This document shows positions 1-64,000 of a DNA stretch of 64,000 bases, piece by piece (the stretch's first letter is position 1; every line of letters begins with the position of its first letter). Location: NCBI RefSeq assembly GCF_030144855.1, contig NC_082717.1, positions 106,826,001 through 106,890,000 on the forward strand, in the 5' to 3' direction. A model generated the notes under the pieces. The model ran no database searches. It was given only the letters and a program-made list of their open reading frames with translations, and had not been told where the DNA came from. The DNA is from Hypanus sabinus. Taxonomy: Eukaryota. Made by a program: the position numbers and the translations under genes.

Positions 1-959
1 AGAAAATCATGTGGGGTAGAGTTCCGGTAGGTTGCAGAGAGCTTCCCCCATATCAGAAGAAGATAGATGTGCTGGACAGGGTGCGGTGCGGTGTGAGGTT
101 GAGGGGGCAAGAGGGCGAGAGAGGTTCTGAGGAGGTCCTGGTTCACCCAGGCAGTGAGTACCTGGAGTACACTGCCAGAGAGAATGGTGGAAATAGAGTC
201 AGAGTCGTTGGTGGTATTTCAGAAATGTCTCATCAAACGTGAAGCTTAGGAAAATAGAGAGCTATGGATAACCCTAGGTAATTTCTAAAATAAGTACATG
301 TTAGGCACAGCATCATGGGCCGAAGGGCCTGTATTGTGCTATAGGTTTTCTATGCTTCCATGTTTTCTATGTTCAAGGCTACAGGCCAAGTATCAGAATA
401 TGGATGATTTCCCACTGGCTGGTAGAGAGATGGTGGGCCAAATGGACTGTTATAGTACTGTAACACTCTGTTATAGTGAGAATCAACCAACCCCTACCAC
501 TAGAATCATGTAAACCAGGTCAATACGATAATTGTATTCATCATTGCTCCATCCCCATTAACCCTTTACACCTGGCCATAGTTTATATAGATACTTATAT
601 CATCCCAAGCATTTCTCTGTCAATCTTTTCTGCAAATTAAAATGAACTTTCTTTTCCCTCACTTTTCAAATTGTACATGAAATGTTCACACTCTTCCTCT
701 TTCCATTGATGCTTCCTGAGCTGCTGGGGATATCCAGCATTCTCTGCTTTAGTTTTAAATTTCAACCATTTAGTCATTTAAAACTAATTAAATCAAACAT
801 GCTCTGAAAAAGAAATCAACCTTGCTGAATTAAACTTGCTTTATTTTTCGACATTTTTGACTTTTTTCTCTCTTTCAAAACACAAATAATTGGAATTATT
901 GTCCTTTCTGTCCTAGTGCCAAATTGTTTTTTCCCTTTCCTAACTAGAGATTTAAACAT

Positions 960-1615
960 ATAACCATATAACAATAACAGCACGGAAACAGGCCATCTCG
1001 GCCCTTCTAGTCTGTGCCAAATGCTTACTCTCACCTAGTCCCACTGACCCGCACTCAGCCCATAACCCTCCATTCCTTTCCTGCCCATATACCTATCCAA
1101 TTTTACTTTAAATGGCAATACCGAACCTGCCTCTACCACTTCTACTGGAAGCTCGTTCTGCACGGCTACCACTCTCTGAGTAAAGAAATTCCCCCTCATA
1201 TTACCCTTAAACTTTAGCCCCCTAACTCTCAACTCATGTCCTCTTGTTTGAATCTCCCCTACTCTCAATGGAAAAAACCTATCCACATCAACTCTATCTA
1301 TCCCCCTCATAATTTTAAATACCTCTATCAAGTCACCCCTCAACCTTCTACGCTGCAAAGAATAAAGACCTAACTTGTTCAGTCTTTCCCTGTAACTTAG
1401 GTGCTAAAACCCAGGTAACATTCTAGTAAATCTCCTCTGTACTCTCTATTTTGTTGACATCTTTCCTATAATTCGGTGACCAGAACTGTACACAATACTC
1501 CAAATTCAGCCTTGTACAATTTTAATATTACATCCCAACTCCCATACTCAATGCTCTGATTTAAAAAGGCCAGCATACCAAAAGCTTTCTTCACCACCCT
1601 ATCCACATGAGATTC
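960..1615 (-). mobile_element. CR1 LINE 3' fragment (ORF2 C-terminus and 3' UTR)
   Basis: ORFs QRRRLRGDLIEVFKIMRG...TRGH and VVKKAFGMLAF are CR1 ORF2 C-terminal motifs; closely matches the copy at about 45020-45690. Confidence 0.9.
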
Positions 1616-2294
1616 CAAAATATCCCCAAGAAGCCCCTTTGTAAAGTGACTGCCCACAGTAGCTCTCTGATTGATAGTTCATTCTGACCTGACCCACGGT
1701 ATGTGGACAGGATGTCATGTGATGTGAGGTCACTTCCCGAGAAGAATTGTGTGTGACCTCACTGACTGACGTTCCTGTGGCAACGGGATGGTGTGGCCCA
1801 TGTAGGGGGTTTAGCTTGGGATGGAGGTGGAGGTGAGGATTTACTCGGCGTGGGCGTACAGCTGACCTGAAGTGGGGTTGGTCTGTACGTGCTGAGGTTT
1901 TGAAGGATGAGATGTGATGTAATTGGCTTCTGGGTTCTGCAGATTAATGTGGAAAGCCGGATAAGACAGCAAATGGATCAGGTGAGCTGCTCCTTACTCT
2001 CTGCCATTGCCAAGCAGACGTGCAAGCAGACTGGTAGGGTCTGGTAGGACGAGTGTTTCTCCACAGTGGGCGTAATCTCATCCCGTCTGCTAATTTGGAA
2101 ATGGTGAGTGTCTGTCAGTGCCTTATTGCACCAGCTCCATAGTGCAGGTTTCCCATTCTCATCCTTGGGCTCACATCCCTCCTTGGTCCTCACCCCCTCA
2201 ATCTCTCTTCACATCCTGACAAGCTCTCACAGCTGTGCTGTCCTCCTCCTGTGGCCTCTTCTGCCTCTACATTTCCGTACCCTTTTCAGATCAG

Positions 2295-3570
2295 AGACCT
2301 GTGACAGTGGTGTGCTACAGGGATCCGTGCCTGGTCCCATGTTGTTTGTCTTTTATATTAATGGTATGGGTCTGTATGCTGATAAATAAATTTACTTTTT
2401 TAAATGAAGTAGATTGGAGGCCTGTGACCAGTGGTACTGCTGGGGAAGGTGCTGTATATTTTGTTTGTCTGTGAAATTGGGCAAGGAAATGACAGGTGGA
2501 ATCTAATTTGGACAAATGCTGATTATTACATTTTAGTCCATTAAACCAGAGCAAAAGACTACACAGTAACTGGCTGTGCCCTGGACAGAGTTGCACAATG
2601 GAGGGACCTCAGGATAGAATTCCTGAAAGTGCCAACAAAGGTAGACACAGTGGTGAAGAAATTGCACGACTTTGTGTGCCTTTGATCAGGCTTCTGATTA
2701 CATGCACTGGGATGTTATGTTACAGTTGTACAGGATGTTGGTTGTACGGCACTTGGGGTATTGTGTGTAGTTCTAGTCCCCTTGCTACAGGAATGATGTG
2801 ATTCAGCTGGAAAGGGCGCAGAAAAGTTCACACAGAAGTGACTGGAGGGCTTGAGTTCCAATGAGAGCACGGATAGGCTGTTTTCTCTGGAGCACAGGAA
2901 GTTGAGTTTGATTTTAAAGAGGTTTATTAAATCATGCACAGACAAACAATCAGACATAAATTCTTCTGCAGCCTCACACTAACACTCTGTACCTTCCTCC
3001 AGTTCTTGTGACCCTCTGAAATGTCTGTTCTCCACGCTTGGCCCCTTTTGAATTCTCCCTTCTGGTTTTAGATTGGAGCACTCTTCTCTCTTGTTTCTCA
3101 TATGCATTGGGGATTCGGATCAGAATGTAAATAGCTTAACAGATGACACGAAGTTCGTGGTATTGTGGACAATTCTGAAGTTTGTGATATAGATTAATTA
3201 AGAACATGAGCAAGGAAATGGCAGATGGAATTTAACTCAGACAAGGACAAAGTAAGCCAGTTTGGTCATTTAGATTGTGGTGGTGCCTGCTTCAGAAGTG
3301 GCGGGCCCTGGTGAGTGTTGTAAAACAGAGAGACAAAGGGGTGTGAGTACGTAGGTAGACAGGGTGGTGAAGAGACAGTTGATATGTTTGCCTTCACCTG
3401 TCAGAGCACGAGCACAATCCCTTGGAGGTCATGTGACTGAGCACAAGACAGTCCTGAGACGAGTTGGTGAACTATGTGCAGTTTCGGTCACAGTGTTGCA
3501 GGAAATGTGTCATTTGAGCTTGGAAGGGAGTAGAAAATATTGACAAGGATATCTCTGGGGCTGGAGTAAG
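2295..3570 (+). mobile_element. Degenerate CR1 RT fragments
   Basis: SGVLQGSVPGPMLF (cf. [11 protein letters not shown]) and other decayed CR1 RT sequence. Confidence 0.6.
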
Positions 3571-4023
3571 AAATAAATATACTTCGAAGATTAAACTTAA
3601 TTAACTCGATATTATCAATGGTTCGGGGTCATGTGACGGCTCCTAGCCACACATCTGTAATTATTTACATTCTGACAGATCTACAGATTTATTTTGCTCT
3701 TGGCGGACTTTTCAAATTTCAGGATTTCCGGTGGTCTGTCGGTTAGTTTTGGCGCTTGTCCAGTTGCCGCCCGTTCATTGGTGATTGAGCTCTTTATTGG
3801 GCTTTTCATTCACCAATGAGATCAGGCGATTTACCGCCAATCAACCGCCGCCGACGGTTTCAAAAAAACTAATTTTTCGGTAAAATGAGGCAATTTCTTA
3901 AAGTGGGCAGATAAATACTTTTTTTTATTTCAGAGGAAGAGATCCGCTTTAGACAGAGTTTTAAGCCCTCGTCTACGACAGACACACAGAACGGAAATCC
4001 CCCGGACCCACCCCAGCCGGTGC

Positions 4024-4065
4024 TCAGCCCTTCCACAGACAATCTGAGTGGCTCTGAAAAGAGCC
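4024..4065 (-). terminator. Histone 3' stem-loop and histone downstream element of H2A copy 1
   Basis: GGCTCTTTTCAGAGCC at 4050-4065 (minus) followed by purine-rich GGAAGGGCTG. Confidence 0.95.
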
Positions 4066-4095
4066 TTTGGGTTTCTAAATTGTCGCTTTGTCTCT

Positions 4096-4527
<432 letters not shown>

Positions 4528-4529
4528 TC

Positions 4530-4706
4530 ACCAATTTTATAGCTTCTAGATGACTGCGGAAGGACACTTATGATTGGTGGTGCAATGCTTTCTCCGATTG
4601 GTGATGTGGAATCACCCAATCAGCGAGCTGACGATTCTCCAATAAGCAGACGGCAGCAAAAGAAGCGCGAAAAATAACTGTCACTCCCCAACAGGATATG
4701 ACATTT
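4530..4706 (-). promoter_or_regulatory. H2A copy 1 promoter
   Basis: TATAAAA at 4535-4541 (minus); CCAAT boxes at 4573 and 4597 (minus sense) and at 4616 and 4639 (plus sense). Confidence 0.85.
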
Positions 4707-5029
4707 GGGAAAAAAACTTCAAAGTATATTTATTATAGCCTTAAAATTCATCTCCTTAGAGGGAGCCACGAAACAAAGAAACTCGATAGAACGCATTAAA
4801 AAAGATCGTCAAATACCCAATGTGCAAAAATGAACAAATTGTGTAAACTCTAAAAAGTAAACAAATTAAAGTCAGAATTAGAGTCAGGCCATGGGGACTT
4901 ATCCAACTTAATGCTCTTTACTTCTACTTTACCTTGAAATGTGCTAGCATATCAATTCACTTGGTATTGATCTCCCTATCCCCCACGTGCTTCTCTTTGT
5001 TCTATGTAATAGTCAACACTGTGCTGTAG

Positions 5030-6858
5030 GTACACAGAACTTCACAACAGCTGGCGCCATACAATAAGGGCATAGACCTTAACAACAGCTGACACCATGC
5101 AGTCAGGGCACAGTCCTTTAAAACAGATGACAGCATACAGTGAGCGCAGACCGTTACCATAGGTGGAACTCTACAGGAAGGGCACAGACCTTTACATTAG
5201 CCAGTTCCATACAGTTAGGACACAGACCATTCAAACAGATGGTATCATTCAGTAAGAGCACTGACCATTACAACTATTTGGTACTGGCTATAAGTACACA
5301 CACATTAACCACAGATGGCATCATACAGAAAAGGGACATACTGTGCCTATAAAAGGTATTCACCCCTTGTAAGTTTTCATGTTTTATTGTTCTACAACGT
5401 TGAATCACAGTGGATTTAATTTTGCTTTTTTGACACTGAGCAATAGAAAAAGATATTTGTATCAAAGTGAAAACAAATTTGTACAAATTGGTCTAAATTT
5501 ATTATAATTATTAAACACAAACTAATTGATTGCATAAGTATTCACTCCTTTTAATATGACACACCAAATCATTACTGGTTCAGCCAATTAGTGTTAGAAG
5601 TCACATAATTAGTTAAATGGAGATCTATTTTTGGAAACTTGTGTACCTTTTAAACAGAGCATTACAACAGATGGCAGCATACAGCAAAGGCACCGACTAT
5701 TACAACAGCTGGTTCCATACAGTAAGGGCACAGACCATTCCAACAGCTGGTATCGCACAGTCAGGGCACAGACCACAACAATACTGTAAGAGTATAGGCC
5801 ATTACAACAACCAGCTCCTTATAGTAAGGGCAGAAATGTTACAACAGTCAGCACTGATCTGTAAGGGCAAAGACCATTACAACACTTGTTTTCGTGTAGC
5901 AAAGACACACATCGTTACAACAGCTGGTACCATACAGTCAGGGCACACACTGTTACAACAGCCAGCAATGTACAATAAGAGCTCAGACCGTTACAACAGC
6001 TTATACTGTACAGTAAGGGCAAAGACAGTTTCAACAGCTGGTACCGTACAGTAGTGGCACAACAAGTTACGACAGGCATTGCCATACAGTAAGGGCACAG
6101 ACCATTATCACAAACTAAACAGTACAGTAAGGGCACCGACCATTACAACAGTCAGTTCCGAGTAATAAGGGCACTGACCATTCAAGCAACCAGTGCCATT
6201 CAGTAAGAGCACTGACTGTTACTACAGCCAGTACCAATCTGTAAGAGCACAGAGCTTTATCATGGGTGGCACTATACAGAAAAGGGATATTTCTTTCCAA
6301 TAGGCAGTGCAATACAATAAAGGCACAGACTGTTACAACAGATGGCACCATACAGTAAGGGCACCAACTGTTATACAGCTGTCTCTGTACAGTAAGAGCA
6401 AAGACCATTACAACAGCCGGTTCTGTAAGTTAAGATGCACTGACTGTTATAATAACTGATACCAATCTGTAAGGGCACAGGCCTTTATTACAGATGGCAC
6501 AGGGCATTATAACAGCTGGTTCCATACAGTAATGGCATAGACCATTTGAACAACTGACCCCATTCATTAGGAGCACTGACCATTACAATAGCCAATACCA
6601 ATCTGTAAAGTCACAAAATGTTACCACAGATGGCACTATATAGTAAGGGCACCAAATGTTACAGCAGCTGGTACCGCACAGTAAGGACACAGACTGGTTC
6701 AACAGCTGGTATGGTACAGTGAGGCCACAGACCGTTAGAACTACCAGTACCATTCTGAAAGGACACAGACTGTTACAACATCCAGTACCATAAAATAAGG
6801 GTATAGGAAGTTACGACAGCTGGCACTGTAAAATAATGGCAAAGACCTTTACAACAGA
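5030..6858. repeat. Degenerate 38-bp minisatellite, interrupted by a Tc1 fragment
   Basis: Recurring unit ACAACAGCTGGTACCATACAGTAAGGGCACAGACCATT (e.g. 5702-5739) in dozens of diverged copies. Confidence 0.9.
5339..5645 (+). mobile_element. Tc1/mariner terminal fragment
   Basis: TA followed by C(T)GTGCCTATAAAAGGTATTCACCCC, a Tc1-type TIR start, with an internal direct repeat AAGTATTCAC at about 5536. Confidence 0.7.
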
Positions 6859-6954
6859 TAATCTGAAATAAAAATGTAAAATGCTAGAATAACTCACAGC
6901 TCTTTCTACATTGAACAAGTATTCTCAACAATTTCTGGTTTTACTTTTTGTCAG

Positions 6955-7046
6955 ACAGATACATGGACATTCTCAGTACTGGACCAGTGGGACATACTTG
7001 GTTTTTACACAGAGACAGATAAGTGTTCCACAAAACTGATACCCAG
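6955..7046 (+). other. Small putative exon, inverted paralog of 11328-11394
   Basis: Polypyrimidine tract plus AG at 6953-6954; homologous donor mutated to ATAAGT at 7019; alternative CAG/GTAAGT donor at 7047. Confidence 0.5.
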
Positions 7047-7089
7047 GTAAGTATAACCGTAACAAGTGGATGCTGCAACTATTTGGTTT

Positions 7090-7370
7090 TGCTCAAACAA
7101 ATGGACCCAGACTCAGCTTCCAAAATATGAAAGCAAGATCATACACTTCCCAACAGTATCTGCCATTTCCATTCTGTCTAAGTCTTTCTGTAGACTTACT
7201 GCTTCCTCAACACTAACTGCCATTCCACCTATCTTTGTATCGTCCATAAACTTGGCCACAAAGCCATCAATTCCAACATTCATATCATTGACATACAACA
7301 TAAAAAGAAGAGGTCCCAATACAGAACCCCGTGGAACACAGCTAGTAACCAACAGTCGCCCAGAAAAGGG
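7090..7370 (-). mobile_element. CR1 RT fragment
   Basis: [22 protein letters not shown]...KFMDDTKIGG. Confidence 0.85.
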
Positions 7371-7649
7371 TCTCTTTAATGGGAGTCATTATGCAGTTTG
7401 TTGGTTGAGTCGGAGGTGAGGAAGGGAAGTGCTATGTTAGCATTCATTTAGCGAGGATAAAAATATAAAAGCAAGGATGCAAATTTGAGACTTCACCAGG
7501 CACGAGCGTGGCCTCACTTGGAGTACTGTGAGCAGGTTTAGCACCCTTATCTAAAGACAGATATGCTGACACTGGAGCCGGTTCAAAGGAGGTTCATGAA
7601 AATGGTTCCAGGATTGAAAGACATATCATATGAGGAGCTTATCATCTTG

Positions 7650-8165
7650 GTACATGAAGGCACCACAGACTGACATGTCGAAATGGGAATTAAAATGTTT
7701 GGCCACTGGGAAGTTTCACTTTTGATGGGTGGAGCATAGATGCTCCACAAAACAGTCACCCAATTTACAACAGGTCTCACCAATGTAGATGAGGCCGTAA
7801 CAGGAGCATCGAACACAATAAGTGACCGCAGTAGATTTGCAGGTGAACTGCTGCCTCATCTAGAAAGTTAGTTTTGGAGCCTGAATTGAGGTGAGGGAAG
7901 AGGTGAATGGGCAGATCTAGCACTTTGGACACTTGCAGAAATAGAGGAGGGAGATTAGTGGGCAGAGATGAATAAACCAGGGAATCACAGAGTGAGTGAT
8001 CCCTGTGGAAGGCAGAGTGGGGAAAGTAGAGATATGTTTAGTGGTACAGTTCCTTTGGAGATGGCTGAAGTTTAAGAAGATAATGTGGTGGATGGGTAGA
8101 ACCATGTGGTGGTAGGGAAGGACAAAAGGAACTGTTAAGGCAGTGAACACAGATGTTTGGGAAAT
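7650..8165 (-). mobile_element. Penelope-like element fragment; probably continues at 9790-10100 beyond a Rex1 insertion
   Basis: Similar to the GIY-YIG region of the Penelope copies at 12095-13880 and 20380-21590. Confidence 0.6.
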
Positions 8166-9790
8166 TGAATTGACTTTATTTCTTGCATCCTTCACATACA
8201 TGAGGTGTAAAAATCTTCACTGTTATGTCTCCATCTAAATGTGCAAAGTGAAATCAAAGTAATTTATTATAAATAGAATTGTCAATGTAATATAGAGTAC
8301 ACTCAAATCAGCGTGAATTAATCAGTCCGATGGCCTGGTGGAAGAAGCTGTCCTGGAGCCTGTTGGTCCTGGCTTTTATGCTGCGGTACTGTTTCCTGGA
8401 TGGTAGCAGCTGGAATAGATTGTGGCTGGGATAGCTTGAGTCCCCAGTCATCCTACGGGCCCTTTTTTACACACCCATCCTTGTAAGTGTCCTGAATCTT
8501 GGGAAGTTCACAACTACAAATGCACTGGGCTGTCCATACAACTCTCTGCAGAATCCTGCGAATAAGGGAGGTACAGCTCCCATACCAGACAGTGATGAAG
8601 CCAGTCAAGGTGCTCTCAATTGTGCCCCTGTAGAAAATTCTTAGGATTTGGGGGCCCATACCAAACTTCCTCAACTGTCCAAGGTGAAAGAGGCACTGTT
8701 GTGCCTGTTTCACCACAGTGCTGGTGTGTACAGACCACATGAGGTCCTCGGTGATGTGGTCGCCAAGGAACTTGAAGCTGTTCACCCTCTCAACCCCAGA
8801 TCCATTGATGTCACTAGGGGTTAGCCCATCTCCATTCCTCTTGTAATCCACAACCAGCTCCTTTGTTTTTGCGACATTGATGGAGAGGTTGTTTTCTTGA
8901 CACCACTGAGTCAGAGAGAAAATTGCTGACAACACTACATTGATTGGCCTTCCCTGTAGGCCACCTCATTATTGTTTGAGATAAGGCCAATCAATGAAGT
9001 GTCACCAGCAAATTTAATTAGTAGATTGGAGCTGTGGGTGGCAATACAGTCATAGGTATACAGGGAGTAAACACAGCCCTAAGGGGTTCCTCTATTGAGA
9101 GTCAGAGGATTGGAGGTGAGGGAGCCCACTCTTACAAGCTTCTAGTGATCTTGCAGGAAGTCCAGGATCCAGCTGCACAAGGCAGGGTGAAGGCCGAGGT
9201 CTCTGAACTTCTTGTTGAGCCTGGATGGAAGTATGGTGTTGAATGCTGAACTGTAGTCCATGAAAACAGCATTCTCACATAAACATCCTTCTTCTCCAGT
9301 TGTGTGAGGATGGTATGTAGAGCAGTGGCTATTGCATCATCTGTCAGTAGGCAAATTGCAGTGAGTCCAGTTTGGGTGGTAGCAAGCTGCAGATGTAACC
9401 CTTGACCAGACTCTCAAAGCATTTGCTTATTAATGAGGTGACAGGACGCCAGTCATTCAGGCATGTTACCTTGGGCTTTTTTGTACAGGGACAATGGTGG
9501 ATAATTTGAAGCAGGAGGGCACTTCACACTGGGAGAGGGAGAGACTGGAAATGTCTGTAAACACACCTGCGCACATCCTAAGTACTTGCCCCGGGATGCC
9601 GTCCAGTCCCACAGCCTTGCAACTGTCCACTCGTCGGAAACATCTGCGTACCTCAGCCTCAGAAGTGACTAGGTTGCAGGTTATAGCGGTAGCTTTCCTC
9701 AGAGACTCAGAGTTATTGACATTGAACCTAGCATAAAAGCAATTGAGCTCATCTGTGAGAGGCCACAATGTTGGTGGCTCCACAATGTAT
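8165..9790 (-). mobile_element. Rex1/Babar-type LINE, 5'-truncated
   Basis: KAVGLDGIPG, CFKLSTIVPV, WCQENNLSINVAKTKELVVD, FKFLG, FYRGTIES motifs; same family as 27580-29790. Confidence 0.85.
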
Positions 9791-10189
9791 AGCTTTGAAG
9801 TCTGCATGGAGGTGATGGGAGTGAGAGGAGTATCATTAGTGGAGAGAGAGAAACCCAGTTCTTTGAAGAAGGAGGACATCTCTGAAATCCTCGAAATAAA
9901 AGCCACATTCTGGGAACTGGTGCAGTGGAGGCAAAGGAGGTGAGAAAAAGGAAGAGCATTTTTACAGGAGGTAGAGTGGGAAGAGGTCTAGTCAAGATAA
10001 TCATGTGAAGCGATAGATTTATAAAATATATAGGTTGATAGTTTGTCCCCAAAGATGGAAACAGAGAGTTTAAGAAAGGGAAGAGCAGTGTCAAATAAAT
10101 ATAGCTTTTTTGAACTTCTTCCCTGATGTGAAGTTGCTGCTTGGATGATTAAGAAAATCTCTTTGCTCACTCAGGACATAATGGTGGTC

Positions 10190-10640
10190 TCTACTTATTG
10201 TGAACTCACTGGATCCACACAAGATGGGATAACCAAATGAATACCTTTCCACACTTGAAATAGATGAATGACTCTCTCCAGTGTGAACTCTCTGGTGTTT
10301 CTGCAGATTGAATGCTTGGATGAATCCCTTTCCAGAGCATGTGAATGACCTCTCCTATCTACAGCTAGGATGGCCTAGTGAGTCCCTTACAAACTGAGAG
10401 CTAGTGAATGACATCTCACTCCTATCAACTCTCTGGGAATTTACCAGCTTAGATCACGGACATGTACAGGTATTCGGGTTCTCCTTGTTGCAATTGGTGT
10501 GCTGTCTTCCAAACAGCTCCTCCCCCATGGTCAGGGATCAGCGGCATTCAGGTGCTGGTGAACTGACAGACACAGCAGAACTAACAAGCTATTGTGTTTG
10601 AGATTCCCATACACAAATCCTTTGCCTTTTATACCCTGTA
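10190..10640 (-). pseudogene. Degenerate C2H2 zinc-finger exon (ZNF relic)
   Basis: Decayed CCAGTGTGAACTC (HTGE-linker) and GAATCCCTTTCC units; acceptor and intron flank at 10580-10745 are paralogous to 44785-44935, and 10865-10990 to 47545-47670. Confidence 0.75.
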
Positions 10641-11327
10641 GGATGTTTGTAAGTGACATCAGTGGGTAAAGGACAACATTTCAGCTGAGATAATTTTAGT
10701 CTCTATGCTGATCTCTGCTGTCACAGTTACAGCAAGGCTCAACACGATTTAGGAGGAACAACGCTTTATCTTCTAACTGGACAAGTTCAGGCATCCAGAC
10801 ACAACATCAAATTCTCTGTCTTACTATCTGTATCAAAATGGGTAATTTCTCCCCTTCATCAACATGTGACTTGGCTCAGTCTGTCTGTCTCAATTAGTAT
10901 AGCTTCACATTCTGGGCCTGTCCCACAGACATACTAAGAGCATATTGTATTTACACGGCTGTTTCTGGAGATTTTCTGATTATTATAACTCTCCTGACAT
11001 TTGACCGTGGTAAACTCAGAGTCAGCAATGCCATTCAACTTCAGGAGTAGGTGATTAGGCTTTCTCATTTGAGGATGACAACCCAGTGTTTTGTGTGTGG
11101 TTCAAATCAGTGGGTCAGTTTCAGACTGAAAGGAGGTAACTTTTGGAGTATCCCTGGGATTGGGTCTTGACCTCAGTTGTTCACTGTTTTGAGAGCATAT
11201 TGGCTCCTGACTGAGTAGTGACTTGGATCCACTCCAATTCGTGAACCGAAGCAACAGGTCTACAGCAGATGCTATCTCGTTGGGTCTTCACAAAATCCTG
11301 GAGCATCTGGACAGCAGTGTCAGTTAC

Positions 11328-11394
11328 CTGTCTCTGTGTAAATCCAAGTATGTTCCACTGGTCCAGTTCTGAGAGTGTCCATGTATCTCTGTGT
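11328..11394 (-). other. Putative 67-bp 5' exon of the ZNF relic
   Basis: Minus strand reads TTATTTTAG/ACACAG...GAGACAG/GTAACT, with intact acceptor and donor, upstream of the ZNF relic on the same strand. Confidence 0.55.
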
Positions 11395-11424
11395 CTAAAA
11401 TAATTCCAGAAGTACCAGAAATAT

Positions 11425-11960
11425 CAGGTCTCCCAGTGGGAGAGCATTTTGGAGATAGACATCACAATTCTGTCTCCTTTACCATAGCATCGGAGAGGGA
11501 TAGGAACTGACAAGTTAGGAAAATGTTTAATTGGAGCAAGGGAAAATATGAGGCTATCAGGCAGGAACTTGGAAGCATAAATTGCAAACAGATGTACTCA
11601 GGGAAACATATGGAAGAAATGTGGCAGATGTTCAGTGGATATTTGCATGGAGTTCTGCATAGGTATGTTCCAATGAGATGGAAAGGATGGTAGGGTACAG
11701 GAACCGTGGTATACAAAGGCTGTTGTAAATATAGTCAAGAAGAAAAGAAGAGCTTATGAAATGTTCCAAAACCTAGATATTGATAGAAATCTAAAAGATT
11801 ATAAGGCTAGGAAGGATCTTAAGAATGAAATTAGGAGAGCCAGAAGGGGCCATGAGAAGGCCTTGGCAAGCAGGATTAAGGAAAACCCCAAGTCATTCTA
11901 CAAGTATGTGAAGAGTAAGAGGATAAGACGTGAGAGAATAGGACCAATCAAGTGTGACAC
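11425..11960 (+). mobile_element. CR1 ORF2 endonuclease/tether fragment
   Basis: IRRARRGHEKALASRIKENPKSFYKYVKSKR. Confidence 0.85.
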
Positions 11961-12094
11961 CTCTGCCTCCAGCAGTCTACAGAAAACAACCCAAGCTGTC
12001 CAACCGGTCATTACAACACATGCCCTTTAATCTAGGGAGTTAATTGGGAACAGCCTTTGTTTTGGGCAAGTCCATACCTGATATGTGGATTGAA

Positions 12095-13880
12095 TCATGA
12101 GAAATAGAAAATCTGCAGATGCTGGAGTAATACACACAGAATGCTGGAGGAACTCAGCAGGCCAGGCAGTATCTATAGGAAAGAGTTGACATTTCAGGCC
12201 TGGACCCTTCATCAGGACTGGAAAAAAGAGATGAGCAATCAGAGCAACAAGGTGGGGGGGAAGAGAGGAAGTACATGGTGGTAAACGATAGGTAAAACCG
12301 GGAGAGGGGGATGGCTGAAGTAAACAGCTGGGAAGTTAATTGGTGAAAGAGATAAAGGGCTGGAGAAGGGGGAATTTGAAAGAAGAGAGCAGCAGGTCCT
12401 GGAAGAAAGAGAAGGGGGAAGAGCACCAGAGGGAGGTGATAGGCAGGTAAGAAGATAAGGGGAGAGAGGGAAATGGGAATGGGGAATGGTGAAGGTGGGA
12501 GGGGGAATTTCTGGAAGTTCGAGAAATTGCAGTTCAAGCCATCAGGTTGGAGGCTACCCAAGCAGAATATAAGGTGATACTTCTCCAACCTGAGTGTTGT
12601 CTCACTGCAGCAGGACTGACATGTTGGAATGGGAATGGAAAGTAGAATGGAGATTTGAAGTAGGTGGCCACTGGGAGATACCACTTTTTCTGGCTTGGTG
12701 AAGCTGTCTCCCAATTTACGTTGGGTCTCACCAATAAAAAAGGAGGCCACACCAGGAGCACTGGACACAGTATATAACCCCAACAGACTCACAGGTGAAG
12801 TGTTACTTCACTTGGAAGTCCTGTTTGGGGACCTGAATGGTAGAGTGGGAGGAAGTGTAGGGCAGGTTGGCACTTGTTCTGCTAGCAAGGATAAGTAACA
12901 GGAGGGAGGTCAGTGGGAAGGGACAAATGACAAGGGATTCGCATGTGGAGCAATCCCTGTGGGAAGTGGGATGGGAAAGATGTGCTGGGTGGAAGGATTC
13001 CACTGGAGATGACGGAGGTTAGGGAGAAGTATGTGTTGGATGCAGAGGCTGCACTAGGGTAGGTGAGAACAAGAGGAACCTGATACTGGTAGGGTGGCGG
13101 GTGGATGGGGTGAGGGCAGTGGTGATGGTGGAGGAAGGAAAGCCTCCTTCATTCCGGAATGAAAAGCCTCTTCCTGAGTGCAGACACGACAGAGATGGAG
13201 GAATTGAGAGTAGGGAATGGCACTTGTTTTTACATTGACAGGTTTGGAAGAGGTATAGTCCAGGCAGCTGTGAGAATTTGTGAGTTTAGAACCATAGAAC
13301 ACTACAGCACAGTACAGGCCCTTCAGCCCTCCATGTTGTGCTGACCCATATAATCCTTAAAAAAAAGTACTAAACATGACCTCTCTATTCTTGAACTCAA
13401 TCCCCCTGTTAATGAAGCATAGCATCCAATAGGCCTTCTTAACCACCCTATCAACCTGTGCAGCGACCTTGAGGGATGTATGGATTTGAACAAAAAAGGG
13501 CCCTTTGTTCATCCACACTCTTAAGTAACTGACCATTAATCCTGCACTCAGTCTTCTGGTTTGTCCTTCCAAAATGCAAAAGATAATGGTAGATAAACCA
13601 TCTCCATAGATAGAGACAGAGAAATTGAGAAAGGGGAAGGAGGTTTTGGAAATGGACCAGGTAAACTTGAGGGCAGGGTGGCAGTTGGAGGCAAAGTTTA
13701 TGAAGTTGACGAGCTCAGCATGGCTGCAAGAAGCAGCACCAATGCAATCATTGATGTAGCATCATTAAAGTTGGGCAGTGATACCAGTGTTGCCGACAAA
13801 AAGGCAGGCATCGCTGGGTCCCATGTGCATACCCATGGCTACACCTTTTGTTTGAAGGAAGTGGGAGAAGCCAGAAGAGA
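12095..13880 (-). mobile_element. Penelope-like element with nested CR1 3' fragment (about 13285-13580)
   Basis: FIGETQRKLGD (GIY-YIG), LGSLQPDGLN, DYTSS...AIPYSQFL; terminal SPDEGSRPEMST region containing a hammerhead core. Confidence 0.8.
12185..12221 (-). ncRNA. Decayed minimal hammerhead ribozyme (Penelope-associated)
   Basis: Minus strand CAGTC-CTGATGA-AGGGTCCAGGCCT-GAAA-TGTC-AACT: core boxes, helix II and partial helix I. Confidence 0.55.
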
Positions 13881-13889
13881 AATTATTGA

Positions 13890-14684
13890 GAGTTTCATGT
13901 CAGTGGTAGGGGAGATACTGGAGAGGATTCTTTGGAATAGGATTTATGAGCGTTTGAAAAATCATGGCCTAATTAGGGAAAACCAGCACGGCTTTGTGTG
14001 GGACAAGTACTGTCTTGCTAACTTGACTGAGTTTTTTGATGAGGTGATGAGGGTAATTGATGAAGGTACTATAGATCTCTTGTCCACATGAAGTTTAGTC
14101 AGGAGTTTGACAAGGTTGCTCATGAGAAGCTTATCAGAAGGTTAAGATGAATTGGCCATTTGGATTCAGAACTGGCTTGTCCACAGAAGATAGAGGGTAG
14201 TGATCACAGGGATTGTACTGGGACCTCATATATATAAATGACCTAGATGAAAATATAGATGGGTGGGTTAGTAAGTTTATAGATGATGCAAAGATTGGTA
14301 GTGTTGTGGATAGTGTAGAAGATGGGCAAAGAATACAGTGGGATATAGATCAGTAGCAGATAATGGCAGATGGAGATTAACCCGGCTAAATGTTAAGTGT
14401 TACACCTTGGTAAGTCAAAATTAAAGATTTACTGTACTGTTAAGGATAAGCCCCTCAACTGTGTTGATGAGCAGAGAGATCTTGAGTCCAAGTTCATAGC
14501 TCCATGAAAGGGGCTACAGAGGTTGATAAGGTGGTTAAGAAGGATATGGCATGCTCCCTGTGGCACTGAGTTCAAAAGTCAGGAAGCTATATTGCAGCTT
14601 TATAAACTCGAGTTAGACAACATCTAGAGTATTGTATACAGTTTTGGTTACACCATTAAAGGAAGGATGTCGAGACTCTGGAGA
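13890..14684 (+). mobile_element. CR1 RT fragment abutting the H2B relic
   Basis: LIRENQHGFVWDKYCLANLTEFFDEV and downstream RT motifs. Confidence 0.85.
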
Positions 14685-14995
14685 AACACCTGCATCTCCT
14701 CCAAGGCCATGAGCATCATGAACTCATTCATGAACGATATTTTCAAGCGCATCACAGGTGAGGCTTCCTGCCTGGCCCATTACAAGAAACAGTCAACCAT
14801 CAGCTCCCCGGAGATCCAGACTGCCATGTGGCTACCACTGCTCAAGAAGCTGTCCAGTCTCGTCGTGTTAGAAGGAACAAAGGTGGTGACCAAGTACACC
14901 AGCTCAAAGTGTATTTCCGCAGGATCCTGACAAAACAAACTGAAAACCCAATGGCTCTATTAAATGCCACACACAGTTTCCATGGAAGAGTTGTC
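14685..14995 (+). pseudogene. H2B: Histone H2B pseudogene, 5'-truncated
   Basis: [17 protein letters not shown]...[13 protein letters not shown] matches H2B from about residue 51 to the end; stop codon lost (TGT at 14910); decayed stem-loop GGCTCTATTAAATGCC at 14953-14968 and HDE-like GGAAGAGTTG. Confidence 0.92.
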
Positions 14996-15959
14996 TTAAT
15001 ATTTCGATAATACTTTTCTATATCTGCTTCAATATTTCTCTTTCGAGAGATAATATTCATCAGGATCATGTTGATGACAATTAGCCATCCCCCTGCCTGG
15101 TGACAATCCTGCACACTGAACTAACATGGATCTTCCCCTTCTTCTGCCCCGTTAGTTTGTCTTCATCTTCAAATACTTGTCCCACTGAACTCTCCATTGA
15201 CAGAGGAAGACACTGAACAGGATTTTTGTATGCTTTCTGTTCTTCATGTTCTAGTGAATGCCTTTTCGTTACTCCATTTCCAAGGTGCCCTGAATCTACA
15301 TCAGAATAAATTAACGGTGATATCGCTGTTTCTGTGCTTCCACCACAGATCATGAAGTGACCCTTCCATGATGTGATGTGTTTTTGCAAAGAGGGACACA
15401 TTCCCAGAGACAGTTACGGTAGAATTAATTCACATTCTGTGCGGACAGTAACCTGGATTACGTGAGTGGCCATGCAGGGAGTCCACGTTCACAGAGAGGT
15501 TCTAATTGCTTTCCTTTGGTCTGTTGTTTAATTTAATTTTTTCTTTAGTGCCAAACTGAGGAGGCTGAGTCATCACCCAAGCATATCAAAGCAGCAGGGC
15601 CCGGATCCGAGAACCAGGAATGAGCACCAGGCCAGATTGAAAGTGTCAGTCGGTCAGGGCTGGGGTGAGGGAGGTGTTCAGCTTGCTGCTCGGTGGGGTT
15701 TATTTGTCCCTGTGCTGAACTGAGGCTGTGGTCTGTAACTAACAGGCTCCTGGACGGGCTTCGTGGCTGTGAACTCATTTTCATGAACTTTAGTTCTGAA
15801 TATTATTTATTTTTTATTTTTTGCACGATTTGTTCTTTTTTGCACATTGAGTGTTTGAGTCTTTTTTAATGAGCTCTGTTGGGTTTCTTAGCTTTGTGAC
15901 TGTCTCTAAGGAGATGAAGCTGAAGGCTGTTTGATAAAAAAATACCTTGAAGTTTGTTC

Positions 15960-16571
<612 letters not shown>

Positions 16572-16601
16572 AGAGACAAAGCGACAATTTAGAAACCCAA
16601 A

Positions 16602-16643
16602 GGCTCTTTTCAGAGCCACTCAGATTGTCTGTGGAAGGGCTGA
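16602..16643 (+). terminator. Histone 3' stem-loop and HDE of H2A copy 2
   Basis: GGCTCTTTTCAGAGCC at 16602-16617, then GGAAGGGCTG. Confidence 0.95.
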
Positions 16644-17554
16644 GTACCGGCTGGGGTGGGTCCGAGGATTTCCGTTCTGTGTGTCTGTCGTAGACAAGGG
16701 CTTAAGCTCTCAACTCTAAAGTGTATTTTCTCCGCAGAAAAGAAAAGGAATTTATCCGTGCACTTAATTTAGATTTACCAATTTTCTGCCCATTTTTACC
16801 GAAAATGAAAATCGCCCCGCTTCCTGGTTAATACAGAGAGAGATTTGATTGGCGGTAAATCGCCTAATTTAATTGGCGAGTGTAAATGCCCAATCAGTGC
16901 GGCCTTATTCACCGAAAACCGTGAAGTCCTCCCAAGAGTAAAATAATTTTATAGTACGGTCTAAAAGTAAATAACTACAGATGTGTGCCAATAGGAGCCG
17001 TCACATGACCCTGATCAATGTACATAAGACAACGTAAATTTATTAAAATACGGACGCCACACAACCTTTAATTTCATCATCTTGTAGGATCCCAAAGTGA
17101 ATTATATAACCTATGAAAAACTACACACAACAAAGACCGACAAACGACCAATGTGCAAAAGAGGACAAATCGTGCAAACAAAAATAATATTAAGCATGAC
17201 CCTCAGAATCCCCGAAAAATAGTTCTCCGGTACGAGAGATTTGCATATTGAATCACCGATTAGTACAAATGCTGATTCATGGAACATGACAGGTTTTTAT
17301 TATGTAAAGCGTATTATGTTATGGACGGTTCACAAACTGCGGTCGGGGCCGAGACTGTAATGTGAAGTTGTTTTGTGAAAGGACCGTGAGCCTATTCTGA
17401 ATCTCGAGTCGACTCAGAATAAGACTCATGACAACTTCAAAGTACCTAAATAACCACCTTCACGGCAATTAAACCGCATCAGCAACAACAAAAATCTGCC
17501 TCACAAGAATAAGCTCTTTGTGTAAAGTTGCGTGTGCGTGTCTGAAGATCGAAC

Positions 17555-17760
17555 CAAGTGACGTAGGAAAGGTTAAAATCAGTACAGTGGGTGGGAGAAC
17601 CAATCGCAACCCGCCCGGAGCCCGGTAACTCTGGCAGGGCGGTGGAAGCGGAATTGGAAGAAGCTGACGCCGAGAATCATTGCTTTTCTTGCAACAGTGG
17701 CTGCAGATCTCAGATCTGATCGAGTTGTTTATACCCGGGGCGTGAAACTGCTCAAATGCA
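17555..17760. promoter_or_regulatory. CpG-rich promoter-like element with no assigned gene
   Basis: TGACGT at 17559, CCAAT at 17600, GC boxes at 17611 and 17637, CGGAA ETS-like core; octamer ATTTGCAT at 17239. Confidence 0.45.
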
Positions 17761-18257
17761 AAATCGACACACGGGAATTCTGAACGTACAAGGCTGTGAG
17801 CCGACGGAGGGGATGGGTCTGAATAGACGGTATTGTCCTGTGCGGGCTGAATGGCCTCACTCTGCGCCAGTCATTCCTGGAATGGTTTTATTCTTTCCCA
17901 GCGTGATGGCATCGCCAGCAGGGACACCAATATCCCCAAATCCCTAGACGTTCCGGAGTGATTTCTAGCCCATTTCAGAGGGCAGAGAAGGGTCGGCGAC
18001 GCCGTAGCGTATCGGGTGTTAGAGAGGCCGGGGAAATGACAGCAGATTTCCTCCCGTGGACAGATAAGCTTTCACCACAGGCCAGTACTCGCCACACTGG
18101 ACCAGCTGTTTGTTCCAGACTGTTTATTTCTGCTGTGGTGCCCACTGATTCTGGAGGCTCACACAATCAACGTTGTGAGTAGAAAAGAGTATGTTAATGA
18201 GGGCAATGTTGTTTACATAGACCTCGGTGAGGACTTTAACGTTTGAGGCATCAGAGT

Positions 18258-18759
18258 TGTCAGGGCGCTGAAGCAGGGACCCAAGTATTGTGCACACTGT
18301 GATATTTACTGAGTAGCAAATCCGCGGGGGCAACAAAGTCGGCGTCAAAGTTCAGGCAGAGATCAAAACATTCAGAGAAATTTAAAAACCGGAAACAGGC
18401 AGAATCGATACTCAGACAGACAGAGGACAGATACGAATGCTGGAAAGGCTCAAAAAAATTCACTGGCACAATCAGGCAACAAACAGGGGAAAACACGGGA
18501 CTGAAATACACTGAGCAATAAACAGAGTGGCAGATGATAGGTGGAGCCCAATGAGACAGAAGTGCAGCAAAATAGGTAATAATGAGAAACAGTTGAGAGG
18601 CGGAGTACTCAGTAATACAGGGGCTGGAGTAGAGCAGGAGCAGAGACAGGAGCACATGGGGCATGAAAACAAATAAGAGCACATGGCAATACAAAGCCAC
18701 AGACTGATGGCTAGGAGGAAATCACACAAAAAGACAAAGTTCAGCTGGGGGTACTGGCA
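18258..18759. mobile_element. Solo LTR
   Basis: TGTCAG...CTGGCA termini with imperfect 5-bp TSD AGAGT/GGAGT, inserted in a CR1 fragment. Confidence 0.6.
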
Positions 18760-19395
18760 GGAGTCTGGTCCAAACTATTCGAGCCCATGAGATAGAAGGT
18801 GAGGTGGCAAACTGGAACTGAAATCAGTTTGGTTTATGGGAGGCAGAGGGTGGTGGTGGAGATTTGTTCTCACTGGAAGTCTGTGATCAGTGGTGTATCA
18901 CACAATCGGTGCTAGGATCCTTTATGTTTGTGACAGACAACAACTTGGATGTTAAAGTAGGTGATGTGATTGATAAGTTTGCAAGTGACATGAAAATCTG
19001 TGGAAGTGTAGAGAGTGAGAAAAATTGACTTGGACAGAACATGATATTCATCAGGCAGTGGAATGGGAGATGGAATTCAGTCTTGACAAGTGAGAGGGAA
19101 CTGGTACATTGGTTTTTATCACAGGGGTTGGAGATCAGAAAAAGGGAAGTATTAATATAAATGTACAGGGAGTTGTTGAGCTCACACTGAGAAACCAGAT
19201 ACAAGTCCTTCAGGATTTGGAAAAGTGAGGGGTGAACTTCCTGAATCACACAAAGCCCTTAGGAGTGTTGACAGGAGAGCTGTTGGGATATTTCCAAAGT
19301 TACAAGGTCAGAGAGCCATTTAAAGCTAATATGCAGGATCATCTCATGGAGGGGAGGGGATGTTTGGAATTCTCTATCCCGGAGGGTGTGGAGGC

Positions 19396-20211
19396 TGTTA
19401 CGTACTCGTGATACATGACAGTGGAGCCCTTGTCATGTGACTGGGGTTGAAGCTGTACTGGACTTGAGGTGATGGTCTTGTGATGGTGGAATGACGTCAT
19501 TTCCCGCCAGTAGAGATCATGTGACAGGTTTTTTTTTACAGGTTATAAAAGGTAGACCCCACCCTGTGAGGAGGGGCAGTTCGTGGCTGGATTTGCCAAG
19601 TTGACTTCATGCCACTGCGTGTTTGAAGTGATGACGCAGTTCAGTTGAAGGATGAAGTTTTTATTTAATGTCTAAAGTTTAAAAGGTCATTGCCAGCAGG
19701 TTCTTTATGATTCTGTTAGTTTGAGAATTAGAGGAGAGTGAAGATTCAAAGTTGGAAGTTAAAGATCGAGGAGAATCGCTTTCTACGGTGAAACGGGGGC
19801 GACCTTTGTTTGATCCTTATTTGGAAGGATTTCGTTGACTATCTTCGTGTTAATCCCTAGGTTTACCTAGAAAGGATTGAAGGTAGTGGAGAAGGAAAGG
19901 TCAGTGCCTTTAAGCCGTTCTGTTTCGTAAATTCTTCGTGGGAAGTTCGACGTCGGGGATCGAAGCAAGCGACGTGAAAGAGAATTTAAATCGTCCTGTA
20001 AAGTCTCTCCTTTTAAATGGACTGTGAGCATATCGAACTTTTGGAATACCACTTTAAAGAACTGTTTGAACAGCCGCTCAGCAGCTGTTTCCGGTTACGG
20101 TAGTGTTTGTTTACTTTTGGGGGGTTTGCTTTCTGTGTTTAATAAACGTGTTGTTTGTTATAAGAAACCCTTGCCGATCTCATATATTTATTGTTGCCTG
20201 AATACGTAACA
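19396..20211 (+). mobile_element. Solo LTR (816 bp)
   Basis: Perfect 9-bp inverted termini TGTTACGTA...TACGTAACA, TSD AGGC/AGGC, TATAAAA at about 19544, AATAAA at 20141. Confidence 0.92.
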
Positions 20212-20379
20212 AGGCCAAGTCACTGGAGGGATGTAATGAGAATGGAGATACATTTTGGAAAGATCAGGAGGTTTGAGTGATGTGGAACTGGAGAGGCGGT
20301 GAGGCCTGGGACTGATCAGCCAGGTTCACGTGGTATGGTGGGGCAGGGTGAGGGGCCAGGTGGGTGACTCCTGCTCCTC

Positions 20380-21590
20380 CACCTCTTCAATAACTTCCAG
20401 TTCCCAGGTCCCGACCATTACATTTTCACTATGGATGTCCAATCCTTATACACTTCCATTCCCCATCAAGTAGGCCTCAAAACCCTCCACTACTTTCTTG
20501 ATAATAGACCTCACCAGTTCCCCACCACCACCACCCTCCTCTGGTTGGCGGAACTGGTACTCACACTTAATAACTTCTCTTTTGGCTCTTCCCACTTTCT
20601 CCAGACCAAGGGTGTAGCTATGGGCACTCACATGGGCCCCAGCTATGCCTGCCTCTTTGTTAGTTATGTGGAACAATCTATGCTCCAAACCTATACTGGT
20701 ACTGCTGCCCAACTTTTCCTTCGCTAAATTGATGACTGCGTTGGTGCTGCTTCCTGCACCCATGCTGAGCTCATCAATTTCATCGACTTTGCCTCTAACT
20801 TCCACGCAGCCCTCAAATTCACTTGATCCATCTCGGACACTTCTCTCCCCTTTCTCAATCTCTCGGTCTCCATCTCTGGAGACAGACTGTCCACTGATAT
20901 CTTCTATAAACCCACTGACTCCCATAACTACCTTGATTACACCTTTTCCTACCCTGCCAAATGTAAAAATGCTATTCCCTATTCCCAGTTCTTCCGTCTC
21001 TGCCACATCTGCTCCAAGGATGAGACTTTCTGTTCCAGGACATCTCAAATGTCCTCTTTCTTTAAGGATCATGGTCTCCCTTCTGCCATCATCAATGATG
21101 CCCTCACCCACATCTCCTCTATCTTCCACACTTCAGCCCTCGTCTCATTCTCCCGTCACCACAACAGGGACAGAGTTCCCCTTGTCCTCACCCACCACCC
21201 CACCAGCTTCTGGATCCAGCACAGTATCCTCCGCAGCTTCCGCCACCTTCAACAGGACCCCACCACTAAGCACATCTTTCCCTCTCTACCCCTCTCCGCT
21301 TTCTGCTGGGATCATTCCCTCTGCGACTCCCTGGTCCACACGTCCCTCCCCACGGATCTCCCACCTGGCACTTATCCCTGCAAACGTAAGTGCTACACCT
21401 GTCCCTACACCTCCTTTCTTACAGGGCCCCAAACAGTCCTTCCAGGTGAGGCAACACTTCACTTCTGAGTTTGTTGGTGTAATCTATTGCATCCGGTGCT
21501 CCCGGTGTGGCCTGCTCTACATCAGTGAGACCCGACGCAGATTGTGGGTCCGCTTTGTCGAGCACCTCTGCTCCATCCGCCACAACAAAA
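20380..21590 (+). mobile_element. Penelope-like element (RT plus GIY-YIG), degenerate
   Basis: MDVQSLYTSIPH, GVAMGTHMGPSYACLF, VIYCIRCSRCGLLYISETRRRL..RFVEH; in-frame stops. Confidence 0.92.
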
Positions 21591-21924
21591 AACTCTCCAG
21601 ACTATGCAGTGAGCACACAGGCCTGTACACACCCAGCATTAGGAACAAAGTGTTAATTTGTCTGTAGTACCAGAGGGTGTGGACTGAATTGTATAGTTCT
21701 CAGCTGTTCTCACTGAAGAGAGGGGCATTGTCATCTAGACTTGGCCTCCATGGGCACCTGTGGCAATGAATTCCACAGATTCACCACCCTCCAGCTGCAG
21801 AAATTCTTTCTCATCTCTGTTCTAAATGGATGTTCCTCTGTTCTGAGGCTGTGCCAGCATATCCTTTCTTAGATAAGTAGCCCAAAACTGCTCACGTTAT
21901 TTCAAGTACAGTCTGACTAATGTC

Positions 21925-22420
21925 ATAGAAACATAGAAAACCTACAGCACAATACAGGCCCTTCAGCCCACAAAGCTGTGCCGAACAAGTCGTTACCTTA
22001 GAAATTACCTAGGTTACTCATAGCCCTCTGTTTTTCTGAGCTCCATGTACCTGTCCAGGAGTCTCATGAAACCCTATTGTATCCATCTCCATCACTGCTC
22101 CGGCAGCCCATTCCATGCACTCACCATTCTCTGTGCAAAAAACTTACCATGGACATCTCCTCTGTACTTCCAAGCACCTTAAAACTGTGCCCTCTCATGC
22201 TAGCCATTTCAGCGCTGGAGAAAAGCCTCTGACTATCCACATGATCAATGCCTCTCATCATCTTATAGACCTCGATCAGGTCACCTCTCATCCTCCATCA
22301 CTCCAAGGAGAAAAGGCCAAGTTCACTCAACCTGTTTTCATAAGGCATGCTCCTCAATCCAGGCAACATCCTTGTAAATCTCCTCTGCACCCTTTCTATG
22401 GTTTCCACATCCTTCCTGTA
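21925..22420 (-). mobile_element. CR1 3' fragment
   Basis: Tail (TTCTATG)n-like and ORF2 end homologous to 24450-24735 and 59880-60200. Confidence 0.8.
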
Positions 22421-22429
22421 ACCAAAACT

Positions 22430-23150
22430 GACAGACAGACAGACATACTTTATTGATCCTGAGAGAAATTGGGTTTTGTTACAGTCACACCAAACAAGAA
22501 TAGGAGATACAGCAATATAAATCCATAAATAATTAAATAATAATAAGTAAATTATGCCAAGTGGAAATTAGTCCAAGACCAGCCTATTGGCTCAGGGTGT
22601 CTGACACTCCGAGGGAGGAGTTGTAAAGTTTGATGGCCACAGGCAGGAATGACTTCCTATGACGCTCAGTGTTGCATCTCAGTGGAATGAGTCTCTGGCT
22701 GAATGTACTCCTGTGCCTAACCAGTACATTATGGAGTGGATGGGAGACATTGTCCAAGATAGCATGCAATTTCTTTTCAGATACCACCGTCAGAGAGTCC
22801 AGTTCCACCCCCACAACATCACTGGCCTTATGAATGAGTTTGTTGATTCTATTGGTGTCTGCTACCCTCAGCCTGCTGCCCCAGCACACAACAGCAAACA
22901 TGATAGCACTGGCCACCACAGATTCGTAGAACATCCTCAGCATCGTCTGGCAGATGTTAAAGGACCTCAGTCTCCTCAGGAAATAGAGATGATTCTGACC
23001 CTTCTTGTAGACAGCCTCAGTGTTCTTTGACCAGTCCAGCTTATTGTCAATTCATATCCCCAGGTATTTTTAATCTTCCACCATGTCCACACTGACCCCT
23101 TGGATGGAAGCAGGGGTCACTGGTGCCTTAGCCCTCCTCAGGTCCACCAC
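22430..23150 (-). mobile_element. Rex1/Babar-type LINE 3' fragment
   Basis: FYESVVASAIMFAVVCWG...HPLH...RCNTERHRKSFLPVAIKLYN; (TGTC)n tail. Confidence 0.85.
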
Positions 23151-23860
23151 CAGGGTGGAGAAACATTTACAATTTTCCAGTGCTTCAGAACCATTCCAGA
23201 ATGTCGTGATTCTTGAAAGATCACTACAAAAGCCCCCACAATCTCTTCAGCTACCACTTTCAGAGCTCTGAGGTATAGTTCATCTGGTCCAGGTGAATTA
23301 TTTATTTTCAAACCTTTCAGCCTTCGAAGCACCTTCTCCATAGTAATAGCAACCACACTCACTTCTGATCCCTGACACTCTCAAATTTCAGATATACTCC
23401 TAGAGTCTTCCACAGTGAAAATACTATTAAGGTCATCTGCCATTTCTATTTCCATGTTACCACCACTTCAACATCATTTTCCAGTGGTACGATATCCACT
23501 CTGTCCTCTCTTTCGCTCTTCATGAATATGAATAATAAAACTTCTGTATCCACTTTTATATGATTGGCAAACCAAATTTCATCTTTTCACTTATGGCTTA
23601 TTCAGCTGCTTTCTGTTGGTTTTTAAAAGCTTCCTAAACCTCCAACTTAACACTAATTTTTGCTGTATTGTATGCTGTTCTTTGGTTTTATGCTGTCTTT
23701 GACTCTCTTGTCACCAGCAGTTGTGCCTTCTGAATTGTTCCCAGATACTCCAGCCATGGCTGTTCTGCCTTCATCCCTGCTAGTGTCCCCATCCAATCAA
23801 CTTCGGCCAGCTCCTCTCTCATGCCTTGGTAATTCCGTTTACTCCACTATAATGCTGAAA
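23150..23860 (-). mobile_element. CR1 fragment
   Basis: LKINNSPGPDELYLRALK. Confidence 0.75.
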
Positions 23861-24009
23861 GGTTTCAATGAGATCCCCTCCCACCCACCCCCAGTCTTCT
23901 AAATTCCGGCGAGTTTGTGCCCAGAGCCATCAAACACTCCTGATACATTAACCTTTTCCCCACCGGATCATTCTCATGAATCTCTCCAATGCCAGCACAT
24001 CCTTTCTTA

Positions 24010-24365
24010 CATTATGGTTGGTGTAGGTGATTGTGATCTTTCCATGACCATGATTGTTCACAGCAAATTTTTGAACTGATGTGGTGTGCCATTGTCTTCT
24101 TGTCAGTGTCTTTACAAGAATGTGACACCAACCTTTATTAATACTCTTCAGAGTTTGTCTGCCTGGCATCAGTGGTCATATAGCCAGGACGTGATATGCA
24201 CCAGCTGCACATAGGACCATCCACCTCTTGCTCCCATGGCTTCATATGGTCCTGAACAGGGGGCAAAACAGGTGCTACATCTTGTCCAAGGGCGGCCTGC
24301 AGGCTAGCAGAGGGAAGGAGCATATTACACCTTCATTGGCAGAGATGTATCTCCACCCTGCCACC
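24010..24365. mobile_element. Interspersed repeat (SINE-like); a second copy lies at about 63675-64000
   Basis: Shared blocks such as GCCATTGTCTTCTT...CAGTGTCTTTACAAGA and CCTGCAGGCTAGCAGAG. Confidence 0.6.
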
Positions 24366-25184
24366 CTTCCTTCTTATTTCTTGGATAAGGGGCCCAAACT
24401 TACACACAGTGCTCCAAGTCTCTCTAGCCAATGCCTTAAATGGCTAACACGAGAGAGCACAACTTTAAGGTGCTTGAAAGTAGGTACAGAAGAGATGTCA
24501 GGGTAAGTTTTTTTACGCAGAGAGGGGTGTGTGTGGAATAGGCTGCTAGCGACGGTGCTGGAGGCAGATACGATAGGGTCTTTTAAGGACTCCTGGACAG
24601 GTACATGAAGTTTAGAAAAATAGAGGGCTTTGGGTAACCCTCAGTAATTTCTAAAGTATTTACATGTTCGGCACAGCATCATGGGCTGAAGGGCCTGTAT
24701 TGTGCTATAAGTTTTCTATGTTTCTATATGTTCTAATCCCCTCAAAATGGAATTCCAACATTGCATTGTCCTTCCTTTCTACCGACCAACCTGCAAATTA
24801 ACCATTTGGGAATCCTGCACAAGGACACCCAGATCCCTTTGTATTTCTGATTGCTTGATTTGAAACCTATTTAGAAAATAATCTGCTTTTAATCTTTTCA
24901 ACAATATACCATAGACTCTTATCTTGTTTGCAGCCTTACTTACTTCAGGATGCTGTTTATTAACAACAGTTCAGTGCAAGGATTCTACAACTTCTGACCA
25001 TATGTCCATTTCAGGATTTGATTTAATTATTTTTAACAAGTGGAGCCATACCACTCTCTCTGCCCACTAGCCTGTCCTTTCAATATGGAAACTCCAATAC
25101 CCTTGAACAGAAGAGCCTACAAAATACTACTTGGTGCATAAACCTATGGACTCTGCATCTCATGTTCTCAATATTTATTGCTTA

Positions 25185-25221
<37 letters not shown>

Positions 25222-25389
25222 TCTTTTTTTCATGCATTTTGTTCTCTTTTGTGCACTGGTTTGAAACTTATTTTGAAATTGAACCTTTTGTCAGTTTATT
25301 AATTCTGGAAAGTTCTGTAATCTCTCCTGAACTCCCTTCACTTTTACTTGATCCTCACTTTTCCAAACAGTAGAACCCACCCCACCACC

Positions 25390-25985
25390 TTGCCATTTAG
25401 TTTAAAGCCTTATCCACAGTGACTCATGTGGATCCTGGTCCCAGCATGGAACTGGGACCACTGGAACAGCTCCATCCTTCCCCAATCCTGGAGCCAAAGC
25501 CCCACAAACTCAAAATCCACATCTCCTACACCAGTCTTTGAGCCACATACTTAATTGTCTAATCCCATTAACTCTGTGCTAGTTTTAACATGGCTGAAGT
25601 AATAATCCAGAGATTATTACCTTTTTTGGTTCTGCATTTTACTGTAGTCCCCAGCTGCTCAAGTTGTCTAATTGGCAGTACATCAATGGACCATGACAAC
25701 TGGATCTTTTCCTTCCCATTTCAAATTTCTTTGCAAGTCAGATGAGGTGTCTTGAATCCAGACACCAGGAAGACAACACAGCCTTCAGGACTGTCAATTG
25801 TCATGGGAGAATAATGTGTCCATTCCCCTGATAATACTATCCCCAATCACAATTATGTTTCTCCTCTTTCCCCCATCATAAATGGTTCCTTGAACCATGG
25901 TGCTATATTTTAGTTGTTCATCCTTCCCACGGCCCCCATGCTCACAGGGAGCAACAATCTCAGACCCACTGGCCGAGCTCAATGG
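25390..25985 (-). mobile_element. CR1 ORF1 esterase fragment
   Basis: RNIIVIGDSIIRG, the SGNH block I motif of CR1 ORF1. Confidence 0.65.
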
Positions 25986-26994
25986 TTGGTAAAGCTGTAG
26001 ATGACACCAAAGTCAGTGGTATAGCGGTCAGGGAAAGTTATCCAGGCGACAACAGGGGAAGATTTTCCACACAGAGGGTGGTGAGTATACGGAGTGAGCT
26101 GCCAGAGGAGCTGAAAATGTAGATAAATTTACAATGTTTGAAAAATATCCGGCTTTCCTCCCATCACATGTGCACCGCCTGCACTGTCTTCACCCTGAAG
26201 TCTGACCACTCCGCAGTTCACACGTGATAGGGAGGGATGGAAAAGAGGAGATGGCACAGCATCATTGATGAAGGAGACCGTCACTGCAGTAATGAGCAAG
26301 AAGGCAGAAACATTAATGTTAAAGCAATTGAATCCAAGACTGTCTCAGTAACAAGGAGATAGAGTCATTGATTATTTCAGCATGGAAAGACCATTTGGCC
26401 CATCCCATCTCTGCTGACTAAGATGAAGATCCAGGCAGTCCCATTTGAGCTTTGGGTAGTTCAACCCCCCCTTCACCATTCCCACATTCCCCATTCCCCT
26501 CTCTCCCAGCCCATCACCTCCCTCTGGTGCTCCTTCCGTGGTCTTCTACTCTCTCCTATCAGATACCTCTTTCTCCAACCTTTTATCCCTTTGACCAATC
26601 AACTTCCCAGCTTGTTAATTAACCACTCCCCCTCTCCTGGTTTCACCTATCACCTACCATCTTGCACTTCTTTCTCCCCTCCCCACACCTTCTTGGTCTG
26701 AGCTCTCATCTTTTTTTTGCCCAGTCGCAAAACGTTGATACTTTACTCTTTTTCCATAGCTGCTGCCTGGACTGCTGAGTTCCTCCAGCAGCTAGTGGGT
26801 GCTGCAATAATAAGGATGGATGTTTCAAAGGCTCTTCACATAACATTGGGGGGTGGGGGCAGATCTTAGAAATTAAAAGGAATTCACATTGCCACAGATG
26901 AGGTGCCAGATGACTGGAAGACAACAGATGTGGGATTTTTATCAAAGAACAGTAACAGGGGCAAACAGATAATTTTTTTTTGCCCTTAACTCCA

Positions 26995-27175
26995 AGTGGG
27001 ATCATCCGGATGCCGTCATGATGCTTCACAGGCTTTCTTGTTTTTATGAGGCCGAGTTGCTAGCTCAACGCTCAACCCAGCACGGATGGAAAGTGTGCAA
27101 GGGAGCCAGCTGGATTCGAACTTGGGAGCCTTCGCTCCGAAGTCTGGCACTGATGCTGCTACACTACCAGCCAGC
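26995..27175 (-). mobile_element. tRNA-derived SINE
   Basis: Minus-strand head GGCTGGTAGTGTAGCAG (A-box-like) ... AGTTCGAATCC (B box), followed by a non-tRNA body. Confidence 0.7.
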
Positions 27176-27579
27176 ATAAACAGCTAATTAGAAACCAGTT
27201 ATTATCAAATCTGCAAGAGGAAGAATATTAGAAAAATATTCTGAGAGACCAGAATAATCTCCACTTAGAAAGACAAGGGTTGATTAGTCATGGTCAGAAC
27301 AGATTGATTAGTTGGCATTTAATTAATGCCTTTTTTTTAGAGATAAACAAGTGTATTGATTCCGGCAGTTTGTGTCATGTGGTTCACACAGATTTCACTA
27401 AGAACTTTGAGAAATTCCCTCATGGAAGGCTGGTCCACAATTTTAAGTGCACAGGATCTGAAACTGTCTCAGTAACGAGGAGATAGTCATTGAGTATTTC
27501 AACATTGAAATGGGCCATTTGGCCCATCCTATCCATGCTGACCAAGATGCCGATCCAGGCAGTCACATTTGCCTGCATT

Positions 27580-29790
27580 TGAAATGACTTTATTACTTAT
27601 ATCCTTCATATACATGAGGAGTAAAGATCTTTACGTTACGTCTCTGTCTAATGTGCAAGTTATAGTAATTTATAATCAATATAACATAGAAACACAGTAG
27701 TGTCAGCATGAATTAATCAGTCTGATGGCCTAGTGGAAGAAGCTGTCCCAGAGCCTGTTGGTCCTGGCTTTTATGCTGTGGTACCATTTCCCAGATGGTA
27801 GCAGCTGGAATAGTTTGTGGTTGGGGTGATTCGGATCTCCAATGACCCTTTGGGCCCTTTTTATGCACTTTGTAAATGTCCTGAATAGAGGGAAGTTCAC
27901 ATCCACAGATGCACTGGCCTGTCCACACCACTCTCTGCAGAGTCCTGCAATTGAGGGAGGTACAGTTCCCATCCCAGGCAGTGATGCAGCTGGTCTCAAT
28001 TGTGCTCCTATAGAAAGTCCTTAGGATTTGGGGGTCCATAGCAAACATCTTCAACCATCTGATGTGAAAGAGACTCTGTCGTGCTTTTTCAGCACACAGC
28101 TGGTATGTACACACCACAGGAGATCCTCAGTGATGTTTATACTGAGGAACTTAAAGCTATTCACCCTGTCAGCCCCAGACCCATTGATGTCTATAGGGGT
28201 TAGCCTGTATCCATGCCTCCTGTAGTCCACAACCAGCTCCTTTGTTTTTGCAACATTGTGGGAGGTATTGTTTACTTGACACCACTGTGTCAGGGTGATG
28301 ACTTCTTCCCTGTAGGCTGCCTCATTATTATTTGAACTTAGGCCAATTAGTGTAATGTCGTCAGCAAATTTAATTTGTAGATTGGAGCTGTGGGTGATGA
28401 CACTGTCATGGGTGTACAGAGAGTAAAAGAGGGGGCTTAATACACAGCCCTGAGGGGCACCTGTGTTGACAGTCGGAGAGACAGAGGTGAGGGAACCCAC
28501 TCTTACCACCTGTTGGCGATCAGACAAGAAGTCCAGGATCCAGCTACACAAGGCAGGGTGAAGGCCGAGGTCTTTGAGCTTCTTGTCGACCCTGGATGGA
28601 ATTATGGTGTTGAATGGTGAACTGTAGTCCAAGAACAGCATTCTCACATAAGCATGTTTCTTCTCCAGATGTATAAGGGTGATATGTAGAGCTGAAGCTA
28701 ATGCGCCATCTGTCAATCGGTAGGCAAAATGTAGGGGGTCCAGTGTGGATGGTAGCATGCTTCAGATGTAATTCTTGACCAGCCTCTCTTTCTTTCTTTC
28801 TAAATCTTTTTATTAATATTAGTAATATGGACAGAATACAGATGATATATTGATAAAGAAATTACCAACATACACATTCCATTACATATGAAAAAAAAAC
28901 ATACATAATAGTTACAATATAAATGAGTTTACCAAGACATAAGCCATAAGATATATGTATGGACATAGTAAATCTAAATATTTCATAATGTATAATAGAA
29001 AAAAAACAGAAAAAAGAAAGAAAAAAAACAAAAAAAAATTTATATAATGCAAAACTAACTAATCTAATCTAATAACTATAACTAATAAGTAATATAAAAG
29101 AAAGAAAAACAAACAAAAGAGAAGGAGAAAAAAAAAGTGGGCTGTTTATAATATCTCACAAAAATAAGTATTCATCAATGCCGTCACTTCCGGTCCTCTC
29201 AAAATACATAAGCTAAAAGCTAGGAAATCAAATGTACTTGGCACAGGGTCATATTACATCATATGAAAATGTTGAATAAATGGTCTCCATAACTTTTCAA
29301 ACCAGCCTCTCAAACCAGCCTCTCAAAGTATCTGCTTATTATTGAGGTGAGTGTGACCGGACACCTGACGTTCAGGCATGTTACATTGGTCTCTTTAGGT
29401 ACTGGAACAATTGTAGGAGGCACTCTACACTAGGAGAGGGAGAGATTAAAAATGTCTGTAAACACACTTGCCAGTTATGCCGCACACGTCCTGAGTACCC
29501 GCCCTGGGATGCCGTCTGGTCCCGCAGCCTCGCGACTGTCCACTCGTTGGAAACACCTGTGTACTTCAGCCTCAGAGATGACCAGGTTGCAGGTCGCATC
29601 AACTGTAGGTCTCCTCAGGACCTCAGTATTGGCAGCATCGAATTGTGCATAAAAAATGATTTAGCTCATCTGGGAGAGAGGCAGCAATGTTGGAAACTCC
29701 ACTGGATTTAGCTTTGAAGTCTGTGACGGTGTGCAAACCTTGCCATAAGCGGCATATATTGTTGGTGGAAAGTTGTGTCTGGATCTTGTC
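27580..29790 (-). mobile_element. Rex1/Babar-type LINE with nested L1
   Basis: RT motifs RMLFLDYSSPFNTI, TGAPQGCVLSPLFYSLYT, KFADD. Confidence 0.9.
28789..29300 (-). mobile_element. L1-like LINE, 5'-truncated to ORF2 end plus 3' UTR
   Basis: Minus strand EKLWRPFIQHFHMM*, T-rich UTR, AATAAA plus A-rich tail; TSD ACCAGCCTCTC at 28778-28788 and 29301-29311. Confidence 0.75.
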
Positions 29791-31824
29791 CCAAACCCAT
29801 CTATGTACTCCTATCTACTTTTCCAAATGACATTTAAATGTTGTGATAGCGACTGCCTCAACTATTTCCTCTGGCATCTTGAACTATGTACTTAATACCA
29901 TCTGAGTCTCTGCGGTCCCATTTAAATCTTTCCCCTCTCACCTTAAAGCTATGCTGTCTAGTTTTTTAATCCCTTACCCTAGGGAAAAATGACAGAACAA
30001 CCACTAAGCCACTCATGATTTGATACAGTTTAATAAGATCACCACTCAGTCTCCTGTGCTCTATGGAATAAAGTCCTTGCCTGTCCAGCCTGACCCTATA
30101 AGCTAGTCTCTGTCGTCCTGGCAACAGCCTCATAAATTTTGTACTCTTCCCATGTAAATGGTGTCCTTCCTATAACACTGTACCCAAACTGTACCCAGTA
30201 CTCTAGTTGTGGCCTCACCAATATCATGTACAACTGTAACAATAACATCCCAGTTACCATATTATCAGATAGACTTGTGACATTGAGGGTGATGTTGGAT
30301 GGTAGCCTCTGATGCGGGATATCTGTGATCAGTGATAAATGGCAGGGATAGGTGCTGGGTTCCAAGCTCACAGATAACACAAAATTGGTGCATTGTATCC
30401 TGTTCTGGTCACCACACCAAACCTGATTGCTGCTCTAACATGTCACCAGCAAACAACGTGACCAACAGCAATGTCCGACTGACAGTTGGCAAAACTACTT
30501 CCTTTACTACCACTTTCAAATATGATTCTACTACGAAGCTGTGTGTGATTGGAACCTGTGATTTACAGTTTGGTGGTGTGATTTTGGGCCAATTGAGTGA
30601 TCTGGCACTTTGCTGTCTCTGAGAGAGTTCGATGAGGTTTGGAGCAGAATGTGTGGCCTGGTAGCCTGGAGCCCATGATCAACACCATTACTTCTCTCTG
30701 ATTAAAGCATCAAGCAAGGCTGAAGCCAATGAAGACAGGTAGGTGTTTGCCTGGTCTTCCTCTCTCTTTCTCACTAGCCACTGTTGGAAGAAAGTGAAGC
30801 AGTCTTGGAATCCACATTGGCAGGATTGATCAGAGAGGTCGTGGACTTGTCTTGGAGTTGACGTTCATGTTGCATGTGTTCCTGGGTACTGCTTTTGAGC
30901 AGTTTGATTGGGACAATTGATGCAGACTGGGGCACTTCAGCAAAGAATGATCCTGTGGTTTGCATTGGCTGGAGGTATGGTGCTGAACTAAACTGAACTG
31001 AATTCTCCTGGTTTGATGTTCTTTGTGTTGTGCACTCACTTTCTGCCATTTGTACAATCTGCTCTCATTGGGTGTTTCATGTTTTCTCAGCGGGTCGTAT
31101 TGTGTTTTTTTTTAGTTTTTGTTGCTGCCTGTAGGAGGGCACATCTCAGAGCTTTAATCTGTATTAAATAAATGAACTGTGAATCTTTGAAGAGATGTGA
31201 CTACAATTGAGAGACTGCAGAAAAAAATCCAGACAATGTGGACTGGTTGGCTTCACTTATACGAGATTGAAAAGGCTGGGGTTTTCCCTGGAGTGAAGGA
31301 GACTGAGAGGTGACATTAATGGAGAAAGGATCAGAGTCTATTTTCCATGCTAGTAATTTCTCAGCCTAGAGGCTGTAGGTTCAAAGTGACTGGGTGGAGG
31401 CTCAAAGGAATCTGAGAGGTAAATTTCTCACAGACAGAAAAGCTGATGAGCTGCCAGGAGATGACGGAGGCAGGAACCCGAATGGTCCCACTGTTCAATA
31501 ACACTCCTCAGGACCCTGTGAACAGCTTCCCTGGGTTACCTCCCCAAAACAGAGACACAGATAAATGCAGCACAGAAATAGGCCCTTTGGCCCAACTCAT
31601 TCATGTCGGCCAAGCTGCCAAACTCAACTGCACCCAGTTGTCTTCAGTAAGGCTGTTTCACTCCAAATCTTTCCTCTCCATGTACCTGCCCAGACATATT
31701 TTAAATATTGTGACTATACCTATCTCTACAGCTTCCTCCACGTATCCTTCTGTGAGATATGCTGTCCTTAAAGTCTCTGTCCTCTCACAATATCTTTCTG
31801 CCCTTTACACTTAAAAGTTCCTGA

Positions 31825-32040
<216 letters not shown>

Positions 32041-33011
32041 ACCGGGGAGAGCAGTGTTATGCGATTAAATTTAAAACAAAGGGACGAGGTTGTCAGGTAA
32101 TTACTGACAATTATGCCACGGGATTGAAATCACTGAGCACAACATGAACAGTATTGGGTCATGAACGGTCGTTGTTACATTAAGGGTCTGGAGATTAAAT
32201 TCCCATTCTTTTGTGGTAAGCGCAATAACCCAATCAGAGAGCGGAACGAAAAGTGCCGAAAGTACCTCAAGCAACGCACACAAAATGCTGGTGGAACGCT
32301 GCAGGCCAGGCAGCATCTGTAGGGAGAAGTACAGTCTTCGATTCGGGCTGAGACGAATTTACAGCATCTGCAGATTTCCTCGTGTTTGCGAAAGTCCCTC
32401 AGTATCCCGGATGGCCTGAAATTTGAAAAGGTTATTTATTGAACCGTAGTCTACAAAAATAAGCATTGACCCATTAATTCGGTGAAGGTTTATTTTATAG
32501 TAACAGCCTAAGTCTTAATTAACTCACCAGTTTGAATGTTTCTGGTCATTTAGCTTCCAAAAGTCGCTCCAGTTTATATTCGCGGTCAAACTCGGTCTAA
32601 GGCGAGTTTGCAACGTGAAAAAAAAAGTTGAGAGAACCGGAATTCCAGTGTCTGCAGACTGTTGTGGCCCGATCACGGTCTCGACGAGAAATGGGACTCG
32701 AAGGCTACATTTATTAAAACTCATTCCCCAAACAGTAACAACCACAAATGCCTGGAAACCTTCCCCAAAACAACCAGCTGTACACGGCAGGGGTATGGGG
32801 ACAGAGATACCCTGACGGCGAGGGAGAAGTTTCTCTCTGGTGTTCGCGCACCGTTAACTGCTCAGAACTGCTGACTCTCGGTGCTGATGGTGTTCGGCCG
32901 CGTTGGAATCTGTGTAAAATCCGGGATGTCTTATATTACACAAATCACACACAGGAGAGGTCAGAGGAAATCGGCGTGTCGATAACACAAAAGCTGAGTG
33001 AATAGGAAATA

Positions 33012-33053
33012 ACAGCCCTTTCCACTGCTGAGTTAGTGGCTCTGAAAAGAGCC
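33012..33053 (-). terminator. Histone 3' stem-loop and HDE of H3
   Basis: GGCTCTTTTCAGAGCC at 33038-33053 (minus), then GGAAAGGGCTGT. Confidence 0.95.
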
Positions 33054-33082
33054 TTTTGTTGTGCTTGGTGCCGAGGCCGGAT

Positions 33083-33499
<417 letters not shown>

Positions 33500-33579
33500 T
33501 CAGCAGTCCGAGTACTGGGATTGGAATGCCAGAGGGATTCCGCGTCTGGCTTTTAAAGGCTGCCTAACCCCCTCGTACT

Positions 33580-36035
33580 AACCCATCCCTCCACTTTCTC
33601 ATCCAGATCATTTATAAAAATCACGAAGAGCAGAGGTCCCAGAACAGATCCCTGAGGCACACCACAGGTCATCAGCCTCCATGCAGAATATGACCCGACT
33701 ACAACCACACTTTGCCTTTTGTGGGCAAGCTAGTTCTTGATCCACAAAGCAATGTCCCTTTGGATCCCATGCCTGCTTGTTTTCTCAATAGCCTTACATG
33801 GGGTACCTTTTCAAATGCCTTGCTAAAATCCATATGAACTACATATATGGCTCTACTTTCATCAATGAGTTTAGTCACATCCTCAAAAATTTCAATCAGG
33901 CTCATAACGCACGACCTGCCTTTGACAAAGCCATGCTGACTATACCTGAACATATTATGGCTCTCCAAATGTTCGTAAATCCTGCCGCTCAGGATCTTCT
34001 CCATCAACTTACAGACTCACTGGTCTATAATTTCCTGGGCTTTCTCTACTCTGTTTTGTGAATAAGGGAACAGCATCTGCAACCCTCCAATCCTCCAGAA
34101 CCTGTCCTGTCCCCATTGATGATGCAAAGATCGTCGCCAGAGGCTCAGCAATCTCCTCCCCCGCCTCCCAGAGAAGTCTGGTGTACAACTCGTCTGGTCC
34201 GGGTGATTTATCCAACTTGATGCTTTCCAAAACTCCAGCACATCCTCTTCCTTAATATCTACATGCTCAAGCTTTTCAGTCCACTGTAAGTCATCCCTAC
34301 AATTGCCAGGATCCTTTTTCATAGTGAATACTGAAGCAAATTATTAATTAAGTACCTCTGCTATCTCATCCGGTTCCAACACACTTTTCCACTGTTACAC
34401 TTGATTGGTCCTATTCTGTCACGTCTTATCCTCTTGCTCTTCACATACTTGTAGAATGCCTTGGGGTTTTCCTTAATCCATTCCACCAAGGCCTTCTCAT
34501 GGCTCCTTCTGACTCTCCTAATTTCCTTTTTAAGCTCCTTCCTGCTAGCCTTATAATCTTCTAGATCTCTATCATTACCTTGTTTTTTAAACCTTTCATA
34601 AGCTCTTCTTTGCTTCTTGACTAGATTTACAACAGACTTTGTACACCACAGATCCTGCACCCTACCATCCTTTCCGTCTCATTGGAACGTACCTATGCAA
34701 AATGCCACACAAATATCCCCTGAACATTTGCCACATTTCTTCCATACATTTCCCTGAGAAAATCTGTTAGCAATTTATGCTTCCAAGTTCCTGCCTGATA
34801 GCTTCATATTTCCCCTTACTCCAATTAAACACTTTTCTAACTTGTCCGTTCCTATCCCTCTCCAATGCTATGGTAAAGGAGATAGAATTATGATCACTAT
34901 CTCCAAAATGCTCTCCCACTGAGAGATCTAACACCATACCTGATTCATTTCCCAATACCAGATCAAGTACAGTCTCTCCTCTTGTAGGCTTATCTATATA
35001 TTGTGTCAAGAAACCTTCTTGAACACACCCAGCAAAGTCCATCCCATCTAACCCCTCTCCCACACCGCTCTAGAGACATGCCAATTGATATCTGGGAAAG
35101 TAAAATATCCCACCACAACAACCCGGTTATTATTACACCTTTCCAAAATCTGTCTCCCTATCTGCTCCTCGATATCTCTGTTACTATTGGATGGTCTATA
35201 AAAAAAACACCCAGTAGAGTTATTGACCGCTTCCTATTACTAACTTCCACCCACAGAGACTCCGTAGACAACCCCTCCATGACTTTCTCCTTTTCTGCAG
35301 CTGTGACACTATCTCTGATCAATAGTGCCACGCCCCGACCTTTTTTGCCTTCTTAGCTGTCCTTTCTGAAACGTCTAAAGACTGGCACTCAAAGTAACCA
35401 TTCCTGCCCCTGCACCATCCAGGTCTCTGTAATGGCCACAACATCATAGCTCCAAGTACTGATCCATGCTCTAAGCTCATCTGCTTTGTTCACAATACTC
35501 CCTGCATTAAAATAGGCACATCTCAAACCATCGGTCTGAGTGTGTCCATTCTCTATCATCTGCCTGTTCTCCCTTTAGCACTGTCTCCAAGCTTTCTCTA
35601 TTTGTGAGTCAACACCTCTTCCTCCATCTCTTCAGTTCAGTTCCCAGGCCCCAGCACTTCTAGTTTAAACTCTCCCCAATTTTCTTAGCAAAGCTCCCCG
35701 CCAGGATATTGGTCCCCCGGGAATTCAATTGAAACCCATCATTTTTGTACATGTTACACCTCCCCCAAAAGAGGTCCCGATTATCCAGAAATCTGAATCC
35801 CTGCCCCCTGCTCCGATCCCTCAGCCACACATTTATCCTTCACTTTATTCTGTTCCTATACTCACTGTCACGGGGCACAGGCGATAGTCCCAAGATTACT
35901 ACCTTTGTGGTCCTGCTTCTCAACTTCCTTCCTAACTCTGTGTAGTCTGTTTTCAGGATCTTCTCCCTTTTCCAACCTCTGGTTGTTCTCTTTCCCACTT
36001 CAGGATATCGTGGATGTGATCAGAAAATCCCCGGA
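33580..36035 (-). mobile_element. CR1 LINE internal segment (ORF1 end, endonuclease, RT start)
   Basis: LDLVLGNE...GDSDHNSI, KENPKAFYKYV, KSPGPD, SQHGFVKGRSC, MDFSKAFEKVPH. Confidence 0.92.
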
Positions 36036-36039
36036 TAGA

Positions 36040-36500
36040 ATATCTTCTTGGGACTGGTGGGGTTCTGCACATTCTTCCTAGTTACTGGTGTAAGGGGTTT
36101 CTTCTTTTATGTTACTGCTAAGGCTGAGCGAGCCTGAGGCTTACTGGGGGCTACACTGGTTTCTTAGCTGTCGCATTTTTAGCCATTGGTTTCTTTACCC
36201 CTTGTTTTTTTCTTAGTGGAAAATTCCTTAGCTACTGATTTCTTGGCCGTAGGTTTCTCAATCGCTTGCTTCTTGGTCTAAGGCATCTTGGCCACTGGCT
36301 TCTTCACTTTTTCCACTATTTTCATGGAGCTGTCTTTTTTAGCAGCCTTCGAGGAACCAGAGGCACGTGCGTCCTTAGTGTGAACCAGCGAGCTGCTTTT
36401 CAATTTCCTTTTAATAACCATCTTGATCTGACTTTTAAACTTTTCTGCATTGATGCCATTGGCGACCAGAACCTTCTTTATCGTGACGACAGACTCCCCT
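36040..36500 (-). pseudogene. H1: Histone H1 pseudogene (partial globular domain plus basic tail)
   Basis: Minus strand SVVTIKKVLVANGINAEKFKSQIKMVIKRKLKSSSLVHTKDARASGSSKAAKK aligns to H1 [54 protein letters not shown]/P/A tail with SPKK; in-frame stop and frameshift. Confidence 0.85.
36089..36155. mobile_element. 67-bp internally deleted solo LTR inside the H1 relic
   Basis: TG...CA termini, TSD CTGG/CTGG; both halves match the ends of the 56375-57081 LTR. Confidence 0.85.
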
Positions 36501-36805
36501 CAGTTATTGCACCAATGTAGAGGAGGCTGCATTTGGAGCACTGGATATAATAGACAACCCCAGTAGATTCAGGGGTGAAGTGTTGCCTTCCCTGAAATGG
36601 AGATGAGAGAGGAGGTGAATGGGCAGGTATACCACTTACGGCGCTAATAGGGATAAATGCCTGGGAGGAGATTAGTGGGGAGGGATGAATGAATAAGGGA
36701 ATCATAGAGGAAGTGATCCCCATAGAAAGCAGAAGGTGGTAGGGAAGTAAAGATGCATTTACTAGGAGCATCCCTCTTGGAAATGGTGAAAGTTGTAGAG
36801 AATGA
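36500..36805 (-). mobile_element. Penelope-like fragment
   Basis: RQHFTPESTGVVYYIQCSKCSLLYIG (GIY-YIG). Confidence 0.8.
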
Positions 36806-38339
36806 TATAATTTTAAACACAGTTCATTTATTTCCACTGGTAACCATTTAAATCCAAATAACAATCTTCAAACACTTAGAAAACTCATGTGATTTCTATC
36901 TTAAACGTTTCCCAATTCTCACAGAGGATTCCTATCTTATCTTCAATTATTAAATTATTATCTTGAATCTTGAAACATCAGATGGTGGAACAATTCCAAA
37001 TTACAAACCATTTCTAAAGCACAAAACATTTCCAAAGCATAAAGCACTTCTTAAACAAGGATAAGGCATTAAGGATTTCCAAAAACAAAGGTACAATTCC
37101 TACATAAACTAAAAAGACATATCAATCAGTTCCTGACAAATGAATCTTCTGCCACAGAAACCAAAGCTGGGGGAATTGCTTCTCATTCATTCTGTTTCTT
37201 CTACGATTTATGACGTTCCTTACCACATTCCTAATATGCCTGAACTGCTCTCTCCATTTATACCTCTTTTCCACCAATTGGGTGACTTCACATATGATAT
37301 TTCCCCAGATATCCTTTCAACATAAATAGCCTAAAAGCAGTTGGAGACATAGACCTCAGCTTAATATTCACAGTTCACAATTAATGCTGTAAAGCTAATA
37401 TAAAACTCCCAACTATAAACGTATCAGTTGTTAATTTGCTAAATGTTATGTCTGTTCTGCTTCCTTGAACTAAGCAACTTAAGAGTTAACCTGTCTGAAT
37501 CAACCCAAATTAAATAACACATTGGCTTATACTCTATTCTTGAGCAATAATAAAGCATACGTAGTGACCAAGCATCTTTTCATAGACAAAGAGTGTCTAT
37601 GCTTTAGACAGACCTTATTTGCAAAGCTGTTCTATAAAGATTGCTTTTTAATCTCCAAGCTGATTACTGCTTTCCAGTCACTATACCTCTTAATAATTAA
37701 AGGCTGACTTCCATTTACGACCAGAAACTAAACAAAGCAATTTAGTTGAAACATTTACTTACATCTGTTTTTGGACTTAAATGGCTGATGCTGTGTTAAG
37801 AAAGCAAGGTTACCAAAAAAAAACCAAGGAGGAGGCCTACTGGCCGAGCAGTGAATATTCACAGTTATAGAGAGAAGTTGGGCAGGTTAGTGTTAGGGTT
37901 AATATTTAGATTGGGGTGTAGGAATTGTGGTTTGACCTTACAAAAATGCATATAATGATGAGGGAATAGATGGGTGAGTGCATATAGTCTTCTTCCCCAA
38001 GAGCAGAGGAACAAAACCCAAAGGGTATAGATTTGAGATGAAAGTGGTCACTGGTACAGTATTAGTATTTAAAACACATTAGTCAGTTTCATGGATAGGG
38101 AAAGTTAATACAGATATGGACCAATAGTTAGCAATGGGATGAGTTTAGTCAGTCATCTTGCTCGGTATTGACCAGAGGGTCTCTGTTATCTCCTGATTTT
38201 TGAAGAGTAATTCAGCAGACACGCCCACTTATTGAATGTATTTTTAGAAAAAAATCTCAGGATAAACTTACTTTTTTCATTTTTCTGATGGGCTCTGACT
38301 ATCTTTCTTTCTCATGCTGTTCTCTTTTTCAAATACTGT

Positions 38340-38975
38340 AATCCTCTCCCTCGGTGACAGCTTCCATTTCCCTTCCTCAGTTAAGGACTTTACATTGAAA
38401 TGTCTCTAGGTGAAGCCCCCTTTTGCCAGGAAAGATACAGGGATCTATTTACAATACTTGCAGGATTCCCAGCAGCTCGTAACAGTACAATATGGAGAGC
38501 AAGCCGTTGCCCATATAGCAAGCTCCTCCACTCCAGCATCTGATGAACATAAAGGAACAGCAGAGACCAATACAGTTTGGTACAGCAGCATCGTAGGAGT
38601 TACCAGTCAGATTGAACTCGATGTAAGACTGCCTGAGGGACTCCAGCTCTGGATTTTGCCCTTGGGGTTTATTCCCGAAGCTTTCTCCACGAGTGGGTAT
38701 AGCCGCAAGGCAGTGGAGGTTTGAGATCAGAGTTTTCCTGCTCCAAGAGGAGCTTCCAGCCACAGCTGATGAGCCCCATTTACCCGAAGCAACCGATTTT
38801 AAGGCATCAGTAACCCACCTTTGCCCCTTCTGTCAGTAGAAACTGTTCCGCCAAGTTTAGTCGCTAAGCCACATGTAAAGACCAGTAGCTGACTTTATTG
38901 TCAGAGGCTATTTGAGACACACGCCATTTAATGGGTCATGGGAGCTTGTCTGCATTACTACCCCAGCTGTAACAA
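38340..38975 (-). mobile_element. RTE-like LINE 5' region (UTR plus start of endonuclease)
   Basis: Minus strand ends in frameshifted (F)NVKSLTEEGK, resembling the APE N-terminal WNVRSL motif; upstream structured UTR. Confidence 0.5.
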
Positions 38976-39029
38976 CAACAAGGTAACAACCTTAAGGAAC
39001 GTTATATATAAAATAATTTAAAATGGGTT

Positions 39030-39420
39030 ATGAAATATCAAATATGTATATAGATATATAGATGCACATTCCCCCTTTCTCCCATTGCTAAGAGGTCTAA
39101 TGCCACATGATTTTGATGAACTATCTTGCACCTGGCGACCATTTCTGATGCTACCTTCCCCAAGGCTTCAGCAGTGTCATTGTTTAGCCTTTCTAAGACT
39201 GCAGCAAGATTTTTAATCTCTGATATTTCACGCAAAACCATGAGATGGGTATAAAATTGATGCTAAATGATCTCCTAGATTGTCTCATTTACTTCTAGCT
39301 TCAAGGGGTAAAGGCAAGGTGTGTGTATGTCTCAAGGCAGGGAAACACATTAAATGATAATGATGAATATAGAAGAGTGACGTCAGCTCTATATCCGTAC
39401 ATAAAGTACATATTGTTCAA
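39030..39420 (-). mobile_element. env: Endogenous retrovirus env relic (SU/TM junction and TM ectodomain)
   Basis: Furin site R-S-K-(TGA) at 39285-39296, fusion-peptide-like LASILYPSHG, heptad EIKNLAAVLERLNNDTAEALGKVASEM, ISD-like HQNHVALDLLA. Confidence 0.8.
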
Positions 39421-39924
39421 TGAACTTAGACTCATTCAATTTCACTTGACAAGAGCTCTGATGAACTGTAATGTTTTTCTGATTATGAACAAAAATTCCA
39501 GAATCCTTTCCCCATTCATAAACTATTCCTTCCTGGAATGGTACATTCTGAACTCAAGCAAAAGGTAGCTTATATAAAAAACATATGAAAAGCTTTAGTA
39601 ACTTAGTCATGACATTGGATGTGGTATATCCCAGAATAAGACATGAATATGGTCAGATATGATTTTCCCTATATCTTGCTAATTGTATTGACACAGACGA
39701 TTCAGTTTAATATAAGACGAAGGAGATCTGATGATCGTGTATATATAAACAGTCAGTCATAGGTATAAAGTCAACATCGGTATTGCTGGAATGTTTAGTA
39801 AAGAGGACGTATCTTTGTTCTGGATCTGCAGCAATGCTTAGCACTGGTGAATATTTTGAAGTGTGCCGTATATTTTTTCATCACTGTCATTCTCACCTGA
39901 GTCACTAGGGTCCACTGTGGAGTC

Positions 39925-40620
39925 TATATCATGTCAATCCTGTAATTCTCCAGAGTTTGGATGGTATCGTTGTGTCAAACAGTCCCATGTAGGCTGTAAT
40001 TCTGTTTAGATGGTGATCGCTTTCTTGGATTGTCCCATATAGCCTGTAATTCTCTGGAGTTCTGCTGGTGTTACTCTGACTGTCCCATGTGGGCTGTAAT
40101 TCTCTGAAGTTCAGATGGTGTTACGCTGACTGTCCCATGTGGGCTGTAGTTCTCTGGAGTTCAGATGGTATTACTCTGACTGTCCCATGTGGGCTGTAAT
40201 TCTCTGAAGTTCAGATGGTGTTATGCTGACTGTCCCATGTGGGCTGTAATTCTCTGAAGATCAGATGGTGTTACGCTGACTGTCCCATGTGAGCTGTAAT
40301 TCTCTGGAGTTCAGATGGTGTTATGCTGACTGTCCCATGTGGGCTGTAATTCTCTGAAGATCAGATGGTGTTACGCTGACTGTCCCATGTGGGCTGTAAT
40401 TCTCTGGAGTTCAGATGGTATTACTCTGACTGTCCCATGTGGGCTGTAATTCTCTGAAGTTCAGATGGTGTTATGCTGACTGTCCCATGTGGGCTGTAAT
40501 TCTCTGAAGATCAGATGGTGTTACGCTGACTGTCCCATGTGGGCTGTAATTCTCTGGAGTTCAGATGATGTTACTCTCTCGGACAGCCCATGCAACCTGT
40601 AATTCTCTGGAGTTTGGATG
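39925..40620. repeat. 50-bp minisatellite, 11 core units plus degenerate flanks
   Basis: TGTCCCATGT recurs exactly every 50 bp from 40081 to 40531 (variant TGTCCCATAT at 40031). Confidence 0.97.
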
Positions 40621-43199
40621 TGACACTGTATAGGGAGGCTGTTTAATGTAGGCTGTCAGTCCTCCAGTGGGGCTTCAGTAGTGAGCGTTTCCCTTGTTGG
40701 ACCACCCATAGAGCTTCACTAGCAGGACTGTCCACTTGAAGTCTTGACAAATAAAAACACAAACTGCTGGCAGAACTCAGCAGGCCAGACAGCATCTATG
40801 GGAGGAGGTGGTGACGACGTTTCGGGCCGAAACCCTTCATCCGGAGACATTGTTTTTGAGCCCCGAGCAATGCACATCAATTAAAACAAAAACACAAGAG
40901 ATTCTGTAGATGCTGGAAATCCTGAACAACACACAAAAACACAAGTTCCTGCAGCATTTTCTGTGTGTGACTTCAATCAAATTACCTTTGTGTTCTTTCA
41001 CTAATTTGGTTCATGCAAAGATATGCAATTATACAAATTTTTACTGTCTCTATCATGCTGTCTTTGTAGTTCTTTGCAAGTTTCACATTTCCTTTGATCA
41101 CCAAAAAACTTTACTCATCCTGCTAACTTCCACTCACTCACATTCGATCAAACCGACCTCATGTTTTTATCTCCAAATCAGCACCAACCATTTTCTATTT
41201 CTTAAACTTAACATTTTGGCATTTTTCATTTGGACTTTTTCACTAACTTATCAAACCTAAATGTTCTACTTGGGTAAGAGTTTCTAGCAGGTTTCACAAC
41301 TTACTGAAAACCAAGATTAAGTTTTCTCCCCCATTCACTGCTGAGATACATTTAAGTTTTTCCACAAACTCACTAACTTGCACAAATTTATTAATTTTTT
41401 TTCTGTGCCAAACTGCTTGTACGACTAATTTTTGACACTCTAATGACTTGCATAATAAATTAGCAAGTTTAAATATGGCTCTACCAGCTTGCTTTTCTTT
41501 TTTCAATTTTATTTTTAAAAATAGCAAGGAAGTCCTCAATCCTAATTTCCATCTGATAATGAAAAAGCCAGAATTATTTTTTTCTCAGACAATTTGGGAT
41601 ATAAAAGGAAGTTCTTACCCATTTTGTTGCACACTAAAAATTCCCTCTTTGTCTTGCATTGGTCTGAGCTCTAAATCCAGCTCAGCTAATTGATTGATTT
41701 TGGTCTTTAAACCTTTGGAAGTCAGGTACAAGGCATAAAACTGTTTCTTCATGATCATTTTATATAAAGTTGATAGACCAGGAACAGAACAGTGACAGGG
41801 GTCTAGTACTTGAAGAAAGCGAAACTGGAGATGGTGCCTAACATAACAGCTACTATCATACCCAAAGATAAGAAAAATACCAATAACATCTATAGAAACT
41901 ATTAAACCAGTTAGAAACCACTTCGTCAATACAGCAGTAAAAATCAAAAAAATGAGAAAATACTTCCTCACTTAATAAAGTACAAAGAAACTTCCTGAAT
42001 TATACTTTGTACAGCCACGAGAGGCATCTTAAACTGTATGCATACAAAGGCTACTTAAAGCATAGGCAGAGAATTAATTGTTGAAGAGGAAAGAAAATAA
42101 CAATTCAAATTAAACAGATGGATCCAACAGACCCAGTCCCTGCACACTTGATTCGCAGTGATAGGAAATTCTGAAGCTCAGAGATTTCTGGGTAAGAACA
42201 GTGCCATTCATTGTATTTACAAGCATAGCCTCCCCCCTGCCAAATGCCACCAATCCAGTCAATGTTTTTATGAGAACTCAGTAGCCGGTTTAACAGAGCT
42301 CCCACAAGCAATGCATTCGATGTCAAAAGGCACTCTTTGTGTCAACAGTCAAAGCAATTTTTTTCCTCAATCATCTTCCAAATGTTGCTACTCTATCATT
42401 CATTGCCATAAACGCCCACTCAGTTTCCTGCTCCTCATCATATGCTCTTACCCCTTTCACTGTCCAGAGTCCTGAACTCTGCCTTGTGCTGACCAACCTT
42501 TGGTTTCTGACGCTGCTCCATTAAATATCCAACTAATGTTTCACCATCTTGCTTTCATATTTTGGAAGACAGTGCTCTATTCTAACAACCCAGCTGTATG
42601 AGACACAGCCCTTTGGAAGCATTGCAATGACCCATAATGTTAAGTAGATCTGAGGATCAGGATGTTAATGACCAATGTTATTCTTCCTCAGCCCAGAGAT
42701 TTGAGGGATGAAGAAAAAGTCAGATGTAACTGCAGTCAGCTCATCTTCTTTGTCAGTCTGCAGAAAGTCATGCAAGAAATTCAAGGGCAACCTCTACTCC
42801 CACAGACTGGTGACTGTTTGGAACCCATCACCACACGGAGAGCAAGGGACGAATGGCAGGGATGGATTTAAAGGGATTATTGTGGAACGAAAACACTGGC
42901 AGGGACCAACTGGGCTGAGTTGACCCCCGAATGTACACTAGGTGTGTTGAAATTCACTAGGCACCTGAGACGGAGTTTAAAATAGAACTGATTTATTAGT
43001 CACAGATCAAGAATATGAAACTCCAGTCCCAGTAAAGGTGAACATCAGCAGAAGAAACTCCTCCCATGCCCAGTGACCAGGGTGCAGAACTGGGTGCGAT
43101 AAGTAGCAACAACAATTGCAGAGTTCAACCTCGACAGTCACTTTTGAACTTTTCTGGATTCAACAACTGTGATGGTTAAATATCCAGCAAGCAACTTAT

Positions 43200-44216
43200 T
43201 TAAACCCTTTTCCCAGTGTGAACTCGGTAGTGTTTCACAAGGTTGGATGACCGAGAGAATCCCTTCCCACATTCAGAGCAGGTGAATGGCCTCTCCCTAG
43301 TGTGAACTGATTGGTGTGTTTGTAGGTTGGATGACTGAGTGAATCCCTTCCCACACACAGAACATCTGAATGGCCTCTCCCCAGTGTGAACTCGCTGATG
43401 TACCTTCAGCTGAGATAAGCAAGTGAATCCCTTACCACAGTCTGAGCAGGTGAATGGCTTCTCCCCAGTGTGAACAGACTGATGTGCCAAAAAGTGCGAT
43501 GATTGAGTGAATTCTTTCCCACAGTCTGAGCAGGTGAATGACCTCTCCCCAGTGTGAACTCGCTGGTGTACCTTCAGTTGAGGTAACTGAGAGAATCCCT
43601 TCCCACAATCTGGGCAGCTGAATGGTTTCTCCCCAGTGTGAACTCGCTGATGTACCTTCAGTTGATTTGACCGAGAAAATCCCTTCCCACATTCTGAGCA
43701 GGTGAACGGCCTCTCCCCAGTGTGAACTGACTGGTGTGTCAGTAGGTGGGATGACAGAGTGAATCCTTTCCCACAGTCTGAGCAGATGAAAGGCCTCTCT
43801 CCAGTGTGAACTGACTGGTGTGCCAATAATTGGGATGACTGAGAGAATCCCTTTCCACACTCTGGGCATGTGAATGGCCTCTCCCCAGTGTGAACTCGCT
43901 GATGTACCTTCAGTTGAGATGACTGAGAGAATCCCTTCCCACACTCTGGGCAGGTGAATGGCCTCTCTCCAGTGTGAACTCGCTGGTGTACCTTCAGTTG
44001 TGATGATTGAGAGAATCTCTTCCCACAGTCTGAGCAGGTGAACGGTCTCTCCCCCGTGTGAACTCGCTGATGTGTGTTCAGATGAGAAGACTGAGAGAAT
44101 GCCTTCCCACAGCTTGAGCAACTGAACGGCTTCTCCCCAGTGTGAATTTGCTGATGTGACTTCAGTTGAGATGAGTAAGAAAATCTCTTCCCACAGTCTG
44201 AGCAGGTAAACGGCAT
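43200..44216 (-). CDS. Tandem C2H2 zinc-finger protein, 12 fingers, no effector domain visible
   Basis: 12 intact C-x2-C-x12-H-x3-H fingers with TGE(K/R)P linkers; first in-frame ATG at 44216. Confidence 0.9.
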
Positions 44217-44821
44217 CACACCAGTGTGAACTGACGTGTGTCTGTAGGTGGGATGAGTGAGTGAATCCCTTCCTGCACTGAGCAGATGTATGGCCTCTCC
44301 CCAGAGTGAATTCGTTCATGAGTTAACAGATCAGATGACTGAGTAAATGTCTTCCCACACACGGAACAGTTGAAAATCTCTCTCCCTTGTGAACTCACTG
44401 GTTTGTCTGTGGGTCGACTGAGTGAGTGAATCTACTCTCAGACAAGGAGCAGATGAAAGGCCTCTCACTGGTGTGAATTTTCTGATGTATTGTCAGCTTG
44501 GATGACAGAGTGAATCACTTTGCTCAGTCAGAACAAGTGAACCCTCTCCCTGTGGTGTGAACTTGCTGATGTATCTTCAGGCTGGATGACTGAGTAGATC
44601 CCCTCCCAAAAAAGAGGAGGTGACTGGCCTTCCCCCACTGAGTTCACTGATGTGACCGCAGGTCAGCAGAATTAATGAGTCCCTTCCCACGCAAACAGAG
44701 CAGGTGACTGGCCTCTCTCCACACGGTGAACTCACTGGTGTGTTTGCAGTTCGACTGAGTGAGAGAATCCCTTGTTGTTTTGCTTGAGATTCCACTTCAC
44801 ACATTCTTTGCCGTTTCTAAC
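44217..44821 (-). other. Degenerate frameshifted zinc fingers forming the 5' part of the ZNF exon
   Basis: About 6-7 broken finger units (e.g. [26 protein letters not shown]); acceptor TCTTTTTACAG/G with exon start at 44821. Confidence 0.75.
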
Positions 44822-45019
44822 CTGTAAAAAGATTCACAAAAGGCATCAATGGGAGAAGGTCAACATTTCAAATAAGATAATTTTAATCACTATGCTGAGC
44901 TCTGACATCACACTTTTACAGCAAAGTTCAGCCTAAGTTCAAAGAAGTCATTATCTAACTGGGCACAGATCAGGCATCAGGACTGACCATCAAATTCTCC
45001 AACAATTTTCCTACGTAAC

Positions 45020-47530
45020 CGTGTAACAATTATAGCATGGAAACAGGCCATCTCGGCCCTTCTAGTCCGTGCCAAATGCTTACTCTCACCTAGTCCCACA
45101 TACTTGCACTCAGCCCATAACCCTCCATTCCTTTCCTGTCCATATACCTATCCAATTGTACTTTAAATGACAATATCGAACCTGCCTCTACCACTTCTAC
45201 TGGTAGCTCGCTCCACACAGCTACCACTCTCTGAGTAAAGAAGTTCCCCCTCGTGTTACCCCTAAACTTTTGCCCCCTAACTCTCAACTCATGTCCTCTT
45301 GTTTGAATCTCCCCTACTCTCAATGGAAAAAGCCTATCCACGTCAATTTATATCTATCCCCCTCAAAATTTTAAATACCTCCATCAAGTCCCCCCTCAAG
45401 CTTCTATGCTCCAAAGAATAAAGACCTAACTTGTTCAACCTTTCTCTGTAACTTAGGTGCTAAAACTCAGGTAACATTCTAGTAAATCTCCTCTGTACTC
45501 TCCCTATTTTGTTGACAACGTTCCTATAATTTGGTGACCAGAACTGTACACAATACTCCAAATTTGGCCGCACCAATGCCGTGTCCAATTTTAACATTAC
45601 ATCCCAACTCCTATAGTCAACGCTCTGATTTACAAAGGCCAACATACCAAAAGCTTTCTTCACCTCCCTATCCACATGAGATTCCACATTCAGGGAACTA
45701 TGCACTATTATTCCTAGATCACTCTGTTCTACTGCATTCTTCAATGCACTATCATTTACCATGTATGTCCTATTTTGATTAGTCCTACCAAAATGTAGCA
45801 CCTCACACTTATCAGCATTAAACTCCATCTGCCATCTTTCAGCCCACTCTTCTAACTGGCCTAAATCTCTTTGCAAGCTTTGAAAACCTACTTCATTATC
45901 CACAACACCACCTATCTTAGTATCATCTGCATACTTACTAATCCAATTTACCACCCCATCATCCAGATCATTAATGTATATGACAAACAACATTGGACCC
46001 AGTACAGATCCCTGAGGCACACCATTAGTCACCGGCCTCCAACCTGACAAACAGTTAACCACCACTACTCTCTGGCATCTCCCATCCAGGCACTGTTGAA
46101 TCCATTTTACGACTTCAATATTAATACCTAATGATTGAACCTTCCTAACTAACCTTCCATGTGGAACCTTGTCAAAGGCCTTACTAAAGTCCATATGGAC
46201 AACATCCACTGCTTTACCCATCAATTTTCCTAGTAACCTCTTCAAAAAATTCAATAAGATTTGTCAAACATGACCTTCCACGCACAAATCCATGTTGACT
46301 GTTCCTAATCAGACCCTGCCTATCCAGATAATTTAATATACCATCTCTAAGAATACTTTCCATTAATTTATCCACCTTTTTGAACAATGGAACCATGAGC
46401 AATACGCCAATCCTCCGGCACCATCCCTGTTTCTAATGACATTTGAAATATTTCTGTCAGAGCCCCTGCTATTTCTACACTAACTTCCCTCAAGGTCCTA
46501 GGGAATATCCTGTCAGGACCCGGAGACTTATCCATTTTTATATTCTTTCAAAGCACCAGTACTTCCTCTTCTTTAATCATCATAGTTTCCATAACTACCC
46601 TACTTGTTTCCCCTACCTTATACAATTCAATATCCTTCTCCTTAGTCAATACCGAAGAAAAGAAATTGTTCTAAATCTCCCCCATCTCTTTTGGCTCCAC
46701 ACATAGCTGTCCACTCTGATTCTCTAAAGGACCAATTTTATCCCTCACTATCCTTTAGCTATTAATATAACCGTAGAAACCCTTTGGATTTATTTTCACC
46801 TTACTTGCCAAAGCAACCTCATATCTTCTTTTAGCTTTTCTAATTTCTTTAAGATTCTTTTTTACATTCTTTATATTCCTCGAGCACCTCATTTACTCCA
46901 TGCTGCCTATATTTATTGTAGATCTCTCTCTTTTTCTGAACCAAGTTTCCAGTATCCCTTGAAAACCATGGCTCTCTCAAACTTTTAACCTTTCCTTTCA
47001 ACCTAACAGGAAAATAAAGATTCTGTACCCTCAAAATTTCACCTTTAAATGACTTCCATTTCTCTATTACATCCTTTCCATAAAACAAATTGACCCAATC
47101 CACTCCTTCTAAATCCTTTTGCATCTCCTCAAAGTTAGCCTTTCTCCAATCAGAAATCTTAGCCCTGGGTCCAGACCTATCCTTCTCCATAATTATATTG
47201 AAACTAATGGCATTGTGATCACTGGACCCAAAGTGCTCCCCAACACATACCTCCATCACCTGACCTATTTCATTCCCTAACAGGAGATCCAACACTGCCC
47301 CTTCTCTAGTTGGTACCTCTATGTATTGCTACAAAAAACTATCCTGCACACACTTTACAAACTCCAAACAATCCAGCCCTTTTACAGAATGGGCTTCCCA
47401 GTCTATGTGTGGAAAATTAAAATCTCCCACAATCACAACTTTGTGCTTACGACAAATATCTGCTAACTCCTTACAAATTTGCTCCTCCAATTCTCACTCC
47501 CCATTAGCTGGTCTATAATACTCCCCTATA
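45020..47530 (-). mobile_element. CR1 LINE, 5'-truncated (about 2.5 kb), in the ZNF intron
   Basis: Endonuclease (GSSDHNAI), RT ([28 protein letters not shown]) and 3' UTR. Confidence 0.95.
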
Positions 47531-47904
47531 AGACTGTCTTCAGTCTGTGAATTGGCTCAGTTTGCCTCTCTCCACTAGTATTATTTCATGTTGAGATCAC
47601 ATGCCTCAGTGCTACAAAGATCACATGATATTATATGGCTGCTCGAGCAGATTTCCTAATTACTCTGACCTCCCCCCTCACCCTGCTGAATAACACTGGT
47701 GAACTTTTTCTCATTAGAGTGTGGCACTTTAGTGATGTGAAATTTACAGGTCACTTGTTACCCAGGACAAAGGAGTTTGATATCATTTTCACTCAGAGAG
47801 AATGGTACAAAACATGTTCTCACAAGTACAAAGGCCCAGAACAAGAGGAGGTAGAACAAAGGTTTTTTTCTCAAGAACTAAAGCTCATGGAAAGAATTTG
47901 GTGC

Positions 47905-49225
47905 TTTTTTTTTGGTATTTTTATTAAGTGGAAGGTAGACTCTTTATCAGAGACTATCTTGGAACTATTTTGTTCCAAGTTCCTAATCCTTGGATTGAGA
48001 TAGTTGGAGCTCCACAGTATTGGAGAGATCCATCCACTCCTATTCCCTCCACCTGTGTTTCCAGACCGGTAGGGAAACACTGGAAGTGTCACCCATGGCA
48101 CCTCTATAACCAGAAAAACCCATTAGCGAGAGACACATCTATCCAGGGCCTGGGTATGGATCGAGGGGAAAGGACCAGGTCTGTCCTGGATTTGCAGGGC
48201 CACAGTGTGTCCGGAGCTCACAGCAATTGTCTCTCACTTGTGGTGCAGACACCGATGCTGATGAAACACCCACTCGGAGCTCCGATCCTGCCTCCTTCTT
48301 CTTTTGTGCTAATAGCGGCTTGCACCTCTCAGGAAGCTGCATTACTGCCTCCTACTGTAGGGGAGAATGAGGGGAGCTCTGACAGGGATCAGATCTAAAC
48401 CTGTTTTAAATAAAAAGCTCACCAGGGACCCACGCAACTTAATCATCCCTGCCTCAGGTGCCAGAATATCTTGCAAACTAGGTACCCAGAGCTCCCCAAT
48501 AATTGCCCAAACAGCTTCCCACATCACAACATATATCTGTGGTACACCACACCTTGATCCCATATTCCACCATCTCTGGGACCTTAAAAAAATCACACCA
48601 CCCATTCCCATGTTTAACAACAAGTGCCAAAGTGGAGTGCAACCCCGTATGTCCAAACCTCAGTCTCATCAAACACACATCTTCCCTCCTGTTCCTTCAA
48701 AAGGTGCCTCCCCTGGACTGATAGAAACAAATTGTAATACCACCTCCCTCTCCCACAATTTCTGCTATTTCTGAATCCCACTCAACCTAACAATAGATTT
48801 GACTTCATACTTTCCCGTATTGACTACAATTCCTGCCTCCGACTTAGTAAGTGGCTGCTTTGCGAGAACGTAGGCCTATTCATTACCCGATACGCCCACA
48901 TGTGCATTTACCCAACAGAACTGGAGTACTATTCCCGCACTCTCCAGACACCTCCATTCCTAACCCTGCCCTTGAACGTTTCGATTCCAAACTCTGCAGT
49001 ACCGAGGCAGATCACGACTCTGTTCAGCTTAACTCATTCATCTCAATACAGACTAACGATAATGGCCAGAAATTCTGCTGTACAGACGGCTGACAGATGG
49101 GTTGTCCTTTTCCCCACCTCAGCATTAAACCAGGGGATGAATACCCCAGAGCTCACCCGGTTACTCACCGGGTCTTCAGCACCATCTGTGAAGATGGGCA
49201 AAAAGAAAACCTGCTGCAGCTGTAA
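47905..49225 (-). mobile_element. I/Nimb-clade LINE 3' fragment with RNase H
   Basis: IFTDG...SAVCTAEFLAI, WVNAHVGVSGNE*AYVLAK (RNase H), RLRFGHTGL followed by a Cys-rich motif. Confidence 0.75.
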
Positions 49226-49319
49226 ATGACCAGACACCCTCTCACCACCTACAAGATCCTGACTGTCCCCCAGTAACGTCAAACCTATTCCCTCTTCCAG
49301 AAATTTCCACAGGAACTCC

Positions 49320-49560
49320 AGGCTAGCTCACAGTTGGGCTAATTCGTAAATCCCAGGACATCTCTCGCACATATTCCCTAATTATCCGCCGAAACAGTTA
49401 CCACTCCGCTACCCGCTCCTACCTGCGGCCGATCCGCCAGAGCCTTTCGTCCACTGAGCGCATGCGCGATTTTCGGAACCCAGCTGTGATCTTTACGCCT
49501 GCGCATTTGATCGCTGGGTCACCGGCGGCGAATTCTGGAGCGCGGAGACCTCTGGGTAGA
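49320..49560 (-). promoter_or_regulatory. Putative CpG-island promoter and first exon of the ZNF gene
   Basis: CpG-rich; NRF1 palindrome GCGCATGCGC at 49458-49467 and a second near-site at about 49496; minus-strand donor candidates at about 49420 (CAG/GTAGG) and about 49330 (GTGAGC). Confidence 0.55.
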
Positions 49561-49759
49561 CAAGCTGCCAATCAGAATCAGGTTTAATGTCACTGAAATT
49601 AACGCCATAGAATTTGTTAACATTGCGGTCGCAATACACAAAAGATAACTGTGAATTACAGAAATTGTATATATATGTATAGTTAAATTATAGAAATGAA
49701 GAAGTAGCGAGGTAGTGTTCATGCGTTCAACGTCCATTCAGAAACTGGATGGCAGAGGG

Positions 49760-50557
49760 TATTACGTACCAGCAGCAATAGATCACAAATTGAGTCAGGT
49801 TTTAATGTTAAAACCACTATATTTATTAGTATCTACTTAAAATGTAAGAGATTAAACAAAATAAGATTAAGTTAACAGTGCTATGTATGTGTGTGGCTTC
49901 CAAACTTAGGAACAGTTCTCAAAGTCTTAAGACAGCAAACCAGAAAGGTCCAGTAATCCACGGAATGAGTGAGAGGAGGTACTGGTAAATCCACTTTAAA
50001 ATGTAAAAAGGAGGTAATCACAGAGAATTCCACAAGTTCCATGCTGGGAAATCGAAATATCAGTCGCCGAAGATCTTATCCATCGAGTCGTCCGGAAATC
50101 CACGTAGAAATATCACAAGGTGACAGTCAAGGAATGTTCCTTAGCATCAGTGGTCACCAAATAACATACCTGAAACCATGTAAGGATTAACAAAAGTGGT
50201 CGCCACAGAACACTCCAACAAAATCCACGTATGGATGATACTAAGTAACAGTCACATATCCAAAGTGCATGGTGTGCCGTTAATCAACCCAATCCTTTGG
50301 GCATGGGAAAGTATCAGACTTTACCCATTGTCACAGNNNNNNNNNNNNNNNNNNNNNNNNNNNNNNNNNNNNNNNNNNNNNNNNNNNNNNNNNNNNNNNN
50401 NNNNNNNNNNNNNNNNNNNNNNNNNNNNNNNNNNNNNNNNNNNNNNNNNNNNNNNNNNNNNNNNNNNNNNNNCTTGTTATACTGACGTCATAGTCCCGCC
50501 TCATCCAGGCGTTTTAAAGTGACCCCCCACAGTAAACGAAACTATGTTCATGTAACA
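49760..50557 (-). repeat. 3' LTR of the Gypsy element (contains assembly gap 50337-50472)
   Basis: T(A)TTACG...GTAACA; homologous to 56207-57641. Confidence 0.9.
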
Positions 50558-50729
50558 CCTCCACACAAAAAGGGAAAATTTTGATCTGTAAGAGCAAAAT
50601 TGTAACTGCAAACTAGAACATGTGAAACAATGTATTTATGGTTGCCATACAGCATAGTACAGACTAATATAACATATTGCAGGAGCGTATACCAATAGTA
50701 AATTCCACCCCAGTATTAAAAGTACATCG

Positions 50730-52080
50730 CAAACTTAACATCTGGAAAGACAATCGGCAATTATATTATCTCTGCCTTAAATGTGAGTTATCATGAGATC
50801 ATACTCCTGCAAAATCAAACTCCGATTCAACAACCATCTATTTTTGTGTGTTCAGCTTATTCAGAAACACCAATGGATTATGATCTGTATACACAACAAG
50901 TGGTTTCTGAGCTGTGCAAACATACACATCAAAATGCTGCAAAGCCAACATAGCTGATAATGATTCCTTCTCTATGGTGGAATAATTTATTTGATGCTCA
51001 TTGAATTTCTTGCACAAGTACGCCACAGGATGGTCAACATCATCATAAACATCCCTTTAACACTGCTCCTGCAGCTTCATCACTGGCATCTGTGGCTCTG
51101 GAAAATGGCTTTGCAAAGTCAGGTGACCTGAGCGCAGGTTGGTGACACAAGATGGCTTTCAATTCCTCAAATGCCTCCTGACAACGTTTCATCCAAATAA
51201 ACTTTTCACCCTTCTTCAGGAGGTTAGTCAATGGGAGAGCAATATCAGCAAAGTTCTTACAGAACTTGCGATAATATCCGACCATTCCCAGGAATCTTCT
51301 AAGAGTCTTTTTACTGGTTGGAATGGGAACCACCGAAATTGCCTGAACTTTTGCCTGGACAGGAGCCAGCCTGCCCTGACCTACAACATACCAAGACAGG
51401 TCACAGTGGCATGGCCAAATTCACTCTTAGCTAAGTTAACTGTAAGGTTGGCCTTGGAAAGCCTTTCAAACAGCTTTCCCACTGCAGTGACATGGGCCTC
51501 CCAGGTGTCATTCCCCGTGACCAAATTATCAATATAGGCATCTATGTGTTCTAACCCTTGAATTACAGAATTAATCATTCTCTGGAATGTTCCTGGAGCA
51601 TTTTTCATTCCAAATGACAGAACATTGTATTCATACAACCCAGAAGGTGTTACAAATGCAGAAATTTCTCTACCCCTATCTGTTAATGGAACATACCAAT
51701 ACCCTTTGAACAGCGATTTTTGTAAGAAACTTAGCCTTTCCAACCTTGTCTACTCAATCATCCACTCTAGGGATTGGGTAAGCATCTGTTTCTGTTATTG
51801 CGTTCACCTTCCTGTAATCAGTGCAAAACTTGGTACTACCTTCTGCTTTAGGTAGCATAACATAAGGTGAGCTCCAATTTGAAATAGAATGCCTAATAAT
51901 ACCATTTTCTAACATATGCTCAATTTCTTGTTCAGCAAGTCTACATTTTTCAATATTCATGTGATACGGATGCTGTTTTACGGGATTGACAACACCGACA
52001 TCAACATCATGTGAGGTTACTCTGGTTCTTTTTGGAACATCAGGGAACAAATTCCTCAATTTCATGATCAACTGCTTCAT
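50730..52080 (-). pseudogene. pol: Gypsy RT and RNase H (frameshifted)
   Basis: FCTDYRKVN, DAYPIPR, SFGMKNAPGTFQR, YIDN (YIDD mutated), TDASD, YSTIEKE, VYTDHNPL. Confidence 0.92.
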
Positions 52081-52299
52081 TCACTACTGCTGCTGTGGCT
52101 ATAAATGAGCCAATTTCTCATCAAGACTTTCCAAAATAGTTGAATTTGTCAAATGGCTGAAATAATGTTGGATTTAAAATAGGCCTCAGATGGATCAGCT
52201 GGTAAATTTCCAGAGAGTTTAGCTTCATTGATATTGACAACAATGGTCACAGCTTCTGTCTGTTTCTCATGGTATAGTTTAAGCATGTTTACATGATAA

Positions 52300-53430
52300 A
52301 GCTGCATTGGCCTCCGTCTATCCTTTGACTACATAATCTACATCAATGACTTTAGACACAATTTCGTAGGGACTATGAAACTTAGCTCGCAGAGGGTTTG
52401 TTTGCACAGGGTAAAGAAGCAATTCCTTATCTCCCGGCTTGAATGACCTCCTTCTGGCTTCCATATCATACCAAGTTTTCATTCTTTCCTGGGCGGATCT
52501 TAAACTTTCCTTTGCTAAGTTTCAAGCCCTTTGCAATCTGTCCTTGAATTTTAAAACATAGTCTAACAAATTAATATGCAGGTCATTGTTAATCCACTGT
52601 TCTTTTAATAACACCAAAGGTCCTTGGACCTGGTGTCCAAACACAAGTTTGAAGGGGCTAAAGCCTAGGAACTCTTGCACTGACTCCCTCATGGTAAATC
52701 AAAGCAAGTAAACTCCCTCATCCCAATCCTTCTCATTTTCAATACAGAATGGCCTAATCATGGTTTTGAGGGTAGAATTAAATCTTTCTAGGGCCCCTTA
52801 GGATTCTGGATGGTACACAGACAACATAATTTGTTTGGCTCCCAGTTTGTAAACTATCTACCAGAATAATCCTGACATAAAATTACTTCCTTGATCAGAC
52901 TGGATTGCTTTAAGCAAACCAAATAGGATGAAAAGCCTTATGAGAGCCCTTGGCACAGTAGAAGCTTTTATATTCCTAAGAGGTATTGCTTCTGGAAGTC
53001 TAGATGCTGTACACATGATGGTTAGCAAATACTGATGGCCAGCTTTAGACTTTGGCAATGGGCCAACACAATCGCCAATAACTTTTGAAAAGGGTTCACC
53101 AAATGCAGGAACAGGCTGTAGTGGAGCCACTGGGGTGACCTGATTAGGTTTAAACACAACCTGACAAGTGTGAGAAGTTCAGCAAAATGTTCCAACATCT
53201 TTCCTCAAACCAGGCCAGAAGAATTATTTAAAAATCTTATCCACAGTTTTATTCACACCTAGATGGCCACCCAAGGGCATACTATGGGCCAAAGTTAAAA
53301 TCTCATTCCTGTAGACTTTAGGAACTATAACCTGGTGAACAATTGCCCATTCCTCACTTGCAGGAATATCAGGTGGTCTCCACTTCCTCATTAACACTCC
53401 ACCCTTGATATCATAACCTACTGGCACTTT
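52300..53430 (-). pseudogene. Gypsy integrase, upstream of RT
   Basis: AHSMPLGGHLGVNKT (zinc-binding HH), DCVGPLP, PEAIPL, IQSDQGSNF. Confidence 0.92.
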
Positions 53431-53644
53431 CTCAACCTCATCGCCTGGAAGAACTTTTTCTCAAAGTAACAATCTCAGGGTCTCTGGTCTGTTCCACTAT
53501 AAACTCCTTCCTGGACAAAGACAAATCTTTATTGTCAATCCTAACACAAGGATCCTGGTCCAATAATGAATGAAAGGAAGTCACTGACAAGTCATTGTCA
53601 CTTTCCCCATGATGGGTTAAAGAACCAGCTGAAATAGAAAACAC

Positions 53645-54157
53645 TGTGGAGTCTGGTATTGTTATAAAGTAATGCTATTTATTAGTAACTATGCAATACA
53701 GTAATATGAATGCAGATATATCAAACAGATTAGCAATGATTATATACATATATATAAGTGTGGAAATAGGAAAACCAAGCTTCTTCAAGCCTAGGGGTAA
53801 ACAGATTCAGTCTTACGATGATGAGTGAAGTTCAGTTTAGTTCATGGTATTGAGTTGAATAGTGTGGGCACACGAATAACTCCCCACCGGTCATACCCTT
53901 TTCACACTGCGAGAGCCACTGATCGATCCTCCAAACCTACCTTTTCTGTGGCCACAACAAAGCTCATTCAGTGTCCAAAAACCATGTGTCTGTAGGTCCA
54001 CCAGCAGACCTCCCATTTATCTCCCCGTGCTGAGCACCAGCTGTCCATCAAACAACTCCTCCCTTCTCTCTCTGTAAGAATACAGAAGCTGACAGTGTCT
54101 TTGCAAAAGTGTAAACACGCTTGCAGAGAAACCATAACACCATCTCCAAGCAGGCTT

Positions 54158-54197
<40 letters not shown>

Positions 54198-54278
54198 TAA
54201 CAAGGTGTCCGGGGTTGGCAACTCCCTCTCTCTTTTCAAAAAACACAGTTCATAGGGGTAATTCAGCACCCTGTCACC
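53645..54278. mobile_element. Nested LTR-like insertion within pol
   Basis: Non-coding block with TGT start, (CT)n and minus-strand AATAAA that interrupts the PR-INT spacer; no clear TSD. Confidence 0.5.
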
Positions 54279-54399
54279 ATCAAAACCTGAGTCCTGATTT
54301 GGGCTGTCATGGGTAGTGGAACTATGCTGCACAGAACCATCCGCATTGGCAAGCTTCTCGGCCATAGCTCTAGATACTGCACAGGTTGTATAAACATTA

Positions 54400-54745
54400 G
54401 AATCCATCTTTGGGTCATCAGTGATTGGCTTAGTCGTCAAATACACCACAGGAACAATTGTGCCACCTGTTATGTCATTCCCTAACAACAATGAAACGCC
54501 TTGGGTTGTAGTCCTATCTTTACAGGTCCTGAACCTAACTCGGACTTCAAAATTACCTTGTGCAGAGATACAGAAACAATGTCAGCCCCAATTCCTTGAA
54601 TAAGATTTACCTCACCAGTGGCAGTCTCATCACTAAACTCTAGAACACTGTCTAACAAGAGTGACTGAGAAGCCGCAGTATCTCGAAGAATTTTCACTGG
54701 TACCGGGGATGACCCCTCATTCACTGAAACAAACCCCTCCGACAC
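54400..54745 (-). pseudogene. Gypsy aspartic protease
   Basis: VKILRDTAASQSLLL (DTG mutated to DTA) and LLGND. Confidence 0.85.
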
Positions 54746-54779
54746 AAAAACAATGAATTCTTTCCTAACCAGGTCAGAT

Positions 54780-56097
54780 GTCTCAATCTTTGATGGAGCT
54801 TCATCAGAAAGTCCAGAACCCTGTTGGCATATAGGTGTTTCAACACGTTGAATACAAGCTTCTGGAACTATCTCCTTTTCCTTCTTCTTCTTCTTCTTCT
54901 TCAGAATCAGAATCAGAATCAGACTTTAATCGCCAAGTACCTGTACACATACAAGGAATTTACTTCCAGCAGATGTTGTCTCTCTGCTCATAACAGATGA
55001 TAAATATAAATAAAAATATAGATTATACATACAAGTAGTGCAATCCAAGTAACGTGACCAGGTTTCTTGCAATAGTGACAAGCAGGACCAGAATGTTTCT
55101 CCTCTAATTGCTTCCCTTCATCCTTACCTTTGACACTAGTCCCAGATTTGATTTCTGGTTTACCCATGCTACCCTTTTGGAAGGTCTTACTTGTGGTAAC
55201 TTAGCCTTGTGGGTTAGGGCAAACTCATCTGCTAACTTAGCAGACTCTTGTAAAGTTGCTGCATCCTTCTCATCCAAATATGTCTTTATGTCATTATGGA
55301 TGCTCCTTTTAAATTCTTAAATTAAAACTAACTCTTTCAGTTTGTCAAAATCATTGTCCACATTTTTAGATATGCACCATCGTTCAAAACAAACGGTCTC
55401 CTCATAAGCAAATTCCACATGAGTCTGGTTCACAGATTTCCTCAGATTCTTAAAACATTGTCTATAGACTTCTGGAACTAAGTCACAGGCTTTAAGCACA
55501 GCCTGTTTCACAATGTCATAATTAGCTGCATTGTCAACTGACAGGGATGAATAAGCCTGATGAGCCTTACCTTAATTACACTCTGTAACAGGAGAGGCCA
55601 ACTGCCTCTTCACCACAGTAGGCTCTGAGCAACTTTCTCAAAATGCTGAAAGTATTTATCAACCTCAGTCTCATCAAATGGAGGGGACAATTTAACTTTC
55701 CGACTGGGAACAAACTTATCAGCAGAGTCAAACATTGGACCTCTTGCTGTAGCTTCTCTAACGTCTCTAGCTCAAACCTCCTTTCTTTGTCTGCTTCCAC
55801 AGCTTCAAACTGCCTTTCTCTTTCTCTGTCCGCTAATCTAAGTTTCTCTAACTGCAATTATTCCATTCTGTACTGATGGTCCTCCAGTTTACCTCCAGGA
55901 AACCACTCTAACACCCACTCTTCAAACACATTCGTAGATACGTAATGCTCAACTATTCTCCCCTGAATCCCTGCCTTTCTTATAACTGGTTTCACTGTAA
56001 TAAAACCCAACTTTTTAGCAATGATCAACAACTCATTATTTCTGGCATCCTCTAATGCCTCAGAGGTTGGTGATGCCAGAAATTTATCAATATCCAT
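54780..56097 (-). pseudogene. gag: Gypsy gag (coiled coil, capsid, CCHC knuckle), frameshifted
   Basis: LEKLRL..RERERQFE, KQAVLKACDLVPEVYRQCFKNLRK, CHYCKKPGHV at about 55052-55081 cut by a short (TTCTGA)n-tailed insertion at 54907-55051. Confidence 0.85.
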
Positions 56098-56188
56098 TGC
56101 TGCTGGTTTATAACCACAAGTCAATCAAAAAGGAAGTAACCAATCAGATCGTTAATCAATCAATCGATAGGCTCCATTTTTATTCAAA

Positions 56189-56205
56189 ATCCCGGATGAC
56201 CCCCA
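56189..56205 (-). promoter_or_regulatory. Primer binding site, tRNA-Pro-like
   Basis: Minus strand TGGGGGTCATCCGGGAT versus tRNA-Pro PBS TGGGGGCTCGTCCGGGAT, directly inside the 5' LTR. Confidence 0.8.
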
Positions 56206-56206
56206 A

Positions 56207-57641
56207 TTTATGCAATAGATCACAAAATGAGTCAGGTTTTAGTGGTAAAACCACCATATCTATTAGTATCTACTTAAATTGTAAGATATTAAACGAAATA
56301 AATAGAGGTTAACAGTGTTATATATGTGTGTGGCTCCCAAACTGTCGCTTAGGAACAGTTCTTAAAGCCTTAAGTGTAAAGGGGGTTTCTTCTTTTTTCT
56401 TTGTTACTGTGTATGTAATCAAAATGGCTTCTTTGTTTTGTTAAAAGCAGGAATGCTTCTTTGTTGCGAGAGAGTGCTGGAAGCTTGTTTGGTTTAAAAT
56501 TGACTGGTAACAAGAATTGTATTCCTTTGTAAACCAATTGGGATTAATGTTGTTCTTTCTTCTGAGTCTGTAAGCTATTGTTGGCGGGCTTTTGGGGAGA
56601 TCGGTGCGAAGGGTTGAGAGAGAGGACGCAATGCTGTAAGCTGGATGAGGAACGGACCCCAAGTGGGGGTCCGAGGCCAGGAGGTACTCCGAGGAGAGGG
56701 GATGAAGCTAGATGTGCTTGGTTGACCACTTCAGATGGTCCTAAGCTGCGAGTCGAGGAGTTCGGAGGGAATGGAATGGCAGCCAGAAGACTTCAGTAAT
56801 TGAGCTCCAACAGTCGTGCATGAAGTGGTTTGGACTTTGATGTTTGGCGCCTTTTCTTTATTTTTTTCTTCATATATACTGTATCATTATTAATCACTTA
56901 GTTATAGTAACCTTTATAAATTGTACTCATTTAATCACATATGCAAACTGTCTGTTTTTGGGCGAGGCGGGGACATCACACAGCATCCACACCAGCTGAT
57001 TACCCAGTTTGGTGGGGCCGAAGGCTGCTCCCCCTAGACGAGAACGAGCTGAGCGAGCCTGAGGCAACCTTGGGGGTTACATAAGATTGAAAACTAGAAA
57101 GGTCCAGTAATCCACGGAATGAGTGAGGGGGACTGGTAAATCCACTTTAAAATGTAGAAAGGAGGCAATCACGAAGAATTCCACAAGTTCCATGCTGGGA
57201 AATTGAAATATCAGTCGCCGAAGATTCTATCTGTTGAGTTGTCCCGAAATCCACATAGAAATATCACAAAGTGACAGTCACAGAATATTCCTTAGCATCA
57301 GTGGTTACCACATAACATGCCCAAAACCATGTAAGGGTTAACAAAAGTGGTGGCCACAGAATACACCAACAAAATCCACGTATGGATGATACGAAGTAAC
57401 AGTCACATATCCAATGTGCACGGTGTGCCATTAATCCTTTGGGTATGTGAAAGTATCAGACTTTACCCTTTGTCACAGCAGGCTATATATATATTCTCTC
57501 TCTCTCTCTCTCTCTCTCTCCCCCCCCCCCACCCTTTCTTTCTCTGAACGTCCCAACGGTCTGTCGCAGATTGTTATACTGACGTCATAGTCCCGCCTCA
57601 TCCAGGCGTTTTAAAGTAAACAAAACCATGGTCAAGTAACA
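56207..57641 (-). repeat. 5' LTR of the Gypsy element, split by a nested solo LTR
   Basis: Homologous to 49760-50557 once 56375-57085 is removed. Confidence 0.9.
56375..57081. mobile_element. Nested solo LTR (707 bp) of a different family
   Basis: TGTAA...TTACA termini, TSD TAAG/TAAG; absent from the partner LTR. Confidence 0.92.
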
Positions 57642-57645
57642 AGGG

Positions 57646-58720
57646 AAAGAAGCTGAGTGTGTGCCTTTGGGCTCCTGTACTTCCTTTCTGATGGTGGCAG
57701 TGAGAAGAGGAGATGCCCTGCATCTTTAATGATGGAAGCTACCTTTTTGAGGCCTGGCTCTTTGAAGATGTTCTGGATCTACGGAGGCCAGTGCCCATGA
57801 GTTGACTACTTTTATTACTTTCTGCAGCCTACTTCGATCCTGTACAGTAGTGCCAATATCGCTCCACCCCCAGCCCCCGCCACACCAGACAATGTTGCAG
57901 CCACTTAGAATGCTCTGCATGGTACATCTGTAGAAATTTGCTGGTGTTGTAGGTGACATACTAAGTCTCCTCAAATGCCAAATAAAATGTAGCCACTGTG
58001 GTGCCTTCTTTGTGACTGCATCGATATGTTGGGACCAGGATAAATCCTCGGATACATTGATACCCAGGAACTTGAAATTGCTCACTCTCTCCACTTCTGA
58101 TCCTTTTGTGAGGACTGCTGTGTGTTCCCCTGTCTTACCCTTCCTGATGTCCACAATCAGTTTGGTCTTATTGTCATTGAGTGCAAGGTTGTTGCTGCGA
58201 CACCATTCAGCTAGCTGGAATATCTCACTCCTGTACACCCTCTTGTCACCTTCTGAGATTTTCCAACAATATTTATATCAGCAAATTAATAGACGGTGTT
58301 TGAGCTGTGCCTAGCCACACAGTCATGGGTGTAGAGAGAGTAGAGCAGTGGGCTAAGCACACCTACCTGAGGAGTGCCAGTGTTGATTGTCAGCAAGGTG
58401 GAGATGTTATTACCAATCTGCACAGATTCTGGTCTTCCAGTGAGGAAGTCAAGGATCCAATTGCAGAGAAAGGTACAGAGGCCCAGGTTATGGTGCTTTT
58501 TGACCAGACCTGAAGGGATGATGGTGCTAAATGCTGAGCTGTAGTCAATAAACAGCATCTTGACATAGGTATTTGGATTGTCGTGTTGAGCCAATGAGAT
58601 CCCATCCACCTTAGACCTATTGTGCAATGGGCAAACTGCAGTGCGTCCAGGTCTTTGGTGAGGCAGGAGTTGATTCTAGCCATAACCAACCTCTGAAAGC
58701 ACTTCATCACCATAGATGAG
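57646..58720 (-). mobile_element. Rex1/Babar-type LINE RT fragment
   Basis: [36 protein letters not shown]. Confidence 0.85.
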
Positions 58721-59249
58721 AGTGCAAAATGTCTGCAACCACCAGTTCCATGCCAGCTACCTCAGTGTTATATGTAAAAATCTCAGTTGCTAATTTAATA
58801 CAGCAAACTCCCATAAACAATATTCTCAGTATCAACAGGCATTCCATGTGTCAAATATCAAAGTCCAATCCACTTACAAATGTGGATAGAAAACACAAAA
58901 GGTTCTGCAGATGGTGGAAATATAGAGCGACACAGACGTGTTAGAGGAACTCAGCAGGTCAGACAGCATCTAACCAGAAAAAAACTGTCTGTGCATGGTG
59001 AAGAGTCATAGTCTGAAGTAGCAACTGTTTATTCCTGTCCACAGATGCTCCCTGACCCTCTGAGTTCCTCCAGCATTTTGCAAAAGTAAACATTTTTTCA
59101 GTCAATCATTTTCAAAGTGTTGCCGATCTTTCATTCGCAACCACGTCCTCCTGGTCTGATTCTCTCCTTCTCTTCCTCCTTGTAAACTGTAACCCCCACC
59201 AATTCCACGAACCCCAAAGGCCAGACTTGTGCAGGCCCCTCTTTGGTTT

Positions 59250-60700
59250 ATCACCATGTCCCATCGAAGATTACCCAGCTCTTCCTCCATTTCATTGACC
59301 ACTACTTTGATGACGTGCTGAGCTTGTCAATTTCATTAACTTTGCCTCTAGCTTCCACCCTGAACATAAGTCCACTTGGTCCATCTCTGACACCTCCTGC
59401 CCCTTTCTCGATCTCTCTACTTCCATCTATCGAGACAAATTGTTAACCGACATCTTTTATAAACCTACCTATTCCCACGGTTATCTTGACCATATGCTTT
59501 CCCACCCAATCTCATGTATAATGGTATTGCCTGTTCTCAGTTCATTCGTCTCCGTCGCATCTGTTCTCAGGAGACTGCTTTCCTCAAAGCTGTCCTCTGT
59601 CTTCAAAAAACCATATATCCCTTCCTCCACTGTGGATGCTGCTCTCACTCACATCTCCTCTATTTTCTGAATATCTCTACTCACCCCATCTTCTCTTTAC
59701 CTTAACAGTGATAGAATTCCTCTTTTCCTTACCTACCACCGCATGAGCTTCTGCATCCATCACATCATCATCCACAGTTTCCATCATCTCCAAAGGGATC
59801 CTTCCACCAAACATGGCTTTACCTTCAACCCCTCCCCCCTACCCTCTTTCCACATGGATCACTCCCTCCGTGATTCCATTAGAGACATACAGCAGAATAC
59901 AGGCCCATCAGCCCACAAAGCTGTGTCGAACATGTCCCTACCTTGGAACTACCTAGGCTTTACCCATAGCCCTCTATTTTTCTAAGCTCCATGTAGCCAT
60001 CCAGGAATCTCTTAAAAGACCCTATCATTTTCCCTTCCACCACTGCCACCAGCAGCCCATTCCACGTACTCACCACTCTCTGCATAAAAAAACTTAACCC
60101 TGACATCTCCTCTGTACCTACTTCCAAGTACCTTAAAGCTATCCCTCTCATGCTAGCCAATTCAACCCTGGGGAAAAGCCTCTGACTATCCACATGATCA
60201 ATTCATTGTTGATTTGTCCCTCCCTACTAATGTCCCTCCCAGCACTTAACCCTAGCAAGTGTCCAAAGTGTTACACCTGCCCATTCACATCATCCCTCAG
60301 CTCCTTTCAGGCCCCTGAACAGTCCTATCAGGTGAGTCCTTTTTGCTCGGGGCTTCGATTGTGTCCCATGCTCCCAATGCAGCCTCCTCTACATTGCTGA
60401 GATCCATCGTAAATTGGGTGGGAGGGGGCACTTAATTGAGAATTTCCGCTCTATCCACCAATAGCGGAATATCCCAACGGCCAAACATTTTAATTCCCAT
60501 TCTGGCATGTTGGTCCATGGCCTCCTCGTGTGCTACAATGAGGCCACCCTCAGGGTGGAGGAGTGACACTTTATGTTCTGTCTGGGTGCCCCTCAATCTG
60601 ATGTCATGTATATTGATTTCTTATTTCAGTAAAAAAAAACTTCCACTCTCCCTTCCTCTATTCCCCACTCTGACCTTTTGCCTCTCCTCACCTGCCTTTA
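59250..60700 (+). mobile_element. Penelope-like fragment with nested CR1 3' end (59880-60200, minus)
   Basis: TDIFYKPTYSHGYLD, SQFIRLRRICS, CPKCYTCPF. Confidence 0.8.
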
Positions 60701-61221
60701 CTCCCCAGCAGAGAGGCCATTCCTCCTCTCTGGTCCCTGTCAGTGTTTCTGTTCTGTCTCCTCTCATCACCCTGTAGCGATGTTCTTTTCTCTCTCTCTT
60801 TCCATTCACCCAGCCTTCCCTGAAATCCATCCCAGCTGCTCACCTCTGGCTGCCCCTGTGGAGACGGGTTCTGAATGGTCATCACTGGATGAGGAAATGA
60901 CATCACTGCTCAACTGGTCTCTGACGACTTGCACTCATACTTCCTTCAAACTTTATTTCCTTGTGCCCCAGGGTAACAGACCAGCCCCTGTCACCAAACT
61001 GCTCTGAAACTTCTGCTCAGGATTGTCAATTTTATATAGATATTGGCCAATTGAAATCTGCACAGCTTTTAATCCCTTACTTGCAAACAATACTTACCAT
61101 GATAAATTCTTACAGGTCATAATAACCAACAAAACTACATGCATTATACAGACACAAAATGCTAGAGGAACTCAGCAAGTCAGGGGAATAAACCATCAAG
61201 TGTCGGGCTGAGACCCTTCAT

Positions 61222-63060
61222 CACCCACTCCCACCCCTCCCCATCTTAGAGTCTCCCCATTCCCCCAGTCTCTGGATCATCCCTCTCACCAGTCTCTGTG
61301 TCACTCCACACCCCTCTCCCCTGTCCCTTCACTGGGTCACTCACCTTTCTCTCCCCCACGTCTCTGGTACGCCTCCATCAGCCCACCCTCCCATTGCTGC
61401 CCCTTGTCTCTGCAATGTCTCTCACCCATTTAACCTCCCCCCGACCCTCCTTCACTAGGTCACTCTTCTGCCCTCAGCTGTCTGTAGGTCAACTCATCCC
61501 CAATCAGTCTGGTCCCTTCCCTTCCCCACCTCTCCACCTCTTGGTTATCCACTTCCCACAACACCCACAACTTATATCACTGGGTCACCCTAAGCCCGTT
61601 CTAAATCCCCACTCACCATGCCTCTGGGCTACTCCCTGTCTCACTTCAATTCCTGATTCTGGATTGCCCCCTTCCCTGGGTCTATCCACCAGCCCTCTCT
61701 GGGTCATCCTTCTCCACCACTCTCTCCATGTTCCCCCTTCTCCCTTCTTGCCCCTTTCCCCCATTCCTTCCCTGTCCCTTGATTGCCTCATTCCATCCTC
61801 ACCCTGATGTTTCTGTGCCACTCCACCCACCCACATTTGGATTGCCACTTTCTACCCTTGTGTCTGGTCAGGGTCACCCCCTTCTCACTTCCTCTCCCAT
61901 CGCTGAATCTCCCCTTCCTTCCTCCCCCATCTATGGGTCATCTCCTTCCCCTCTTCTCGAGATCTCCCTTTCTCTCATCTATCTCTCCCTCCCAGCCCTG
62001 TCTCTGGGTCTGCCGCTTCCCCCTTTTCCTTGTCTTTGGTCCTGCCATTCCCAGTGTCTTCTGTCTCTTGGTTGCCGCCACGGACCATCTCTGGGTCTGA
62101 CCTCCTTGTCCTGCCTCCCATCCCTCTCAATTCCCCATCTGTGTCACTGCTTTTCCCTGTCTCGGTGACATCCTCTTCCCCACTATGTCCAAAGGATATC
62201 CCGCCTCACTTTCACGCCCATGTCTCTGGGAAACTTCCTTTCCCCCACCCCACCCTCCAATCCCATCCATCTCTGGAACACTTCAGCCTCATCTCTGGGA
62301 TTCAGCCTTCTTCTTCTTCTTCCCCATATTACCAGGAGCCAACTCCTCATCTCTGGTAGGCCAACTATGAAACGCGCCTTCCAGTCCTCCATCACACCCT
62401 GCCCCTTCGTTCATCCCCCCACCCATCTCTGGGATGTCCCTTGCCCCCACCCCCACCCCAACCCCGTCTCATCTCTCAGACTCGAACTTCCCCCTTCTTA
62501 CCCATCCCACCCTCCAATTTGGGATGCTCCCTCTGCCCCAGTTTTGGATACCACTTTCTTCTGTACTTCCCTCCACATCTGGTCACCTCGTATCCTCACA
62601 TTCCCCATTTCATCTCTCAGATGATCCTAATGTCAGTATTTTCCCATGTCTGACATTCAACTCCTTTACACATTTCTGGGGAAACACTTCCCCATGCACA
62701 ATGGGATGCCACATTCCTCTTCCTCTCACCATACTATGCCTCTGGAACACCTCCCTCCAATCTCTGGGATACCCTTCCATGACCCATCTCTGGAATGCCC
62801 CCTTTCCCCCTCACACATCTGCCTCTAGGATACTCCGTGCTCCCACTTCCCCCTTTTTGCTGCTTTTGCCTCCCCTCCATCCCCACATATCCTTGTCATT
62901 TTCCAAAAAACCCCTTTCCTCTGTCTCTAGTCGCTCTGTATCTCCACATACCCCTTGTCATCTTTGACAACACCCCTTGCTTCCTTTTCTAGTTGACCCA
63001 TATCCCCACATACTCCTTGTTGTCTTTGGCAAGACCCCTCTCCTCCAATTCCACTTCCAG
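61222..63060. repeat. Polypyrimidine low-complexity tract
   Basis: About 1.8 kb strongly C/T-biased on the plus strand, with recurrent CATCTCTGGG-like motif. Confidence 0.8.
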
Positions 63061-63064
63061 CTTT

Positions 63065-63480
63065 GTTCAGAATTTTTACTTTGCTCTTGAGATAGCCCTC
63101 CATCATTTGTAACTGGTCATTTTGTGTAGTCCTGGATCACCAGACTTGAATGCCACAGATCTAGCCCTCAGCAGACTATGAACCTCCAGATTCATCTCCA
63201 GCTTTTGATATGTTCTTGTAGGCATACATATATCCACACATGTTTTAATGAAGTCAGTGGCAACTGTGGTGTAGTCATTCAGAATCAAAGAGGAATCCCC
63301 GAATACAGTCTAGTCCACCGATTCAAAGCAGTCCTGTAAGTGCTCCTGCACCTCCCTTGTCCAGACCTTCTTGGTCCTCACTACTTACTAGTGGTGCGGT
63401 CTTCAATCTCTGCCTATACTCAGGGTGTAAAAGTACAGCCAGGCGATCAGACTTTCCAAAGTGTGGGCATAGGATGACAC
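63065..63480 (-). mobile_element. Rex1/Babar-type LINE fragment
   Basis: EVHSLLRARSVAFKSGD and upstream GKSD...CFESVD motifs. Confidence 0.7.
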
Positions 63481-64000
63481 TGTTGATGCTCTCTAACTTC
63501 CCTTGTCAGCCATGATTGCCTCATCCTTCCTTGAGAAAACTTCTTTGGGATGACATTTCTGTGTCTTTGTGATTACTCTCAAAAACTCCAGCAATTGCTG
63601 CTCCATCATCATCCCAGTTAGCATTCCCTTCCATTCGACGTTTCCAGCTCCTCTCTCATGCCCCTGCAGTTACCTTTCATCATCATCATTATTACATGCC
63701 AAGTCATATGACATAGGCGATCAAGGTCTCCAAAGGTTTCCACAGAAGTGGTTTGCCATTGTCTTCTTCCAGGCAGTGTCTTTACAAGATGGGTGAGCCC
63801 AGTCATTATCAATACTCCTCAGTGATTTTCTGCCTAGCATCAGTGAACACATAACCAGGAATTGTGATATCCACCAGCTGTACATACAACCATCCACCAC
63901 CTGCCCCTATGGCTTCATGTGACCCTGATGGAGTGGCTGAGCTGGTGCTACACCTTGCCCAAGGATGACCTGCAGGCTAGCAGAGAAAAGCAGCTCCTTT

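Follow-up and report, generated by a model that had tools for sequence, protein, structure and literature searches.

Introduction

Has a retrotransposon that lies just upstream of a zinc finger (ZNF) gene, and in the same orientation, lent that gene a promoter or a protein domain, or is it only a neighbour? The question is raised by a locus of the dasyatid stingray Hypanus sabinus, situated in a window (the whole stretch of DNA analysed) of 64 kb (64,000 nt) whose features of interest are all on the minus strand. An initial annotation had described a Gmr1-like retrotransposon and a tandem ZNF gene in the same orientation, the first directly upstream of the second, a geometry that could give LTR-driven or gag-ZNF chimeric transcripts. 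According to published accounts, an ancestral capture of SCAN made the amniote SCAN-(KRAB)-ZNF genes (Emerson and Thomas, 2011, via PMC4592553; bioRxiv 10.1101/2025.03.03.638093), and this literature reports no SCAN-ZNF genes in cartilaginous fish (bioRxiv 10.1101/2025.03.03.638093; PMC4592553), as the initial annotation had assumed of this lineage.

We propose that the locus is probably a neutral pile of nested transposons beside an ordinary KRAB-less poly-zinc-finger gene, and that the LTR would have no part in expression of the gene. The features are listed in Table 1.

Table 1. Features of the locus, in ascending order of position in the window.
Feature	Position	Strand	Evidence or remark
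AATAAA, about 200 bp past ZNF stop codon	42992..42997	minus	
ZNF coding region, 338 aa	43200..44216	minus	ATG at 44216, stop codon 43200-43202
Decayed finger units, about 7, three frames with stops	44217..44821	minus	three-frame reading
Candidate splice acceptor AG after pyrimidine tract	44822..44823	minus	sequence read
LINE fragment (endonuclease and RT) inside putative intron	45016..47520	minus	Pfam RVT_1 E 3.6e-24, Exo_endo_phos_2 E 2e-6
Short CpG island, putative ZNF promoter and first exon	49330..49630	minus	CpG content
Candidate splice donor CAG/GTAGGA	last exon base 49423	minus	read by eye
NRF1 palindrome GCGCATGCGC, exact	49458-49467	minus	293 bp from 3' LTR end
Inverted CCAAT	49568-49572	minus	read by eye
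LINE 3' tail (end of ORF2 and 3' UTR), interrupted by LTR element	49631..49755	minus	reading across empty site
Target-site duplication CCCT, 3' copy	49756..49759	minus	sequence read
Gmr1-like LTR element	49760-57641	minus	LTR pair, duplication, domain order
3' LTR	49760..50557	minus	TGTTAC...GTAATA
Poly(A) signal AATAAA in 3' LTR, intact	49822-49827	minus	upstream of CpG island
N gap, 136 N	50337-50472	minus	within non-coding 3' LTR
3' LTR motifs	TATAA 50477-50481, TGACGTCA 50483-50490, GC box 50495-50500	minus	sequence read
RT and RNase H remnants	50741..52152	minus	Pfam, tblastn
Integrase remnants (H2C2 finger, core, C-terminal)	52218..53457	minus	5' of RT
Protease region remnant	54336..54799	minus	tblastn to residues 425-584 of relatives
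Gag remnants	55048..56124	minus	tblastn; Pfam SCAN
CCHC knuckle of gag	55048-55092	minus	
SCAN-homologous capsid C-terminal region of gag	55197-55475 (SCAN-like gag 55197-55571)	minus	Pfam SCAN E 0.024
Primer-binding-site-like TGGGGGTCATCCGGGATT	56188..56205	minus	directly after 5' LTR
5' LTR	56206..57641	minus	starts TGTTAC at 57641; interrupted by nested 707-bp element
Nested TG..CA element, 707 bp, in 5' LTR	56375-57081	minus	flanked by CTTA duplication
Target-site duplication CCCT, 5' copy	57642..57645	minus	sequence read
LINE upstream part (RT)	57646..58761	minus	Pfam RVT_1 on 58289-58675, E 1.5e-7

A decayed Gmr1-like element

Using Pfam and tblastn, the remnants in the element were found in the order gag, protease, integrase, RT and RNase H, with enzymes of Ty3/gypsy type, and integrase before RT/RNase H is the defining order of Gmr1-like elements. 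The Ty3/gypsy-type Pfam families matched are RVT_1 (51384-51749, E 1e-17), RT_RNaseH (E 9.7e-16, RNase H lying at 50841-51420), RT_RNaseH_2 and Integrase_H2C2 (53227-53460, E 5.7e-6), the integrase core being matched by rve (52861-53178, E 3.1e-7); copia-type families, including RVT_2, are absent from the Pfam matches of the element's pol, and the protease remnant has no Pfam match. By tblastn the element is collinear with residues 164-1550 of an intact 1551-aa relative of the same domain order, against which it carries at least 12 stops and at least 8 frame changes, and the integrase stretch has 6 stops. Judged from its sequence, the element is a Gmr1-like Ty3/gypsy retrotransposon, by its LTRs and CCCT duplication, domain order, enzyme families and SCAN-homologous gag, in agreement with the initial annotation.

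The homology of gag to SCAN, which had also been claimed, is best seen through its relatives. The gag piece alone matches Pfam SCAN with an E value below the Pfam cut-off in strength (0.024); all 40 of the 40 intact gag relatives (46-64% identical) match Pfam SCAN, the best at 1.4e-16, and the top PDB matches of the gag family profile are the SCAN domains 3lhr, 2fi2 and 1y7q. The gag is frameshifted, as had been noted, with at least two frame changes and in-frame stops at 55858-55860 and 55317-55319, the latter inside the SCAN-homologous region, and a C2H2 finger is absent from all of the 150 best-matching relatives of this gag piece. A SCAN-ZNF gene was considered at this locus and rejected, the SCAN-like region being stopped, frameshifted and about 11 kb from the fingers, and the recorded product consisting of fingers only.

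The two LTRs are 88.8% identical over 633 aligned sites (K2P 0.123, about 11% divergence), and the sequence that follows the 5' LTR presumably is a tRNA-Pro primer site, which it resembles. A microsatellite expansion is present near 54000-54250 within the element. The sequence indicates an age of tens of millions of years and decay along the whole element.

The 136-N gap inside the 3' LTR could be taken as a misjoin in the assembly, in which case the 3' LTR and its closeness to the ZNF promoter would be unreal. We find this hardly credible, because both flanks of the gap are collinear with the 5' LTR, aligning in the same strand and order to positions 57478 and 57571 (92 bp apart there, compared with 136 N), and the join across the gap is thus collinear as well. 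Moreover, the outer ends of both LTRs bear the same 4-bp duplication, and the flanks of the element rejoin into one LINE reading frame, which a misjoin would not produce. No reading frame crosses the gap, the last coding match ending at 50741.

Nested insertions and their order

When the element and one CCCT are removed, a continuous reading ending in FFPSAIQFLNGR and a stop runs over the junction, which we take to be the end motif of a LINE ORF2. The 293 bp between the end of the 3' LTR and the NRF1 site consist mostly of the 3' tail of this interrupted LINE. Another LINE fragment, in the putative intron, is 90% identical to positions 961-1617 of the window.

The nesting gives the order of events. 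First a LINE inserted some 0.1-0.2 kb upstream of the short CpG island that is the putative promoter of the gene; the Gmr1-like Ty3/gypsy element then entered the 3' tail of this LINE, oriented alike, and the CCCT duplication arose; a further LTR-type element entered the 5' LTR and shrank to about 0.7 kb; and the whole Gmr1-like element decayed afterwards. The ZNF gene and this pile of LINE, LTR element and LTR element, which is of a typical kind, sit within a histone cluster.

The ZNF gene and its putative promoter

The gene encodes 12 intact C2H2 fingers with TGEKP-type linkers at 43218-44204 (finger regex; 12 stretches of Pfam zf-C2H2, E 2.3e-86), and the exact 338-aa product is recorded in the Hypanus sabinus assembly GCA_030144855.1 as a single-piece gene of 1017 bp. 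The public record holds no longer form or N-terminal extension of this protein, which starts at 44216, and no recorded genes within 10 kb upstream of the ZNF gene. The 5' third of the finger array is dead, although one upstream finger unit is still intact in another frame (44306-44368; Pfam zf-C2H2 on 44219-44431) and the 84-bp repeat family of the array reaches 44625. Neither SCAN nor KRAB was found by Pfam in the minus-strand segments of 44822-49571.

Upstream lies the CpG island, with an o/e of 1.18 and a G+C of 0.52-0.59 over about 300 bp, values that qualify as a CpG island. Its positions 49351-49550, with 21 CpG and an o/e of 1.26, are the most CpG-rich 200 bp in the window (mean o/e 0.32), and the exact NRF1 palindrome GCGCATGCGC, which falls within them, is unique in 64 kb against 0.11 expected. 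The CpG o/e is lower in the interior of the element (0.23), the LINE (0.16) and the LTRs (about 0.6), this last, intermediate value counting against the neutral reading. The CpG content of the island implies a long-term lack of germline methylation, and we infer that the island is the putative promoter of the ZNF gene.

An AG at 44823-44822 confirms the acceptor named in the initial annotation as a candidate in the sequence, so that the exon would begin at 44821, and the donor at 49423 would be its partner. The ZNF gene would then most likely be transcribed from its own CpG island, which has the NRF1 and CCAAT motifs. Splicing would join a short first exon, ending at 49423, to 44821, and translation would start at the ATG at 44216, leaving the dead finger units as leader. 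Since a reading from the first-exon ATG, continued at 44821, is only 29 codons long before it stops, the proposed leader would contain an upstream ORF and the exon structure may differ.

It could be argued that the fingers belong to a pseudogene in decay or to a non-coding transcript, and that the island is an orphan or part of another transcription unit, so that the LTR would not adjoin a ZNF promoter at all. About 600 bp of finger units upstream of 44216 carry stops and frameshifts, the 29-codon reading from the first exon is short, the 4.6-kb "intron" is partly LINE, and the recorded product may be an automatic prediction only. We regard this as unlikely, however, as the 12 fingers retain every C and H ligand and run for 1017 bp without one disruption, against 8 or more in the preceding 600 bp, an AATAAA follows the stop, and the island has the CpG content of a long-unmethylated germline sequence.

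Does the LTR serve the ZNF gene?

With a ZNF gene that probably has its own promoter, it may still be asked whether the co-oriented 3' LTR gives promoter activity to the gene, or whether transcripts of the element extend past its end and are spliced to the finger exon, which would repeat today the geometry proposed to have created SCAN-ZNF genes. The sense LTR ends 293 bp upstream of the NRF1 site, in line with the initial estimate of about 300 bp, it contains GC-box, CRE-like and TATA-like motifs, the candidate donor at 49423 and acceptor at 44821 are good, and in the published model a Gmr1-like element is captured upstream of a ZNF gene (bioRxiv 10.1101/2025.03.03.638093). However, the element is old and dead, and because the AATAAA at 49827-49822 is kept upstream of the island, its transcripts would end before the island is reached. 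The ZNF gene comes with a CpG island of its own, and the 338-aa protein on record is not extended. The block of motifs is identical in both LTRs, but this conservation is not significant, a perfect run of this length being compatible with chance (P about 0.2), and the N gap covers the position where transcription presumably starts in the 3' LTR. Taken together, these data make a role of the LTR quite improbable.

Chance also has to be considered. Self-comparison alone marks at least 43% of the window as repeats, a share that exceeds 50% with the Gmr1-like element counted, and because more than half of the window is repeats, one juxtaposition of this kind is expected by chance. The window has only one ZNF array. 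The features themselves are real, but their juxtaposition may be due to chance. What may count against the neutral reading is that every retroelement fragment between 45 and 59 kb is oriented like the ZNF gene.

The initial annotation had considered promoter donation more plausible than protein fusion. Fusion is indeed implausible because the gag is too broken, whereas promoter donation is itself without support, given the old element, the AATAAA and the gene's own CpG island. A functional LTR-gene or gag-ZNF link is likewise not supported, in view of the dead element, the separate island, the unextended protein and the gag relatives free of C2H2 fingers. Weak LTR-initiated or read-through RNAs may occur at the ZNF locus. 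That transcripts begun in the old 3' LTR, or reading through from the element, continue to reach the finger exon in some tissue, or more broadly that Gmr1-like copies are perhaps non-randomly placed sense-upstream of ray ZNF genes, we consider very improbable; if the finger exon were reached in this way, the locus would be a living cartilaginous-fish example of the pre-capture state behind amniote SCAN-ZNF genes.

Discussion

The locus is thus best read as a neutral pile of transposons next to a ZNF gene, and adds one decayed Gmr1-like copy with a SCAN-like gag to a ray genome in which such elements were already expected. As a single juxtaposition, it does not carry an argument on the birth of SCAN-ZNF genes, and its value beyond the locus is only as a concrete test case for chimeric RNAs from the arrangement proposed for that birth.

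The element shares with other Gmr1-like elements its LTRs with a short duplication, a SCAN-homologous gag with a CCHC knuckle, and a protease followed by integrase before RT/RNase H, but this copy is dead, with stops and frameshifts in every gene, a microsatellite expansion, a nested insertion and 11% LTR divergence. With the ancestral SCAN capture the locus shares a Gmr1-like element whose gag is SCAN-like, placed upstream of a tandem C2H2 gene and pointing the same way. In contrast to that capture, KRAB is absent here, the SCAN-like region has been disrupted, the public record has no fused product and the host is a cartilaginous fish. About 11 kb separate the SCAN-like region from the fingers, taken up by pol, the 3' LTR with its poly(A) signal, the LINE tail, the putative promoter of the gene and the putative intron.

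Mammalian ERVs are well known for LTRs that act as alternative promoters and for chimeric transcripts of LTR and gene, and the present locus is similar in that a sense LTR bearing TATA-like and CRE-like motifs precedes a putative first exon by a few hundred bp. It differs in that the LTR is old and that what is probably a canonical CpG-island promoter lies between LTR and gene. The ZNF gene itself is closest to the KRAB-less poly-C2H2 genes of sharks and rays: the best identities of its 12-finger ORF to Pristiophorus, Scyliorhinus and Mustelus proteins are 59-62%, and several of these relatives are scarcely more than a finger array with a short leader, although the stingray gene has lost the 5' third of its array to decay and must be translated from an internal ATG.

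Structure and age of the element

The domain order, LTRs, flanking duplication and finger array all lie on the minus strand, and confirm that a Gmr1-like element sits upstream of, and co-oriented with, a tandem ZNF gene. Specifically, Pfam recovers from the element, in order, a weak SCAN match (gag), Integrase_H2C2, rve, an integrase C-terminal domain, RVT_1 and RNase H, and a tblastn comparison with a 1551-aa relative of identical architecture is collinear over residues 164-1550. We assign the element to the Gmr1-like group because the integrase precedes the reverse transcriptase and the enzymes are of Ty3/gypsy type, which are the defining traits. None of its genes is intact: tblastn shows at least 12 stops within the aligned stretches, together with at least 8 frame changes.

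The LTR pair is 88.8% identical (K2P 0.123 over 633 sites), which at an assumed rate of 1-2.5e-9 substitutions per site per year corresponds to an age of roughly 25-60 million years. The sequence TGGGGGTCATCCGGGATT, directly after the 5' LTR, resembles a tRNA-Pro primer site. The nested 707-bp element, for which neither an ORF nor a second match was found within the window, probably belongs to a different family, of which it would be a solo LTR.

Features on which the analysis rests (window positions)
Feature	Position	Strand	Remarks
H2A gene	4096-4485	-	stem-loop 4025-4070 (-), Rfam histone 3' stem-loop
H2A gene	16137-16568	+	stem-loop 16597-16642 (+), Rfam histone 3' stem-loop
H3 gene	33086-33499	-	9.7 kb downstream of ZNF gene
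AATAAA	42997	-	past ZNF stop
ZNF ORF	ATG 44216, stop 43200	-	equals recorded 338-aa product
Intact fingers (n=12)	43218-44204	-	
Dead finger units (~7)	44217-44821	-	stopped and frameshifted
Candidate splice acceptor	directly before 44821	-	
LINE fragment	45016-47520	-	sense to ZNF gene
Candidate splice donor	49423		CAG/GTAGGA, downstream of NRF1 site
Inverted CCAAT			~100 bp upstream of NRF1 site
3' LTR	50557-49760	-	begins TGTTAC
Nested TG..CA element	56375-57081		707 bp, inside 5' LTR; own CTTA duplication, TGTAA..TTACA ends
5' LTR	starts 57641	-	begins TGTTAC

The only N run in the window (50337-50472) falls within the 3' LTR. Its lower flank (to 50336) matches the 5' LTR up to 57478 and its upper flank (50474-50520) matches 57571-57617, both with strand and order unchanged, and the join across the gap is collinear, the gap being 136 N against 92 bp in the corresponding 5' LTR interval. 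No reading frame crosses it, because coding similarity ends at 50741. The expected start site of the 3' LTR, about 25-30 nt past a TATAA (50477-50481), would fall under these Ns.

A 4-bp duplication, CCCT, is found on either side of the element. When the element and one CCCT were removed in silico, the flanks fused to a single frame ending ..FFPSAIQFLNGR-stop, which we take to be the C-terminus of a LINE ORF2; the RT of the interrupted LINE lies upstream, at 57729-58675. As the LINE frame is restored across the junction, the element landed in a pre-existing LINE. This argument is based on the restored frame together with the 4-bp duplication; in a DNA-level empty-site comparison, none of the other LINE copies in the window was similar enough. 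All recognisable retroelement fragments within 45000-58800 (two LINEs, the element and the nested LTR) are on the minus strand, the same as the ZNF gene.

SCAN homology of the gag

The initial annotation had stated that the SCAN domain of tetrapod ZNFs derives from the gag capsid of Gmr1-like elements and had described the gag here as frameshifted. The gag is indeed broken, and an in-frame stop (55317-55319) splits the SCAN-like domain in two. The piece 55320-55571 aligns with Pfam SCAN positions 1-48 at an E-value of 0.024, short of the cut-off, and the next piece (55107-55316), with no Pfam or PDB match, extends the family alignment with its frame unchanged. The window's own gag was set aside as direct evidence of SCAN homology, as it offers only this Pfam E-value of 0.024 and the single piece gave nothing beyond chance matches against the PDB.

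The gag was left unmended and natural intact relatives were tested in its place. Searched against 1.84 billion representatives (threshold E <= 0.001), the gag piece matched 1644 proteins, the closest named relatives coming from other rays, Pristis and Mobula. Pfam SCAN was matched in 40 out of 40 intact gag relatives (46-64% identical; best 1.4e-16), and the top three solved structures for the gag-relative profile were all SCAN domains, those of ZNF24, ZNF42/MZF1 and ZNF174. Thus, the stated link between SCAN and gag is valid for this element. A C2H2 finger was absent from the best 150 gag relatives.

A 316-aa single-piece ORF (P0127 and P0272, from Mobula hypostoma and M. birostris) has SCAN as its sole Pfam family and 60% identity to the gag piece. 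This ORF was seen on one contig only, on the opposite strand within a proprotein-convertase gene, and is preserved at 90% or more between the two rays. It may represent either domestication of a gag or just a remnant that both have in common. The best gag-piece matches also include proteins from a sea spider (Nymphon striatum, P0125; 64% identity) and a shrimp (Palaemon carinicauda, P0122; 48%), the latter confirmed as SCAN-bearing. Such arthropod matches are unexpected, given that the Gmr1-like gag family has been described from deuterostomes.

The ZNF gene, its putative promoter and surroundings

The window contains a single C2H2 array, and its exact 338-aa product is on record in Hypanus sabinus GCA_030144855.1 only. 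The homologue search gave its top identities to sharks and is too generic to place the gene, so this affinity is a hint only. No KRAB, SCAN or other N-terminal exon was found by Pfam in the putative intron. A by-eye guess of RNase H or LINE tail for 49046-49327 and 48481-48696 was dropped, as neither a Pfam match nor a homologue was obtained, and 47521-49329 is left unannotated. The LINE 3' ends at 45016-45686 and 961-1617 are 90% identical, so the LINE family is fairly young; a mere 200 bp or so separates the former copy from the ZNF acceptor, which lies downstream of it.

The NRF1 palindrome GCGCATGCGC at 49458-49467 is the sole copy in the window (0.11 expected) and lies within its CpG-richest 200 bp (21 CpG, o/e 1.26 vs a window mean of 0.32); in a scan of the 64 kb, only the histone genes came near this level. 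Together with the candidate donor and the inverted CCAAT, this makes a credible promoter of the short CpG-island type, first exon included, and we infer that it serves the ZNF gene. If spliced to 44821, the first-exon ATG would form an upstream ORF, because a stop comes after 29 codons. The tRNA and Rfam scans found no tRNA-derived SINE or RNA gene within the element-ZNF region, and the window's Rfam matches are histone stem-loops only.

The ZNF gene is located in a histone cluster, in which the two H2A genes are identical and mutually inverted; their protein has exact matches only in GCA_030144855.1 and GCA_048418815.1, listed in PMC13023373 as Hypanus sabinus and Hemitrygon akajei. In an annotated Pristiophorus protein, P0117, an H2A is fused to a finger array; sharks may therefore share this histone/ZNF neighbourhood. 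Several 38-bp minisatellite arrays (also with period 114) adjoin the first H2A gene at 5033-6250, and 40031-40574 is a tandem repeat of a 50-bp unit (10.9 copies, 92% identity). At 60000-64000, G+C reaches 0.50 and the GC skew is very strongly negative (-0.38 to -0.44); this stretch also has long overlapping plus-strand open frames rich in Pro/Ser/Leu and a 62-bp repeat at 62879-63046.

Relationship of the element to the gene

It was proposed initially that the LTR or gag could give LTR-driven or chimeric transcripts of the ZNF gene. The spacing on which this drew, about 300 bp from the 3' LTR to the NRF1 site, is measured at 293 bp, the interval being LINE tail. The proposal itself is not upheld: the gene's own putative CpG island sits between the LTR and the fingers, with a CpG o/e of 1.18, compared with about 0.6 for the LTRs and 0.23 inside the element, and the AATAAA of the 3' LTR (49822-49827) is intact. 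A 47-bp perfect promoter-like block common to both LTRs was considered as a sign of selection and rejected, an equal run occurring in about 20% of simulations. Moreover, repeats make up at least 43% of the window by self-comparison, and over half once the element is counted, so that a transposon edge less than 300 bp from a promoter, in either orientation, is unremarkable. The locus is an ordinary nested transposon insertion; a role for the element in the ZNF gene is not indicated, and a functional interpretation is unsupported and unlikely.

The locus belongs to a dasyatid stingray, a cartilaginous fish. Reports of SCAN-ZNFs are essentially confined to amniotes (PMC4592553; bioRxiv 10.1101/2025.03.03.638093), and in the literature model the birth of SCAN begins from an element lying upstream of a ZNF (bioRxiv 10.1101/2025.03.03.638093). 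The starting arrangement being alike in the two, the locus is a neat illustration of that geometry, but it does not show the process to be running here.
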